Positions 1-64,000 of a stretch of DNA of 64,000 bases are shown here, piece by piece. Origin of the DNA: a virus. Its lineage: Duplodnaviria; Caudoviricetes. The notes under the pieces are model-generated. The model was not told the DNA's origin and did not search any database. It saw nothing but the letters and a program-made list of their open reading frames with translations. The translations under genes were made by a program, and so were the position numbers. Every line of letters starts with the position of its first letter. Positions within the stretch are counted from its first letter, which is position 1. Where the stretch lies: IMG/VR virus record IMGVR_UViG_3300032330_001398. The stretch is one strand, 5' to 3'.

Positions 1-1
1 T

Positions 2-2632
2 GCTTATGAAGATTCTCCGATTACCATAAGCAAAAAAGAATTCGTTGGTTATTGGCAAATGAAGAGCGGAATTACAAAAGTAACTTTCCCAGTTGTGGCG
101 GGGTCTGGATATAAGATTTTCATAAATACTGTTTCTGAAACTAAATCAGATACAGAGTCATTGAAAGTATATATAGGAAATGCTGCTGGATCGCCAAGCG
201 TTCCATACCCAACGTTGCCAAGTAAAATATCACTACAAGATATTGGCGAAACAGATCAATTTTACGCCGTTGAAGAAGCTTCGATATGTTCAAAAATAAC
301 TTTTAATCCAGTTACTCCCGGTTTTGTTGATTCAAAAACTGTTAATGTTCAGATACCACAGGGAATTTCTGAATTAACTATGTACTTTGACTCTAATAAT
401 CCAAGACTAAGTAATCAAAGTAAAGATTATACACCAAGCACAGTTAGATTATTAAGTGTTTCTGGCGTTAATTTACCAGTTGAATTAATAACAGCAACCA
501 CAGACACAATTGAGTCTGTTTTTGATGGATATGAAACAGTAAAGGTTGCAGATGAAATTCCAGAAAGAACAGTTACAATTCCACCAACATTAAGACCAAT
601 CCAAAATGATAATACTAAATATTGTCAATCAAGCACATGCGTTGAAAAAAATATGGGTAATCAAAAAATTCAAGACGGACCAGTTGTTGCCGCACAAGAA
701 GTTGAGTCAATAACATCATTCTTAGCTGGAGATAATAGATCAAGAATAACGCTTCTTAGTGACTCAAGTTTGGTTCAAGGATCTTGCCTTTTAGATTCTG
801 ACAATAGAATACCAGAAAATACAATCAATTTCTTAAGAAGTTTGTATCCATCTAGTAAACCATTTTCAAGTAATAGTGGGCGACAGTTTGATACTATAAC
901 TAAAATAGTTTCCCCAGAAAGAGGAAGTCCACAAAAGTATTTCTCAATTTCTGAAAATGATGGAAACAACCTATTATTTAATCCACCGTTACCAGCAATA
1001 CAATTACCACTAGCATCTTTTGATGATAAAGAATCAGATTATGATCCAAGGTATATCATAAGGCCATTAAATCCTTATACTGATGATATGCCTGACTATA
1101 TAATTAAAAACATCAAGAAGAATGCTATTGATTCATTTATATCGCTACAAAGTGATAATGGAGCTACTGCTAAGTTTAGTGGAATAATAGAAGGAACTAT
1201 GTACGAAGACGCTCCATTTGTCGGTGGTATGCCACAGTTAATGAAAGACAAAGGATATGATTATTTAGATTTTGATAGATTTCCATCTGGATACCCCGGC
1301 GACTTATTCGGATATTCTATTGATCTATATCAAAATAAATTAATAGTTGGATCTCCATTCTCAGCATATTCTAAGGAAGAAATTAAACCTTGGAATTATT
1401 ATATTGATGGCGGCTCTGAATCTGGAATAAAAATTGGATATAATGGCGGCGCTGGCGCAGCATACATTTTTGAAAAAACTAATAATGGAGATGGGCCACT
1501 AGGAACAAAAACACCTTGGGAATTTATCCAAAAAATTAGACCACAAAGCATCAATATTGGTAGCGGAAATGTTGGAATTGGAGTTGTAAATGATCAATTC
1601 GGATATGATATATCTATTGATGGAGACATTATAGTTGTTGGCGCTCCCGGTCATGATTTTGGAAATTATAACGAAGAAGAAGTTGGATCATTTGGTAGGA
1701 AATTCTTTAATAGAGACTTCTATATACCACTAAGAACAGTGCATGATTTAGGAGATCAAACAACTAGAAATACTCTAAATAAACATGAACAAATTATCAA
1801 TAATGGCGCTGTTTTCACTTTTGAAAATAGAATCATTGATTGGAATAGTAAAACTAAAAAATGGATATATGTTGAAAAATCCGTTCCAGAAGGGTATAGC
1901 GATGGAACACAGAATAGTATAAATGATAAGTATGGAAAATCTGTTGCTATAGATAAGTCTAATAGAACCGATGCTGACTATACCATCGTTGTTGGATCTC
2001 CATTTCATGACTATGCAACCAGTGGAAATCATATTTCAGAACAACCAATGAATGACGCTGGTTCAGCATATATAGCTGATATAGTCTTAAGAAGACAGCC
2101 AGCGGCCAAACCAAGTCCAAATAGTTTTATCAATTCTAGAGTTTTTGGGTTTACCTATGATAATGAAGATAATATAGTAAGGTTGGATTTTGTTAATAAT
2201 AATGATGATAATAAGCTATATTCAGCTAGTGGAATTATATACTCAAATATACAGGGTGAAATTTTCTTAGAGGCTTCTGGTCAAGACCCAGCAACTAAGG
2301 GATTTATACAACATCGGCCCTATATTATGGCTGTTGATGGACAATATGTATACGGAACTCCGTCCTATGAAGGTATGACTTTAACAACATTTGGCAAATT
2401 TGACCTTGAAAATACCATGAATATGTTTACAAATGTAGGAGATAATTTTGTGTATAATAATGTAGGACTGTATACTAGCGCAATCACAGGATTTGCTTCT
2501 GGGGTTCCATCTGGGCTGTATTTGTTTATTGAATCTCAAAATACAACAGATATTTCCTCAAGTTTGACACTGATAGCTAGTGGGATAGGAAGCGATACTG
2601 ACACACTAAATCTGCGTATCAGAGGAAAATAA
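2..2632 (+). CDS. Large virion structural protein with FG-GAP-like beta-propeller repeats (5' partial)
   Basis: Frame is open from position 2, upstream of the ATG at 59. Repeats FGYSIDLYQNKLIVGSP, FGYDISIDGDIIVVGAPGHD and YGKSVAI..IVVGSPFHD, each followed by a GAAYIF/GAVFTF/GSAYI-type motif. Confidence 0.65.
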   Translation, partial: AYEDSPITISKKEFVGYWQMKSGITKVTFPVVAGSGYKIFINTVSETKSDTESLKVYIGNAAGSPSVPYPTLPSKISLQDIGETDQFYAVEEASICSKITFNPVTPGFVDSKTVNVQIPQGISELTMYFDSNNPRLSNQSKDYTPSTVRLLSVSGVNLPVELITATTDTIESVFDGYETVKVADEIPERTVTIPPTLRPIQNDNTKYCQSSTCVEKNMGNQKIQDGPVVAAQEVESITSFLAGDNRSRITLLSDSSLVQGSCLLDSDNRIPENTINFLRSLYPSSKPFSSNSGRQFDTITKIVSPERGSPQKYFSISENDGNNLLFNPPLPAIQLPLASFDDKESDYDPRYIIRPLNPYTDDMPDYIIKNIKKNAIDSFISLQSDNGATAKFSGIIEGTMYEDAPFVGGMPQLMKDKGYDYLDFDRFPSGYPGDLFGYSIDLYQNKLIVGSPFSAYSKEEIKPWNYYIDGGSESGIKIGYNGGAGAAYIFEKTNNGDGPLGTKTPWEFIQKIRPQSINIGSGNVGIGVVNDQFGYDISIDGDIIVVGAPGHDFGNYNEEEVGSFGRKFFNRDFYIPLRTVHDLGDQTTRNTLNKHEQIINNGAVFTFENRIIDWNSKTKKWIYVEKSVPEGYSDGTQNSINDKYGKSVAIDKSNRTDADYTIVVGSPFHDYATSGNHISEQPMNDAGSAYIADIVLRRQPAAKPSPNSFINSRVFGFTYDNEDNIVRLDFVNNNDDNKLYSASGIIYSNIQGEIFLEASGQDPATKGFIQHRPYIMAVDGQYVYGTPSYEGMTLTTFGKFDLENTMNMFTNVGDNFVYNNVGLYTSAITGFASGVPSGLYLFIESQNTTDISSSLTLIASGIGSDTDTLNLRIRGK

Positions 2633-4407
2633 TGATAACAGTATACTATAGAAATGTTACGCCATGCGTTATTAGACCAACACCATTTGTGTCTATTTCT
2701 TATAGCGCCCAAAGAAATAAAATTGGAACTCTTGGCGGCAGTTACGACATTACTCTAACTGGTACTATTATTGATGATGAAGGTTCACCACTACTTTTTG
2801 ATAATTCGATAAAAAGTACGGGTAATTTTTCTACAGATTATGCTAGACCAGCATCTCAAAGTATAGGTCTTGATCAAAAGTTAAGATCAATATTGCAAAA
2901 ACAAAATGTTATTAGAGAATTATTTTCTTCAGATGGTCAAAGAATAGAGATTTTACCAATTTCTAACGATCCCGGCAACGGTGGAATTAATACCGGAGGA
3001 TCAGACGAACCAATAATGGTATTTTATCCAACTATTCAATCAGTAAATTTTGAAGAGGGAATATATGTAAATACTTGTAAATATACTATTACATTAAAAG
3101 CTGATACTATATTAGATGCTGAAAATAAAGTTTATTTAGATGGAGTAATATCTAATACATTTTCAAACTCAGTATCAAGTAATGATTCTTTATTTTATTA
3201 TAACGACGAGAGATTGACGCAAGAATCAATAATAAATACGTATGGTGGATTTGTTGAAGATTTTACAGAGAATTGGGCAATTGAAGTTGACGATCAAAAT
3301 GGTATAACAAATACATATATTGATGAAAATGATGATACCCAAGATAGTATTCAAAATATAAGAACATATAGATTAACAAGAAATATGAATGCTACTGGAA
3401 AAGTAACATATTATCCATCTGGCAACAATGGAACGGTTGTCAAAAGTGAAGCTTGGAAACAAGCAAAAGATTTCATAAAGAAAAAAATTGCTATTGCTAA
3501 TGATGGAGTATCAGAGTATCCAAGATTTGATATAGAGTTAATATTTGCAAAAGATTTTCTTAATCTTAGTAATCTATACGGTGGATATAATCACTCTCGC
3601 ACCGAAAACATAGATAAAACTAATGGTCAATATAGTTTAACAGATACTTGGTTATTATCAAGTGGAACAGCTTATGAAAACTACAATATGAGTATTAGTA
3701 GTAGTATAGACGCTCCATTAATTAATCTATCAATTCAAGGAACTATAAAAGGTTTAACGAGTATACCAATTAGTGGAGCATTATATGGAGGTAATGATAC
3801 CTCACCCATAAACTCACCGTATCAAAATGCAGTTAATAAATATCGTCAAATCAGCAACAATGGACAATATGGATTAACATCCGCTCTATATAAAAGAGCG
3901 CAAAATGCTATGTATCCAATAGTGCCTAACGCTCAACCAAAAAGTTTAAGTTTAGGTTTGAATGCGTTTACTGGAGAAATAACATATACTCTTGAGTTTA
4001 ATAATCGTCCTATGAATTATATTTCTGGAGTATTATCAGAAAATATTTCTATTAGTGATACTTATCCCGGAGATGTTTTTGCCGTTATACCAGTTATTGG
4101 TAGACAAACCGGACCTATATTACAATATATTGGGGGTAGAACAGAATATCAAAGAAGTGTTGGAATAGAATTCAATGTTGATTATACAAATTTACCATAC
4201 GGTAGAAATAGAAATAGTTTTGTATTATCAAAACCAAGTTTAAATGAACCAATTAGAACTCAAATTAATGAACTAATTACATCACTAAGCCCAGCTAATG
4301 AGCCGGGAATTAGAAAATATTTTTTAAATCCACCAGCAGAAAGTTGGAACCCAAAAGACGGAAAATATTCTTTGAATTTAAATTGGACATATGAATTGGA
4401 TCATTAA
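2632..4407 (+). CDS. Putative virion/tail structural protein
   Basis: 591 aa ORF, rich in beta-type, Asn/Ser/Thr sequence, coupled to its neighbour (TAATG) in a structural operon. Confidence 0.55.
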   Translation: MITVYYRNVTPCVIRPTPFVSISYSAQRNKIGTLGGSYDITLTGTIIDDEGSPLLFDNSIKSTGNFSTDYARPASQSIGLDQKLRSILQKQNVIRELFSSDGQRIEILPISNDPGNGGINTGGSDEPIMVFYPTIQSVNFEEGIYVNTCKYTITLKADTILDAENKVYLDGVISNTFSNSVSSNDSLFYYNDERLTQESIINTYGGFVEDFTENWAIEVDDQNGITNTYIDENDDTQDSIQNIRTYRLTRNMNATGKVTYYPSGNNGTVVKSEAWKQAKDFIKKKIAIANDGVSEYPRFDIELIFAKDFLNLSNLYGGYNHSRTENIDKTNGQYSLTDTWLLSSGTAYENYNMSISSSIDAPLINLSIQGTIKGLTSIPISGALYGGNDTSPINSPYQNAVNKYRQISNNGQYGLTSALYKRAQNAMYPIVPNAQPKSLSLGLNAFTGEITYTLEFNNRPMNYISGVLSENISISDTYPGDVFAVIPVIGRQTGPILQYIGGRTEYQRSVGIEFNVDYTNLPYGRNRNSFVLSKPSLNEPIRTQINELITSLSPANEPGIRKYFLNPPAESWNPKDGKYSLNLNWTYELDH

Positions 4408-4409
4408 TT

Positions 4410-4799
4410 ATGGGATTATTTACTCCACTCACGTATGAACAAAAATATGGACACCTCTCTAATCCAAGCGGTGTTTTAGCTTCCGGTCAAGCTAATTTTG
4501 AAGATCCTTTACAGATAGAAACCACTACAGTATTTACATCCAGCGTACCTTTATTAAATCGCAATGGATTAGTTTATACAGAGAATAATTATCTATCCAA
4601 CGCTAAACAGTCAAGAGACTTTTCTATAAATGACTTTCAAGTTTTTAATCCATATATACATTACTACCCATCACCGAATGCTGGTAATGGTATAATAAAT
4701 AAAAAAGCATCAGCATTTGAAATAAATACATCTGGTTTTTACAATCTAGCTGTTTCTGGATTCAATATGTATAACACAAAATATAGGCCACTATCATGA
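4410..4799 (+). CDS. Hypothetical protein (structural module)
   Basis: 129 aa ORF tightly packed between structural genes. Confidence 0.55.
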   Translation: MGLFTPLTYEQKYGHLSNPSGVLASGQANFEDPLQIETTTVFTSSVPLLNRNGLVYTENNYLSNAKQSRDFSINDFQVFNPYIHYYPSPNAGNGIINKKASAFEINTSGFYNLAVSGFNMYNTKYRPLS

Positions 4800-7700
4800 C
4801 AGAAGTTGTTTATAATCGACCAGCGGGAGATCATTCCATACAACCAGCTTCTGGTTATTATGGAATTAATTGGCCTAGCACTAGCGGCGTTATACCTCAA
4901 AGCTTTTCAATGGGTGGATGGACTTCTGGAAATTTAGGATATGTACAGCAAACTTTCCTTGGGGCTTCTATACGATCTTTTAATTTAAATGGAGGTTTTG
5001 GAGACACTAGTTCTCAACTTTCTGTAGAATTGATTAATGATGAGTTCAATGTATCAGACAAAAAATCAAAGGGCGAAGGCGATGATGTTTATCACAATGG
5101 AACATACGACACTTTTGCTCCACCTCCAGTTGGATCTCCTGTATTTTTCAAATTTGGATCTAATTACGCAACAGTAGCAGAAGCCTATAAAAAAACTTTT
5201 GATGATCTATATAATACATCCACTTTCTCAAATATTCAACCTAAAGTGGTAGGAAATTACGATAAAAATAATTTTGTAGAACTCCAAAATGGACAATATA
5301 TTGACATACAAAATGGTAAAATATTAGATAATAGCGAATTTTTAAATAGTAAATATCGAGGTAAAGATCATTTGACATTTGGCGGTATTTTACAATCTTA
5401 TGTTCAAAATCGTGGCCCAGCGGGAAATCCACTATATTCTGTTCAAGTTGTTGACCCCAGAGAAATATTATCCAACGCTATAATTGTGTTAAATAATTAT
5501 GCTGGCACAACTCATAAAAACCCAAACATGTTCAACATATATGGATTTTTAGAATATGACCCAACAGAAACTTTACAATCCCAATTGGAATCTTTTTATC
5601 CAAACAAAAACGTTCTAACAAAATATGTCAATTCTTCTGGAATATATTCGTATTCTGGATATGATATTCGTGGGATAAATGGTGTTGATATTTTTAGTAG
5701 TAGTGGAAATTATGATTTTACAATAGGTGGTGCGTCGTACAATTTTTTACAAAATTATCCTGTTAGAATGCCAATAACTGGAACCGGTTTTTCCAGAAGA
5801 GGAAATCAAGGTATCCCATACTATAGACTAAGACAAGGATTAAATGCTTTACTTGGAATTGATGGATTATTACCTCAAGAATATACAGACGCTGGTTTTG
5901 GTAGCTATATCAATTTTCGTGGTTTTAATTATTTAGTTGATCTTGGTGGACTCAAAAAAATAAGCGATTACTATTTCTTTGATTTTGATCAAATGAATCT
6001 TTTAGATTTGTGTTTAGAAATTTGTGATATTACAAGTAGCGATTTATTTGTAACATTATTGCCCATCATTGAGCATCCTGTATCGCAGCGTTTTTATGAT
6101 TACAACAAAACCAAGATGAAAGAAAATAAACCAAAAGAAATTATTGCTGGTATTATTAGAGTTGATGCTATAGATAGATCAAAACAACCAGAATATGGCG
6201 CAATTAAAAAATATATTGACAGTTTAGCTAGTAGTGGAATTTTTGTTGAAAATCAAGATGTTGGGTTTGAATTATCTAATGTAACAACTGATAAGTTTAT
6301 AGTTGGCGCTCAAGAAGTAGATATGTATTATTTCTCAGGCAACGCTGATAGAGATGAGCTAGAAATAAGAAAACAAAAAGCTGGCTATTCAAACAGTGCA
6401 GACTTTCTTGTGGGTGAACAGTGGAAATTAGAAACATCTTTAAAACAACAGATTATTCCATATTATGGACTACTTGGAAGTAATGGAAATAAAGCTGTAA
6501 CTATTCCAAAAGGGTTTGGTGCTTATCAACAAATTTTACTTGATACAACGGGTTTAAACGCTAATGGTGTTGGAAATTATTATGTTGCAACAGAAATGGA
6601 ATTAAGAGCAGCTTTAGTGTCATACACAAGATGGAAAGATTTCTTAGTACTATATAATGATTTATATATGGAAAGCATTGAAGATAATGACGCTTTAGAA
6701 CAATCAGCTTTAGCACAAACAGCCGCTCCACCCGCCGGTGCGCCAAATGTTGTTCAAGTAAAACCAAATATATCAAATAATTATGCAGTAACTGTTCCAA
6801 GGTCAGTTTTTGATACAGATAAAGAAGTTCCATATGGAGATGACGATTTACCATCTAGTCCATGCAATCCACCGTATGGATATCCTTTATATTATAAACG
6901 TGCTACTAAAATTGGTATTTCAGAAGCTGGATTAGCAGGATTACAAGGATCGTATAATACTATTCTAACAAATTTGGCAGCATTACAAAATGCCTCTGAT
7001 GATGATTTTCCAATCTTGTTGAGATCTCAATGGACTGCTTACACTGAAGGAACTGGCCCAAATGGCGTTCAAAGCGATGAAGAAAAGCAATTCTACGATT
7101 GGATCAAATCATTAATAGATAGCGGCAAAAAGAAAAGCGAAGTTATAGGATTGATAGAAAATACTTTAACCGGTCTAGCAAGATCATTTAAGATATTGAA
7201 TAGATTGAGTAAAAAAACAACAGAAAATTCTCTAAGGGTATACAACTTTATAAAACAGATAGCAGATGAATGTTTTGGTAGAAAATTTTTGATTAGAATT
7301 CCAAATGAAGTTAATCTATGGTATAGTTCAAATATTAATCTTGAAAATGATGACATTAATATAAATGCTTATTCTCAAGGACCATTCGGTTTTCGTCCAA
7401 GATCAATTAATTATGATCCAAATTATGAGTACGGAAACGTGTTTAAACAACTAATAAGAAGCGAAAGAGAAAAAAATGGAAACCCAAGTCATTTTATAAC
7501 TTCATTTTTAACTAAACTTGATAACGTGGGATATTCAAAATTTAAAGGCGCTTTACATACAAATTGGAATCCAATAGCTGAAAAATATGAATTTAATTAT
7601 GAACCAAATAAAGATGGTGGATTTATAAATTTTGATTTATATGAAAATGTATCAAATTCTAAGAGTCTTGGTGTGTCTCAGGGGTTAATACCTCAAGATG

Positions 7701-9481
7701 CTAAAAATTTCATCAACGATCAAAATAGAATGTCAGCTTATGTTAGATTTGATAACAGTCAATATTTATCTTTTGATGGATTTAATCATGATTCTTTCAC
7801 CCAACAAAGAGTAGAATCTGGAGATTTTATTCCAGATATCACATATGAATTAGATAATACCCGAACAGATGATTTTATATCTCTTCCAAAAAATAAAGAT
7901 GAAGAAGATACACCATTACCGAAAACTGTAGCATTTGTAAAATGCGATGTTGATGACAAACTATATATGCCACCTAAAACTGAAATAAAACGAATAATTG
8001 TGCATGGTAGACAAGTCAAAGATATTGGACAATATTCTAAACCAAATAAAATCTATGACTGCGCAACCAATGATTACAAAAATAGCTTTTCTTACTACAA
8101 AGCTAATTACATACCAATACGGACAACAGGAGAATATCGCTCCAATGTATTATCATTTAAAACAATATTTAATCCATTATTAAATGGTAATATAATAGAT
8201 ACTGAAGAGAAAAATCTTGATACAGATCATGTTTACGCTTTAATAACTTTGCAGTCTAGAGTTTTACCAACAAAAGATGCTAGATTTAGAGATTCTACTT
8301 TTCAACAGGCAAATGCTGACAGATTTAAACATTTATTAGCTTTGGATGTTGTTAAAGGTCTTAACGGTTTTGATGAACCAACATTTGTTGGTAGAGTAAC
8401 CAATGCTATAGATGGCATACCAGTAAACCAACAAGCTTCGGATGCTGCATTGTTAGCTTATAATGCTGCAATGAAAGGTGTAGAATTTACTCTAACACAA
8501 GTAACAAGCGTTAGTCAACCGTCACCAATATATCCAGATTTAGTAGCTCTTCCATTAATGTCGAAAGAAAGATGTTACGGTCCTTGGGTTTCTTCTCAAA
8601 TAGACACGCAAGCTAAAGTATACCAAAATGTTGCTGGAAAAGTTGAATTTATAAAAGACGAAAATTTGGCTCCTTGGAATTACAATGGATATCAACTTAT
8701 GAACGCTGCTGGTATTCTACAAGCAGAATTCTCAAATAGTTTATTATTACAAACTGAGCGCGGAGGCTTTGTTGTACCATCTGCTCCATTCGGAGTAACT
8801 TTAGGAAAAGCTTTGTTAAATTCTGGCCCATTGGTAACAAATATATCAGTAGATGTTTCAGAGAATGGAATCAAAACAACATATAAAATGGATTTGTATA
8901 CTGCAAAATTTGGAAAACTACAAAAACAAAAACAAGACCTTGTTAGTAAAATTAGTAGAGAAAGACAAAAATTACAAGATGAAAGAAATTCTCTAATTCG
9001 TAAAGGTCTTGGAAAAAATGCAACAAGAGTAAATTATCAACAAGTATATAAAGAATTAGGAAATTTACAAAAAATGACTAGCGGTGATGGTCTTAATGAT
9101 ATTTTTAATGGTAATGATCCAAATAATATGATTGTTGGAAATGTTAATCCTCAAACAAATACAGGAATTACCGGATTGTCAGTAGCAGATGGCCCAAATT
9201 CAACCAACGAGTTTACATATACATTATATCCAATAAAAACCTCATTTCAATCACCAAATAATTTGAGCTATATAGCGTCGTTCAAAGCAAATAATATACA
9301 GCTAGCACAAGAAATGTATAATACTGCTGGTCAAGATTTAGCAGATATGTATTCTCCAGCGCTTTTAGATATTGCGCCTCATAAAAATATGCCAAGTTTA
9401 GAAAATAGAAATTCGGATGCAATCGCATCAATTTATTTCGATTTTGACAAAATCAATAACGATGATATAACTATAGGATAG
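4796..9481 (+). CDS. Large putative tail/baseplate protein
   Basis: 1561 aa ORF; C-terminal VTNISVDVSENGIKTTY followed by a coiled coil, as seen in tail hub-type proteins; operon context. Confidence 0.55.
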   Translation: MTEVVYNRPAGDHSIQPASGYYGINWPSTSGVIPQSFSMGGWTSGNLGYVQQTFLGASIRSFNLNGGFGDTSSQLSVELINDEFNVSDKKSKGEGDDVYHNGTYDTFAPPPVGSPVFFKFGSNYATVAEAYKKTFDDLYNTSTFSNIQPKVVGNYDKNNFVELQNGQYIDIQNGKILDNSEFLNSKYRGKDHLTFGGILQSYVQNRGPAGNPLYSVQVVDPREILSNAIIVLNNYAGTTHKNPNMFNIYGFLEYDPTETLQSQLESFYPNKNVLTKYVNSSGIYSYSGYDIRGINGVDIFSSSGNYDFTIGGASYNFLQNYPVRMPITGTGFSRRGNQGIPYYRLRQGLNALLGIDGLLPQEYTDAGFGSYINFRGFNYLVDLGGLKKISDYYFFDFDQMNLLDLCLEICDITSSDLFVTLLPIIEHPVSQRFYDYNKTKMKENKPKEIIAGIIRVDAIDRSKQPEYGAIKKYIDSLASSGIFVENQDVGFELSNVTTDKFIVGAQEVDMYYFSGNADRDELEIRKQKAGYSNSADFLVGEQWKLETSLKQQIIPYYGLLGSNGNKAVTIPKGFGAYQQILLDTTGLNANGVGNYYVATEMELRAALVSYTRWKDFLVLYNDLYMESIEDNDALEQSALAQTAAPPAGAPNVVQVKPNISNNYAVTVPRSVFDTDKEVPYGDDDLPSSPCNPPYGYPLYYKRATKIGISEAGLAGLQGSYNTILTNLAALQNASDDDFPILLRSQWTAYTEGTGPNGVQSDEEKQFYDWIKSLIDSGKKKSEVIGLIENTLTGLARSFKILNRLSKKTTENSLRVYNFIKQIADECFGRKFLIRIPNEVNLWYSSNINLENDDININAYSQGPFGFRPRSINYDPNYEYGNVFKQLIRSEREKNGNPSHFITSFLTKLDNVGYSKFKGALHTNWNPIAEKYEFNYEPNKDGGFINFDLYENVSNSKSLGVSQGLIPQDAKNFINDQNRMSAYVRFDNSQYLSFDGFNHDSFTQQRVESGDFIPDITYELDNTRTDDFISLPKNKDEEDTPLPKTVAFVKCDVDDKLYMPPKTEIKRIIVHGRQVKDIGQYSKPNKIYDCATNDYKNSFSYYKANYIPIRTTGEYRSNVLSFKTIFNPLLNGNIIDTEEKNLDTDHVYALITLQSRVLPTKDARFRDSTFQQANADRFKHLLALDVVKGLNGFDEPTFVGRVTNAIDGIPVNQQASDAALLAYNAAMKGVEFTLTQVTSVSQPSPIYPDLVALPLMSKERCYGPWVSSQIDTQAKVYQNVAGKVEFIKDENLAPWNYNGYQLMNAAGILQAEFSNSLLLQTERGGFVVPSAPFGVTLGKALLNSGPLVTNISVDVSENGIKTTYKMDLYTAKFGKLQKQKQDLVSKISRERQKLQDERNSLIRKGLGKNATRVNYQQVYKELGNLQKMTSGDGLNDIFNGNDPNNMIVGNVNPQTNTGITGLSVADGPNSTNEFTYTLYPIKTSFQSPNNLSYIASFKANNIQLAQEMYNTAGQDLADMYSPALLDIAPHKNMPSLENRNSDAIASIYFDFDKINNDDITIG

Positions 9482-9493
9482 GAGTTTTATTTT

Positions 9494-12400
9494 ATGTTCC
9501 AAGGAAATTTGGGTGACAATAGTAGAAAGCACCATACTTTTACAACTATTAATTCTGACTTTGAAGCTGCTAGCTTAAATCAATTTACGTTGAGTTATCT
9601 CTACTATTTTTGTAAAGGAAATCATTCTGAAATTAAAAAGCTAAATCTAATTACTTCTACGATTAAAACTTTTTTGTTATCCGCAAAAGAAAGAGATGAA
9701 GATGCTTTTATATCCTCATTTTTTAGTAATATAGACTCAGCATATTATTACAAATTTGACAAAACAGTAGGACGATTTATAAAAACAGCTTTTGAAGTAA
9801 GTAAAATACTTAGTACTATAACTGAATTTGAGAAAATCAAAACACAAAAAAACTATAAGAATAATTCTATTCTACAAACTGTTCGTAATATACAATTAAG
9901 TAGCGATGGATATCTTCTTCTTAAATCTAATATAAGTATTACCGTTGGTGAAACTCAAATTCCAATTGAATTCAAATTATATTTCAAAGATAATATTGAT
10001 ACTTTTACAGGCGCTAGGAAGATGGTTTCAAATACATCTAATAAATTTTCTGGCATTCCAACAAGAACAACCGGAGGCGTGTGGGGAGCTAGTAGTACAA
10101 ATAATATTGAAAACAAACAAGAAAATATTGGGGTTTATGCTTCTCCATCATCTCCTAATAGTCCTATAGAACAAAAAGTTGGAGAATTGGCGATGAGTTG
10201 GAATTCAAATACTGGAAAATGGGAAGCTGGAACCCAGCAGATAATGGCAAAATTACTTACCAATATAGACAAAGCACCCATTAAAAATGTTTCTATTCAA
10301 CCAACAGATACTGCTAATGGGAAAAGATTCTATGATCAATCCAGTGATTATTACATGGGGGCATTTACAACGGGTTTAGCAATTCCTCTTTCTGTTGAAA
10401 AAGGTAATCCTTATTTATTTGGACCTAACTGTTTACAATGTACTGGCGGTGAACAAAAAATAGAGAAAATAAGAGTAGTAAATCGTGCCCCAAGATCATT
10501 TAAGAAAGGTGCTACTGTATTATGTTCTCGCATTGATGGAGAATGGATTATTCAAGATTTTGGATTTAATCCAGACGATGTTGCCCCATTAACATCAATT
10601 GGGGAATGGTCGTTCATTAAATTGATAGCAAACTCTGATGATTATTTCAAAGATAATAGATATGTTGTAGCTAATGGCAGAGACGTAACAATTGATCAAA
10701 CACTAAAACAAAATATATCACCAAATAGTTATGAAACAAAAACAAGAAATAGATTTTATGCACATTTGTCAGCAATTGCTGGTGGAGATATTGTTCCCCC
10801 AATAACTGATGCTGAAATGTTATCAGATATAAAGAGTATTTATCCTAATATCTTAAGCCAAGTTGGTTTACAAAAAACTATTAGATATAATGGTTTTCCA
10901 AGTATTTCTGGAAAATTAATAGATTCTAAACCAGATTTATATTCGATAAAAACCGATGCATATAATTTTGAACCGAATACAAAATATTTTATTTCTACAG
11001 TATTTGACCAATTAGGTCCACAAATGGGTGGAAATTCTCCAGAAAATTTTATAGCTAGAACAAATATATCTAATACAACAGCGGTTGTTGATAATAGGAG
11101 AAATGCTATTCCTTTCTCATTTTTTTGGGGACCAGTATTTCCAGATGGATATAAAAATGAAGATGTTACCAGAGTATCTTTATATAGCGATAGATTGGAA
11201 GATGAATTAAGATTTGTTACCAATAATCAATCTTATTTTACAGGTGGAAATAATGTTAATCCATTTTCTATTAACAGCGCATTCTTAACAAACTATGATT
11301 TATATTCTAATGACACAGTAAACGCAAAAGAAATACCAGCAGAAGTTGGCGTATTAAGTTCTGGAAACGGCATAGAAGATATTACCCAAATTATGAAATA
11401 TAGTTCCAATAAAAATTTTATTGAACATACTAGAGGTATTTTAAATTCTAATAGATTTGCATATTTATTAGATTCTGAGAATGCAGAAGTATATGATATG
11501 CAACCAATATCGCCTAATAAAATTCAATTTACACCCTTACACGCTGAATTCGCAGCACACGCAGATCAATACTCAATATACACAACTACTTATTCAAAAT
11601 CTTGGGACAGAGATTTTTTTAACAATACTAGAAGCTTACTGAAAACAACGTATGCTAACATACCACATTTTTGGGGAAAAATGTTTAGTAGATTCGTGGG
11701 GCCGGTGAGTTACTATAAAAATCCTTCATTTCCACAAACCCAAAAAGATGGATTAGATGATCCTAGTTTTATTTATGACCAAAGTAAAAATGGTATAATT
11801 CATGAATTTGATAATGTTCCATATGACTATTATATCAACTCAACTCCAACAAGCAAACCGAAAGGAATAACGCGATTATTTCATGATAATAATTCTGATT
11901 TTCAAGGAGCAAATTTAGTTGGAGTTATTGCTGCTAAAAATAAATTCACAAAAAATGGTGGAGGTAAAATAAATTATAGTGTTGAACAATTTTTTGGTCT
12001 AAGGGGAGACGTTTCCAATGCTACAACTGGATCAGATTCTATACAGTACAATAATATCGGTTTAGGTATTCTCGCTGTAGTAAACGCTTTAACTGGACAA
12101 ACCCCACTTAGTAGAGATAAAGCAGGATTTGCAACTTGGGGTTCGGATAATTCTGATAAATATGATAGTTTTGGAACAACAGCATTACACGTTAGAGTTT
12201 TTGACGCTTGGCCAAATGAGCAAACAATATATGATGCTAGATATTATGCAATATTACATTTTAATCCCGGCACAATATTAAGCATTCCAGAAAGTGAAAC
12301 AGTTGGAGATAATGTAGATACATTAACAACAAAGTTTGGTAAACAATACTCTGAATGGGATACTAATGGTAGTTCTAATTATAGAAAAGTGTCACCAGCA

Positions 12401-13198
12401 ACTTTTAATTATTCAAGATCGGTTGATAAAATCAAATACGATGTTGATTTTAGAATACCAACCTATGCTTGGCCTCTAACTGATGGAGATGATAATAAAG
12501 TAATTCCAGTATATACAAATATAGATAAAGATACATTACTCAGACCAAAAGAAGAATGGAGAGTTAATCCTATACGTAGAGGACAATTATTAACCGGTGG
12601 TGGTTTTAGATATTTACAAAATGTTATTGGATTATCATACGAAGATCATAAAATAGCTAGTGGCGGTAAAGGGTTTGTAAAAGATAAAAAATACACTATA
12701 TCTAATAGCAATAGTGATATTGTTATTGTGGTTACTGATATTGGAAATGATGGCTCAATAAAAGAATTTGAGTTTGTAATAGACGAAGATAATAATGAGC
12801 TACGAGGAACAGGATTTCTACCATCGGATTTTGCTTCCGAATCGACTATAAATGATGTCAAATATACTGGATTTTTATTAACTATTCCAAATAGTAGCGG
12901 AGAAGAAGCTGAAATTGTTTTCCCAATGGGTAGAGTATATCAATTACTATTGAGAGACGATGGACCAAAAGAAAGAACCGCTAGTAAAGCGCCAATATTA
13001 TTAACATCACCAAGTGAAGATGGTAGAGCGGTAGTAGAAGGTACTCAAACATCAAGTGTTGATATTGAAGCTAATTCTGATGGACAATATGATGCATTTT
13101 ATTTCTTTCATAATGATATAACCCACACACCAACCATATATCGTAATGACACATATAGCGTTGGCATTGAGCAATATATCACAGTAACAATTACGTAA
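9494..13198 (+). CDS. Large putative virion structural protein
   Basis: 1234 aa ORF with AGGAG RBS, in the structural operon. Confidence 0.55.
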   Translation: MFQGNLGDNSRKHHTFTTINSDFEAASLNQFTLSYLYYFCKGNHSEIKKLNLITSTIKTFLLSAKERDEDAFISSFFSNIDSAYYYKFDKTVGRFIKTAFEVSKILSTITEFEKIKTQKNYKNNSILQTVRNIQLSSDGYLLLKSNISITVGETQIPIEFKLYFKDNIDTFTGARKMVSNTSNKFSGIPTRTTGGVWGASSTNNIENKQENIGVYASPSSPNSPIEQKVGELAMSWNSNTGKWEAGTQQIMAKLLTNIDKAPIKNVSIQPTDTANGKRFYDQSSDYYMGAFTTGLAIPLSVEKGNPYLFGPNCLQCTGGEQKIEKIRVVNRAPRSFKKGATVLCSRIDGEWIIQDFGFNPDDVAPLTSIGEWSFIKLIANSDDYFKDNRYVVANGRDVTIDQTLKQNISPNSYETKTRNRFYAHLSAIAGGDIVPPITDAEMLSDIKSIYPNILSQVGLQKTIRYNGFPSISGKLIDSKPDLYSIKTDAYNFEPNTKYFISTVFDQLGPQMGGNSPENFIARTNISNTTAVVDNRRNAIPFSFFWGPVFPDGYKNEDVTRVSLYSDRLEDELRFVTNNQSYFTGGNNVNPFSINSAFLTNYDLYSNDTVNAKEIPAEVGVLSSGNGIEDITQIMKYSSNKNFIEHTRGILNSNRFAYLLDSENAEVYDMQPISPNKIQFTPLHAEFAAHADQYSIYTTTYSKSWDRDFFNNTRSLLKTTYANIPHFWGKMFSRFVGPVSYYKNPSFPQTQKDGLDDPSFIYDQSKNGIIHEFDNVPYDYYINSTPTSKPKGITRLFHDNNSDFQGANLVGVIAAKNKFTKNGGGKINYSVEQFFGLRGDVSNATTGSDSIQYNNIGLGILAVVNALTGQTPLSRDKAGFATWGSDNSDKYDSFGTTALHVRVFDAWPNEQTIYDARYYAILHFNPGTILSIPESETVGDNVDTLTTKFGKQYSEWDTNGSSNYRKVSPATFNYSRSVDKIKYDVDFRIPTYAWPLTDGDDNKVIPVYTNIDKDTLLRPKEEWRVNPIRRGQLLTGGGFRYLQNVIGLSYEDHKIASGGKGFVKDKKYTISNSNSDIVIVVTDIGNDGSIKEFEFVIDEDNNELRGTGFLPSDFASESTINDVKYTGFLLTIPNSSGEEAEIVFPMGRVYQLLLRDDGPKERTASKAPILLTSPSEDGRAVVEGTQTSSVDIEANSDGQYDAFYFFHNDITHTPTIYRNDTYSVGIEQYITVTIT

Positions 13199-13202
13199 TT
13201 TT

Positions 13203-13219
13203 CGTGTATTACTATATAG
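13203..13219 (+). promoter_or_regulatory. Putative phage late-promoter motif CGTGTATTA-N-TAG
   Basis: Intergenic CGTGTATTACTATATAG; a near-identical motif lies upstream of the gene at 55257 (-). Confidence 0.4.
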
Positions 13220-13245
13220 ATTCCACAATATAGGGAGATTTTAAT

Positions 13246-13968
13246 ATGGCAGATATTAAATTTTATGGCAATATTTTTGGCGAACAGGGCGACGGCCAAT
13301 TAATAAATCACGGCGCTGGTTCCGGTATTGGATTTTATGGCAATGATCATGGGATTTCAGTTCCGGTAGGTTCTCAGCAAAGTACAACCTTCATAACCGA
13401 TGCTTTGGGAGCCAATAGAGGTCCAAGATTAAATAATACAGCAATGAATACTATTGGCGCTGGAGCAACAAAAGGCAAAGTTAGCGTCAATGGAACAACA
13501 GCTATTGATTTAGATAAATTGCCAAACTATTTATGTCCTCTTAATATTAGATTTACACATACTGATGCTGTTAAAGTTCAGAATTGTAAATTACGTATAT
13601 TTGATCGTGATAATATCGAAAAACACGCTAGCGGTGTTACTACCTATGTATATGAAGCTCGTCATCCTTCATCAGAAAATGTTACCAGCTTATCTCAAAG
13701 GGGTAGAGACTATTATACTTGGATGGAATTTGAATCGGACCCATTAATAGCAATAGAACAAATGGATCTTACACCATCTCCGGGTATGAGTGGTAAAAAT
13801 ACCACAACGGGAGATTCAGCTAGTCCATCGCTTGGTTGGATTACAACAGATGGTCCAGCACACGCATCTGTAAGACACGATTGGTATTTAGCTTTAAGTT
13901 CAGAGCCGGTTAGCATTGGAAGTAAAACTCAATACGGTCTATATTTCACCGCTGAATATGTAAGCTAA
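13246..13968 (+). CDS. Putative virion structural protein
   Basis: 240 aa Gly/Thr-rich ORF with GGGAG RBS; last gene of the + strand block. Confidence 0.55.
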   Translation: MADIKFYGNIFGEQGDGQLINHGAGSGIGFYGNDHGISVPVGSQQSTTFITDALGANRGPRLNNTAMNTIGAGATKGKVSVNGTTAIDLDKLPNYLCPLNIRFTHTDAVKVQNCKLRIFDRDNIEKHASGVTTYVYEARHPSSENVTSLSQRGRDYYTWMEFESDPLIAIEQMDLTPSPGMSGKNTTTGDSASPSLGWITTDGPAHASVRHDWYLALSSEPVSIGSKTQYGLYFTAEYVS

Positions 13969-14035
13969 TATGATAATTGAAATTTCGTTGTTTATTAGCC
14001 AAAAAAGAGAGCTTGTTTTGATTAAATAAGAGTTA

Positions 14036-14068
14036 GGGGGTGGTTTTAGCCACCCCCATATCTTTTTC
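14036..14068. terminator. Intrinsic terminator between convergent blocks (probably bidirectional)
   Basis: GGGGGTGG-ttttag-CCACCCCC hairpin followed by atatcttttt, at the +/- strand convergence point. Confidence 0.75.
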
Positions 14069-14091
14069 ATTTACAGGTCAAGCAAGATGCC

Positions 14092-14370
14092 TTAATAGTT
14101 GAAATTGAACCATCTGCACCTGTGTCCATAACCATGAACTACTGGTTGATAAGGATATCCCCAATATACTGTTGGGTAGACCACTACAGGAGCAACCTGT
14201 ACTGGCACAGGAACCGTAACAGTAAATGCTGGAGCATAATAAACCATAATTTGAACTGGTTGGGGTTGCACAATAACTGGCTGGGTTTGTACCGATACTG
14301 GCACAAGAGTTTCATAACCATAGCTAGTTGTTGCATACAATCCAACCAATAATGCCAAAATATACTTCAT
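14092..14370 (-). CDS. Small secreted Pro/Val/Tyr-rich protein
   Basis: N-terminal signal peptide MKYILALLVGLYATTSYG, low-complexity PV/Y body, AGGAG RBS. Confidence 0.6.
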   Translation of the reverse strand: MKYILALLVGLYATTSYGYETLVPVSVQTQPVIVQPQPVQIMVYYAPAFTVTVPVPVQVAPVVVYPTVYWGYPYQPVVHGYGHRCRWFNFNY

Positions 14371-14382
14371 AATATCTCCTTA

Positions 14383-14718
14383 TTATTCTGCCTGTTCAGT
14401 CTTAGGATTCCACTTTACCCATCCACCGTCTGGTAGCCACTTGTTATCGTTATCCTTACGCTTTGGGAATAACCCGCCACCTTTCTTATGAACGCCAAAA
14501 GCTAGTCTGGCACTACATTTTGTGCAGCGAAGTTCATAATACTGATTGTCATCAACTGTGCGAACCACAAATTTAACATCATCAGAACCACATTTACCAC
14601 AAACAGTTTCCTCAAATACTTCTTGGAAACGACTTAGTTCAGTAAATAAGTCCTTCTGTGATTCTCCTTCGATCTCCGCACTAATTCTACCATTCTTTGT
14701 TGTATATGTAATTTTCAT
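14383..14718 (-). CDS. Zinc-ribbon hypothetical protein
   Basis: CGKC...CTKC motifs. Confidence 0.6.
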   Translation of the reverse strand: MKITYTTKNGRISAEIEGESQKDLFTELSRFQEVFEETVCGKCGSDDVKFVVRTVDDNQYYELRCTKCSARLAFGVHKKGGGLFPKRKDNDNKWLPDGGWVKWNPKTEQAE

Positions 14719-15479
14719 AGATCACGCCACCCTTCTTGATAACCTGTTATAGATGCTGGAATTGAATTTTTGTCCCGCTGGTAATCATTGAGCTTATCAA
14801 TAATATCACTAGCGACTTTCTTAGAAACCTTTTTGCCACTATCCACGTTAAATTCTTTGAATAGTTTCTTTCCATCAATATTGAGTTGCTTACACTTTAC
14901 ATCCATAAAGTTGTATTGTGCATCACTCATACGACTTTGTTCATTGTAATCACCGTCACTACTAGCCTTAGTGTTAGAGATTTCTCTAACAATCTTAGCA
15001 GTATCCTTCTTTGTTAGTTCTTCGGCAGCAACACCCTTAATCTTTAAAGCCTTTCGCAAAGCTCTAGCTTCTGCTCTTGTGCTAGCGATAGCAACAGCGT
15101 ATGCACAAAACATATCATCAGTGTTACCCTCCCAAGAGTCAGCAACTTCCGCATATCTCATACCATTAGCAAATTCTACTGAAAATATAACAGTAGCTCG
15201 ACCATGATGATCATCACGTTGAACTGGAAAAACTTGTGTTGGCCCACTAAAAACAATTGGACCTAGCACAAGTTCTGAAACACGCCTTAGACCAGCAACT
15301 AGAGGATGACCATCTATCAATTCTGATGGATCAAATAGTTTCATAGCATAATCATGCCATTCTGGAGATAGCATGGATGGTATTTCTGATCCTACCAAGT
15401 TCTTAACTGACGTATCAGTATTTGATGCTGTTTGTAACTCAACGCCAACGAACAAATCTTCATCTTGTGTGGTATTCAT
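14715..15479 (-). CDS. Putative ssDNA-annealing protein (Rad52/Sak-like)
   Basis: Beta-beta-beta-alpha core ending AIASTRAEARALRKAL, resembling the conserved helix of Rad52-superfamily annealases; assignment tentative. Confidence 0.4.
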   Translation of the reverse strand: MNTTQDEDLFVGVELQTASNTDTSVKNLVGSEIPSMLSPEWHDYAMKLFDPSELIDGHPLVAGLRRVSELVLGPIVFSGPTQVFPVQRDDHHGRATVIFSVEFANGMRYAEVADSWEGNTDDMFCAYAVAIASTRAEARALRKALKIKGVAAEELTKKDTAKIVREISNTKASSDGDYNEQSRMSDAQYNFMDVKCKQLNIDGKKLFKEFNVDSGKKVSKKVASDIIDKLNDYQRDKNSIPASITGYQEGWRDL

Positions 15480-16243
15480 ATTTCTATCTCAATGTACCTT
15501 TCTGATTTACTTGGAAACGACTTCTCTATTTTACTCAACTGCTTGAGAATGTCAAGCTTCAATTTCTCTTTACTTGCTAAACATACAGAATCCGATAAGT
15601 TCTTAACCCTAATAATGACCATGCCTTTATTTAAAATTAAGCCTGTCTTATGAAAGTCTGCTTTGATTTGTTTTTGCAGTTTCTCTTCTCCCCAGATTGG
15701 AAGAAAATGGGATGGTCCGTCTATCTCTATTATAGTCTTGAGGGCTGGCAAGTACATGTCGATTTCTAGATTTTCATTGACTATCAAGCCCTTTTTATGA
15801 TATTCTATCCTATAACCAGCATTACCCAATTCTGTTTGTAAAAATTTCTCTAATTTAGAACCCTCTTTCCCAGCTAATTGAATAGCTTTAATCGCTGCTG
15901 ATTGCATATTATCTTTTTCAACTTCTGTCATATTTGACCATCTAAATTTTGCTTGTTTAATGCGTGATTCATAAAGTTCTTCACTCATATTTTTCCAATA
16001 TTTTTGAAGACCAGAACTGATTTTTAATTTTTCAATATCACTTCTTTTTTTACCACTAGTTGGATGAATAGCAGTGCCTTGCTCAATAGCATTCTTTTGA
16101 GCTTCACTTTTTGTTTTTAAAGCAACACCGTTCTTGATGAGAATACGCCTTATCTTATTTGGATAAGTCTTGCATTCTTCTGCAATTTCATATGTGCTTT
16201 TATGATGATCTACATACATTTTCACGATTTTTAAATCGTCCAT
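15476..16243 (-). CDS. PD-(D/E)XK (DUF559/Vsr-like) endonuclease with N-terminal HTH and NUMOD3-like segment
   Basis: EIDMYLP..IIEIDGPSH nuclease motif; STYEIAEE HTH; GKKRSDIEKLKIS NUMOD3-like motif. Confidence 0.65.
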   Translation of the reverse strand: MDDLKIVKMYVDHHKSTYEIAEECKTYPNKIRRILIKNGVALKTKSEAQKNAIEQGTAIHPTSGKKRSDIEKLKISSGLQKYWKNMSEELYESRIKQAKFRWSNMTEVEKDNMQSAAIKAIQLAGKEGSKLEKFLQTELGNAGYRIEYHKKGLIVNENLEIDMYLPALKTIIEIDGPSHFLPIWGEEKLQKQIKADFHKTGLILNKGMVIIRVKNLSDSVCLASKEKLKLDILKQLSKIEKSFPSKSERYIEIEI

Positions 16244-16685
16244 CGCTATTCTCCACTATAATATTAACCATGTTGTTGAAATTATCAGAAATTCCTAACG
16301 CTTTCTGTCCTGTTATTCTGTATAAATTTTTCTCATCATTTTTATTTCTACATATCACTTTAACATTATTTTTAAGTAGCTCTATTAATCTTAGAGTATT
16401 TTTGGAGCTTTCCCAGTTGTAATAATAGTATAGGTCTATGTTATTAACAATTTTGGTAGCCATAAATGCGTTATCCAAAGTCATTGTTATTAAACACCCA
16501 TCAAAATTCCATAAATCTGTAGAATTAAAAAGACCACACTTAATATCAAAAGGAATATGAGATATTCCATCAAAAAATATACTAGCATCATCCACCATTG
16601 AGCCAACGGAAGTATTTATAATGTTAGAGACATACTTTAACTGTTCGGTATTTCCCAAGCTATCTACATAAATTCCTAAATTCAT
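16200..16685 (-). CDS. Hypothetical protein in GT cluster (possible degenerate GT-B N-domain)
   Basis: ORF, likely start MNLGIYVD; located in the GT cluster. Confidence 0.5.
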   Translation of the reverse strand: MNLGIYVDSLGNTEQLKYVSNIINTSVGSMVDDASIFFDGISHIPFDIKCGLFNSTDLWNFDGCLITMTLDNAFMATKIVNNIDLYYYYNWESSKNTLRLIELLKNNVKVICRNKNDEKNLYRITGQKALGISDNFNNMVNIIVENSDGRFKNRENVCRSS

Positions 16686-16686
16686 T

Positions 16687-17451
16687 CTATTTACCCTCTT
16701 CTGATTCTTCGGCAATTATTTTATAGCCATTATTTCTAATAAAATTCCAATACTTATTCATTCCCATATTAGCTTCTCCGCTCCAAGATATAGCATTTTT
16801 ATCTTCACCATATTGAGATGCTGTGTCTGGCATAGACCCCCACAAGGATTTATCATCAATAGGATGCTTGGGAATATATGTAAATAAACCAAAATGTTTT
16901 TGTGCAACATATGATAGATGCATATCTTCTCCATAATTCATTGGAACATTTAGTGGCATTTCAGCCCAAAATGCTCTAAGAATAGGTTTGGCGAAAAACC
17001 AAGAATGACAACCCATATCTACTCTTGTTGTTTCTTCATTTGGATTACACCACCCAACAGCCTTATAACTTTGTGGTGCTGGATACATTCTATCATGTTG
17101 CTTGTCAGCTATTACGCCTCTAGTTGAAAGAATCCCATCTTTCTCATTGATGGTATTGACACAATTCTCTAGCCACCTATCTCCCGGTATAGTATCATCA
17201 TCAATTATACAAATATGGTCCGTTCTAGCATTTAAAGCTAGCGAGAATCTTCCCCATACCCCATAATTACCATTTGAAACAATCGATTCACAGTTATTAA
17301 CAACTTCTTGTGGAAATTTATTGAGATCCTCCACAATATTTATCCACAACATTATTGATTGAGGTCTAAAAGTTTGTCTTAGAATAGCATCATACTGAGA
17401 TTGTAAAGTGTATGGTCTTTTATATCCACTTAGTATAACTGTTACTGACAT
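16687..17451 (-). CDS. Glycosyltransferase, GT-A fold (GT2-like)
   Basis: VTVILSGYKR start, IIDDD (DxD) motif, GEDMHLS acceptor motif. Confidence 0.8.
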   Translation of the reverse strand: MSVTVILSGYKRPYTLQSQYDAILRQTFRPQSIMLWINIVEDLNKFPQEVVNNCESIVSNGNYGVWGRFSLALNARTDHICIIDDDTIPGDRWLENCVNTINEKDGILSTRGVIADKQHDRMYPAPQSYKAVGWCNPNEETTRVDMGCHSWFFAKPILRAFWAEMPLNVPMNYGEDMHLSYVAQKHFGLFTYIPKHPIDDKSLWGSMPDTASQYGEDKNAISWSGEANMGMNKYWNFIRNNGYKIIAEESEEGK

Positions 17452-18296
17452 TGTAATCTTTCTATTAGTTGACCTAGTTTAACTACAGCCGTATGGCACG
17501 GTAATTGTGACAACAATGATTTTGTTCTATTTAAGCAAGTGTGTTTATTTTTAATGATTTCTTTTAGCGCTTTTGGATTAGTATCTTTAAACATATTTGA
17601 AATGATTTCTATCATCGGATCATTCTCATTGTCATTTTCATATGATACCTCATTTCCATAAAATACCGCATCATAAAAATACTGTGGTATAACTTTTCCA
17701 AACGGTTTAAAAATAATAGAATTATAACATGGATAGATATTGGATAAATACATGGTTGGCATAACTATATCAACAGCATTTACTAAATCATTATTTGTTG
17801 AAACATAGTGATAAGTTCCTTCTCTTTCTGTTATTTGGCTTTTAGACGATATCATGATACACTTATCTATACTATAGGATATCGATTTACTTCTACCCAA
17901 ATATACGTCAGCGCCATGATGAAGAACAAAAATATTAAACTTGCTTGAGGTTAAATTATGGTTTGAGTAATTGATAAAGAATAGTACTGAATTTATATCA
18001 TAGTGCAATAACATTGTTTCTACTTGAGATAGTTTTTCTTGATTAAGTCCGCTAATATTAACAACAACCTGTATGCTTGTTTTATCTTTTAGATAGCATA
18101 TTGTATCATGATTTATAAGCAGCGCGTGTGTTATATAGATATCTGGGTTAACAGAGTCAAACTTATCATAAACACTCATATTATTGCCTTGATGATAAAT
18201 AGATGATGAATAACCATCTATCGCATTAATGGTATTACTTAAATATAGAGGCTCTGTATTATTTATGGTGGAGTAATTATCTATAAGAAATTTCAT
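17442..18296 (-). CDS. Glycosyltransferase-like protein (divergent GT-B/CgeB-like)
   Basis: PDIYI motif and C-terminal KHTCLNRTKSLL, like the HTY..R terminus of GT-B enzymes; cluster context. Confidence 0.4.
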   Translation of the reverse strand: MKFLIDNYSTINNTEPLYLSNTINAIDGYSSSIYHQGNNMSVYDKFDSVNPDIYITHALLINHDTICYLKDKTSIQVVVNISGLNQEKLSQVETMLLHYDINSVLFFINYSNHNLTSSKFNIFVLHHGADVYLGRSKSISYSIDKCIMISSKSQITEREGTYHYVSTNNDLVNAVDIVMPTMYLSNIYPCYNSIIFKPFGKVIPQYFYDAVFYGNEVSYENDNENDPMIEIISNMFKDTNPKALKEIIKNKHTCLNRTKSLLSQLPCHTAVVKLGQLIERLQCQ

Positions 18297-18298
18297 AG

Positions 18299-19036
18299 CT
18301 ACCTCGTTATTGAATGATAAGTTTTTATATTGTTGATTTTTTTAACGCTATTTGTGTTCGTTAAACATTGTAGCTTGTGTTTTGTTTTAATTAATTCGTT
18401 GAGAGCTTCAAAGATGAATTTATTTTTATATTCTGACAACGAGATAATCTTCCTTAGCGTTTCAATTATTTCATAGTTGTCCAGATACAATACCTCAGAC
18501 CATATTTTATACGCCCCGAATGAAAAATACTGAACTTGATTTTTTTCATCAATATTTAGACCGATTTCCAAATTTACACACGGTGAAGATTCAACAAAAA
18601 CACAAGAGTTAGCGTTATGAACCATGGATAGTATATTATTGTTTAACAGTAGATTTCCATCACAAATCAATACTTTGTTATTATTTGTATTGTTTAATGA
18701 TAACCTAACTGATTCACAAGAGTTAGAATTTTTGAATAGTTGATTTTCCACTATTCTTATGTTTATATTTCCATATTTTGACTTGACATACTTGCAGGTT
18801 TTTTCAGCATCAAATCCTATACATAGGACTATTTCAAAATTATTGAATGTTTGTTTGATTGCTTCTATTTGAATATCGATTAATTTTTTGTTCGAAATGC
18901 TTATAAGAGATGTTGGGCCGTATGATTTCATTCTATAGCCGGGAGAATCGCTAAGTAAAATTACCGTAACAAGATCATCGTTACGAGATATTAATCTTTT
19001 AGCTTTTGGTGATGTTATACACTTATTTTTTATCAT
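18299..19036 (-). CDS. Sugar-phosphate nucleotidyltransferase-like protein (LicC/GlmU-like)
   Basis: VILLSDSPGYRMKSYGPTSLI resembles the GxGxRM..PK motif; ICDGNL. Confidence 0.7.
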   Translation of the reverse strand: MIKNKCITSPKAKRLISRNDDLVTVILLSDSPGYRMKSYGPTSLISISNKKLIDIQIEAIKQTFNNFEIVLCIGFDAEKTCKYVKSKYGNINIRIVENQLFKNSNSCESVRLSLNNTNNNKVLICDGNLLLNNNILSMVHNANSCVFVESSPCVNLEIGLNIDEKNQVQYFSFGAYKIWSEVLYLDNYEIIETLRKIISLSEYKNKFIFEALNELIKTKHKLQCLTNTNSVKKINNIKTYHSITR

Positions 19037-19770
19037 AATACATCTATAGATAAATTTGATTCCAATGATTTTTTAATAACACCCTGCACATTAATATCAT
19101 AATTAGTCTGATTGTTTATTGAGCTTTCGATCTTATATACCATATTAGATAGCACCTTTGTTGTGTTAAGATTAAACAAGGTGGCTTGTTTTATATCATC
19201 ATTTATTAGGTTATTTAGTTTGTACAATTGAGAGAGTTCAGATTTATTTGAAACATCAACTATTGTATGATACGTTGAATTAGATGACCATATGAGATTA
19301 TGAACATATTCATTTAGATCAATAGTTTCTGTTATTGTGCATCTAATAGAGCAAAATATTTTAAATACATTCTTCCTAATGTTTTTTGAGCTTAAATTAG
19401 AATGAACTAGTGAAATACTAATCTTATCATTATAGTAGTTCAAATTTTTTAAAGTGTCAATTATATTGTCTGTATCTATATCACTATCTAGATTGTTGCA
19501 ATCTATAATAACATCGAAGCTTATAGCTGATTCACTCTTTATCTTATCGATATCTAGTAAACCGTTATTCCACTTTGGATTTCTATAGTAATTGCAAAAA
19601 CGCTCTATTACATAAAATTCCTTTTCATCATCATAAGCTTCTAAAACAGATCCCTTGAACTTGTCTATTCTATTAAAAGAACAGCCAGTTTGGGTTTTAC
19701 CCTCATATATCGAACATAAACAATTCTTACAGCTAGTTTTTATTTGGCTGTCTGGAAGCTTTGATTTCAT
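19033..19770 (-). CDS. Hypothetical protein in GT cluster
   Basis: 245 aa, N-terminal CKNC..C..C, overlaps both neighbours. Confidence 0.5.
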   Translation of the reverse strand: MKSKLPDSQIKTSCKNCLCSIYEGKTQTGCSFNRIDKFKGSVLEAYDDEKEFYVIERFCNYYRNPKWNNGLLDIDKIKSESAISFDVIIDCNNLDSDIDTDNIIDTLKNLNYYNDKISISLVHSNLSSKNIRKNVFKIFCSIRCTITETIDLNEYVHNLIWSSNSTYHTIVDVSNKSELSQLYKLNNLINDDIKQATLFNLNTTKVLSNMVYKIESSINNQTNYDINVQGVIKKSLESNLSIDVL

Positions 19771-20164
19771 AAAAATGTCCTCTAATGTTAGCGGTATCTA
19801 TTGTTAGATTTCCCCTATTTAATAAATCGATGATATCTTTTGAGCTATATATGGCTTTCTTTTTAAAAATAGCTTCGTTGAATGTTTTACTATCTATTTT
19901 ACCAGCTATAACATCTCTCGCTATTAATTGTAACTCAACGCCACCAAGAGTAACAATGCATCCCATCCTCATTTTCCTAATTATACTAGTTAAAAATTCT
20001 TCTAGCAGATTAATTGGAATAGAATCTAAAGCATCTACAGCAACTATCTCTACTAAAGAATTATCTGGATATTTATTTATCGTATCTATTTTGCCATAAA
20101 TAATAGGAACCATGTCATATCCATCTATTATATTTTCAATATTCTCCGTGATATGGACTTTCAT
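19733..20164 (-). CDS. Truncated methyltransferase-like protein
   Basis: PDNSLVEIVAVDALD..IIRKMRMGC resembles the class I MTase post-I/II motifs; no glycine loop. Confidence 0.4.
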   Translation of the reverse strand: MKVHITENIENIIDGYDMVPIIYGKIDTINKYPDNSLVEIVAVDALDSIPINLLEEFLTSIIRKMRMGCIVTLGGVELQLIARDVIAGKIDSKTFNEAIFKKKAIYSSKDIIDLLNRGNLTIDTANIRGHFYEIKASRQPNKN

Positions 20165-21156
20165 TTTTTCGAAACCTCGTAAATAGTGTTAAATACTTTA
20201 TTCCATTTATCAATGAATGCTTGCTCTGAAAATTGATTAAGGATAGTATTCCTAGCTTCTTGACCAATATTCTTCCTAATATTCTCATCATCCATTATAA
20301 GTTTTAGATATTGTTTTAGTTCGTTCTCATCATTAGAAATATATCCATTTTTCCCATTTTGTACAATTTCTGGAATCATACATGTTGAAGTAGAAACTAT
20401 GGCACACCCACAAGACATTGCCTCTAACAAAGATGTTGGTATGGGGCTTAATGTTGAACTATTAAAATAAACACAGCATTTGTTGTATTCTTCTACTAAT
20501 TCTTCTGTTGATGAAGCTGAAACTGATAATCCGTCAGTTTCGCCAACTAATCTTGTTGATAATCCGCTGGTTACTCTTTTCCAGCCGCTATAATTTAAAC
20601 AGTAGTCACGATTAACAAAATCATTAGCAACTGTTAGTATATCTTTATTTTTTTCTATTTTAGCTGGTTTAAATAATTCAGTATCAATTCCATGATGTAT
20701 TACTGTTGATGGGGCATTTATATCCCACTCTTTTTGAGAGTATTCCGATATGAATACATTTATATCACCAATCATATTCCTCATTGCTTCGATATCTTTT
20801 TCTGATATGGTTTGAGGTGTAGGAAGAGTATGTTCTAATACTATAATTGGTAACATTAAAGATTGATTAATCTGTTTGGCTATTTGATATTGCCAAAATT
20901 TACTTTGTACTAATATAAAATCATACGATATGTATTCACAAACTCGTTCTTCTGGGAGAATATGATAATTTTGCGGTGTTTGTATTTGATTGGTATTCCA
21001 CTTTTTCCCATTCTTGATATTGAATGAATAAAAGTTATGTCCAGTTTTTGCTAACTGAGTCTCATATCTTTCATGAGTTGGAAATGTTAATATATTGTAC
21101 TTCTTGTCGCTTGAGGTATTACAAACGTCAATTATTCTTTTAACACTATTTATCAT
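20161..21156 (-). CDS. Glycosyltransferase family 4 (GT-B)
   Basis: IHHGIDTELF; PTSLLEAMSCGCAIVST; EIVQNGKNG. Confidence 0.9.
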   Translation of the reverse strand: MINSVKRIIDVCNTSSDKKYNILTFPTHERYETQLAKTGHNFYSFNIKNGKKWNTNQIQTPQNYHILPEERVCEYISYDFILVQSKFWQYQIAKQINQSLMLPIIVLEHTLPTPQTISEKDIEAMRNMIGDINVFISEYSQKEWDINAPSTVIHHGIDTELFKPAKIEKNKDILTVANDFVNRDYCLNYSGWKRVTSGLSTRLVGETDGLSVSASSTEELVEEYNKCCVYFNSSTLSPIPTSLLEAMSCGCAIVSTSTCMIPEIVQNGKNGYISNDENELKQYLKLIMDDENIRKNIGQEARNTILNQFSEQAFIDKWNKVFNTIYEVSKK

Positions 21157-22261
21157 TGAGTAGTTCCTTTATCATGCTCCCAACATTCTTATATGAAAAT
21201 TTTTCTGCAATTTTTGCACCGGCTCGTCTATCCAGACTTGATCTATTTTCATAATAGAATCTCATAGCTTTTTTAATTTCATGTTCGCTTGGAATAAACC
21301 ATTCTTCTCTACCGGTAAAAATATCCATAAATGCCGGATCAGAATGACTACATATTGAGTATATACCGTTGATAAGAGTTCCAGTATTTTTATCTTCACT
21401 ATCTATGAATTCTGCTGGGCCACCCTCTTTGCTACATATGGGAGTTTTTCCATATCTCATAGCGTCAAAAGATGGTATAGACCATCCTTCGCCGTGGGAT
21501 GGAGCAACAAAGCAATCACAAGAGTTATGCAATACATCGATGAGCTTATCATCAATATCATCACCAATAATTAGTTCTTTGTGATAGCTCTCAATGTTTT
21601 TATACATCCTAAGTTCTTTTTTGATGTTGGTACATAAACTCTCACAATGTTTAACAATGTCAACTCCAGATACTCCATGTTTTTTGATTTTTAGTACCAA
21701 AGACACTGGCTCAAAGTTAGCAAATTCGCTATGAAAACATCTTATGATTGATTCAATATTTTTCCTATCATTGAGTTCACCAATGTAATAGAATTTAAAA
21801 TTGTTATTCGGAAATTTTAGTTTTGACTCAATTGGGCATTTTTTTGTTACATCAAAAGCGTGTGGAACGATATTTATTTTTTTGCTAAATCCATCATATT
21901 TTAGACTTTGCATCAAATTTTTATTTGGAACCCAAACCTCATCCATATTTTGTAAACAAACAAACCAAGGATTATAAAGCGATGAACTAGATTCTCCAAC
22001 AAAATAAGCTATGTTTTTCTTAAATTTTTGAGTACCAACCATATGGTGAGGTAATACGTGCTGTATACAAACATCTATATTGTCAAGCGATTTATTTTCT
22101 AGTTCTAGTATGGTATTTGGTATTTTTGGATTATTGTTTGTTAGTTTTATATTCCTACATGTTACATCTATACCAACACTATTCATGGCTAAGATTAGAT
22201 CTATAGCCGCTTTGGACCACCCGCTTCCTTCTTTATAATGCCCTATATATAAAACTCTCAT
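21146..22261 (-). CDS. Glycosyltransferase family 4 (GT-B)
   Basis: RKNIESII; DCFVAPSHGEGWSIPSFDAMRYGK. Confidence 0.9.
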   Translation of the reverse strand: MRVLYIGHYKEGSGWSKAAIDLILAMNSVGIDVTCRNIKLTNNNPKIPNTILELENKSLDNIDVCIQHVLPHHMVGTQKFKKNIAYFVGESSSSLYNPWFVCLQNMDEVWVPNKNLMQSLKYDGFSKKINIVPHAFDVTKKCPIESKLKFPNNNFKFYYIGELNDRKNIESIIRCFHSEFANFEPVSLVLKIKKHGVSGVDIVKHCESLCTNIKKELRMYKNIESYHKELIIGDDIDDKLIDVLHNSCDCFVAPSHGEGWSIPSFDAMRYGKTPICSKEGGPAEFIDSEDKNTGTLINGIYSICSHSDPAFMDIFTGREEWFIPSEHEIKKAMRFYYENRSSLDRRAGAKIAEKFSYKNVGSMIKELLNDK

Positions 22262-23913
22262 TTGATTAGCTCCAACCTTTTTTGTTCCCAGTGATTTCTT
22301 CTGTTACATAGATTAACCATATAATTATATGCTATTTCAAAATTGAAAGGATTTCTTGAAAGCTTTCCATCAAAAGCTGCGGCACTTTCGTTGTAATACA
22401 TACCGCCAGTAGTAGCTGTAGAAGTTTGATACATCAAATCTCTTATTAGTCTAGCTTCCATAAATGAGTTTAGTTTTTCTGGTTCGCATAAAACTTCTGA
22501 AATTAACCAACGGGCTAAACTTTCATGAGTTGTATTTTGTGGTATTTCTTCTGGTTTTGGTTGTGGTTGTTTTATTCTAGGTTTTGATTTCCAAGTTAAT
22601 TCTTCTGGTAATATCTCAACGCTATCAAAATAGTCTTCCCAAGCCTTTCCGCTTTTATCCCACTGATAATGTTTTAAGAACGCTTGTCTAGTTTCAAAAC
22701 CGTGCTTTCTTCTGATTGAAGATGGCTGGCTAAAGAACTCTATTAATTTCTGAGCGGCTAGTTCGTTATCTGGAACAGCCCTTAAACATCCCGTTTCTAA
22801 TTCTTTATATAGAGCTTTTGGTTTTAGTGGTATGCCACCAAGATTCCTCACAACACTTTCCATAGCTGAATAGTCTATAGACATTACTGGAACTCCACAC
22901 GCGGCAGCTTCAACTTGTGGTAATCCAAACCCTTCACAATTTGCATATTGAACGTATATATCAAATAGATTGATAATCTTAGATAAATCCTCATAGTCAA
23001 CACCATTCTTAACATTTGATAATGTTGCTCCAAATTTACCAGTAAATGGAGATTGAGCAATAGCCCCTTTGAATAGTGATGGAAATGGTTTTCCGGTTTG
23101 TCCACATATATAGGTGAATAAAACTTTTGAGGATAATTTATACTGTTGTAGTAATTCTGGAATATCCCATCCTAAATCTGGATAGCTTGTATGACAATAC
23201 AACATATACTTTGAATTATCTTTGACACTATCTAAAAGTATTCTAAAGGCTTCAAATAGATCTGGATATAATTTGCGTCTTTGGTTACGCATAACCGTGC
23301 CAATTATTTTATACTCTGGATCGATTCCATAGCTTTCTCTTAACAAGTCCCTATTATCTATTGGTTGATATGCTGGATGAGCAGAGGGTGGAGATATTCC
23401 AAGATAATTGATTTTACCACCAGATTGTTCTTTTAATACCTCTCCAGCCCATTCTGAGTATGTTAAGCAAGCATCTGCTGATTGATATGTTGCAACCCAT
23501 TGTCTAGCTTGAGGTCTTGCATCAACTGTTGGCATAATACACCACTTAAAAAATGGTCTATATGGAGATCGTTCAGCAAAATCAAGCATCCAAAAGTCTC
23601 TGATATCACAAACAATATCTGGTTTAAAATCTAAACATGTTGGTTCAAAAGCATACTCTCCAAATTGAGCTATTGGATTTCCATGATATTGCCTTTTCTC
23701 TTCCTCGCTAGCATTTTTATGAGGTATTGTTCCATAAAACTTCCAAGGAATTTCTGATGCTCTGGGATCATTTTGTTCGCCATATGCTGCTAATTCTGCT
23801 AATTCGTACTTACCAGTACTATGAAGATAATTTAATATCTCCCTAGTATATGTAGCATATCCGGTATTTAAAAATGTAGCCTCACTACAAAATAGAATTC
23901 TCTTTTTTCTCAT
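22258..23913 (-). CDS. Glycosyltransferase family 4 (GT-B), extended
   Basis: MRNQRRK; FDIYVQYANCEGFGLPQVEAAACGVPV. Confidence 0.9.
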   Translation of the reverse strand: MRKKRILFCSEATFLNTGYATYTREILNYLHSTGKYELAELAAYGEQNDPRASEIPWKFYGTIPHKNASEEEKRQYHGNPIAQFGEYAFEPTCLDFKPDIVCDIRDFWMLDFAERSPYRPFFKWCIMPTVDARPQARQWVATYQSADACLTYSEWAGEVLKEQSGGKINYLGISPPSAHPAYQPIDNRDLLRESYGIDPEYKIIGTVMRNQRRKLYPDLFEAFRILLDSVKDNSKYMLYCHTSYPDLGWDIPELLQQYKLSSKVLFTYICGQTGKPFPSLFKGAIAQSPFTGKFGATLSNVKNGVDYEDLSKIINLFDIYVQYANCEGFGLPQVEAAACGVPVMSIDYSAMESVVRNLGGIPLKPKALYKELETGCLRAVPDNELAAQKLIEFFSQPSSIRRKHGFETRQAFLKHYQWDKSGKAWEDYFDSVEILPEELTWKSKPRIKQPQPKPEEIPQNTTHESLARWLISEVLCEPEKLNSFMEARLIRDLMYQTSTATTGGMYYNESAAAFDGKLSRNPFNFEIAYNYMVNLCNRRNHWEQKRLELIK

Positions 23914-24575
23914 TCTAAAAATCCCGTTTCTCTGTTGTAATTTTCATATCTTGAATATGCTATTAATTTACGATCATAAGTGCAAACGTATCTATTACTA
24001 TCTTTATTCAAATACTCTTGACCAAATTGTATTTTTTCGTCACCATTAATGAAAATTCCCTCATGAGGTTCCGAACCTAAATAATCTGTTATGTTATCGT
24101 ACATACATTTTGTTGTATGTCCAATATAAGAAGGGGTTATAACTGGATTTGGTCCATGATAAAACATATCGTCTATACAACTATGAATGATTTTATTCTG
24201 TGGCTCACAAAATAACAGTGCTTGAAAAATATGATTTCTTGGCAACATAGCTGAGATAATACTAAAAAAAGAAACCCTATCTTCTATAATTTCTGATATT
24301 GGAAATTGATGCTCAATATCTATATCGCAATAATATCCACCAAATTTATATAGATAACAATATCTGAAAAAATCACCTTTGTTATATCCTAATTTAATCT
24401 CATTGAAGAAATCAAGATACTTTTTTTCATAATTATCATTGAGGAATACTTTTATATCGTCATCATCATAGAATACAATATCCTTATCTGGATTTAACCT
24501 TGCTATATTATCTATGATATAGTTGGGTATATCACGATTTTTCCAAGTTAAAACAATAGTATTCGGTATACTCAT
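23910..24575 (-). CDS. Glycosyltransferase GT32-like (DxD sugar-binding)
   Basis: IPNTIVLTW; KGDFFRYCYLYKFGGYYCDID. Confidence 0.85.
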   Translation of the reverse strand: MSIPNTIVLTWKNRDIPNYIIDNIARLNPDKDIVFYDDDDIKVFLNDNYEKKYLDFFNEIKLGYNKGDFFRYCYLYKFGGYYCDIDIEHQFPISEIIEDRVSFFSIISAMLPRNHIFQALLFCEPQNKIIHSCIDDMFYHGPNPVITPSYIGHTTKCMYDNITDYLGSEPHEGIFINGDEKIQFGQEYLNKDSNRYVCTYDRKLIAYSRYENYNRETGFLE

Positions 24576-24886
24576 TAGTCTTCAAAGTCTTGATTACAGA
24601 AATCAAACTCGTTGATTCTAAATATAACTCGCTGATCTTCTTTCGAAATATTTTTTGCGGAAGCGTGAACATTAAGTTTTGTTCCTTTTGTGGCATACTT
24701 TTCCAAAGTTTCAGCACCGGTATGCCAAGCTTCACACCAAACATATGTTGGTATTCTATTTTTCTCTCCGCTTTTGGTTTTTCTATAAGTATAGACAACC
24801 AGTTCAAACTCTGCAAGAGTAACCCCATCAACATCTGATATGGTGGGGTTCTCAGTTAAATATCCGGTAAAGCAACATATATTCAT
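24575..24886 (-). CDS. ssb: Single-stranded DNA-binding protein (short)
   Basis: MNICCFTGYLTENP..CEAW..AETLEKYATKG OB-fold SSB pattern. Confidence 0.8.
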   Translation of the reverse strand: MNICCFTGYLTENPTISDVDGVTLAEFELVVYTYRKTKSGEKNRIPTYVWCEAWHTGAETLEKYATKGTKLNVHASAKNISKEDQRVIFRINEFDFCNQDFED

Positions 24887-24937
24887 CTATTTATCTCCTA
24901 TCTTTGTATATTAGCAGGTACAGCTTAAAAAAACACA

Positions 24938-26497
24938 TCAAATCTCATGAATTTGGTTGATTATGAAAGACGAATCATGGTCAGCAACGCTACCGCAAAA
25001 GATTAGATTATTCCCCTCGTATAGTACGTATTTGTATTTTTCTTTGACTTTTGGGAATACTATAACACTATCAAGTATACATGAGTCATCTTCTATTGTT
25101 AAAAATGACATCATTTGCCCCTTTGATTCACCCTTAGTTATTTTATAGTCAGAAACTCTTTGAACATTAGCAACTACGCACAAATCTTTACCCTTCTTAC
25201 CATTAACAATATCTTTACATGTTGTGTTAGCCGCAGAGGTATCCGATGTTTCAATCTTTGTCATTGTTACTGGACAACCCAAGAATTTAACTTCTTGATC
25301 TATTAACCAACTTGGTTCATCCTCCAAGTCATATGGAGGATTTACCAAAAGCTGTATCTCATTCTCTATAAATTGTTTTCTATCAGCTTTGCTTGTTCCA
25401 CCACCCTCTTTTTTAGTTGGAGCTAAGTCTTTCAAGCAATCGATAAATGTTTTCCATTTTTTAGATGGATACTGATTTAATATCCACGTTTTCTCAGCCT
25501 GTGTCAGATTTTTAAATATGTCATAATCATATAGCGCTTTATTCCTGCTAATTTTTTCTGAAAAATCACGATAGAATCCTATAGACGCTAACGCTTTAAA
25601 TGATGTTGAACTAACGTTAGAACTAAAGTATATCAATAGTTCAACCCATGAGAATTTGGTTATTTTCTTATTAGCAATTTTTTCAGCCTCACTAATAGCT
25701 TCTATTAACTTGTCGCCCGTTTTACCAGTTAATGATTTGATATCTTTAATTCCAAAGTATATCTTGCCATTCTTAAAATTGAACTTTGTGTCAAAGTTTG
25801 CAAGACTTGGAGTTCTTACTTGTATATCAAATAACTTCGCTTCCGAAATAAGCTCATAAACCTCTTGATGAGGGTCTTGTTTTTCATTAGCGTAATATAG
25901 GTATGATAAGAAGAATTCTGGAGTATTGTGAGCTTTATAATACGCACTCCAGTACGAACATACAGCATAAGATATGCTATGAGACTTATTAAAAGCATAT
26001 CTAGCGGACTTCTCAATCCATCCGAAAATTTGTTCTGCTTCTTCTTTTGTTACCATACCAACTCGCTGTGATCCCTCAATGAATGATTTCTTAACTTCGT
26101 TCATGAGATCAGCCTTTTTCTTTCCGATGGCCTTACGAAGAACGTCAGCCTCTTGTAGATTGAAACCGGCGACCTTCTGGGCTATACGCATAGACTGCTC
26201 TTGATAAACTAGAACTCCATACGTTGGCTTTAAGATTTCTTCTAGAGATTCATGTAGGTACGTAACCTCTTCCCTGCCGTGTTTTCTATCCACGTAATGC
26301 TGAGTCATAGACTTTCCATCAACGAAAGCTTTTAATGTTCCCGGCCTAATAATAGCAATAAGAGCAGACAGTTCTTCAATGTTGGTAGGAGCAACTTTCT
26401 TAGCCCAAGCTTTACCAAGATTACTTTCTAGCTGAAAAACACCTTTGGTCTTGCCTTCTGCAAATAATTGCCAAGTTTTTTTATCATTGTAGTCCAT
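24938..26497 (-). CDS. dnaE: DNA polymerase III alpha, C-terminal half (fingers, HhH, OB)
   Basis: GVFQLES, IRPG, TYGVLVYQEQ, LRKAIGKK, YAFNKSHS, and OB-fold MSFLTIED. Confidence 0.92.
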   Translation of the reverse strand: MDYNDKKTWQLFAEGKTKGVFQLESNLGKAWAKKVAPTNIEELSALIAIIRPGTLKAFVDGKSMTQHYVDRKHGREEVTYLHESLEEILKPTYGVLVYQEQSMRIAQKVAGFNLQEADVLRKAIGKKKADLMNEVKKSFIEGSQRVGMVTKEEAEQIFGWIEKSARYAFNKSHSISYAVCSYWSAYYKAHNTPEFFLSYLYYANEKQDPHQEVYELISEAKLFDIQVRTPSLANFDTKFNFKNGKIYFGIKDIKSLTGKTGDKLIEAISEAEKIANKKITKFSWVELLIYFSSNVSSTSFKALASIGFYRDFSEKISRNKALYDYDIFKNLTQAEKTWILNQYPSKKWKTFIDCLKDLAPTKKEGGGTSKADRKQFIENEIQLLVNPPYDLEDEPSWLIDQEVKFLGCPVTMTKIETSDTSAANTTCKDIVNGKKGKDLCVVANVQRVSDYKITKGESKGQMMSFLTIEDDSCILDSVIVFPKVKEKYKYVLYEGNNLIFCGSVADHDSSFIINQIHEI

Positions 26498-26855
26498 TTA
26501 AATAATCCAATGCTCTGTGTAATAATATTGTACTATCATTTAGATGACCTAAAGCTCTATTACATTTATGACATAGCCATCCTCTAAATTTTTTAGTGGT
26601 ATGGCAATGATCTACTACCCAAGGTCCAGAAGATTTACCACCTTCTCCATTACATTCTTGTCCAGATCTTTGACATATTGGGCAATTATATGTTAAGTCT
26701 GGTTCTTTGTGTTCTTTTCTTAAGTTTTTACGCAACTTACTCATAGCATTATTACAATTTTTACATTCAGATCTTGGATATGGTCTTCCACTATGTCTAC
26801 TGAATTTATCTAGTGGCAATGATTGTTTGCATTTACTGCATATTTTATTTAACAT
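26484..26855 (-). CDS. Endonuclease VII-family (HNH-like) putative homing endonuclease
   Basis: CSKC/CKNC Zn motifs; CPIC..VVDHCHTTKKFRGWLCHKCNRALG. Confidence 0.85.
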   Translation of the reverse strand: MLNKICSKCKQSLPLDKFSRHSGRPYPRSECKNCNNAMSKLRKNLRKEHKEPDLTYNCPICQRSGQECNGEGGKSSGPWVVDHCHTTKKFRGWLCHKCNRALGHLNDSTILLHRALDYLNGLQ

Positions 26856-27525
26856 ATAGACCACCATTCGCAAATGCTTTATCAAAAGTTATGTTCTGAT
26901 AGACTGATCGATGTGTTTTCATTAGCTTGATAAAGATGTTGGCCTCGTCCTTAACGTCTTGTAGAGCGTCGTGAGCATTTTCTTTGCTAAGACCCATTCT
27001 TTCTCGTAGAGAATCCATGCTAATTGACTTTACTGATGGATCACTTTCTGTCCAAACAAAAACATTATCCATAATATCAACCTTGTAAACTTTACTAAAT
27101 AGTTTCTGCTGCTCTCTTTCCTTATCCCAAGGACCATACTCTTTACAGAGTCTATTGATAATATGCATATCAAATCCAAGAATATTAAAACCAACAGGAA
27201 TAGGAGCAAAAAATGGATCGCCCTTCCAATTATATTGATCAACAAACTTGACAAATTTTGACCATACAGACTTAATAGACGGTGCTTCTGCTAAAGCTTC
27301 TCTAGTTTTACCAGTAATTTTTAAAGCCTCATCTTGAAGAGGATCTAAACCAAGAGATAAAGCTTCTTGATCATCAAGTATGGGTTTAATTTCACTATTA
27401 AATTGCCCTTTCATTGATAAGTTTCTACCATCAAGAGCTATTGCAGCAATCTGTGTTGGTTGGGTTTTGTGTGGATTTCTTGAACCTGTTTCAAAATCAA
27501 ATATAATATAATCTCTATTAGCCAT
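26845..27525 (-). CDS. dnaQ: DEDDh 3'-5' exonuclease (DnaQ/epsilon-like)
   Basis: DFET (ExoI), GFNILGFD (ExoII), HDALQD (ExoIII). Confidence 0.85.
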   Translation of the reverse strand: MANRDYIIFDFETGSRNPHKTQPTQIAAIALDGRNLSMKGQFNSEIKPILDDQEALSLGLDPLQDEALKITGKTREALAEAPSIKSVWSKFVKFVDQYNWKGDPFFAPIPVGFNILGFDMHIINRLCKEYGPWDKEREQQKLFSKVYKVDIMDNVFVWTESDPSVKSISMDSLRERMGLSKENAHDALQDVKDEANIFIKLMKTHRSVYQNITFDKAFANGGLYVK

Positions 27526-29146
27526 TTTTTACTCCGGTTAGGTCTTGTATCATCATAATTTTGTCTAGTAAATTAATTCCTAGAACGTCAAACTTGACAT
27601 GACCAAGAGCTTCTAGGTCTGTCATCTCCAACCCTGCAATTTTCTCAGACGAATCACGCTGTTTAACCATTGGACAAACAGTATTTAACTTTTTAGCCGA
27701 TATAACAACACCAGCGGCATGTTTACCTTGTGTTTTAAATGTTCCTTCAATTTTGATGGCTTGATCAAAATATTCTGCATAGTTTCCTTCTAATTTACCA
27801 TCATCATTTATATAGCAAAAATCTCTCAATTCATTAGCATTATTTATCAATGCCCAACGTATGATTGATCTATGTTCATCATCCATATCCGCAAGCTGAT
27901 CTGAAATTTCAGCTTCGTTAGGAATACTCTTTGTTATAGCATTCATTTCACCAAAAGAACATGCCTCATTGATACGCAATACTTCTTTAATAGCACTTCT
28001 TCCCTGTAGTCTACCAAATGTGATCATTTGACTAACGTGGTCGCTACCATATTTCTTCTTAAGATATGAAATAACTTCATCACGTTTTTTGCCGGGAACG
28101 TCCATATCAATATCTGGCAGTGAGATATGGTCTTCACTATTTCGTCCAGCATTATAAAATCTAGCAAACAATAGGTCAAATTCTATTGGATCAATCTTTG
28201 TTATTCCAATAAGATATGATATTAAACAACCGGCGGCAGAACCTCTACCGGGACCACAAAGCCAGCCCTGACTTTCACAGTAATGAATAATATCCCGAAC
28301 TATTAGAAAATAACCGAATAGATTGGCACCCTTAATTACATCAAACTCCTCTTTAAATCTATCTAGATATTTCTGTTTATCTTCTGGCTTAGAAACCTTA
28401 TCATTATCTATTAATAGACTTTTCCAACCGATGCGGCATAGTTCTTTTAAGTAGTCTTCTTCTGTTTGATCATTTGGACATGAGAACTTTGGCAAGTTGG
28501 GCTTACTAAGAATATCATAATCTTCGCACTGATTATAAATATCTTCCAGCTTATCTGTTTCTAATTCTTTTGATTCATCCTTATCAAGAACATAGAATGT
28601 GTCAGACATGAAGTAATTTAATTTATCCATATGGCTGTTCATATCTGAACCAACATTTACATTCCCGCTCTTATCCTTTCTGATAGCTTTGTTAACTCTT
28701 GGTAGAGTTGTTTTCATATCAGAGCATAGCAATATTCTATGCAATTTAGCATCTTCCCTATTGGTATAGTAGCTTATGGGAATAGACTTGCTTGGAGAAT
28801 TAGAAAGTTTTATCAAGTTATTCTTATTGAATATTTTGTTAAATATCGCTTCTGACAAATCGCCATTTTCGTCAATAGATGATACCAACTCTATTAGGTC
28901 GTGCCACCCATCTTTATTCTTAGCAAATACCTTAAACTTATCAAAAGAGCATCCTATTATTGGCTTAATGCCATTACTTTTACAAGCCTTATAAAAAGAT
29001 ATTGCGCCAGATATAGTCTTATGGTCGCAAATACCGCAAGCTATATAGCCATTAGCTTTACACTTTTCTGCCAATTCTTCTGGCTTTGAAAAGCCTTTAA
29101 GTAAACTATAATGGGTATAGTTATTCAATGGAAACCAAGATGACAT
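27518..29146 (-). CDS. dnaE: DNA polymerase III alpha, N-terminal half (shortened PHP plus palm)
   Basis: HYSLLKG, GPGRGSAAG, PDIDMD, HAAGVVI, KFDVLG; AAGGA RBS before the ATG at 29146. Confidence 0.92.
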   Translation of the reverse strand: MSSWFPLNNYTHYSLLKGFSKPEELAEKCKANGYIACGICDHKTISGAISFYKACKSNGIKPIIGCSFDKFKVFAKNKDGWHDLIELVSSIDENGDLSEAIFNKIFNKNNLIKLSNSPSKSIPISYYTNREDAKLHRILLCSDMKTTLPRVNKAIRKDKSGNVNVGSDMNSHMDKLNYFMSDTFYVLDKDESKELETDKLEDIYNQCEDYDILSKPNLPKFSCPNDQTEEDYLKELCRIGWKSLLIDNDKVSKPEDKQKYLDRFKEEFDVIKGANLFGYFLIVRDIIHYCESQGWLCGPGRGSAAGCLISYLIGITKIDPIEFDLLFARFYNAGRNSEDHISLPDIDMDVPGKKRDEVISYLKKKYGSDHVSQMITFGRLQGRSAIKEVLRINEACSFGEMNAITKSIPNEAEISDQLADMDDEHRSIIRWALINNANELRDFCYINDDGKLEGNYAEYFDQAIKIEGTFKTQGKHAAGVVISAKKLNTVCPMVKQRDSSEKIAGLEMTDLEALGHVKFDVLGINLLDKIMMIQDLTGVKNG

Positions 29147-29185
29147 ATTATTCCTTATCTTCAATGTGTATGCTTACGCTATCAA

Positions 29186-29197
29186 TCTATTATACCG
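29186..29197 (-). promoter_or_regulatory. Putative promoter -10 element (CGGTATAATAGA)
   Basis: Intergenic TATAAT upstream of dnaE-N; matches CGCTATAATAGA at 60938-60949. Confidence 0.5.
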
Positions 29198-29214
29198 TCA
29201 ACTCAACAACTTTA

Positions 29215-29736
29215 CTATACCTGTAGGGTCAAGAAGTTGTCGATACCCATCTGTGAAATTAGCTTTAGAAAACCTTCGTAAAGCTCAATACCATCCTCAC
29301 TCCCTTGTAAAAGTTCTATCATCATATTAGCTGTAATCTCATCTCCAACAGCCCTAGCTGCAAATATTGTAGCTCTTTCTGTTGCAGATGCTTCTCTAAC
29401 CGAATTAAGATTATATTCGATCATTGCTACCATGTCATGACGCTTCCAAGTTGGAGGATTAACCATTAATGGTTGATAGTCAACATCAAAAAACTCTAGT
29501 CTTTTAATATTGATAGCAGCATGTGTTTGCTCTTGAATAGCATCCTCTTTAATAATTGCTGCTAATTTCTTATATCCCCATCTTTCTAAGTGTTCAGCTT
29601 GTGCTGTTAATGATGTTGTTTGTTGCCAATGTATATTAAGCGACTTTTTAAGCAATTCCATTACGGTTTGATTAGAGTATCCCTCAACATTTTGAGCTTC
29701 TGCTTGTAGTAATTCTTCCATAGATTTTGCTGACAT
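29215..29736 (-). CDS. bfr: Bacterioferritin-like protein with degenerate ferroxidase centre
   Basis: RWGYKKL, EQTHA, MMIELL and LISQMGIDNFL align with Bfr along its whole length. Confidence 0.75.
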   Translation of the reverse strand: MSAKSMEELLQAEAQNVEGYSNQTVMELLKKSLNIHWQQTTSLTAQAEHLERWGYKKLAAIIKEDAIQEQTHAAINIKRLEFFDVDYQPLMVNPPTWKRHDMVAMIEYNLNSVREASATERATIFAARAVGDEITANMMIELLQGSEDGIELYEGFLKLISQMGIDNFLTLQV

Positions 29737-29746
29737 AATGTTCTCC

Positions 29747-30625
29747 TTAAGTTAAATCTGATACGTTAGTTTTTGACCACATTTTACAAGACCAATAATT
29801 TGCTTTCCACTTAGGGCCGGGAGTTTCACAATTATGCCTTGCTCTATAACTCTTTCTTCTGTTTGGATCATCTCGCTTAATTTCCATATTGGGATCACCA
29901 AAGTTTACCTTGACAACATTACCCTTATCGTTCTTAACATATACTGAAAATTTCTTTGGACCGCTTGGTGTTCGAAATGGTTTATTAAGTTTTACTTTTG
30001 GATTTTCAGCAGCGTCTGCATTTTCTGTTTCATTATTATAAAGCATATAATCATATGCTGTTTCCATATGAGTTTCAGCTTTTGAAACACTATCTTGTAC
30101 CCAAGGTGGAATTTCTGCAACACCCATAGTATTTAATAAATCAAGTATTTGTCCACACTGATTCATAATTTTAGTAACTTGCGATTTAAGCATATTAACT
30201 TCTTCTTCTGGACTATCTCCAGATTGAGCTTTCTTAAAAGCATCCTTTGATGGTCGATCTGGATCTCCCGGCTTTGCTGGTCTATACTTTTTACCTTCGC
30301 GTTCCTTTTTCTTGCGAATGTTATCCCATAAACCCGGTTTTTCTCCAGCGATATTCCATTCCTCAACTTCCTCATCAAAATCTTCATATTCTGCTTCCGA
30401 TGGGATATATAGATTTTCTTCATTAATTTCTTCTTCGTACCCAATAGCAAAACTCATTCTAAAATCAGCACCTTCAACGCAGTCGCAGTCTGCTGTTGCT
30501 TGGTCTAAACAAATAGCAACTCTCTGGTTGTTATCTGGATAATCTTTTTTCATAACTTTGTCGCCCATACATCTAGCAACAAATTTTGTTTTATCTTCAT
30601 CTTTTCTCTTATGTGGAATGGGCAT
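29747..30625 (-). CDS. Modular phage hypothetical protein (probable internal virion protein)
   Basis: String of short modules common in aquatic phages, e.g. GLWDNIRKK and KKFSVYVKN..VNFGD..RARHNC..YWSCKMW. Confidence 0.55.
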   Translation of the reverse strand: MPIPHKRKDEDKTKFVARCMGDKVMKKDYPDNNQRVAICLDQATADCDCVEGADFRMSFAIGYEEEINEENLYIPSEAEYEDFDEEVEEWNIAGEKPGLWDNIRKKKEREGKKYRPAKPGDPDRPSKDAFKKAQSGDSPEEEVNMLKSQVTKIMNQCGQILDLLNTMGVAEIPPWVQDSVSKAETHMETAYDYMLYNNETENADAAENPKVKLNKPFRTPSGPKKFSVYVKNDKGNVVKVNFGDPNMEIKRDDPNRRKSYRARHNCETPGPKWKANYWSCKMWSKTNVSDLT

Positions 30626-30627
30626 AA

Positions 30628-31491
30628 TTAAGTCTCCAGAATTAAATTCTTAGCTTGATCTAAAATGTAATCTATACTTCCCGGCGGGATTTTATTTTTG
30701 AAATGTTCATATGCTGATGTTATCATTTCATGATTTGGGTCTTTGGTTATTTCTAACCATCCAACAAAATAGTTCCATATTCTATCTTCTAATATTAATG
30801 GATATTTAACACCGTTTGGGCGATTAAATCTATGTAACCATTTTAATTGTGGTATACAGATTGCTTTACCGCCATTACGTCTAAATTTCTCATGTATATA
30901 TCCTTCTTCTCCACCAAATCCTTTGAAATGGGGATTAAATCCCTGCCAATTTTTTGTTTCGCATGAAAATAATCCTAATCCCATCATTGGTATTTCAAAT
31001 GGTAGTCCAGCTTCATAAGCTTCTTTATTTGAATTCCATATCCCATACATATCTCCTCGCCATTCTGGAGAAAATTCTGTAGAGTAATTCAATAAATCAT
31101 CATAAATAAGCGGACCTTGAACAATGTCTTTACAATCTTCATTATTCTCGTAGTATTCTAGTAATTTTTCTAAACCACCATTTTCTATGAATACGTGGCA
31201 GTCCATTGAAATAGTATATTTACCAGAAGAGTTTGTAAAAATCTCATTTCTTACAGCAGTACTAGTTCTATTTTTAAATGGAATATATTTTCCTTTTCCA
31301 GAAGTCCATCCTTGAATTAGACTTCTAACCGATTCTCCGTGTGGACCATCTGGATTATTGTCTATCACCAATAGTTCATAATCAATATTCTTCAACACTG
31401 GTTGATACATTCTCAAAGCTTGTATGCTAAAATAGACTCCATCAAAGTCATCATACGTTGCCATGCCAATTGTCAATAATTTATCCATCAT
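30628..31491 (-). CDS. Glycosyltransferase family 2
   Basis: LTIGMATYDD; LVIDN; MDCH (DxH); FKGFGGEE. Confidence 0.85.
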   Translation of the reverse strand: MMDKLLTIGMATYDDFDGVYFSIQALRMYQPVLKNIDYELLVIDNNPDGPHGESVRSLIQGWTSGKGKYIPFKNRTSTAVRNEIFTNSSGKYTISMDCHVFIENGGLEKLLEYYENNEDCKDIVQGPLIYDDLLNYSTEFSPEWRGDMYGIWNSNKEAYEAGLPFEIPMMGLGLFSCETKNWQGFNPHFKGFGGEEGYIHEKFRRNGGKAICIPQLKWLHRFNRPNGVKYPLILEDRIWNYFVGWLEITKDPNHEMITSAYEHFKNKIPPGSIDYILDQAKNLILET

Positions 31492-31499
31492 GTTTCCTT

Positions 31500-32522
31500 T
31501 TAACCGGGAGCGGAATAAAAACCAATATCAAAGCCTTGTTTAGTACATTTTTTAAGGGTGTTGTCCATACCCTCGTTCTTTAGGTGATTCTCTATGTATA
31601 TACACATGTTCTGGTCGGTTCCCGGCCAGTTATTCTTGTAATAGTGGCATAATCTTGTGCATTTCCAACTATCTCTACTTTGTGAGAGTGGTTTTGGGGT
31701 ATTATTAGCTTTTATATCTTCAAATTTACTCTTAAGCATTTTTAAGAATCTACCATGATCAGCTTTATCAAAACACATAGAGAATGGCCCACCATCCTTA
31801 ACAAAAAAGATGGACATTATAGTATGATCATACTGTGGGAATAGCTTGGAAATAGCGTAATTGTATAGAAGTAACTGTGGATCTGAGCATAGTTTTTCAT
31901 ATGTTTTTTCTTCACCAGTAGCCCAATCTAAACGTCTTCCGGTTTTCCAATCTACTACTTCTATAGTATCTTTTGCTGTTTCGGTAACTAAATCTATAGT
32001 ACCCTTAATAGCCAATTGTCCCTTAATCTTTCTACCGTCTGGAAAATCATACTCATAATGCGCCCAATCTTCATCAATTGGTATATCAAAATGTGGTTCT
32101 GGAGCAACAACGTTTCTATATCGTGGATCAAACTGTCCATTATTATATCTTAATGTGTCCCAAACCAATCCCATACAAGTTTCTTTGTCGCCCTTCGTGA
32201 AACCGTGAGAAGAATTTGATGTATAAAAGTCATAGCTTTTTCCTAAAAGATCTACTATAGTATGATCTTTTAATAAGTCAATTTTCTTAACTTCTACTTC
32301 TCCAAGAGCATCATCTTTTATGTATAGAGTTTGTTTGCGAGGATTATCTTGGTTATATTTTTTTAATCCGGCAAGACTTTCCATTACCTTGTGTACAATA
32401 GTACCAAGTTCTGCCTTTTTACCGCTTGATGGTTGATGCCCCAAAACATATGTAATAAAATACTGCATTTGGCAGTATGAGTAGTTGTTATAGCTTGATG
32501 ATCGTATGTATGTTATTAGCAT
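31500..32522 (-). CDS. PD-(D/E)XK exonuclease (Cas4/RecB-like)
   Basis: GTIVHKVME, GTIDLV, VVDWKTG, QLLLY, plus Cys cluster C..CTRLC..C. Confidence 0.85.
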   Translation of the reverse strand: MLITYIRSSSYNNYSYCQMQYFITYVLGHQPSSGKKAELGTIVHKVMESLAGLKKYNQDNPRKQTLYIKDDALGEVEVKKIDLLKDHTIVDLLGKSYDFYTSNSSHGFTKGDKETCMGLVWDTLRYNNGQFDPRYRNVVAPEPHFDIPIDEDWAHYEYDFPDGRKIKGQLAIKGTIDLVTETAKDTIEVVDWKTGRRLDWATGEEKTYEKLCSDPQLLLYNYAISKLFPQYDHTIMSIFFVKDGGPFSMCFDKADHGRFLKMLKSKFEDIKANNTPKPLSQSRDSWKCTRLCHYYKNNWPGTDQNMCIYIENHLKNEGMDNTLKKCTKQGFDIGFYSAPG

Positions 32523-32523
32523 A

Positions 32524-33264
32524 TTAGTTCCAATACTGTTTGAGATTTTCTACACTGCTACACAAATCCTCAATAGAAGCATTGGAATTATCAATAACAC
32601 TGTCGAATAAAGACCAATCAAAGTTGTTTTCGTCTAGAGCGGTTTCACAGTCAATCTTACTATCATGAACGTTCCTAGTCAACCTAATAACTTTACCGCC
32701 AGCTTCTTTTATTGCGTTAACTTCATTTGGAAATCTAACGTCTGGAATAACGGCTATTTCAGAATTCTCTCTGACTATATTGTTCATGGTAGCTTCGACC
32801 CAAGCATTTGGTTTTATTTTTCGCACTATTTTTGTGCCGAAGTATTCCAAAAACTCTCTATTGGTAATAGTACCAGTTTTCTTTTCTTTTGTTGGAACAT
32901 TTTCCCAAAGAAGTTCGGTTTCCTTGTTTTTGTCATCATCTGTTCCATAAACATTTTGAGGATTTAATCCAAATAGATGAATGGAAATATTTTTTAGTAG
33001 ATCAGCAAAATGATACGTTTTGATATAGGGCCATAGTTCTCTATTAGCATACTCAACAAATTTATCATCTTTTCTGGTTATATCAAATATACCAAATCCC
33101 TCAGTTCCGTTCTCGTCAGTGGTCTTAATAGCCAATTGTCCATCTTCATTGATAAAGAAATCTTGTATCATCTGCTTATTTAACAATATAGAGCCATTTA
33201 TGTAATTAGCAACAGTATTTTTACCAGATTGCTTTTTACCAGATATTCCAATAATTTTAACCAT
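32524..33264 (-). CDS. Deoxynucleoside monophosphate kinase
   Basis: IIGISGKKQSGKNT P-loop; FADLLK; REFLEYFGT; DVRFPNE. Confidence 0.88.
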   Translation of the reverse strand: MVKIIGISGKKQSGKNTVANYINGSILLNKQMIQDFFINEDGQLAIKTTDENGTEGFGIFDITRKDDKFVEYANRELWPYIKTYHFADLLKNISIHLFGLNPQNVYGTDDDKNKETELLWENVPTKEKKTGTITNREFLEYFGTKIVRKIKPNAWVEATMNNIVRENSEIAVIPDVRFPNEVNAIKEAGGKVIRLTRNVHDSKIDCETALDENNFDWSLFDSVIDNSNASIEDLCSSVENLKQYWN

Positions 33265-34283
33265 TAATACGTTCCTTTAACTTGTGGTAGTATCTTCTTT
33301 TCAATTTGATCGATAGACATTTCGCCAATATCTTTAGATGGTAATTTGGGAAATGTTAACTTGAAAGACCTTCCAAGCTGTCTTTGTATTTGTGTTTTTG
33401 ATTCTCTTCCAGCTTGATCATTATCAGTCAATATTATAAGATGTGTTATTGGCATCTTTAATAATTTGTCTTCCTGTTCTTTTGTGATTGTTTTTCCCAA
33501 TATCCCAACAACGTTTTCTATTCCAGCTTCATATAATCTCCAGACATCGCCCTGTCCTTCTACTAAAAATAAGCAACCGATTGATGATGCTTTTTTAATA
33601 GCTCTATGGTGATTGTAAAAAAAATATCTTTTGTCAAAACCTTTTGGATTGAATAGAAATTTTGGTAATTTATAGTCTTTTATTGATCTTCCTATTAGGG
33701 AAACTAGTTTGCTTCCATCGTCGTTGTGTATCGGTATGATTGCTCTATCATAGAGCTTTGATTTGGGATTAACACAGTCTCCAACTCCAAAATATTCCAA
33801 AGTTTCTTTTTTGAAACCCCTTGATATAAAATATGGTGATGGAATTTTGATATCACATTCTGCATTTATTTCATTATGTTCTTTTTGCTGTATAGATGAG
33901 TTTAGTAGTGACACAAGCTCTACGAATTCATTTGGTTCTTCTATAGCCTGTTTATGCTGCACCTTGCCGCGTTTTAAATCTAATAGGTCGCAGGACCACT
34001 TTAAAGCCTCTTTAAAACCAACATCAACCCCTTCGCTACTTGATAAAGCTCCTCGTATTATACCGAAAATATCATTATTGTACTGATGCTGACAATCCCT
34101 AGTCCAACATTTCCATATTCCCTTATCTATAGAATATGAGAATGCTCTTGGATTATCACTTCCTTCATGTACTGGACATTTTGAGTAGATATTGTCTCCT
34201 AGTATCTCGTACTCCATATCCAATTTTTTAAAGACTATCTCAGCTTTACTGTTCAAGAGAATCTTGAGTTTGTGTAAGTCCAT
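33264..34283 (-). CDS. dnaG: DNA primase (Zn finger plus TOPRIM)
   Basis: CPVH..WKCWT Zn finger; LVEGQGD and DNDQAG TOPRIM motifs. Confidence 0.9.
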   Translation of the reverse strand: MDLHKLKILLNSKAEIVFKKLDMEYEILGDNIYSKCPVHEGSDNPRAFSYSIDKGIWKCWTRDCQHQYNNDIFGIIRGALSSSEGVDVGFKEALKWSCDLLDLKRGKVQHKQAIEEPNEFVELVSLLNSSIQQKEHNEINAECDIKIPSPYFISRGFKKETLEYFGVGDCVNPKSKLYDRAIIPIHNDDGSKLVSLIGRSIKDYKLPKFLFNPKGFDKRYFFYNHHRAIKKASSIGCLFLVEGQGDVWRLYEAGIENVVGILGKTITKEQEDKLLKMPITHLIILTDNDQAGRESKTQIQRQLGRSFKLTFPKLPSKDIGEMSIDQIEKKILPQVKGTY

Positions 34284-35727
34284 CTTGTATTCTTATCTTT
34301 ATAAGTGATTCGTTGTCAGCCAAGCCCGTATCGCCAGTTGGTTGATTCTTAAATTCGTTACGTGTTTTTAATTCTCTCAGTTTAGCATGTGACCCATTCA
34401 TTACCATGTTGATATAATCTCCATCATCTAAACCGGCACCATGTCTTGAAACAATTGGTACAAGTTTTCTATTACCAGCATTTGGACCATCTTCTGCCAA
34501 TTCTTCTGGAGATTTGATTTTAAATATAGAGAATGATGTACATAGCCAGATCAATCTATCTGAACCAGAAACAGCGTCCGTACTTTCTTTAGTTATACCG
34601 TCGCGGTTCAACTGTACAAATGATAAACATGGAATATCAAGTTTGACACATAGATTATGCAGCGAAGTAATTTGAAAACCAAGAGCTTGATATTCTTGTA
34701 TATTATTAGTGATAGAATTGGATGACATTAGTTTTAAATAGTCATATATAATCAGACAATCATTAGTTTTATTGTATTCGTCAGTCTTAACCTCTTGAAT
34801 CACCCATCTCTTAATTAGATTTAGTATTTGTTCAAACGGTTTTCCAGCAACGCTAATGTAAGAGTATGGAATAGATTCTAGAACCTTCATGGCATCTATT
34901 ACTTTTTCATTCTTTTCATCATCATCTATAAACCTTCCAGTAGCAATATCATTAATAGGAACACCGCTGATATTAGCTAACAATCTATTTAAATGATCCT
35001 CTTTGCTCATTTCTGTATCAAGCATTAGTACTGGAGTTCCCGCTTTTGCTACATTAAGGGCGACATTATCAGCAAATACCGACTTTCCAACTTTTGGTCT
35101 TGCAGAAACAAGATCCACGCACTTACGTCGCAAACCACCACCAATGGCTTCATCGTACTTGCTGAATCCAGTGGGAATACCGATAATATCACATTTGTTT
35201 TCTTGTAAGAATTGGATGTATTCATTGATATCTTTACCTATTTTTTGCGGAACATCTCCACCATCATCTTCTCTTAAAAATTCTGTTACGGGATTCTCTA
35301 ATATTTGTATAATATCGTTGATAGACTCAGACCCCGTTACATTATCCATATCTTTATGGACTTTTGCTGTTAATAGTTTAATCTTACGAGCAAATTCAAA
35401 CTTCTTGATTTGTAATGCGAAGTTTACAATATTATCTTTATTTACTGGGAAATCGAATAAAGATTTGATATACTTTAACTCTTGAGTTGTATTTATACTC
35501 TCAGACAAATCCAACTGAGATGCTGCTGATAGAATTGAGGGAATATCAACTTTTTGATCACTAACAATAATACGTTCTATGCACTTATATAGTATTTGAT
35601 TATTAGTATGACCAAATGTTTCATGGTTAATCAAATGAGATATAGCAACATATGAATCAACCCCATACTGTAGCAGCGAAGCTAAAACAGCACGTTCTGA
35701 ACCAATATCTGTAAGTTTAACATCCAT
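34246..35727 (-). CDS. dnaB: Replicative DNA helicase
   Basis: GIPTGF, ARPKVGKS Walker A, DTEM, IYDYLKLM, QLNR; likely start MDVKL. Confidence 0.92.
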   Translation of the reverse strand: MDVKLTDIGSERAVLASLLQYGVDSYVAISHLINHETFGHTNNQILYKCIERIIVSDQKVDIPSILSAASQLDLSESINTTQELKYIKSLFDFPVNKDNIVNFALQIKKFEFARKIKLLTAKVHKDMDNVTGSESINDIIQILENPVTEFLREDDGGDVPQKIGKDINEYIQFLQENKCDIIGIPTGFSKYDEAIGGGLRRKCVDLVSARPKVGKSVFADNVALNVAKAGTPVLMLDTEMSKEDHLNRLLANISGVPINDIATGRFIDDDEKNEKVIDAMKVLESIPYSYISVAGKPFEQILNLIKRWVIQEVKTDEYNKTNDCLIIYDYLKLMSSNSITNNIQEYQALGFQITSLHNLCVKLDIPCLSFVQLNRDGITKESTDAVSGSDRLIWLCTSFSIFKIKSPEELAEDGPNAGNRKLVPIVSRHGAGLDDGDYINMVMNGSHAKLRELKTRNEFKNQPTGDTGLADNESLIKIRIQDGLTQTQDSLEQ

Positions 35728-35729
35728 AT

Positions 35730-36176
35730 TTATTTTCCAACACATCTATTACAACGATGGTACTCTCCAAATACAAACCTTTGATCAGCCTTAAATGATC
35801 GTCCACACACATGACATTCTACATCAATTTTCTTTGGTGCTTCACGCTTTCTTGGGCTGGGTGTTAGATCATAATCTGGAGAATTTACATCTCTAAATTC
35901 ACCCGTATCTTTCCACTCATTCTTTCTAGCTCTCACTGGTTCTTTTCTCCTATTTTGAGAATCTTTTGATTCTGCTCTTGTTACTGTAAAATCATGATCC
36001 ACAACAATTTGTGGAGGCTCCTTTGGCAAGTCTTTTTTAATATTCTTAGTTTTTGACTTGATTATTTTCTTGTCTTTATCTGGAGGGCTTTGTGACTCTA
36101 CAGAACTCAATAAAGCCCCAGCTAATTGTTTCTTTTGCTCATCAGTTAGTGAGTTAAAAAAATTATTTAGGTCCAT
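35730..36176 (-). CDS. Hypothetical protein with C-terminal Zn ribbon
   Basis: CHVC...CNRC. Confidence 0.55.
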   Translation of the reverse strand: MDLNNFFNSLTDEQKKQLAGALLSSVESQSPPDKDKKIIKSKTKNIKKDLPKEPPQIVVDHDFTVTRAESKDSQNRRKEPVRARKNEWKDTGEFRDVNSPDYDLTPSPRKREAPKKIDVECHVCGRSFKADQRFVFGEYHRCNRCVGK

Positions 36177-36652
36177 TATAACCTCTTAGCCTTTTCTAGT
36201 AGTATGTCTGCTTTACGTTTTAGTTCATATACTTTTCCATCCAAAGCTTGTAGTCTAGCTTCTGCAACTTCACGCATTTTATCTACTGACGCTGCATAGT
36301 TATTATCTTTAATAATGATCTGTCTTTTAACTTCATGCTTAGTATATTGACCAAACTCATCATTATGTGCAACAACTAGTTTTTCTAATTGATCATTACA
36401 CCAATTGAAAGCTATTTTGTTTTTATTGATTTCATCTTGGATATATGTTGAATAAGCATATAGTGTATAAGCTGCATCAAAAGCTTCCTGCTGTGTTAGC
36501 TTCTTTAAATCATCCAAGGATAAATTAGCAGTTAATAGGTATTCCTCTCTAAATGAAGAAAACTTTGTATTACTAAGATCAATGTAAGATGCAATTTGAC
36601 TTATATGTTCTGATAACTTGTCAGATGCCTTTAATGCGTTCTCTCCACTCAT
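36176..36652 (-). CDS. Helical hypothetical protein (possible UvsY-like recombination mediator)
   Basis: Coiled-coil protein two genes downstream of recA; function is inferred from context only. Confidence 0.4.
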   Translation of the reverse strand: MSGENALKASDKLSEHISQIASYIDLSNTKFSSFREEYLLTANLSLDDLKKLTQQEAFDAAYTLYAYSTYIQDEINKNKIAFNWCNDQLEKLVVAHNDEFGQYTKHEVKRQIIIKDNNYAASVDKMREVAEARLQALDGKVYELKRKADILLEKAKRL

Positions 36653-37043
36653 GGTCACTTTCTGAAAATTTGAGGATAACAATGTCAATATCGTTCAACT
36701 GGCACCACTCTATTTTATCTTCATCGCGGGCTTTTGCCTTTAAAAAATCGGCTTTGCTTTTATGAAAAAATGGAAAGTATTCATAATGCTGTTCACCGTG
36801 AACTTCAAAAGCTCTTTTAATTGATGGAATATAAAAGTCAAGATAAAGAACCGATTTTCTATTTAAAGCTGTACTTCCCGGTAATTTAACTTCTTCAAGA
36901 ATTCTATAGCTATGATAGATTTCTTTTAATAAGTTCCTAGCACGAATATGATATCTTGATCGTTTGCGTGAGTCATCGTAAAAAATATCATACTTCGTAA
37001 GATTCCAAACGTATTCCTTACCATTAATACCTTTTACTTTCAA
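36621..37043 (-). CDS. DUF559/Vsr-like PD-(D/E)XK nuclease
   Basis: LYLDFYIP..AFEVHGEQHY..RDEDKIEWC. Confidence 0.75.
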   Translation of the reverse strand: MKVKGINGKEYVWNLTKYDIFYDDSRKRSRYHIRARNLLKEIYHSYRILEEVKLPGSTALNRKSVLYLDFYIPSIKRAFEVHGEQHYEYFPFFHKSKADFLKAKARDEDKIEWCQLNDIDIVILKFSESDHEWRERIKGI

Positions 37044-38143
37044 TGTAGCTCCTTGATCTTTTCATAGATGAATGATGCTATTTTGGGATTGTTATTTAGG
37101 AAATCGGCAACAGCATTTACACCTTGGAATTTAAAAAACCTTTCAATGTCCTCATTAGTTTTACCAATCTTATTATCCTCAAGAATTTGCACAATGGTTG
37201 GATGATTTGGTTCGTCAACAGCGGATTGAATTGTATACCAAGCTCCAGCGGCCTTAATTAACCTAAATTCACAAGCAATGTGAATAATTTCTTGAACCTC
37301 ATCAATACCAATTCCATATTTAATCCAACTTTCTGCTGTGCTATTTGGTCTACCGCCAGCACAAGAAGTTTTAATAGCCCAGTTTGCAATCTGACCAACG
37401 TGCGGTCCAGTATCTTTAGGAACTTGCCACTTACCTCTATGGGTAATAACCATATTGGTTCCAGCTTGATATTGCAACATATTACCACAGTCTGCCATTT
37501 TCTGCGGAGCATATGGAGAACCGCCAGTATTAGCAATATTATGAGTAATACAAACGAGAATAGTCTTATTCTTCATAAGAGTGCCGCTGATTCTCTTAAA
37601 AAACATAGATAGAAGTCGTGGTAGAGCATTTCTAACACCAGTTCTAACTTCGCCTTCAAGTTCAACTGCTGGCACCATGTTGGACAAAGAATCTGCTATA
37701 ATAAGACAACCGGGATCGTTGTTAATATAACTCTCAATGATGTTTAAAAAATCTTCTGCTGATAGAACTCTTTCATCTGTTGATTCAATAATCAAAATAT
37801 TGTCAGCATTAAGATTTTTAATACCAATGAAGTTTTGCTTTGATAATCTTCCCTCTGTATTTACGTAGATCACTCTTTTATTTTTCTGTTGACATTTAGC
37901 TGCAAAATGTAGTGCCGTAGTTGTCTTTCCGCTCTTTGGGTCGCCGGTCATAACAACAACGGAACCTTCTCGTAGACCGCCACCTAGAGCAATATCCAAT
38001 GCTGGAGACACGCCAATAACATTGAGATTATTGATATTCTCTAAAACCTCTGTTCCACTTCTAACAACATCTCCATATTTATTAACAATATTGTTGCTCA
38101 CCAAATCTTCTGTAAACTTACTCGACTTTTTTACTTTGCTCAT
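37040..38143 (-). CDS. recA: RecA/UvsX-like recombinase
   Basis: LDIALGGG, GDPKSGKTT, IIADS, IKAAGAWY. Confidence 0.9.
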   Translation of the reverse strand: MSKVKKSSKFTEDLVSNNIVNKYGDVVRSGTEVLENINNLNVIGVSPALDIALGGGLREGSVVVMTGDPKSGKTTTALHFAAKCQQKNKRVIYVNTEGRLSKQNFIGIKNLNADNILIIESTDERVLSAEDFLNIIESYINNDPGCLIIADSLSNMVPAVELEGEVRTGVRNALPRLLSMFFKRISGTLMKNKTILVCITHNIANTGGSPYAPQKMADCGNMLQYQAGTNMVITHRGKWQVPKDTGPHVGQIANWAIKTSCAGGRPNSTAESWIKYGIGIDEVQEIIHIACEFRLIKAAGAWYTIQSAVDEPNHPTIVQILEDNKIGKTNEDIERFFKFQGVNAVADFLNNNPKIASFIYEKIKELH

Positions 38144-38664
38144 AGATTCCTCAATTGACTAATGGTTGGTTTCTTACCTGTATTATAGCTCTGAGTCGCT
38201 CTGGTTTCAAGTTTTTTTTCTTCAACTCGTTGCTCAAGATCAACTATTACTTTATTTTTCTTATCGTCTATTATCTTTTGATGTTTGGCTATTACTTTTT
38301 CAGCTTCTGGATTTATTTTATACCCTCTTCCATTTTGGATTCCGATAACTAATAGTCTATCAAAATCCTTTGATTTGATAGCTGATAATATAGCTTCTTC
38401 GCTATATTTCTTTTTAAGCTGAACTGCTGCGCCGTGTTGCTTTTTCCAAAGCCAATGCAAAGGATCACCCTTTGTCCAAAATTTGTAAGATGGCTTACCT
38501 TCGTTTAACTTTTCGGATCTTCTCAATACTATAAATTCAGCAACGTAAGCTTCAAAAGTACAATGTTCACCAGTATGTATATGTTTGTATTTATGTGTTT
38601 CTGACCATTCTTTTTGGTAATCTTTATTGAATAGCTCTGGTTTGTTTGGTTTCTTCTTTGTCAT
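38140..38664 (-). CDS. Hypothetical protein
   Basis: 174 aa basic ORF, coupled to neighbours. Confidence 0.55.
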   Translation of the reverse strand: MTKKKPNKPELFNKDYQKEWSETHKYKHIHTGEHCTFEAYVAEFIVLRRSEKLNEGKPSYKFWTKGDPLHWLWKKQHGAAVQLKKKYSEEAILSAIKSKDFDRLLVIGIQNGRGYKINPEAEKVIAKHQKIIDDKKNKVIVDLEQRVEEKKLETRATQSYNTGKKPTISQLRNL

Positions 38665-39070
38665 ATAATATCAATGCTTCCATAAAACATTTGTCAATCG
38701 GATCTTCATCTTTTAAATCTTCAATTAGTTCTGGAGTAATCCACATTGTTTTTTTTACAATGTCTCCATATACTTTACCTATAGTTATAGCTTGTTTAGT
38801 ACTCTCCCCAAAGGTGCCTTTTAGTGACCTAACCAAGTATACACCATCAACATTACTGGTGTCAACTTCAACATAGTGTGATTTATACTGTAATCCCAGC
38901 TTATTGACTTTTAATTTTTTTGAGTCACAAATTTTTTTTAATTCCATCCAACTATTATGATTTGGTAGATAATATTCTATATCATTAGATAATGACACTC
39001 TTATCCATATATTGTATTTATTTTTACGATATTCTTCAAGCCATTGATCATGAGATGTTATAAAATTCAT
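38624..39070 (-). CDS. Hypothetical protein
   Basis: 148 aa ORF in the operon. Confidence 0.55.
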   Translation of the reverse strand: MNFITSHDQWLEEYRKNKYNIWIRVSLSNDIEYYLPNHNSWMELKKICDSKKLKVNKLGLQYKSHYVEVDTSNVDGVYLVRSLKGTFGESTKQAITIGKVYGDIVKKTMWITPELIEDLKDEDPIDKCFMEALILYDKEETKQTRAIQ

Positions 39071-39071
39071 A

Positions 39072-39707
39072 TTATCTAATCACTTTATTTTGTAGGGCAT
39101 CTTTCAAATATTTTATTCGTTCTTCTCTTGGATAAATACTACATGGGTGATAAACTAAATGGCCACTTTTCCAATTATTTCCCGGTGGCCCCCATATTTC
39201 TGAACTTGCTGGTAAATTCCACTCCACAGAATTAAATGATCCTACAGGAGCGATAGTTAACATATTGTCGAGCGCATTGGAATTAATACCAAGCCAACTC
39301 TGCCATTGTGCTGGCAAATCTTTCCACTGTTCTTTATAAATAGATATCAATTGTAATAAAGTTTTAGTTTGAAGTGTATTTTTCATTACTATTGATCCAC
39401 AATTTATTTTATTCCAATATACCATTCCTTCTTCACAAACTGTAACATGGTCGCCAAGACATGGTAAAGTATGAATTGATATATTCATATTTGTTATAAT
39501 AGCATCGGCATCCAAAGCCCAAACAATATCATATTCATCAAATAAATGAATCAAAGCATGTGGACGATTAACAGCGTCCTCATATTTTTGGTTTTTTATT
39601 ATTAAAGAATAATCATGTTTTAAACAATACTCTAGTTTATTTTGAGTTGTTAGTTCCGCTATTTCTGATATATTTGAAGAAATACTAGTAAATAATGCTA
39701 ATTTCAT
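39072..39707 (-). CDS. Glycosyltransferase GT34-like (GMA12/MNN10)
   Basis: NKLEYCLKHDY; WALDADAIITN; INCGSIVMKN; LVYH. Confidence 0.78.
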   Translation of the reverse strand: MKLALFTSISSNISEIAELTTQNKLEYCLKHDYSLIIKNQKYEDAVNRPHALIHLFDEYDIVWALDADAIITNMNISIHTLPCLGDHVTVCEEGMVYWNKINCGSIVMKNTLQTKTLLQLISIYKEQWKDLPAQWQSWLGINSNALDNMLTIAPVGSFNSVEWNLPASSEIWGPPGNNWKSGHLVYHPCSIYPREERIKYLKDALQNKVIR

Positions 39708-39708
39708 G

Positions 39709-40005
39709 CTATTGTTTTATTTTGGTTACACAAGACATAGTTTTTGTTGGTAATGGAGATCTCTTTCTTTTTTCATCAATCATTGAAGAAGCATTTTCTG
39801 TCATAACCGTTGTTCCATGCTGTCTAGCAAATTGCTCACTAGTTAAGGTTTTCTTGTTTTTTAAAGCTTTTGCTATGTAGCTTTCTACTGAGGATTGAGG
39901 TCTATTCAAATCTACAGCAATAGATTCTACACTTGTGCCAAGTTTAACTTGAGCATCGACATAAAAAGTTTCAACTTTGCTTAGTGGTCCTTTTTTATTA
40001 GCCAT
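39709..40005 (-). CDS. Hypothetical protein (possible HTH)
   Basis: SVESIAVDLNRPQSSVESYI. Confidence 0.5.
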   Translation of the reverse strand: MANKKGPLSKVETFYVDAQVKLGTSVESIAVDLNRPQSSVESYIAKALKNKKTLTSEQFARQHGTTVMTENASSMIDEKRKRSPLPTKTMSCVTKIKQ

Positions 40006-40333
40006 TGATAAAACTCCTTTGAGCCTTTGTCATATATAATTTATTACGTGTTTTTAAATAAGTAACATAGCTTTCAAATGTTTCTTTAGATACATTTTTA
40101 AGTTCTGTTCTTAAATATGTTTCCCTGTGTGAATATGGCCCATTAGGATCATATGGAACATTATTATGTGTTCGTACAAAATATTTGATCTGGTTTGTGT
40201 CTCCTAGATCAATAACGACAGATTTTGCGAAAGCTTTCTTTTCATCTTGAATGTCTTGTCCGGTTCTATCAACCATAGAAGTTTCAGATGGTTTTACAAA
40301 ATCTTCTTTTTTAAATTGTTCAACAAATTTCAT
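39998..40333 (-). CDS. Hypothetical protein
   Basis: 111 aa ORF in the operon. Confidence 0.55.
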   Translation of the reverse strand: MKFVEQFKKEDFVKPSETSMVDRTGQDIQDEKKAFAKSVVIDLGDTNQIKYFVRTHNNVPYDPNGPYSHRETYLRTELKNVSKETFESYVTYLKTRNKLYMTKAQRSFING

Positions 40334-40692
40334 TTCTTGCCTTCCATAATATATTTCTTTTTCTGAGCGGGAGTCATCTTATTAATTTCTTTGCTCGTTG
40401 CTGGCGTGTCAGAACCGAAGGAAGAAAAGTAAGGAGTTTCCTTCTCACTCTTCTCCTTCGCTTCTGTTTCGATTTCCGACCTTTTATAATGGCCCATATT
40501 GGACCAATTTCTATCACCTAACTGTCCTAACGTTTTAACGTCTTTTACTAAGGTCGCTATCCCACCATATATTACCCGCTGTAGACCATCTTTTCCACAT
40601 CTTGGACATGTAATTAGAGCATCGTCTTTAATGGATTGTTGAACATCACGTAGTTCACCTCCACATTTCTCGCAAATATAATCGTACAACAT
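40330..40692 (-). CDS. FmdB-family zinc-ribbon protein
   Basis: YDYICEKCG...CPRCG..LQRVI. Confidence 0.8.
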   Translation of the reverse strand: MLYDYICEKCGGELRDVQQSIKDDALITCPRCGKDGLQRVIYGGIATLVKDVKTLGQLGDRNWSNMGHYKRSEIETEAKEKSEKETPYFSSFGSDTPATSKEINKMTPAQKKKYIMEGKK

Positions 40693-40701
40693 GTATTTTC
40701 C

Positions 40702-41400
40702 TTATGATTCTAAAGCCATTAAGACCCTTCCTATTATACCATTTCTCTGGATATCTTGGTAATCTAAAGTACAAATTCCTATACCTTGCAATCCGGCAAG
40801 TCTTTCGAGACAGTAATATAATCCACTATCTCTATATAGGTCAGTTTGTTTAGTATCACCATTAATAATTACCTTTGAATTCTCGCCCATTCTTGTAATA
40901 AACATCTTGATTTGGTCAAGAGTACAATTCTGAGCTTCGTCAAGAATCATATAGGCATTATGGAAGGTTGCCCCTCTCATGGTTTCTAATGGTTCAAAAC
41001 GAATTCTTCTAGTATTATAATATAATCCAAATTTATCTCTTCCTAAGAAATATTTGAGATTTTCCTCCATTGGAGCTAGATAAGGTTTAATTTTATCATT
41101 TAATTCTCCCGGTAATGATCCAATATCTTTACCAGTACATACTAAAGGTCTAGTAACAATGATAGAGTCAATCTTATCTTTCTGAATATGATCAGAAGCT
41201 ATACCAGCAGCTATAAAAGACTTGCCAGTACCAGACGGTCCAGTGCAGAACGTAACATCGTTTTCTATAATAGATCTGATGTAATCTTTTTGATTCTCCG
41301 TTTTGGCGACAAGAACATTGGTTTGAGAAGTTTTTTGCTTCTTACGATTTTCTTTGTTGGTATTCTTCGATTTGTCGAATTTATTTGCCGCTGCTGCCAA
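40702..41400 (-). CDS. phoH: PhoH-like ATPase
   Basis: GPSGTGKS, IGSLPG, MRGATF, DEAQN, GDTKQTD. Confidence 0.93.
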   Translation of the reverse strand: MAAAANKFDKSKNTNKENRKKQKTSQTNVLVAKTENQKDYIRSIIENDVTFCTGPSGTGKSFIAAGIASDHIQKDKIDSIIVTRPLVCTGKDIGSLPGELNDKIKPYLAPMEENLKYFLGRDKFGLYYNTRRIRFEPLETMRGATFHNAYMILDEAQNCTLDQIKMFITRMGENSKVIINGDTKQTDLYRDSGLYYCLERLAGLQGIGICTLDYQDIQRNGIIGRVLMALES

Positions 41401-41800
41401 AGCCGTTGTCTCCTCGTTGCGAGGAACCTAGCCCTTCTTGATTAATCATCATGACGCGAGGAACCTCTTGGAATATAATCTGCGCGATTCTATCCCCATG
41501 ATTTATTGATACATTTTCATCTGATGTATTGTATAAACAAACCATGATTTCTCCTCTATAACCAGAGTCTATAACTCCAGCTAACACATCTATCCCTTGT
41601 TTAACAGATAATCCAGATCGTGGCCAGATTAAACCGACCATATTTTCTGGAATCTCAAGTGCTATCCCCGTTTTGACAGTTTTTCGTTGTTTAGATGGAA
41701 TTACAGTATCTACAGTTGAGTATAAATCCCATCCAGCATCATTTTCATTTGCTTTAGTTGGTACTGTGGCACCTACATCTAACAATTTAACATTAATCAT
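41381..41800 (-). CDS. dut: Trimeric dUTPase
   Basis: AGWDL, PRSGL, GVIDSGYRGE, RIAQ, RGDNGFGSSG. Confidence 0.95.
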   Translation of the reverse strand: MINVKLLDVGATVPTKANENDAGWDLYSTVDTVIPSKQRKTVKTGIALEIPENMVGLIWPRSGLSVKQGIDVLAGVIDSGYRGEIMVCLYNTSDENVSINHGDRIAQIIFQEVPRVMMINQEGLGSSQRGDNGFGSSGK

Positions 41801-42876
41801 ATGTCTAATCCTCCCAAATCTGTATCCTCAAGATCATTAGTGCTGGCACCAATTTTATAAGATGTTATTTCATGCTCCTGTGGAGCAACTTGTACAGCTT
41901 CACTATTCATCCACGGGTCTGTCCATCCCGCTATTGGATTTTTACAACCTTTATCGTATGGTAAACCTATATTTTTTCTTCTGGTCATGCAAAGCCAATC
42001 TACATATTCAGCCATTACTTTTTCATTTAAACCAATAATAGATCCATCTTTGAATAAATATTCTGACCAAGCTTTTTCTTCATTTGCTGCTGATTCAAAC
42101 ATCTTTATAGCGTCCTCTTGACATTCTTCTGCTATTTTAACGAATCCTTCTTCTGGAACAGTATGTAAAATCTTTAGAATTTCTTGAGTATTATACAAAT
42201 GTAATGCCTCATCTCGTTTAATGAGTTTAATTATATCTGCATTACCAATCATTTTCTTATTTTCTGCAAAAGCAAATGCACATATAAATGATACATAAAA
42301 TCTTACAGCCTCAAGTATATTTACACTAACTAATGTCAAGTATATTTGTTTCTTGATATCTTTTGTGCTTCCAGATTTTTTTAATTCTCGCAAAGTATTG
42401 TATTCTTTTATGGCAACATTAGCTCTTTTTAGAATTTCTTTATCTGTTAAACAACTATCTAAAATATCGCTTGGGTTACTATACACATTTTTAATTATGT
42501 ATGTGTAACTATAGCTATGAATTTGTTCAAAAAACTGCCACACATTCATACATGCTTCTAATTCTGGATTAGAAACATATTCTTGCAGCGTTGGAACTCC
42601 TCGACAGATAACACTATCCATCATTGTTTGATATTTAAGGTTGGATGTAAAGATAAATCTCTCGTTGTCTGACATTATATTGTCATTCTTGAAATCATTT
42701 CTATCTTTTTTCAATTCGATTTCTTCTGGCCTCCAAAAAAATTCCATCTGCTTCTTGAATAAATCAAAAAATACTGGATATTTGAATTTGTCATATCTCT
42801 GCAAAGATAAATCTTCGCCAAGAAATAAAGGTTGAGATAGATAATCGATATTGTTTTTATTCAAAATTGTTTTCAT
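41797..42876 (-). CDS. nrdB: Ribonucleotide reductase class Ia beta subunit
   Basis: FFWRPEE, EQIHSYSY, EAVRFYVSF, RDEALH, QVAPQE. Confidence 0.95.
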   Translation of the reverse strand: MKTILNKNNIDYLSQPLFLGEDLSLQRYDKFKYPVFFDLFKKQMEFFWRPEEIELKKDRNDFKNDNIMSDNERFIFTSNLKYQTMMDSVICRGVPTLQEYVSNPELEACMNVWQFFEQIHSYSYTYIIKNVYSNPSDILDSCLTDKEILKRANVAIKEYNTLRELKKSGSTKDIKKQIYLTLVSVNILEAVRFYVSFICAFAFAENKKMIGNADIIKLIKRDEALHLYNTQEILKILHTVPEEGFVKIAEECQEDAIKMFESAANEEKAWSEYLFKDGSIIGLNEKVMAEYVDWLCMTRRKNIGLPYDKGCKNPIAGWTDPWMNSEAVQVAPQEHEITSYKIGASTNDLEDTDLGGLDI

Positions 42877-43481
42877 GTTGGTGCCCTGCGCATTACTGTG
42901 TCTGCCGCGTATTCACTAATTGAGTATCCTAATTTTGTTGCGGTATTTTTTACTTTAACATATCCTTCTTCTGGATATAGTCCATTATGTTCGAATTGAA
43001 TTATCTTTGGCAGTGGATATTTATTTAATTCACATTCATTCAAGTAATCTTCTAATATGACAATATCATGACCCTCTGTGTCTATTTTAAGCATATCCAA
43101 AGACTTAACTCTATATTCGTCAATTACGGTAGATAGTCTTACTGTTTTTACAGTGTCTTTTTTAACTATATCAGATATTGGTAGATTTCTTTCGTTAAGA
43201 ACTTTAATAACAAATTCGTGAGGTTTACCAACTGAACTTGATCCAATAAACCACCAAGGAAGATCATATTGATCAATAGTTTCTTGAGCAACATAATAAA
43301 TATCTATTGATCCCTGCTTATTAGATATTGCTACATTTAGTTTTTCAACGTTTAATCTATTTGGTAGTTGATCTAATAGATGCTTCAAAGGCTCAATTGA
43401 TATTCCATTAATTGTATCTGATGATTTCTCTATTAAGCTATCAAAATTTGCTGTTCCGATTTCAATAAAATTATAGTGCAT
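42873..43481 (-). CDS. FkbM-family methyltransferase
   Basis: FIEIGT, SIEP, LKIDTEGHD, IQFE. Confidence 0.85.
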   Translation of the reverse strand: MHYNFIEIGTANFDSLIEKSSDTINGISIEPLKHLLDQLPNRLNVEKLNVAISNKQGSIDIYYVAQETIDQYDLPWWFIGSSSVGKPHEFVIKVLNERNLPISDIVKKDTVKTVRLSTVIDEYRVKSLDMLKIDTEGHDIVILEDYLNECELNKYPLPKIIQFEHNGLYPEEGYVKVKNTATKLGYSISEYAADTVMRRAPT

Positions 43482-43487
43482 ATTTTC

Positions 43488-43895
43488 TTATTTATCCTTA
43501 AGTGGACCATTTACAACCCATGCGTCACACGTTCTGGTGCCAGCGCATTTAAAATCAAATAATTCGCAATAACCCAAATCTGCCAAATCGATAATTTCTT
43601 TAGCATCCTCCATCTCTGACGCTAACCCTTTTTGGATACAATTTATCATCTTTTCTTTAACTATGAATGCCGCACAATTGGAACACCTCATAGTTTTAAC
43701 TTGATCGATTGACGTTTTAAATTGATCCGCTTTCTTTTTCCAGTATTTTTTATCATCATTATTTGGATTAGCTGGACCATAGTTTGCAATATCAATAGCG
43801 CTTTGTCTATTTTTAAGATTAACTGTAATGTCCTGAGTTGCTGGTGGGCATTCTATTTTAGCATCAACTTTATAGATCAGATCAGATTTTTTCAT
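43488..43895 (-). CDS. Cys-rich hypothetical protein (HiPIP-like Cys spacing)
   Basis: CSNC...GYCELF..C....CDAW; GAGGA RBS before the ATG at 43895. Confidence 0.5.
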   Translation of the reverse strand: MKKSDLIYKVDAKIECPPATQDITVNLKNRQSAIDIANYGPANPNNDDKKYWKKKADQFKTSIDQVKTMRCSNCAAFIVKEKMINCIQKGLASEMEDAKEIIDLADLGYCELFDFKCAGTRTCDAWVVNGPLKDK

Positions 43896-43905
43896 ATTAC
43901 GTTCC

Positions 43906-46134
43906 TCATATTGAACAAGATCCAGATTCGCAACCGGAAGATTTTTCTGTCTGACCGTCGCCATCTGGGGTGTTACAGTAATAAAAATTCTTTACACCAT
44001 ATTTATACCCATAAATTTGATCTTTGATTAAAACGCTCAATGGTATATTACCCTCTGGAAAATGAGCATAATTATAGTACAAATTAACACTAATACTCAT
44101 ATCCACAAATTTTTGTAGAATAGCACAAATATTTAGTATTGCCTTGTTATTTTCCATTTCCCAAGCTAGTGTATAGTAATTTTTGCGAGATGAATAATTG
44201 GGCACCAACTGCTTTAAAACTCCATTCTTAGCCTTTTTGTAAGAAAGTAGGCTTCTGACAGGTTCAATGCCGTTTGTGCTGTTCTGGATGACGCTAGAGG
44301 ACTCACAGGGCATTATAGCGGTCAGTGTTGAGTGTCTTAGTCCATGCTGCTTGATTCTGCTCCTAAGACCCTCCCAATCCATAGTATACTCTGGCTTAAC
44401 CAGTTCGTCAACTGTTTTTTTGTACCAATCTAAAGGAAGTAATCCTCTAGAATATTTAGTTTCATTGAATTTATTGCAAGAACCAAGTTCCGCTGCCAAG
44501 CGGCATGATTCATTAAGTAAATTCCACTGAATCTTTTCCATTGTTGAGTGAATTAACGGCAGAGTATCTGGATCATCATACTTTAGCTTGTGCTTGGCTA
44601 AGAATCCAGCAAGATTGGTTATTCCTATACCTAGTGATCTACGATTTTTAGTAAAATTTTCTCCAGCAGCTACCGGATAATCTTGATAATCTATAACTGA
44701 CTCTAAGGTTCTCACGGCTATCCTGCAAGCACTAGCAATATCATTATCATTGTCCAATTCTGTCAGGTTTAACGCCGATAGAATACAAATACCTATTTCA
44801 CCCTCTTTATCGTCAATAGATTTAATTGGTTTGGTTGGATGAATAATTTCTTGACATAGATTACTCATATAAACTGGAATATCCCATGATCCATGCTCAT
44901 TAGCATTGTCTATGTTCATAACATAAATACGTCCAGTTTCAAGTCTTTCTTTTGTAAAGATTTCCGCTAACTTTCTAGCATTAATCTTTTTCTTCATCTT
45001 GATATGTCTAGAGTTCTCATATTTCTCATATAATTTCTTGAAATCTTCATTGTTATTCATAGAACTATAAAGACCACAGGTTTCTTCTGGACTAAATAGT
45101 GTGATATCCTCATTCTTAATTAGTCGTTCATAGAATAACTTATTGAACTGAACAGAATAATCTAACTTGCGTACTCTATTATCGTCGGTTCCAGCATTAT
45201 TCTTGAGGCATACAATATCTTCTATTTCATAGTGCCAAAAAGGAATATGAACCGTCGCTGAACCGCCCCTAATGCCATTTTGACTTGTGGCTTTTACAGT
45301 AGATTCGAAAATCTTAAGGTAGGGAATTAGTCCAGTATGTATAACTTCTCCACCGCGAATACTAGCATTTATTGGACGAATGCGACCGATATTTAAACCA
45401 ATACCAGCACGGCGGGCAGTATATTTGCCAACAGCATGAATGCTAGAAAAAATAGAATCTAAATCGTCTTCAACGTCAACTAGTACACAGCTAGCGAACT
45501 GTTTGATTTTAGTTCTAACGCCAGCCATAATTGGTGTGGGAAGATTGATTTTAAATGTTGAGAAGCATTCATAAGCATCCTTGACTTCATCAACAACATT
45601 GAATAGAGCCATTGCTATTGTGATGTATGCAAACTGTGGAGTTTCATACATCTCGCCAGTAGCTCTATTTTTGACGAGATACTTATCTATCATTTGCTGT
45701 AGACCAGCGTATGTGTAAAGATAATCTCTATCGTGATCAATGCAGGATTCTATTTCTTTAATATCTTCCTTTGACCACTTTTCAAATAATGCGGGATCAT
45801 AAATACCCTTCTCAATATTTGACTTTATATGTTTAGATAGCGATGGAGGACTATCATGCTTCTCCCACAAATCTTTCCGTAAAGACATATTCAATAGTCT
45901 AGAAGCGACATATTGATAATTGGGTTTTGATGGGGAAGTCAGGTCATTTGCTGACTTAACAAGAATTTGGTGGATTTCTTTGGTGGTAATGCCATCTCTT
46001 AATGAGAGCTTGGCATTCATCTCTATGTCTGACCAAGAAACATTATTGATATCCTTAATCGCCCACTCTACAACCTTATGAATCTTTTCTACTGTATACT
46101 TTTCAAAACTTCCATTTCTTTTCTGTACTTGCAT
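43906..46134 (-). CDS. nrdA: Ribonucleotide reductase class Ia alpha subunit
   Basis: ATP cone VQKRNG, QFASCVL, SNLCQE, NSTNGIEP, C-terminal CESGSC. Confidence 0.95.
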   Translation of the reverse strand: MQVQKRNGSFEKYTVEKIHKVVEWAIKDINNVSWSDIEMNAKLSLRDGITTKEIHQILVKSANDLTSPSKPNYQYVASRLLNMSLRKDLWEKHDSPPSLSKHIKSNIEKGIYDPALFEKWSKEDIKEIESCIDHDRDYLYTYAGLQQMIDKYLVKNRATGEMYETPQFAYITIAMALFNVVDEVKDAYECFSTFKINLPTPIMAGVRTKIKQFASCVLVDVEDDLDSIFSSIHAVGKYTARRAGIGLNIGRIRPINASIRGGEVIHTGLIPYLKIFESTVKATSQNGIRGGSATVHIPFWHYEIEDIVCLKNNAGTDDNRVRKLDYSVQFNKLFYERLIKNEDITLFSPEETCGLYSSMNNNEDFKKLYEKYENSRHIKMKKKINARKLAEIFTKERLETGRIYVMNIDNANEHGSWDIPVYMSNLCQEIIHPTKPIKSIDDKEGEIGICILSALNLTELDNDNDIASACRIAVRTLESVIDYQDYPVAAGENFTKNRRSLGIGITNLAGFLAKHKLKYDDPDTLPLIHSTMEKIQWNLLNESCRLAAELGSCNKFNETKYSRGLLPLDWYKKTVDELVKPEYTMDWEGLRSRIKQHGLRHSTLTAIMPCESSSVIQNSTNGIEPVRSLLSYKKAKNGVLKQLVPNYSSRKNYYTLAWEMENNKAILNICAILQKFVDMSISVNLYYNYAHFPEGNIPLSVLIKDQIYGYKYGVKNFYYCNTPDGDGQTEKSSGCESGSCSI

Positions 46135-46161
46135 GTTATTCCTGTTTTAAATTAAGTCAAT

Positions 46162-46791
46162 CTAGCTGTTCCACCAATGATTCAAAATTTTTGTAACTAT
46201 CCAATTAATAATGATGGGTAAAAGAACATTTATTATCAGAATAGTTAGTATAACTGATCCACAAACAATTTCTTTGTCATTTTTTGCGTTTTCTAAGATA
46301 AAATCATAGCATTGTTTTCTAAGTTTTTTCTTTTCGCTTCGTGTTGCATTTTTAATGTCTCGTTCTGAACTGACTATTGTAGCCCATTCGCCACCATATT
46401 GCAAGCATCGTTTAGCGATTTTTCTTCTACTGTCATCTTGATATTCCAAGTTGATATCATTAGCAATACCGATTAAATATGAATCATCGTTTGATCCAAA
46501 TTTTAATGTTCCAGTATAGTCAAACTTTATATCTGGAAAATGTTTGATTTTTATTACGCCACCATCTTTTCCAAGCGTCATTCCTATAATATTTAGATTG
46601 AACTTGATAAATTTTTCAATAGTAGCTATTGGTAGATTATTGTTAAAGTTGATATCAACAGAGTCATTTTTATTGATTACCGAAACATCTATTGGAGATG
46701 GACATTGAACAGACATTGTTCCCATCTTATAGCCGGATGAAGAAAAAATGCTAATCAGAATATCTTTTATTTTACTTATATCGTAATTCAT
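46162..46791 (-). CDS. Hypothetical membrane protein (C-terminal TM)
   Basis: VILTILIINVLLPIIINWIV. Confidence 0.55.
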   Translation of the reverse strand: MNYDISKIKDILISIFSSSGYKMGTMSVQCPSPIDVSVINKNDSVDINFNNNLPIATIEKFIKFNLNIIGMTLGKDGGVIKIKHFPDIKFDYTGTLKFGSNDDSYLIGIANDINLEYQDDSRRKIAKRCLQYGGEWATIVSSERDIKNATRSEKKKLRKQCYDFILENAKNDKEIVCGSVILTILIINVLLPIIINWIVTKILNHWWNS

Positions 46792-46797
46792 ATTCTA

Positions 46798-47247
46798 TCA
46801 TTTCTGTATTAAAGACCAACATAGACCCATAAAGTAATCGCTTATTTTATTTTTTTCTTCTTGAGAAAGATCATGGTTATCATCAGATACCAAATCTGAT
46901 ATTAGTTTTGTTAAACCGTCGCCAAATCCATTGTATTTTCCAACTAATTCCTCTTTAAAAAATGTTTTTCCAGCTAAAGTATAAACGTCATTTACTTGTT
47001 GTAAATTTGTATTATAGTCCTTAACTCTTGTTGCGAATTCATAATTGAAAATTGCTATTTTTGTTCTGTCTTTTGGGTCGGTGACTAAAGATGCTAATCC
47101 TTTTACAGCTTGCATTACTTCTTCGCTTGGTTTTTCAACGTCCAATATTGCTACTGGTTCTGGAATTATTGGTATGTGAATATTTTTTAGATTTGGTTCA
47201 AACAAGCTGTAAGTTATTAAAAGTAAACCGATTAACATGCGTATCAT
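46798..47247 (-). CDS. Hypothetical exported/membrane-anchored protein
   Basis: N-terminal hydrophobic segment followed by a Pro linker. Confidence 0.55.
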   Translation of the reverse strand: MIRMLIGLLLITYSLFEPNLKNIHIPIIPEPVAILDVEKPSEEVMQAVKGLASLVTDPKDRTKIAIFNYEFATRVKDYNTNLQQVNDVYTLAGKTFFKEELVGKYNGFGDGLTKLISDLVSDDNHDLSQEEKNKISDYFMGLCWSLIQK

Positions 47248-47248
47248 T

Positions 47249-47554
47249 TTATACCTCTACTTTAACTGTTGTGTCTACTACAGTTGATTGAGATTTATCA
47301 TTTAATAGTGGGAAAACTTCATCTAATTTGTCTTTTGCTGATCCTAGCTTGCTATTAACACATTCATTTCTTAATTTATACCATAGATCTATAATTTGTA
47401 TGAATTTATCATTTCCTATTGGTTGTAATGATTTATTCTTTTTCATATTTAGTAATTTGCTAATAATATAGCTTGGATTAACATAGTATGATGCTACTAA
47501 AGCTACTCCAACTAATAATGCTAATACTCTAAGTGTTGTTTCAAGGTTGAACAT
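47249..47554 (-). CDS. Hypothetical membrane protein (N-terminal TM)
   Basis: VLALLVGVALVASYY. Confidence 0.55.
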   Translation of the reverse strand: MFNLETTLRVLALLVGVALVASYYVNPSYIISKLLNMKKNKSLQPIGNDKFIQIIDLWYKLRNECVNSKLGSAKDKLDEVFPLLNDKSQSTVVDTTVKVEV

Positions 47555-47562
47555 ATAAACTC

Positions 47563-47868
47563 CTATTTCGATGATTTACTGTGATATGGGCATGATGTTT
47601 TGTGTCCATCTCCTTGGACAATAATTCCTGTGCCTTTGCAGATACATTTTGCTGGATCTGGATTTGTGCCATCGTTAATATCCGGTTGAGGATTTGGATC
47701 AACAACATAAACTTTGGACTCTGCATCTTTGAATGAAAGTTCAGCCTGTTGTTTCCAATCATCTATATAGGATGAATACATATCTGTAATCTCTGTTTTT
47801 GGTAGAGATTGAGCTATGTTAGATGAACATCCTAATAAGACTAAAATTAATAATAAGGTATACCTCAT
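47563..47868 (-). CDS. Putative lipoprotein with Cys-rich C-terminus
   Basis: Lipobox LLGC after a hydrophobic signal; CICKGTG..GDG..CPYH. Confidence 0.6.
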   Translation of the reverse strand: MRYTLLLILVLLGCSSNIAQSLPKTEITDMYSSYIDDWKQQAELSFKDAESKVYVVDPNPQPDINDGTNPDPAKCICKGTGIIVQGDGHKTSCPYHSKSSK

Positions 47869-48083
47869 GGTGTACCTCCATCGATTCCATTGTAATAATT
47901 AATATTGTCAAATCTATCTGTATATTTAGTTTCTAGCTGATTATAAGTTGCTGAACCTTGAAAATCGCTTGGTAGCGATTCATATTCTCCGGTTCTATAA
48001 CAATAAACTACGCAAGAAGCGTTTTTGATAGTTTCATTACCAGAAACCACATTTGTTACTACGTCTGTTGTTGTAATTGCCAC
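47865..48083 (-). CDS. Hypothetical protein
   Basis: 72 aa, GTG start with AAGGAG RBS. Confidence 0.55.
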   Translation of the reverse strand: MAITTTDVVTNVVSGNETIKNASCVVYCYRTGEYESLPSDFQGSATYNQLETKYTDRFDNINYYNGIDGGTP

Positions 48084-48099
48084 TGTTAGCTCCTTTGTA

Positions 48100-48993
48100 T
48101 TATGGTGTTGCTGACCACCAGATTTTTAGATTGACGAATGCTGTTGAAGAGTCTGGATTAAAATATAATGTTTGACCCGCTGTTATAGCTTTGCTTCCAG
48201 ATGTAGAACCTACACATTGATATGTTGTACTTCCACCTGCGGCTGTGAGAATTTCAAAATAATCATTTCCACAATCTGATAGTGTTAAACTATTCCAACT
48301 CCATTTAATATATCCTGTTGTATTTACTACTCTTCCAGTGTTATATGTTGCAATAGTAGATGCTACGAATGGGCTGGCTAGCGTTCCGCTTCCAGTAAAT
48401 CCAACAGCATTCCATGCGGCATTAGCTGTTCCCCAAGGATTTGGAGCGGCTGTTGTGGTCGTGGTTGACGTTGTAGTTGGTGCTGATGTGGTAGTGGTGC
48501 TTGTTGTTGTGCTGGTCGTAGTTGTACTTGTAGTAGTAGTTGTGCTAGTCGTGGTAGTCGTGGTAGTAGTTGTGGTAGTTGTACTGGTGGTGGTAGTTGT
48601 GCTGGTAGTTGTGCTGGTAGTGGTAGTTGGCGCTAGCGTGGTTGATGTTGTAGTTGTGGTGGTGGTACTAGTTGTGCTAGTTGTGGTGCTAGTTGTGGTT
48701 GTGGTTGTGGTGCTGGTTGTGGTCGGCGTTGGCGTGGTTGTTGTGCTTGTGGTGGTTGTTGTGCTTGTGGTGGTTGTAGTGCTGGTGGTAGTTGTAGTAC
48801 TAGTTGTGGTTGTGCTGCTGGTTGTGCTAGTTGTAGTGCTAGTCGTACTTGTGGTACTAGTTGTAGCTGGGCCAGAAGTGGTTGTAACACCATTGGCTGT
48901 ATACGCTACAGAATTACCAATGTATATAGATGATACTTCAGTACCACCTACATACACTTTATTTATAGAGCTAGTGCCAACTTTTAAAGTCAT
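48100..48993 (-). CDS. Mucin-like Thr-rich fibre/adhesin protein
   Basis: N-terminal LKVGTSSINKVYVGGTEVSSIYIG (fibre-associated motif), ~145 aa almost pure Thr/Ser stalk, globular C-terminal domain. Confidence 0.7.
   Translation of the reverse strand: MTLKVGTSSINKVYVGGTEVSSIYIGNSVAYTANGVTTTSGPATTSTTSTTSTTTSTTSSTTTTSTTTTTSTTTTTSTTTTTSTTTTPTPTTTSTTTTTTTSTTTSTTSTTTTTTTSTTLAPTTTTSTTTSTTTTTSTTTTTTTTTTTTSTTTTTSTTTTSTTTSTTTTSAPTTTSTTTTTAAPNPWGTANAAWNAVGFTGSGTLASPFVASTIATYNTGRVVNTTGYIKWSWNSLTLSDCGNDYFEILTAAGGSTTYQCVGSTSGSKAITAGQTLYFNPDSSTAFVNLKIWWSATP
48451..48885 (-). repeat. Low-complexity ACN codon array (poly-Thr/Ser, TTTTTS units)
   Basis: Imperfect (GTN)n trinucleotide array on the + strand with varied third positions. 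Confidence 0.9.
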
Positions 48994-48998
48994 CTATA

Positions 48999-49280
48999 TT
49001 ACTTTATTAGGTAAACTGTTTTGGGATCTTTGGTGGATAAATTATTGTAGTCAGTTTGACTCATAGTTACAATGTTATACACCCCAGAAGCATTAGTAAT
49101 CCCAACAGTATTACTTACCACAGTATTAGGTAAATTGGCCCAGCTTGTATATTCATCTCCAATTTTAATTACTTTTGTATCAGTAGCGAAAGATGGTTCA
49201 CCAGATGCTAAGATTGTATTCTTAGATATAAACTCTGATTCTGGACCCCTTCTTAGCTGTATATCGGTTTTCTTAGACAT
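48999..49280 (-). CDS. Small tail-fibre adaptor: Mtd N-terminal-like domain plus short C-terminal fibre motif
   Basis: IQLRRG..ILASGEPSFATDTKVIKIGD..W..LP; MSQTDYNNLSTKDPKTVYLI. Confidence 0.7.
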   Translation of the reverse strand: MSKKTDIQLRRGPESEFISKNTILASGEPSFATDTKVIKIGDEYTSWANLPNTVVSNTVGITNASGVYNIVTMSQTDYNNLSTKDPKTVYLIK

Positions 49281-49293
49281 ATTTCACCTTATT

Positions 49294-50739
49294 TTATGGG
49301 ATACTTGTGTTAGTAGTTCCTATTCTCCAATATGTTTTATTATTCACTGTTATTTTATTTTGTAATTCTGCTGATGGATTTTCTGGATCTGAAATTTCTA
49401 TAGGTCTAGTTAAATATTGCCAATTATTTGGATTAGAATAGTTTATAATACCATTCCATTCTGATATGTTCAATTTTTCCATAATTCTATCTATTCTACA
49501 AGCATAAGCTATTGGAATACCGTCAAGTGTCGGATCTGTTGCTAGAAATATTATTCCTATTATTTTTTCTATATCATCTATAACTGCTGTTAAAACAGAT
49601 CCAGAATCGCCAGCAACGGCTGGATGGGAATATTCTTGCGTAGTACCGATATTAAGATTACCCTCAAGAAGAATAAGATCTGAATAATATACAGTTCTTG
49701 TTAAATTAATAGTTGTGGATGGAACAAGTTTTGATCCATATGGAATTTCTTGAGTTATACCAAGACTGGCCGTTACGCCTAGCTGTTTAATAACATAACA
49801 ATCTATTTGCGCTCCGCTAGTTCTTCCGCTCATACTTGTTGAAGAATAAGCATTGAAAGACTGTAGAAGCCTATCTAATTCGTATGTTGTTGCAAATGGT
49901 AAAAAATTATCCGTTAATAATCCTAAAACTCCACTAGAAACACTACTAATTGTGTTTCCTCCGCTATTTATGTGAACTAATGCAGCATCAACATAATTTT
50001 TTGGAATTTCTGAAACAACGAATTTATATCCATCTAATTGAAAATTATTTATGAAGTTAGTTTCTGAATATCTTTTTATTTTACCAATATTGTTTTGTTC
50101 ACGGTTGTTGTATAAATCAGTTATTGATTGAGATGTTCCATCAAAAGATTCTAATAAAGATGGTTGTATTACTATATCATCTGATGTATTGAAATTATAC
50201 AATTTTAATCTATTTTCCACAGATAAATAAGTTTCACAAACAACGTGGGCTGATGTTAATCCAACTATTGAGCCATCTTCATTGTCTACAACTAAACATC
50301 CTAAAGTTCCAACACTACTATATAGATTATTTGGCGTATTTGTTTGATTATTATTAACAGCACTTATTGATATTCCTCCAATTAGAGGTCTTTTTCTAGC
50401 TCTATGAGCTAGTTGATCTTCCGTAAGACCGGTAGAGCCATAACCAGGTTGACTTGCATTCCAATCAAAACAGGCTATTTTTTTTGCTTTATTTGGAGTT
50501 TCAATAACGTCAGAAGGAAAATTTTGATCATTTATCGTTATATTTAATGGAATAATTTCTTCTGGTAACAATTCTGATAATTGTTTTTTTTCTTTGACTC
50601 CAAAAATAACACTGATTTCATCTGTAACTTGTCCATTTTTAGTCTTATTGCCAATACCAATAGAGTATACTTCTGGATGACTTTCCATATAAAGTATAGA
50701 AAAATTTTCAAAATCTTCTTTATTTTCTGGTTGAATCAT
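49294..50739 (-). CDS. Trypsin-like (S1) serine protease with N-terminal propeptide-like region
   Basis: GTLGCLV; catalytic triad LTSAHV (His), VDAAL (Asp), AGDSGS (Ser). Confidence 0.8.
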   Translation of the reverse strand: MIQPENKEDFENFSILYMESHPEVYSIGIGNKTKNGQVTDEISVIFGVKEKKQLSELLPEEIIPLNITINDQNFPSDVIETPNKAKKIACFDWNASQPGYGSTGLTEDQLAHRARKRPLIGGISISAVNNNQTNTPNNLYSSVGTLGCLVVDNEDGSIVGLTSAHVVCETYLSVENRLKLYNFNTSDDIVIQPSLLESFDGTSQSITDLYNNREQNNIGKIKRYSETNFINNFQLDGYKFVVSEIPKNYVDAALVHINSGGNTISSVSSGVLGLLTDNFLPFATTYELDRLLQSFNAYSSTSMSGRTSGAQIDCYVIKQLGVTASLGITQEIPYGSKLVPSTTINLTRTVYYSDLILLEGNLNIGTTQEYSHPAVAGDSGSVLTAVIDDIEKIIGIIFLATDPTLDGIPIAYACRIDRIMEKLNISEWNGIINYSNPNNWQYLTRPIEISDPENPSAELQNKITVNNKTYWRIGTTNTSIP

Positions 50740-50753
50740 ATATTACCTATTTA

Positions 50754-52598
50754 TTACTGTGGAAAATGTACATATAATGAATATCTATTTTGGGTGGTTA
50801 CAACATTTCCGTTAGTTATATCAACACTACAAGGTTGTGGTAGTCTGTCGCTTTGAGTAGCAAATTTATAGTATTTTTGATATCTAGGATCATAATAAGC
50901 AGCTTTATACCATTCATGTAAACTTGGAATTACTGCTTTTTCCGATAGCGCTCTTTGATAATAGCCGCTATAATCTTCATTATTAGATAAATCATATGCG
51001 CCAGTTTCTGTGCTATCGGACGTTCCTCCAAAAGATGGTTTGTTATTGTGTAACCAATTACAATATCTAGCAGCATGAATCCAATTTAAGCCAACCGCTG
51101 GTCTGCTTAAATTGTAAGAATAAACAAAGTATCTATTTCCAACCGGCCGAGTGGAGTCAAATAGTAATTGGTTTCCATAACTAGATTCTAGAGCTACTAA
51201 TGAACCAGATACTAATTTCATGCCAATCGTACAGTATTTTAGATTAAGGTGTTGAGCGCCGGTTGGATCAACAGTATTTAAATATGTAACGAATTCAGAA
51301 AATGTTAGTGGGTTTTTTTTAATCCAATATGGATAATTAACTGTTCCAATATTTTGTAAACCTAGTTCTAGTGTGGATGGTATGTCATACCTATATCTAC
51401 TTTCTCCTTGTGTTATTGTGTCGCTAGGATTTGAAATATTTCCAACCTCTGCCCATAAACTACTTTCATTTTGTGGAGGTGGTGAACACCTTACAATTCT
51501 AAGTCCAGTAGGATTATTGTCACTTTTTTGTAGAGTACTATTATAATAAGTTGATAGATTTGGAGCATTTTTTGCTGGAAATGTATAGTGTATCGCAACT
51601 CTTTGATTAAAGTAGGTGATTTGATCATTCGTTAATATGAAAGCGTTGTCGTATACTGATCCACCAAGAGCTACTCTAGTACTTCCAGCGTAATAAGACC
51701 CAGCACCGGCGAAATCATCTATATATTCATAAATATTTCCATCTTGACCATATGTTCCGTAATAACTTGGGTTAGTTGATGTGCTAACATTTACTGGAAG
51801 AATCTCTAGTTTTGATGTATTATTATAAGTTGGTCCTGTTCCGGCATCATTATAATACGTATAGCCAAGAGTTTGATTTCCATAGGCCGCGTATGTTATT
51901 GCTATTCCGGGAACTGCCGTTGTGGTAGTTGTTGTTGAAGTTGTTGGGCCAGATGTTGTAGTTGTTGTTGGGCCAGATGTGGTGGTGGTGGTGGTGGTTG
52001 TTGGACCAGATGTTGTGGTGGTGGTTGTTGGACCAGATGTTGTGGTCGTTGTTGGACCAGATGTAGTAGTTGGTCCAGATGTTGTTGTGGTCGTTGGACC
52101 AAGCGTGGTAGTGATAATACTACAGTCTAATGTTCCACACTCAACAGCATAAATACTTAAAGTTAATGGATTACTCCAATATCCAATTGCTGGAATTTTA
52201 GTTGAAGAAGCGTTAACAATTTTAATTGATATTTCGTCATTATTACTAACATATGAGTAAGCTATTACTGTTCCAGATAAAAGTTCTCTTGATGGAGAAA
52301 CCGATATAGAATATGCTTTTGATGTTAAAACGCCGGGAACATTTACTGTTAGAGTGTGACTTGAATTTACTAATATTTCTGGGAGAGTATAAACGCAAGA
52401 TCTACGTGTAAAAATATTATTGTTGTTATCTCCACCAATTGATGGTAGTTGACTCCAAGTTTTTACACCGTCACCAACTTTTAATAAATTTGCATCGATA
52501 GCAAAAGCTGGTTCTCCAGAAGCTAAAACTGGATTTGCATCATTAAACTCAGAAAGAGGTCCGCGACGAATTTTAATAGTATCATAAAAAGTAGTCAC
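50754..52598 (-). CDS. Tail fibre/receptor-binding protein: Mtd_N-like, Thr-rich stalk, FGE-sulfatase (CLec-fold) domain
   Basis: IKIRRG..PVLASGEPAFAIDANLLKVGDG..WSQLP; TTTTSGP repeats; YGTYGQDGNIYEY, AARYCNWLHN, TETGAY, IPSLHEWYKAAYY. Confidence 0.8.
   Translation of the reverse strand: MTTFYDTIKIRRGPLSEFNDANPVLASGEPAFAIDANLLKVGDGVKTWSQLPSIGGDNNNNIFTRRSCVYTLPEILVNSSHTLTVNVPGVLTSKAYSISVSPSRELLSGTVIAYSYVSNNDEISIKIVNASSTKIPAIGYWSNPLTLSIYAVECGTLDCSIITTTLGPTTTTTSGPTTTSGPTTTTTSGPTTTTTTSGPTTTTTTTTSGPTTTTTSGPTTSTTTTTTAVPGIAITYAAYGNQTLGYTYYNDAGTGPTYNNTSKLEILPVNVSTSTNPSYYGTYGQDGNIYEYIDDFAGAGSYYAGSTRVALGGSVYDNAFILTNDQITYFNQRVAIHYTFPAKNAPNLSTYYNSTLQKSDNNPTGLRIVRCSPPPQNESSLWAEVGNISNPSDTITQGESRYRYDIPSTLELGLQNIGTVNYPYWIKKNPLTFSEFVTYLNTVDPTGAQHLNLKYCTIGMKLVSGSLVALESSYGNQLLFDSTRPVGNRYFVYSYNLSRPAVGLNWIHAARYCNWLHNNKPSFGGTSDSTETGAYDLSNNEDYSGYYQRALSEKAVIPSLHEWYKAAYYDPRYQKYYKFATQSDRLPQPCSVDITNGNVVTTQNRYSLYVHFPQ
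51919..52113 (-). repeat. Tandem (T)nSGP repeats
   Basis: Six SGP units separated by Thr runs (recurring TTGGNCCAGATGT on the + strand). Confidence 0.85.
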
Positions 52599-52610
52599 AG
52601 GCTATCCCTA

Positions 52611-52814
52611 TTAATGTGTTAAGGATTGTATGAATTGATCTATCAACTCTGGAGTCCACAGTAATTGAGCAATAGCTAGTGCTTGTGGATGTTCTTCTGG
52701 TGGCAAGTCTCCATTTGGAAGATAAGTTGCTCTACCTAGTGGCGCTAATGGATCATCTAATTTAATCCTCACAACTATAACACCATTTGGGAATATATCT
52801 GTTCTTATTATCAT
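52611..52814 (-). CDS. Small tail-fibre-associated (chaperone-like) protein
   Basis: C-terminal QALAIAQLLWTPELIDQF resembles the small 'AVWT.EV' proteins found next to phage fibre genes. Confidence 0.45.
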   Translation of the reverse strand: MIIRTDIFPNGVIVVRIKLDDPLAPLGRATYLPNGDLPPEEHPQALAIAQLLWTPELIDQFIQSLTH

Positions 52815-52824
52815 TAGTTGTTCC

Positions 52825-53742
52825 TTAAAATACTTCGTTAATAGTCCAAGTTATTTTTCTTGCTGGGAATCCGTCAACGTCACTAAATACCCATGAACCA
52901 TTAGCTGCTAGCATTTCTTCTGCATCATCTTGTCTAATCCAAAAACTTCCATCTGGTTGATCGTGACGCTTATCGCCACCATTCCAAATTCCCCAACTAT
53001 TTTGAACTAAAAATAATGTTTCGTTGTATATCTCGCGTGTATCATCCATTCCTACCCAAGCCATCGCGTGACCCCAATTTCCACTTCTTTTTGCTATACC
53101 ATTTTTATCTCTGCGAGAAGAAAATCCAGAATTACTACATACAGAAATTGAATAACCGTTGGCTAAAGCATCTCTAGCTTGAGCAACAGTATTAACTAAA
53201 CTAATAGTTTTAACTTGGTGTTTTTTAGCTTCGTTAACTAAATCGTCTGGTATTCCGCGACTACCCCATTTTCCACCAATAGCGCTATATTCTGATAGAT
53301 CTATATCGCCATATTGTTGACGTAGCAATATTCCACCAGTTTGATGAACAAACCTTGCGGCAGCGGAACAACTCATACCTTCGCCAGCATAACCTCTTGA
53401 TCCATAAATAGCTTCTGTTGCACCTTTGGCAACAAATTCTTCGCGTTCGCCACCTATTATTTCGCAGCAGCGTGTAACGTCAACGCTGTTTCGCGTAGCA
53501 TGGCTGACACAATCACCTTGGACCTGTCTTTCTGACCGGCCAAAATCTGGATCGTATTTCATGATACTTTTAAAAAGTAAAGCTAACTTACCTTCGCCAG
53601 TACCAGATAAATTATATGCTGATGCGCCGAATAGAGGGTGTGGCAATTCTCCTAAGAGTTTCGCCACATCCTCTGGGTCGCACCAAGAGCCATTAAATCC
53701 ATCTTTATAAGCTTTTAATAGCTCACTTGGAGTTTTAAACAT
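52825..53742 (-). CDS. Papain-like (C1) cysteine peptidase
   Basis: QVQGDCVSHA (Gln/Cys), WGHAM (His), VQNSWG (Asn), GSFWI; no signal peptide. Confidence 0.85.
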   Translation of the reverse strand: MFKTPSELLKAYKDGFNGSWCDPEDVAKLLGELPHPLFGASAYNLSGTGEGKLALLFKSIMKYDPDFGRSERQVQGDCVSHATRNSVDVTRCCEIIGGEREEFVAKGATEAIYGSRGYAGEGMSCSAAARFVHQTGGILLRQQYGDIDLSEYSAIGGKWGSRGIPDDLVNEAKKHQVKTISLVNTVAQARDALANGYSISVCSNSGFSSRRDKNGIAKRSGNWGHAMAWVGMDDTREIYNETLFLVQNSWGIWNGGDKRHDQPDGSFWIRQDDAEEMLAANGSWVFSDVDGFPARKITWTINEVF

Positions 53743-53752
53743 TATATGTTCC

Positions 53753-53962
53753 TTACTTTGTGTTATCTTTAACCCATTTTACTGCTGAGTCGATTAGAAT
53801 TGTTACTACTGGAACAACTAATGCGGTGCCAGCACCAAGATCGATGTTGGATAAATTCTGACCGACATAAGTTAAAACAGCAGCTAAACCTACTAATACA
53901 GCATTTTTGGCTAACGATAAAGCATCGTTCTTGTTAAATTCGAAAGCTTTTGAGTCTAACAT
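53753..53962 (-). CDS. Putative holin (2 TM)
   Basis: 69 aa with two hydrophobic helices and a basic C-terminus, directly upstream of the peptidase. Confidence 0.55.
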   Translation of the reverse strand: MLDSKAFEFNKNDALSLAKNAVLVGLAAVLTYVGQNLSNIDLGAGTALVVPVVTILIDSAVKWVKDNTK

Positions 53963-53964
53963 TA

Positions 53965-54558
53965 TTATACCTCTTTGAGTTCTGAGACACTGACTAAAAA
54001 ACCACCATGTTCATGATCGTTTATTTTATATGGATATCCGGTCATCTGAACAAGTTTTCCATCACAGTTTTTGCTAACCCTCATGAATTTTCTATTCATT
54101 TCTAAACAAGATTTGAATTCTGCTAAAAATTCTTCTCTTTCATCTTCGTCTATATATGAAACCCAATCAAAACCTTCTGCGTGTTGTAGCTTATTAGCTG
54201 TTAACCTACAAAAGTTTTCATTGGACCAAGTTATTCTTCCTTTACTATCGGTTTCAAACAAAGAAACTAAACTATAATGTAAAGCTGCTTTTGTTCGTTG
54301 TTCGATAATTTTTTGACGCATCTCCATCCTGTGACAAGTAGTTCTTAAATCAACCACAGCATCTTTTAAACTATTTCCACCATTTGTGGTTAGTTCCTTC
54401 TTAATATCATTTATAGCTTTACTTACTAACTCTTGACCATTCATTAATTTGATAACTGGAACAACAACCTTAACCCAAATTAAGCTAAAGAAAGTTCCAA
54501 CACCACCAAGTAAACTTAAGATAAGAGTTACATACTCTGGATTTTTAAAATCTATCAT
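53965..54558 (-). CDS. Membrane-anchored PAS-domain protein
   Basis: N-terminal TM; ELTTNGGNSLKDAV coiled coil; PAS pattern FETDSKGRITWSNENFCRLT..GFDWVSYIDEDERE. Confidence 0.8.
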   Translation of the reverse strand: MIDFKNPEYVTLILSLLGGVGTFFSLIWVKVVVPVIKLMNGQELVSKAINDIKKELTTNGGNSLKDAVVDLRTTCHRMEMRQKIIEQRTKAALHYSLVSLFETDSKGRITWSNENFCRLTANKLQHAEGFDWVSYIDEDEREEFLAEFKSCLEMNRKFMRVSKNCDGKLVQMTGYPYKINDHEHGGFLVSVSELKEV

Positions 54559-54584
54559 GATTTCCCCAAAGTGATGCGATTAAT

Positions 54585-54614
54585 GGTGCCCTATAACATG
54601 AGCTATAAGGCACC
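54585..54614 (-). terminator. Stem-loop downstream of the 54631-55257 gene (terminator or processing site)
   Basis: GGTGCCTTATA-gctcatgt-TATAGGGCACC on the - strand; weak U tract. Confidence 0.5.
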
Positions 54615-54630
54615 TTTAATCTATATTAAA

Positions 54631-55257
54631 TCAAGATTCACGTACATTCTTAGCCTTATAGGAAACTGTGGTGGGACCAGCTAAGTAACCAAAGAAGTAG
54701 GTTAGATTGCCGGGAACCGAACGGCTAACAGTAGCAGCAGCGTCCGTTGCCGATGATGATCCATCGTCAGCTTGAACGTAGTTAACAACTGTTCCAGCAC
54801 CAGTACCCTTTGTGCGACCGGGAACAATCTTCCCGCCATTTGGTACTGCTAGAATATTAAATGAAGTGTCAGAGTATGAACCTAATTGGCGAGTTGTAAC
54901 AAGCTTATTAATAGTCTTGTTTGTGGCACCGCCGGGGATAGTTAGTACTGTTGATGAATCATTGTTAACCTTAGAAGCATTATCACCAGCATATCTCATG
55001 ATATAGTTGGTGCCTTTTGCTGGATTATAAGCGATACCGCCAGTACCAGCAGATTTTGCCAAGGCAATGCCCCAAGGGTCACTTGTGCCATTACCAGTAG
55101 CTGTATTTACATAAACTTTTGAGCCATAGCCATTATTGACTGAGGCATTGATAGTATTTAGTTCTAGATTTTTGGTTGTGTCACTGACATTACCAGCGTG
55201 AACAATTGTACCGCCATTATTATTTTTGACACCAGCCTTGGCTGTTGTATATGACAT
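54631..55257 (-). CDS. Gly/Thr-rich putative virion protein
   Basis: Strong AGGAG RBS, upstream late-type motif, small-residue-rich sequence. Confidence 0.55.
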   Translation of the reverse strand: MSYTTAKAGVKNNNGGTIVHAGNVSDTTKNLELNTINASVNNGYGSKVYVNTATGNGTSDPWGIALAKSAGTGGIAYNPAKGTNYIMRYAGDNASKVNNDSSTVLTIPGGATNKTINKLVTTRQLGSYSDTSFNILAVPNGGKIVPGRTKGTGAGTVVNYVQADDGSSSATDAAATVSRSVPGNLTYFFGYLAGPTTVSYKAKNVRES

Positions 55258-55323
55258 AGATATTTCTCCTAGTAAAATAATTTAGTAAATTTGTGATATC
55301 CATGTCCTTACAAAGTCCTAGTC

Positions 55324-55340
55324 CTAACTGTTAATACACG
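55324..55340 (-). promoter_or_regulatory. Putative phage late-promoter motif CGTGTATTA-N-TAG
   Basis: Intergenic CGTGTATTAACAGTTAG, matching the motif at 13203. Confidence 0.4.
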
Positions 55341-55341
55341 A

Positions 55342-55812
55342 TTATGCGAATTTTTTACGAATATTCTGTATCATTTTATGTACTTTGCGTCTGGTACTTT
55401 CTCTATTTGTTCCATACTTTTGTGCCATTTCAGCGATTGTCATATTACTAGCTTTATCAATAAATATTTGCTTTTCTTCCTCGTTTAACTCGTCAAATAT
55501 GTCTATAATTAGAAATGGATCTTTATTATTAGATATATTGTCGTGTAATTTACCGCCGAAACGTTGAGATTTATTCTTAAATTTTATTTCCTTCATACAT
55601 TCGATAAAAACCCCGTTATAAAGATACGTTGTGAATTTGGCTGCTTTATTTGGATCATGATTCAAAAAAGCTTTCCAAAGAGCGTTGATTTGGCATGTGT
55701 AGATAGTATCTTTATCTAACTGTCCTTTAAATCTTTTTGAAGCCCTATTCATTATTTTAACTATATTACTATCATTTAATGCTGTTTCAATTTTATCATC
55801 AATACAATCCAT
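55342..55812 (-). CDS. Sigma70-family RNA polymerase sigma factor (regions 2 and 4)
   Basis: ALWKAFLNHDPNKAAKFTTYLY (region 2); LNEEEKQI..MTIAEMAQKYGTNRESTRR (region 4 HTH). Confidence 0.8.
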   Translation of the reverse strand: MDCIDDKIETALNDSNIVKIMNRASKRFKGQLDKDTIYTCQINALWKAFLNHDPNKAAKFTTYLYNGVFIECMKEIKFKNKSQRFGGKLHDNISNNKDPFLIIDIFDELNEEEKQIFIDKASNMTIAEMAQKYGTNRESTRRKVHKMIQNIRKKFA

Positions 55813-55813
55813 A

Positions 55814-56236
55814 TCAATCTCCTTTAATTAGATTTTGCTCAATTGTCTTTCTTACTTCTTTAAAATCAAACATCTGTCCTATTCCAACAAAAAATCTATA
55901 CCTACTACAAATTTTTAGTAATTCTATGCCGGGAATTTGATTTAGTTTATCTTTTATTTTTGGCGTTATATCAAAGTTGGTATGGCCTATCCAGCAGTCA
56001 AAATTAGAGAGCATTGTCACATCCTCTATCAACTGATTAGTGATAGGCATCATTGTATTTAATTCACCTAAATCCTCTAAATCTTCTTCATCATCGTCAT
56101 CATCAATATTCTTATTTGCTTGTATGTTTTGTATAGCTATATTTTGAATAATAGTATTTAATAGTGGTGAAGATAGTTGTTTTTCAATAAAATCTTCATA
56201 CTTTTGCCATCCTATTTTTTTGATAAATTTTTGCAT
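55814..56236 (-). CDS. Hypothetical protein
   Basis: 140 aa with acidic tract; WIGHTNFDIT..SRYRFFVGIG. Confidence 0.6.
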   Translation of the reverse strand: MQKFIKKIGWQKYEDFIEKQLSSPLLNTIIQNIAIQNIQANKNIDDDDDEEDLEDLGELNTMMPITNQLIEDVTMLSNFDCWIGHTNFDITPKIKDKLNQIPGIELLKICSRYRFFVGIGQMFDFKEVRKTIEQNLIKGD

Positions 56237-56254
56237 ACTCGGACTCCTTTGCCA

Positions 56255-56635
56255 TTATAGCATGTCGGAAGGTTTGATGCAAGGCTCATCCTTTGTGCTA
56301 TCCTTAGTAGACTGTAGTATTTTGTATCTTGCTTGCTGACCAACATGTGTTAATATAGTTAGCAAAACTTCTGGTTGATCATCATTTATAAGACCCTGTT
56401 TTAACATATTGATCGTTTCCATATAGAAACCATCGTTAGAAAGGGTGTCTAACAATTTACACATAGCATTTATTGATTCAACTTTATAATCATCCATTAG
56501 TATATCGATACTTGCCTCAAGGTTAGAATCAATATTGTACGCTATAGTTACTAATGGTAATTTATCTGGTTTTTGATCAATATTTTCCTGTTCAATTATT
56601 TTGGACTCTTTGTTTTTCTTGAAGAAATTAAACAT
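56255..56635 (-). CDS. Hypothetical protein
   Basis: ORF, likely start MFNFFK. Confidence 0.5.
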   Translation of the reverse strand: MFNFFKKNKESKIIEQENIDQKPDKLPLVTIAYNIDSNLEASIDILMDDYKVESINAMCKLLDTLSNDGFYMETINMLKQGLINDDQPEVLLTILTHVGQQARYKILQSTKDSTKDEPCIKPSDML

Positions 56636-57698
56636 TTTGTAACACCAAATTAGCTGAATTATCCCAGTTATAATTCTCAATACTCTTTAGTGCTAAATTA
56701 TTTATAGTCAACGAACTTGATTGTTTTAAGGAGTGGATATCTCTTAAATGGCTAATAAATTGATCTATTTCGTAATCATCTATTTTAGCCCAATTTCCAC
56801 ACTTGCCATGAAACCACTTTCCATCATAAGCTAGTTCAGTATTTTTTATATCGACTAGTCTGGAGTTCAAACTTGTGCAAAACTCTGTGTGTGCTGAGAA
56901 ATTTGTTGTAATCACACTCTTTCCACAAGCCATCATTTCTAATAACTCTAAATTCCAACCCTCTGCTCTTGATGGAAATACTCCACAATCTACTTGTGCC
57001 ATTATATTATACACTTCTTGCTGTGTTTGCTGGCGTGGAAATATCTTAATTTTATCTCCTAATTTTGAGTTTAAATATAGATCTTTCCATTCTTTAGATT
57101 CATTTGATGATAAAAATGGGTTATCACAAAGCATCCATAATTCAACATTGTCAGATTTTTCAAATGCCATATTAAATATTTTATATAGCACATCATGGCC
57201 TTTTCTAACTTCCCATTTGCCACAATTCAAGAATATGGTTTTGTCGCTGACGGTAGAAGCGTTAGAAACTTTGAAAATATTTTTATCAAAACCGAGTGGT
57301 ATAACATGAATATTATTTTTTCCAACGATAGTATTATTAATAACCACACCTTTCGCCCATTGTGAGCATACGAATATGCTATCTAAAGAATTGAGATGAT
57401 GCTTCTCTAAATCATTAAATTCATCTAATTCAAATATCGGAAAACCGATTCTTTTACCCCTTCCAGCAAATTGCGTCATATCATTTTGATGCCATATTTT
57501 AATACATGGAGCATCAAAGTCTAGAAAATTTTTATTACGTATACATACTGATATTAAATCAGCATCGGGTTGATTTGTTACCTGCGGTTGCCCTATTACG
57601 CATAAACTTACTGGAGTTTTTTTTGCTAGGAATTTTACTAGATTTAATCCTGTAATTCCATAGCCTAATTGATTAATTGGACTAACTATGTTAAGCAT
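56628..57698 (-). CDS. Glycosyltransferase family 4 (GT-B)
   Basis: GKWEVRKGHD; GVFPSRAEGWNLELLEMMACGK. Confidence 0.9.
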   Translation of the reverse strand: MLNIVSPINQLGYGITGLNLVKFLAKKTPVSLCVIGQPQVTNQPDADLISVCIRNKNFLDFDAPCIKIWHQNDMTQFAGRGKRIGFPIFELDEFNDLEKHHLNSLDSIFVCSQWAKGVVINNTIVGKNNIHVIPLGFDKNIFKVSNASTVSDKTIFLNCGKWEVRKGHDVLYKIFNMAFEKSDNVELWMLCDNPFLSSNESKEWKDLYLNSKLGDKIKIFPRQQTQQEVYNIMAQVDCGVFPSRAEGWNLELLEMMACGKSVITTNFSAHTEFCTSLNSRLVDIKNTELAYDGKWFHGKCGNWAKIDDYEIDQFISHLRDIHSLKQSSSLTINNLALKSIENYNWDNSANLVLQNV

Positions 57699-58630
57699 TT
57701 TTCACCTATAATTTGTATTTTAGAATCATGGAACATAGAATTTGTATGATGAGAATAAGATACTATCATACTTGGATCTAATAGTATTTTGTATCCGCTA
57801 TCTATTATTTCTTTATTTAACATAACGTGGTCTGGATCTGTAAATCCTTCTTGCCATTGTTTTGCTTTGTATTGTTTATTTAATAAGTGGTTTTTTTTGT
57901 ATATTGCCATTCCACCAAAATTAGATTGTACTTCAAATGGGTGTTGCCCTCTACTAAGATGAATATTGTTAAACACATATAATGAATTCATATGTATTCC
58001 AGATTTCCAATTTTTTGGTCTAAATGCTAAAGTATCATACATTAAATAATTTTTATTTGGAATACTTTCTAAGTTAATCTTGCCAGAATGTTCGGCTAGT
58101 ACACCGTAAGAAGTTACTGCTGCGTATAAATCATTTGATTCTAATGTAAAAATCCCATGAGCTATTCCAATATATGACCATCCTCCACAGACATCAAGAT
58201 CAACAACGCATATATAGTCAAATTTTTTTTCCAAATTATTTATATACGTTAGATATTTATTTCTACATTCTGCTAAAATATTACATCTATTGAAGTGCCA
58301 CCTATCTTCTCCAGAAATAATCTTTGCTACATAATCTTTATCCTGTCTTTTTTCACTTATGTAGTTTAGTTTATTTGATTTATTTTGTCTTAATATTTCC
58401 ACCGTATTATCTATAGAATCATTTTCATATATAAAGATCTCGTAGTCTTTAAATAGAGATCCAGTTCGATGTAAACATTGTATGTTTCTATTAAGAACAG
58501 ATTCTGCGTCTCTTACAATACTACAAAAAATAATAGATTTATTTTTACAAATATTTTCGCCCTGCTCTACTTTATATTTATACAAAGTATTATCGCATGG
58601 AAATAAATATTCTGGAAAGTCTGTATTCAT
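57686..58630 (-). CDS. Glycosyltransferase, GT-A fold
   Basis: IVRD; IYENDSID; LAECRN; VVDLD; SNFGGMAIY; DHV. Confidence 0.8.
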   Translation of the reverse strand: MNTDFPEYLFPCDNTLYKYKVEQGENICKNKSIIFCSIVRDAESVLNRNIQCLHRTGSLFKDYEIFIYENDSIDNTVEILRQNKSNKLNYISEKRQDKDYVAKIISGEDRWHFNRCNILAECRNKYLTYINNLEKKFDYICVVDLDVCGGWSYIGIAHGIFTLESNDLYAAVTSYGVLAEHSGKINLESIPNKNYLMYDTLAFRPKNWKSGIHMNSLYVFNNIHLSRGQHPFEVQSNFGGMAIYKKNHLLNKQYKAKQWQEGFTDPDHVMLNKEIIDSGYKILLDPSMIVSYSHHTNSMFHDSKIQIIGEKCLT

Positions 58631-58633
58631 ATT

Positions 58634-59176
58634 TTAGTCTTGATTAAAAAATATCCATCTACCAAAATCATTTAGGCTAGAAGTAGAATTTATATGATCT
58701 AAATAAGAGATTAATGATTCGGAATCACCAAATATATGTTGATGAGGTAGCATGAAGAATAGCCAATTTGGGGCTTTTTGTTTTCCTTGTTCGCACCATA
58801 TTAATACTGGTTTTTTTTGTCTATTAGCTGTTACGATTTCTTCATATGTTCCACATGCGTGGGTATTTAAATCAATATGAGCTATAATAAAATCAGAAAC
58901 ATCTACACATCTTAAATCAGCACATCTAATTATAGCATAATGTTTTCTTATTTTTTCATACTGCTGAGTTTCTTTATAGTATTCTATCCACTGTCTTGAG
59001 AAATCATCTTCTAATGAATTTTGAACTGGTTTTGTGCATGGATTTAGAATTTTTATATCTAGTTTTTTAAGTGTTGGTGTTATTTTATTTCTCCATGAAA
59101 CACCACCGTCTGGAACTCTATCCATAGCTCCGACCAAATATGTTTTAGTATCTTTAAGTCTATTTATTGAATCCAT
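58634..59176 (-). CDS. Nucleoside 2-deoxyribosyltransferase-like / nucleotide N-glycosidase
   Basis: TYLVGAM..WR..NP; DLRCVDVSDFII; GTYEEI..A..KKPV. Confidence 0.75.
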   Translation of the reverse strand: MDSINRLKDTKTYLVGAMDRVPDGGVSWRNKITPTLKKLDIKILNPCTKPVQNSLEDDFSRQWIEYYKETQQYEKIRKHYAIIRCADLRCVDVSDFIIAHIDLNTHACGTYEEIVTANRQKKPVLIWCEQGKQKAPNWLFFMLPHQHIFGDSESLISYLDHINSTSSLNDFGRWIFFNQD

Positions 59177-59567
59177 TATCTATACTCCACCATACTCTTT
59201 TTATATCTAAAGCATTAATTATTTGTTCACATTTTTCACAAGGTTTACTACATCTTAATTGACCATGTTTATTCAGTCTAACGATAACCATGCGTAGGCT
59301 ACTATCTATATAGTGTTTGCCCCAAAGTCTAGAAATTAAATCTGTTTCAGCATGTAAATATGGATAATCATTGTCTATATTAAATCTCTGAGATAAGATT
59401 AACGCTTGAGTATGGGTTTTTTCTGGATTATTTTGTCCTATAGCAAGTAGTTTATTCTTTTTATATCCAAATGCGAAATGGAAGAACTTATTTTTTGTAT
59501 TCCTATTTAGTTTTGCTTTTGGTAAAAGTGTCAAAGCTATATCAAATGATTGGTCTATTATATTCAT
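59160..59567 (-). CDS. Zn-dependent cytidine/deoxycytidylate deaminase-like protein
   Basis: HAE..SKPCEKC motif. Confidence 0.8.
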   Translation of the reverse strand: MNIIDQSFDIALTLLPKAKLNRNTKNKFFHFAFGYKKNKLLAIGQNNPEKTHTQALILSQRFNIDNDYPYLHAETDLISRLWGKHYIDSSLRMVIVRLNKHGQLRCSKPCEKCEQIINALDIKRVWWSIDNGFNK

Positions 59568-59917
59568 TTTTTCATTACTATGTTGAGGAATTCTTGCACA
59601 CTGGCCGGTTGAGGATTATGTTTGCTAAAAATTGCTTTAGCTCTTTTCTTAGCTTCACTCTTTTTGTATCCAACTGCAATAAGGGTATCAATACAATCTA
59701 AATAAAGTTGCTGCGACTCAAAAGAATTTGATTTATCTTGCATTACAACTACTTGAGTATTTTCTTCAATAGTGCCTAACTGGAATAAATCATAATTAGG
59801 TGGCTGTATTATTCCAGACATAATATCACCATATGCTACATAAGCATAAAATGCCCCCAAAATAATTGCTACTGTTGCAAAAATATTTACAATATCTTGA
59901 GATGGTTGAGGATTCAT
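59564..59917 (-). CDS. TM protein with RuvA C-terminal (domain III)-like domain
   Basis: Likely start MNPQPS downstream of the terminator; TM helix; DCIDTLIAVGYKKSEAKK..SVQEFLNIVMK. Confidence 0.55.
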   Translation of the reverse strand: MNPQPSQDIVNIFATVAIILGAFYAYVAYGDIMSGIIQPPNYDLFQLGTIEENTQVVVMQDKSNSFESQQLYLDCIDTLIAVGYKKSEAKKRAKAIFSKHNPQPASVQEFLNIVMKK

Positions 59918-59993
59918 ACCTATGTTCCTGTAAAGTTCTGCTGTTATAAAGATCATCATACCACATCTTTCGTCAAAGTCAATGCGTAAACTT

Positions 59994-60033
59994 GAAAAAA
60001 AATGACCCGACAGCATTCCTGCATATCGGGTCA
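59994..60033 (-). terminator. Intrinsic terminator after ssb
   Basis: TGACCCGATA..TGTCGGGTCA hairpin followed by a T tract on the - strand. Confidence 0.75.
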
Positions 60034-60063
60034 CTTTTCCACAAACCTATTTAGTTAGTGAGT

Positions 60064-60399
60064 TCACTCTTTAATTGTTTCTTGAAGTACAGGATTGGAC
60101 GGTCCAAGAGAAATTTCATCAGCCATTACGCAAACAGAATTTCTAGTATTACCTTCCTTATCCTGATAATCATCAATCTTTATCTTTCCTTGAACCCCAA
60201 CCAAACGACCCTTTGTGAGATGGTCTTTAAGAGCTTCTGCCATCTTACCAAAGCATAGAACGTTAAGGAATAATGTATCATCATTCCTACGATCATTAAC
60301 CGCCATTCTAAACTTTGCCATTGAAGTACCCTTCTGAGTGGTACTATGCTCCGCATCCTTTGTTAAACGACCACAACCTAGCCATGTGTTAATATTCAT
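60064..60399 (-). CDS. ssb: Single-stranded DNA-binding protein
   Basis: GRLTKDAE..FRMAVN..FGKMAE..LTKGRLVGVQG; GGAGG RBS before the ATG at 60399. Confidence 0.9.
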   Translation of the reverse strand: MNINTWLGCGRLTKDAEHSTTQKGTSMAKFRMAVNDRRNDDTLFLNVLCFGKMAEALKDHLTKGRLVGVQGKIKIDDYQDKEGNTRNSVCVMADEISLGPSNPVLQETIKE

Positions 60400-60403
60400 A
60401 CTT

Positions 60404-60721
60404 TCATACCTCCAATGCTGAACGAATTCTTCCACGAACCACTTGAGTATTACCATGATTATAAGTACCTAGAGTGGCACTATAAACATGTCTCGCAAAA
60501 TTTCTTGAAAGACCCAAAAGCCTTGCGGCAAACTCTGTGCTTTCTCTTGTGTTATTAAAAAAACCATAACCAGACTTATGGGCTAATGCTGTAATTGGAT
60601 TTAAAGTAAAGCCCTTGAAGGTGCCACTTTGAATAGTAGCAAGAACCTTATTATTATTAATATCCCAATGGTAAGCATCGGCCACATTTTCTAATCTCTC
60701 AAAAAACTGAGTATAATTCAT
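60404..60721 (-). CDS. Hypothetical protein
   Basis: 105 aa with AAGGAG RBS. Confidence 0.6.
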   Translation of the reverse strand: MNYTQFFERLENVADAYHWDINNNKVLATIQSGTFKGFTLNPITALAHKSGYGFFNNTRESTEFAARLLGLSRNFARHVYSATLGTYNHGNTQVVRGRIRSALEV

Positions 60722-60745
60722 ATCTTTCTCCTTATAATTACTAGA

Positions 60746-60922
60746 TCATTCTACAGGAACTTTAAAACTATCTTCCAATACTTTACTATGAACTTCATAG
60801 TATTGAATCAACTTATTAATTTCTTCTTCAACCACCTGTTGCTGACCCCTAAGTTCATTAATTTTTCTTTTAACGTTTTCTAAATGGGCAGCGGACATTT
60901 CTTGTAAAACTTGTAATGACAT
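60746..60922 (-). CDS. Small coiled-coil hypothetical protein (58 aa, not in the ORF track)
   Basis: AAGGAG RBS; MSLQVLQEMSAAHLENVKRK...VPVE*. Confidence 0.6.
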   Translation of the reverse strand: MSLQVLQEMSAAHLENVKRKINELRGQQQVVEEEINKLIQYYEVHSKVLEDSFKVPVE

Positions 60923-60937
60923 TTTATTCTCCTTTGT

Positions 60938-60949
60938 TCTATTATAGCG
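60938..60949 (-). promoter_or_regulatory. Putative promoter -10 element (CGCTATAATAGA)
   Basis: Intergenic TATAAT just upstream of an RBS; same flanks as the element at 29186. Confidence 0.5.
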
Positions 60950-60969
60950 GTTACTTGCTTGGTAGACAG

Positions 60970-61185
60970 TTAAAATTTTTGTTCGTAAGTTAGGTAGTCT
61001 AGAACATGTTTATGTGTCCAAGACGGTCTATAATTTCCATCTGTGCTTAATCTTGCTAAATCTTCATAATCTTTCTGTAATTTACAAAACAATTTAGAAA
61101 GAAATACTAGATTATTATTTTTAATACATTCTTGTATTAATTGTAGCATTTCATCTACATCTTTTTGGTTTTCTTCCATTACCAT
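60970..61185 (-). CDS. Hypothetical protein
   Basis: 71 aa ORF coupled to the deaminase gene. Confidence 0.5.
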   Translation of the reverse strand: MVMEENQKDVDEMLQLIQECIKNNNLVFLSKLFCKLQKDYEDLARLSTDGNYRPSWTHKHVLDYLTYEQKF

Positions 61186-61610
61186 TCCTCTAATTTTATT
61201 CCAGCTTCTTTAAATAATTCTCTTGATACTCTAAAGTCTAATTCCCAATGGTGCCTTGATGCTGTGTTCTGATAAGATACCACTCTTTTTATACCAGACT
61301 GTATTATCATGCCAGCACATTTTGTGCATGGCATAAATGGATAAGTGTATATTGTACAACCGTCTAATGGACGTTTAGCAAACATTAAAGCATTATTTTC
61401 AGCATGTATTATAATTGGATACTTTGTGTCTTTATGATTAAGTCTATCATCATCATTTATTCCTTTTGGGAATCCATTAAATCCAAGAGAAACAATAATA
61501 TTATTTTGATCAACTATAACTGCACCAACTTTTGTAGATGGATCTTTTGACCAAGATGATACAAACTTAGCTAACTCTAAAAATCTATTATCCCAACTTG
61601 TTGAATTCAT
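61179..61610 (-). CDS. dCMP deaminase
   Basis: SKDPSTKVGAVI, GFNG, HAENNA, PCTKC. Confidence 0.92.
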   Translation of the reverse strand: MNSTSWDNRFLELAKFVSSWSKDPSTKVGAVIVDQNNIIVSLGFNGFPKGINDDDRLNHKDTKYPIIIHAENNALMFAKRPLDGCTIYTYPFMPCTKCAGMIIQSGIKRVVSYQNTASRHHWELDFRVSRELFKEAGIKLEEW

Positions 61611-61746
61611 ACCACAATAATCCTAAATTTGCAAATGAATATCCGGCCCACATTAACGAATGAGAGTAATCTTTTTGTATAAAACATGATATTGAGTTTA
61701 TCATATACAATACTGTTGAAATTATGATACTAACTATAGCTGCCAT
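61588..61746 (-). CDS. Small membrane protein (52 aa, not in the ORF track)
   Basis: MAAIVSIIISTVLYM...WAGYSFANLGLLWY; fills the gap between flanking genes. Confidence 0.55.
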   Translation of the reverse strand: MAAIVSIIISTVLYMINSISCFIQKDYSHSLMWAGYSFANLGLLWYEFNKLG

Positions 61747-61751
61747 ATTTA

Positions 61752-62447
61752 TTAATTTTTACGAACAACCATTGTTCCTCTACCACCTTCTATTAAACTT
61801 TCAATAGTATAATTTCCAATTTCTTCAAATATTGCTTTTAAACATGCTCCATTTGGTGACCAATAATTACAAGAATCATTATTCAAAGAAGCTTTTGGAT
61901 GAAATTGCATTAGTGGAATAGGATTGTTAATATTACACATATGACTTTCTATCATTATTCTACCATTAGTGTTTAACAATGAATCTAGTATTTCTATTGA
62001 TTTATATGGATTTTTAAGATGATAAAACACTCCAGCATATATTATAGAGTCGAACATTCCAAGCATATCTGGTTTCATATCATCAATATCAATATCATAT
62101 TCTTTAACATTGGAATTTAATAATTTCTTAGCTATGTCGAATCCTCTTTTAGATTCTCTATTCCCACTGGTATCATCTTTATGAACATTCCACATAAAAT
62201 GATCTACTGCAACTACCTCTTTGGCTCCCATTTTTTCTGCGTGAAAAGCATAGTAACCATCCCAAGTTCCGACATCAAGAACTCTTTTGTCTGTAAAAAA
62301 ATCTGATGGAAACCAATTTTTTATTTCTTGATAATGACAGAATTGGCTTTTTCTACCATTTGATATAACATCATCTCCAAAATCTATGGAGTGCCACCAA
62401 GGTTTGTATGAATTAACTAAGTCTAGTTTTTCTTGTTTTGAGAACAT
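61752..62447 (-). CDS. Class I SAM-dependent methyltransferase (CmoB/DUF1698-like)
   Basis: WWHSIDF; VLDVGTWDGYYAF; GVFYHLKNP; NYWSPN. Confidence 0.85.
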   Translation of the reverse strand: MFSKQEKLDLVNSYKPWWHSIDFGDDVISNGRKSQFCHYQEIKNWFPSDFFTDKRVLDVGTWDGYYAFHAEKMGAKEVVAVDHFMWNVHKDDTSGNRESKRGFDIAKKLLNSNVKEYDIDIDDMKPDMLGMFDSIIYAGVFYHLKNPYKSIEILDSLLNTNGRIMIESHMCNINNPIPLMQFHPKASLNNDSCNYWSPNGACLKAIFEEIGNYTIESLIEGGRGTMVVRKN

Positions 62448-63583
62448 TAAATACTCCTATCGAAATGAGTTCTGTTTACACGAATAAATTCAGCACATTT
62501 AGGTAAATCTTTAAGAGAGTCTGCACCAACATAAGCACAAGCACTTCGTATACCGCCTAATATATCTAGCATTATATCAGACACATACCCCTTATATGGA
62601 ACGGATAATGTTCTTCCCTCGCTTGATCTATAATTCTTAATTCCACCATACTTCTCTTGAGCTTTGTGTGAACTCATTCCATAAAACGTTAATGATTTTT
62701 TCCTTCGCTCTGTATTATAGCCGGGATCAAATGGTTGCCACCATTCTGATTTTGTTGATCCATCATTATTAATGATCGCACTACGATACTCATACTCCCA
62801 TTCGCCTTCGCACTCGTCTGAACCGGCAAGCATTCCACCAAGCATCACAAAGTCCGCATTGGCCGCAAAAGCCTTTACAACGTCTGCTGGAGTCCTACAG
62901 CCACCATCTGCACAAATCAATCCCATACGCTTGTCTTCGCTCTTTAAACCGTGGGCCGCATGTCCACACTCTATTATAGCTGAAAGTTGTGGATATCCAA
63001 CACCAGTTTTTAATCTTGTTGTACAAGCTGAACCGGGACCAATTCCTATCTTAACAATATCAACTCCACCATGAAGAATTAGTTCTTGTACCATTTCTGG
63101 AGTACATACATTGCCAGCCATTATAATTGGATGAGTACCAAAAGTATCTCTAACTTTTCTACAAAAATCTACAAAATTATCTGTATAGCCATTAGCTACA
63201 TCAATACAAATATTTGGAATAACTCCTGTTTTATACCATACTTGATTTAATTTATCAATCTCGCTATTGTTAATTCCCATACTATGCCAACAATGATTAG
63301 TATCTAATGGCATTGGTTCTGGACGATCAAAATAGTCACTAGCCTTATAATGTTTATGTAAACATGTTATAGCTTTAAACTTTTGTAGAGCTTGAGCCAT
63401 AGAGAATGTGCCAATAGAATCCATATTAGCAGCAATTATTGGTATTCCACTCCAATGTTGATCTGAATGATAAAAAGAATATCGTTTATCAAGCAACACA
63501 CTGACCCTTGATGCCGCTTGCGATCTCTGTGGAACGAGTAAGACATCATCAAAATCTAATTTGGTTTCAGTACTAATTTTCAT
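62447..63583 (-). CDS. guaC: GMP reductase
   Basis: IAANMD, IDVANGY, GIGPGSACTTR, ADGG, FYGMSS, GGIRSACAYVGA; no CBS domains. Confidence 0.9.
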   Translation of the reverse strand: MKISTETKLDFDDVLLVPQRSQAASRVSVLLDKRYSFYHSDQHWSGIPIIAANMDSIGTFSMAQALQKFKAITCLHKHYKASDYFDRPEPMPLDTNHCWHSMGINNSEIDKLNQVWYKTGVIPNICIDVANGYTDNFVDFCRKVRDTFGTHPIIMAGNVCTPEMVQELILHGGVDIVKIGIGPGSACTTRLKTGVGYPQLSAIIECGHAAHGLKSEDKRMGLICADGGCRTPADVVKAFAANADFVMLGGMLAGSDECEGEWEYEYRSAIINNDGSTKSEWWQPFDPGYNTERRKKSLTFYGMSSHKAQEKYGGIKNYRSSEGRTLSVPYKGYVSDIMLDILGGIRSACAYVGADSLKDLPKCAEFIRVNRTHFDRSI

Positions 63584-63610
63584 TTACATAATCCTTTGAT
63601 TTTAAAATAG

Positions 63611-63692
63611 TCGTGGATGTAGGATTCGAACCTACGAAGCTAATAGCATTTGATTTACAGTCAAACTCCTTTGACCGCTCGGAAAATCCACG
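63611..63692 (-). tRNA. tRNA-Tyr(GTA), long variable arm, CCA not encoded
   Basis: CGTGGAT/ATCCACG acceptor stem; TTTGA-CTGTAAA-TCAAA anticodon arm; GTAGG-TTCGAAT-CCTAC T arm. Confidence 0.93.
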
Positions 63693-63702
63693 ATTAAGAG
63701 TA

Positions 63703-63729
63703 AACGGGGTGAGTTTCCCCATCCCCGTT
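63703..63729 (-). terminator. GC-rich stem-loop between rIIB and the tRNA
   Basis: AACGGGG...CCCCGTT inverted repeat. Confidence 0.5.
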
Positions 63730-63747
63730 ATACTCTCAAACATTCAA

Positions 63748-63999
63748 TCAAACACTCATCAACTTCTTACTAAGAACAGAATTGATCTTGTCAAGCTTCG
63801 CGGTAACTTCAACGATCCATTCGCGGTTACGCTTCTTAGTTGCCATATAAGCCTTGTCCTGCTCTGTCATATGAATGATCTTATCGAAAACGCTATCAAA
63901 CTTAGATACAACTTCGTAGCGACAAGTACGGAGCTTTTGAAACTTATGATCGGTAGGAACGCTAACAACGTCGCGGGGATTAACCTTGCAAATCATAAG
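63748..63999 (-). CDS. rIIB: rIIB-like protein, C-terminal part (5' partial)
   Basis: KVNPRDVVSVPTD..QKLRTCRYEVV is the characteristic rIIB C-terminal motif. Confidence 0.75.
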   Translation of the reverse strand, partial: LMICKVNPRDVVSVPTDHKFQKLRTCRYEVVSKFDSVFDKIIHMTEQDKAYMATKKRNREWIVEVTAKLDKINSVLSKKLMSV

Positions 64000-64000
64000 C

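Follow-up and report, generated by a model that had tools for sequence, protein, structure and literature searches.

Phage lysis enzymes and papain-type peptidases

To our knowledge, the well-studied tailed phages all act on the wall with a glycosidase, a transglycosylase, an amidase or a peptidase of the CHAP, NlpC or M15/M23 type. The lambda S/R/Rz/Rz1 and T4 t/e cassettes, from phages of Gram-negative hosts, are the natural comparison for the locus considered here, which like them has a signal-less enzyme adjoining a small protein with two transmembrane (TM) segments, a lipoprotein and N-anchored proteins, is tightly packed, and has an exchangeable small membrane protein. It differs from them in that its enzyme, a C1A (papain-family) cysteine peptidase here called C1, is in no known endolysin family, that the lipid anchor of the lipoprotein is not conserved, and that other phages have two partner domains, termed Cys-knuckle and nTM149, joined to the enzyme.

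The known papain-fold lysins, CHAP, NlpC/P60, Amidase_5 and PeiW/PeiP, are also clan-CA Cys-His enzymes, and phages cut wall peptides with them (PMC10318531). C1, in contrast, has the motifs and fold of C1A, and the CHAP and NlpC/P60 profiles did not match it. Its best structural match is xylellain of Xylella fastidiosa (3OIS), a ‘short bacterial’ C1A peptidase, and genes of that type have been acquired by Myoviridae and Siphoviridae (PMC10380794). The Q-C-H-N set and the NSWG motif are common to xylellain and C1, and in both a short N-terminal extension replaces the full propeptide; however, the two are only 18% identical, C1 falls under the Pfam C1 threshold, and it is phage-encoded and tied to fixed exported partners and holin-like genes. 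We know of no published function for the phage forms of the xylellain type, nor of any C1A peptidase that cuts peptidoglycan. What, then, might one be doing where an endolysin is expected?

The trio and its peptidase

The window, the whole stretch of 64,000 nucleotides that was analysed, is from an uncultured aquatic phage with a genome of about 160 kb. BLAST against the cultured-phage collection gave nothing, whether with C1 or with the surrounding 15 kb, and the phage DNA polymerase had no relative there of >35% identity. Three open reading frames that the initial annotation had singled out as a lysis cassette hold up, all on the minus strand. They encode a TM+PAS protein of 197 aa (53965-54558; N-terminal membrane helix, ELTTNGGNSLKD motif, C-terminal PAS), tm69, a 69-aa holin candidate with two TM segments and a basic C-terminus (53753-53962), and C1, a xylellain-type peptidase of 305 aa that lacks an export signal (52825-53742). 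Gaps of 2 nt (PAS/tm69) and 10 nt (tm69/C1) separate them. As a cassette the three are real genes but incomplete: conserved core partners lie 5 kb downstream, and the three genes form only the upstream part of a larger gene block. On its other side a strong RNA hairpin (54575-54625, minus strand; 13-bp stem, -27.1 kcal/mol) lies between the PAS gene and that for p208, a Gly/Asn/Thr-rich 208-aa protein (54631-55257, minus), with a sigma-like factor gene beyond (55342-55812, minus); the latter two are context genes. The C1 gene has its place between glycosyltransferase genes and genes for membrane proteins. A promoter/terminator scan gave a site count not above that of shuffled sequence. The genome also has rIIA/rIIB-like genes.

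The claim of a signal-less C1 protease with an intact catalytic set has fared well. Pfam PF00112 gives 17.4 bits, below its cut-off of 20.7 (E 0.005), and phmmer against the PDB found no meaningful match; a profile of 60 homologues reached papain-family chains there at E 3.5e-4. Judged by sequence, C1 is a divergent member of the papain family. All 60 keep C78, H225 and W250, and at least 90% keep Q73, N248 and S249; the motifs QxxxGxC, GHA and NSWG align to caricain, giving the catalytic Gln-Cys-His-Asn as Q73/C78/H225/N248. An AF2 model built from the alignment (pLDDT 92.8, as against 34.7 for a single-sequence model) has the papain fold. The structure search that the initial annotation had proposed, run on this model, led to xylellain-type C1A peptidases: papain-family chains were the only matches, the best being 3ois (Foldseek E 4.7e-10; Z 21.7, rmsd 2.9 A over 232 residues). 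The N-terminus has no hydrophobic segment, and structural comparison matches its first 50 residues to the propeptide end of zymogens. The family is large, with 1503 clusters at 50% identity, and inteins sit at C78, H225 and N248 in >100 homologue clusters; since these are three catalytic positions, the active site of C1 matters. Nearly all of the longer homologues searched bear inteins and none is a peptidoglycan-binding fusion, and Pfam on extended and fused forms gave inteins only, or nothing. In BFVD, phage proteins with the C1 fold are named as peptidoglycan-binding or muramidase fusions.

Could C1 be a processing protease, cytoplasmic or virion-associated, acting for instance on a giant tape-measure protein or on the adjoining tail fibres? 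The likeness of its N-terminus to a zymogen propeptide end would suit such a role, as would the 3760-aa tail protein that the genome encodes and the fibre genes that directly follow C1 in the window. Those fibre genes, however, are part of a window-specific insertion, a variable island of 4.7 kb (48100-52814, minus strand) that interrupts the module in this phage and is missing at the equivalent position in the complete relative G003, whose record is IMGVR_UViG_3300046804_003503, and in most relatives. Its five minus-strand ORFs are one of 67 aa, an Mtd_N/FGE-sulfatase-type fibre (50754-52598), a 481-aa protease-like protein (49294-50739), an Mtd_N/tail-tip protein (48999-49280) and a poly-Thr protein (48100-48993). 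What is conserved beside C1 is instead a set of exported and membrane proteins, fusions described below place C1 in the periplasm, and in the complete relative a ClpP-type protease takes care of head maturation, so that a processing function seems very improbable. The more specific candidate of a prohead protease, which the initial annotation had itself named as an outcome that would tell against lysis, is rejected: in G003 that ClpP-type protease (PF00574, E 1.2e-23) comes from the same set of ORFs as matches to capsid and cement-protein families, and C1 is outside the head module.

A larger module with exported partners

Related loci were searched with a 9-sequence C1 alignment. In about 90 related loci C1 precedes a Cys-knuckle protein, either a lipoprotein or otherwise exported, and after it come h58 (a 58-aa two-TM protein) or tm69, nTM101 and nTM149, in that order. 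This core order is kept down to 46% C1 identity (in locus L012), and also in a Flavobacteriales-binned contig. In the window the partners are at 46798-47868, where the fibre-gene island separates them from C1. All of the genes beyond the island are on the minus strand. A small conserved ORF, p72 (47865-48083), is directly after C1 in relatives free of the island. The exported Cys-knuckle partner (47563-47868) follows, then nTM101 (47249-47554; 101 aa, N-terminal anchor, conserved KLDEVFPLL motif), nTM149 (46798-47247; 149 aa, N-terminal anchor) and cTM209 (46162-46791; 209 aa, C-terminal membrane helix), the last being the block's final gene before RNR in genomes of the gene order termed A. 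Pfam and PHROGs gave nothing useful for the lipoprotein, nTM101, nTM149, cTM209 or p72.

The small membrane protein of the block has the two hydrophobic segments claimed for it (residues 14-31 and 39-64 of tm69). Pfam and PHROGs returned no holin match for tm69, the nearest Atlas clusters are named ‘Holin family protein’ (0.95), and h58 has weak but repeated matches to holin PHROGs (phrog_297 at E 0.006-0.03 and phrog_9987 at E 0.015-0.08, three members each). At locus L062 a homologue of tm69 occupies the h58 slot, and L035 carries both. We treat tm69 as a holin candidate.

The Cys-knuckle protein has a Pro-rich linker and a CxCxGxG...GDGHxTxCPxH motif and, when standing alone, a signal peptide or a lipobox. 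Set against a two-component spanin, which pairs an outer-membrane lipoprotein with an N-anchored periplasmic protein, the window form is a lipoprotein with the lipobox LLGC and a Pro-rich segment, and other phages have its domain joined to C1. The lipobox Cys is missing in many orthologues; because the lipobox is not conserved across the family, an o-spanin role is doubtful, and the fusions of both Cys-knuckle and nTM149 domains to C1, together with the unconserved lipid anchor, suggest partners of the enzyme more than a membrane-fusing spanin.

The fusions run from an N-terminal signal-anchor through an nTM149-like domain and C1 to the Cys-knuckle motif, which a CxxC (thioredoxin-like) tail follows in some of them. 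The Cys-knuckle motif is joined C-terminally to C1 in P0162, P0164, P0203 and P0208, and nTM149 is homologous to the N-terminal domain of fused C1 proteins (hhalign prob 98.2%, E 4e-14). As the standalone Cys-knuckle partner has a signal peptide or lipobox, fused C1 is placed in the periplasm, and so works outside the cytoplasmic membrane; unfused C1 may act in the periplasm too. Some phages have CxxC or WCGPC modules joined to the partner or to C1 itself, and an exported thioredoxin is among the proteins of G003.

Does working at the envelope mean lysis? C1 and its partners might instead modify or cut proteins of the host surface or periplasm and so serve, for example, superinfection exclusion, the removal of receptors or the takeover of the host. 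The fused forms are exported behind stable signal-anchors once they are made, and at L013 and L014 the C1 gene is among replication-type genes. C1A enzymes normally cut proteins, as does Cwp84, one of the structural matches, on S-layer precursors, and a lipoprotein plus membrane proteins is typical of exclusion systems also. Against this, unfused C1 has no export signal while its partners are exported, and for them to meet the membrane has to be permeabilised, which is the logic of holin and endolysin; holin-like proteins are embedded in the block, and searches of complete genomes detect no further lysis enzyme. On balance an envelope role apart from lysis appears unlikely. If the module is for lysis, the fused forms, being exported constitutively behind a stable anchor, would need extra control against lysing the cell early.

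The PAS protein and a possible part in lysis timing

The first gene of the trio was described as encoding a TM helix and a complete PAS domain that has no output domain. The helix is there, as a single hydrophobic stretch at residues 8-29, and there is no output domain; the PAS matches are just under the Pfam cut-offs (PF00989, E 2.3e-4, 21.6 bits against 22.6; PF13426, E 4.6e-4, 20.9 bits against 27). They are backed by a profile match to the MmoS PAS sensor 3ewk (E 0.006), by homologues some of which have precomputed PAS matches and JGI PAS names, and by viral Atlas clusters that carry PAS families, PAS_3 up to 100%. At the thresholds used there was no further Pfam match and no PHROG match, and so none to bear out the initial annotation's background statement that TM proteins with an NGGxSLxD-type motif occur beside holins. 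Between helix and PAS, residues 55-68 are ELTTNGGNSLKDAV; across 23 homologues T58-N59-G60-G61-N62-S63 and K65-D66 are all either invariant or conserved in 90% or more, and C151, H94, W111 and W132 are invariant. At L012 the PAS and TM parts are in swapped order, which argues for a cytoplasmic PAS domain, and the domain is probably cytoplasmic.

T4 times lysis through a partner of its holin T, the antiholin RI. Might the PAS protein likewise, as the initial annotation proposed, act on tm69 as an antiholin or timer, binding it and making lysis depend on redox, energy or ligand state? The tight packing would fit, as would the PAS–tm69–C1 order kept in about 45 order-A loci, the four invariant residues just mentioned, and the tethering itself: a tethered PAS that has no output domain must act through protein-protein contact, and L012, in keeping both parts although swapped, indicates that membrane tethering is itself selected. 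But the order-A loci are one sublineage, and shared ancestry can explain the linkage. At L009, L030, L035 and L062 tm69 adjoins C1 with no PAS gene, and in order-B genomes a non-homologous TM+coiled-coil protein replaces the PAS protein after the p208 homologue. The PAS protein of L012 precedes a soluble 68-aa protein rather than tm69. In every gene order the sigma-like and p208 genes travel with the PAS protein or with its TM+coiled-coil replacement, and the PAS protein goes with them rather than with C1. Further, there is no likeness to the antiholins in Pfam and PHROGs, nor to RI, RIII or T, and RI is periplasmic, while the sensor domain here probably faces the cytoplasm. The synteny claim has accordingly divided: C1 is linked to holin-like proteins in several gene orders, whereas PAS–tm69 adjacency is confined to the one sublineage. 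The PAS protein is lineage-specific and not a constant partner of the module, and an antiholin role for it is improbable. Two further relationships were also rejected. One had PAS added to a conserved TM-coiled-coil core, but hhalign gave no homology between the PAS-TM family and the TM+coiled-coil protein of order B (prob 0.1%); the other took the 68-aa neighbour at L012, a soluble protein, for a tm69 homologue.

Is there another wall hydrolase?

The statement that the window holds no recognisable glycosidase, amidase or CHAP enzyme stands, and extends to a complete related genome. In six frames, 15 peptidoglycan-hydrolase Pfam families, to none of which C1 belongs, found no match in G003 (100% complete), G004 or G005 (94%), and a Pfam scan of the 143 ORFs of G003 found no canonical endolysin. 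In a second C1 lineage, four common hydrolase families were absent from four genomes that are 97-100% complete, and no canonical endolysin was detected. These are searches with sequence profiles, and a divergent or new hydrolase could hide among the approximately 150 unannotated ORFs.

What envelope has to be breached? A scan of genome contigs yielded just five MAG contigs, which are weak host clues: Flavobacteriales, Pirellulales, a ‘Promethearchaeota’ MAG and one other bacterium, the ‘Promethearchaeota’ contigs being probably binned phage. The sigma-70-type factors and the lipobox lipoproteins spoke against an archaeal host with a protein S-layer, and that idea was dropped.

A proposed breach of the envelope by a papain-type peptidase

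The proposal that C1 fills the endolysin slot draws on its endolysin-like position, on linkage to holin-like and exported partners, and on the lack of a canonical endolysin, and the lysis reading as a whole is thereby partly supported. We think it somewhat probable that the trio begins a larger module for breaching the envelope in lysis, with the C1A peptidase as its catalytic part, and the gene block is probably how the phage bursts its host. Within that reading, C1 as the sole wall-cutting enzyme is possible though doubtful; a role for C1 as an accessory factor in lysis, with an unrecognised wall hydrolase also at work, is slightly less likely again.

In such lysis the peptidase would be made in the cytoplasm with no signal, and late in infection tm69, as a holin analogue, would permeabilise the inner membrane. 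C1 would then enter the periplasm, meet the Cys-knuckle lipoprotein, nTM149 and nTM101, and cut a load-bearing component of the envelope, whether the stem peptides of peptidoglycan or protein tethers. The periplasm is oxidising, and there the Cys-knuckle and CxxC (thioredoxin-like) modules of the partners may activate the catalytic thiol or preserve its activity. P1 Lyz-type SAR endolysins are under thiol-disulfide control; with a catalytic Cys in the periplasm and thiol-active partners they are a possible parallel only, as there is no homology and redox control of C1 is itself a suggestion. The PAS-TM protein, a membrane-tethered cytoplasmic sensor, would be a lineage-specific accessory outside the conserved core and may tune timing. 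The full picture, in which lysis across abundant aquatic phages is physiologically sensed, redox-armed and protease-based with no classical endolysin, PAS gating the holin and the partners both docking C1 and switching on its thiol, is distinctly improbable.

If the lysis reading is true, a C1A papain-type enzyme, or else an undescribed envelope-cutting step, would be a new enzyme class in phage lysis, and the apparent lack of an endolysin in many uncultured aquatic phages would be explained. The exported partners that recur with C1 make a defined multi-protein system for study, for which the natural fusions are a direct and cheap experimental handle. The presence of a stand-alone phage PAS sensor beside the module raises the idea that lysis timing may read the physiology of the host.

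A conserved unit larger than three genes

Three minus-strand open reading frames of 197, 69 and 305 aa, with gaps of 2 and 10 nt, make up what the initial annotation took to be a sensor-regulated lysis cassette, and its description of the genes themselves is confirmed. The first (PAS-TM, 53965-54558) has a TM helix and a PAS domain with no output domain, the second (tm69, 53753-53962) is a two-TM protein, and the third (C1, 52825-53742) is a signal-less C1 peptidase with an intact Q-C-H-N set. The reading as a lysis cassette is partly supported: a holin-like slot, exported partners and the absence of a known endolysin at sequence-profile level speak for it, but it needs redrawing around a larger conserved unit, in whose core PAS-TM is not found.

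Comparison of about 90 related loci gave two main gene orders. In order A, that of the window, its relative G003 and about 45 loci, a glycosyltransferase gene is followed by those for a sigma-like protein, a Gly/Asn/Thr-rich 208-aa protein (p208, 54631-55257), PAS-TM, tm69, C1, p72 (47865-48083), a Cys-knuckle lipoprotein (47563-47868), the N-anchored nTM101 (47249-47554) and nTM149 (46798-47247), cTM209 with its C-terminal TM helix (46162-46791) and RNR, all of these coordinates being on the minus strand. In order B (about 40 loci, C1 64-70% identical) the glycosyltransferase is followed by C1, the lipoprotein or an exported protein, a 58-aa two-TM protein, nTM101, nTM149 and, further on, sigma-like, p208-like and TM+coiled-coil proteins. 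The order-A genes are contiguous in G003; in the window a 4.7-kb fibre-type island (48100-52814) is inserted between C1 and p72, and the downstream partners are therefore displaced to 46162-48083. The island encodes an Mtd_N/FGE-type fibre, a protease-like protein, a tail-tip protein and a poly-Thr protein. The protease-like protein (481 aa; 49294-50739, minus strand) has a GDSG-type motif and hits a PHROG family annotated as ‘protease’ (E 9e-12); a trypsin-family ORF is encoded elsewhere in G003. Fibre-type proteins with long Thr/Ser/Pro tracts are specified by 48100-48993 and 50754-52598 (minus strand), and one island fibre joins an Mtd_N head-attachment domain to an FGE-sulfatase/C-type-lectin-like domain, a layout known from tropism-switching fibres.

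How far does the core reach? The run of C1, Cys-knuckle exported protein and N-anchored proteins is kept in a 168.7-kb phage (L012, C1 46% identical) and in a contig assigned by binning to a Flavobacteriales MAG. L013, a GC-rich phage of 81 kb, has N-anchored membrane proteins on either side of C1, one of them nTM149-like by eye, and no lipoprotein or nTM101 homologue was detected there. The conserved unit is made up of C1, its exported Cys-knuckle partner, nTM101 and nTM149, together with a small holin-like protein with two TM segments.

The peptidase

C1 has no hydrophobic N-terminus and its Pfam C1 match is below threshold. However, its AF2 model (pLDDT 92.8, 60-sequence alignment) has only papain-family enzymes as top PDB matches, xylellain being best (Foldseek E 4.7e-10; Z 21.7, rmsd 2.9 Å over 232 residues); C78, H225 and W250 are invariant, and variation at Q73, N248 and S249 is slight. 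The alignment to mature papain begins at about residue 50 and the first 50 residues overlay zymogen propeptide ends, so some self-inhibition by this segment is possible, as has been reported for xylellain. The family is large (1548 clusters at 90% identity, 1503 representatives at 50%), a function is given by none of the homologue source names examined, and C1 is the best-conserved gene of its neighbourhood, at 63-94% identity against lows of 28-50% for its neighbours. More than 100 homologue clusters carry LAGLIDADG inteins, whose mapped breakpoints fall at three insertion sites, C78, H225 and N248-W250, the three catalytic positions. As inteins settle where sequence cannot change, the active site is functionally required. 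Among intein-bearing homologues (e.g., P0125, P0444, P0478 and P0440) some have two inteins and exceed 1000 aa. Homologues 62-64% identical to that of the window also occur on two 16-kb contigs (L145, L146) in a ‘Promethearchaeota archaeon’ (Asgard) MAG, most likely mis-binned phage contigs.

Genome setting and the search for an endolysin

The window covers positions 11801-75800 of an IMG/VR record of 86.75 kb that is rated 55% complete, with a GC content of about 32%. In a cultured-phage collection neither C1 nor the 15 kb of surrounding DNA has a match, and the family-A DNA polymerase has no relative above 35% identity. That polymerase is split (24938-29164, minus strand) into 548- and 519-aa ORFs, consecutive parts of phrog_405, with two small ORFs of 226 and 133 aa between them. 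A frame of 3760 aa (genome 3150-14432, window 1-2632), starting 8.6 kb before the window, encodes a giant tail or tape-measure-type protein; ORFs of 591, 129, 1561 and 1234 aa lie downstream, and the corresponding region of G003 contains ORFs of 2134, 1530 and 2176 aa. Glycosyltransferases are many. Relatives of this phage, which is not T4-like, have T4 rIIB-family genes some 9 kb upstream of the module (L002/L003 1-922; L004 1-1711), each preceded by an ORF of about 700 aa. G003 (IMGVR_UViG_3300046804_003503; 161,058 bp, direct terminal repeats, rated 100% complete) is collinear with the window's record at about 70-75% nucleotide identity and served as complete-genome proxy.

That no glycosidase, amidase or CHAP endolysin is recognisable in the window was upheld by sequence profiles, and the absence extends to G003. 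A six-frame search with 15 wall-hydrolase Pfam families (Phage_lysozyme, Amidase_2, SLT, Peptidase_M15_4, M23, CHAP, NlpC/P60, Amidase_3, GH19, Hydrolase_2, Peptidase_M15_3, GH25, GH108, VanY and Glucosaminidase) detected none in G000, G001, G003 (100% complete), G004 or G005 (94%), the GH19 and GH108 negatives carrying no weight since control genomes were silent too. A separate Pfam scan of 143 G003 ORFs (80-520 aa), with all family matches listed, had no wall hydrolase, and a second, unrelated C1 lineage (four genomes, 61-82 kb, 97-100% complete) is without the four commonest endolysin families. These profile-level negatives leave room for a novel or very divergent hydrolase. The same G003 ORF scan revealed a ClpP-type protease, which rules out C1 as prohead protease; a virion maturation role had been named initially as one of the findings that would count against a lytic one, and C1 as a virion or cytoplasmic processing protease is now very improbable.

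Exported partners and fusions

At least 12 representatives, P0162 (642 aa, locus L014) and ≥11 others, are fused C1 proteins, in which a basic stretch and hydrophobic anchor precede an nTM149-like domain of about 140 aa, a linker and C1. In P0162, P0164, P0203 and P0208 the lipoprotein's CxxCxGxG...DGH...C motif is C-terminal to C1, and some fusions end in a CxxC-containing (thioredoxin-like) tail. Since the standalone Cys-knuckle protein always has a signal peptide, anchor or lipobox, its domain is periplasmic, and C1 in the fused form must then be periplasmic too. In the window C1 is without an export signal and its partners are exported, so that the two would meet only once the membrane is breached, which is holin-endolysin logic. 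That the module has instead a non-lytic envelope function is unlikely. Thioredoxin-like tails on the Cys-knuckle partner (WCGPC in L009, CDLC in L012), glutaredoxin- or thioredoxin-like genes adjoining distant C1 homologues, and an exported thioredoxin in G003 (134557-134913, minus strand; L101:14557-14913; signal peptide, WCKYC, Pfam Thioredoxin E 8e-13), of which no copy was found in the window's 55%-complete record, make a thiol-redox helper for a periplasmic cysteine enzyme an attractive, if unproven, idea.

The holin slot and the PAS protein

tm69 contains two hydrophobic segments, its C-terminus is basic, and neither Pfam nor PHROGs yielded a match for it; the Atlas clusters closest to it bear the name ‘Holin family protein’ (0.95), a lead, not proof, that makes it a holin candidate. 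The order-B two-TM protein (58-62 aa) weakly matches holin PHROGs (phrog_297, E 0.006-0.03; phrog_9987, E 0.015-0.08), recurrently across different family members. In L062 a tm69 homologue occupies the order-B slot (C1, lipoprotein, tm69, nTM101, nTM149), L035 has both types, and in L030 and L035, where a PAS gene is missing, tm69 is directly upstream of C1. Holins typically undergo non-orthologous replacement of this kind.

The single hydrophobic helix of PAS-TM spans residues 8-29, and in its ELTTNGGNSLKD motif T58-S63, K65 and D66 are each invariant or ≥90% conserved (23 homologues). Its C-terminal region is just below Pfam PAS cut-offs; a profile match to the MmoS PAS sensor (E 0.006), JGI names of homologues and language-model neighbours, viral clusters with PAS families in some at 98-100%, support the assignment. 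An RNA hairpin (54575-54625, minus strand; 13-bp stem, -27.1 kcal/mol, no U-tract), 3′ of p208 and 5′ of the PAS gene, may act to stabilise or attenuate a late transcript that is highly expressed. In the distant relative L012 (13044-13721) the PAS protein is inverted, with N-terminal PAS, coiled coil and C-terminal TM helix; the N-terminal domain of a tail-anchored protein stays in the cytoplasm, and the charges around the helix of PAS-TM, -1 on its N-terminal and +1 on its C-terminal side, agree with a cytoplasmic PAS domain. PAS-TM would thus be a membrane-tethered cytoplasmic sensor without output domain.

Is it part of the unit? In every order-A locus the PAS gene comes after those for the sigma-like protein and p208. 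The linkage of PAS, holin-like protein and C1 seen initially stands within one sublineage, but tm69 adjoins C1 without PAS in four arrangements, and at the same position order B has a TM+coiled-coil protein that lacks a PAS domain and shows no detectable homology to PAS-TM. PAS-TM is a lineage-specific neighbour outside the unit. Adjacency within that one sublineage is what makes a role in lysis timing plausible; that PAS actually gates lysis, an add-on compatible with any of the readings, is given little credence.

Lysis by a papain-like enzyme?

Xylellain-type C1A genes have been acquired by Myoviridae and Siphoviridae, the paper giving no function (PMC10380794), and in a survey of papain-like enzymes the wall-cutting members are CHAP, NlpC/P60, Amidase_5 and PeiW/PeiP, with C1 absent (PMC10318531). 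A literature search found no paper on a papain-family lysis enzyme or PAS-domain antiholin. BFVD holds many C1-fold proteins of uncultured phage, one named peptidoglycan-binding and one a muramidase fragment, a hint of wall-directed use of the fold. On balance we lean, modestly, to the module being an envelope-breaching lysis module; if so, C1 might be its sole wall-cutter, marginally the likelier version, or an accessory factor, which is almost as likely.
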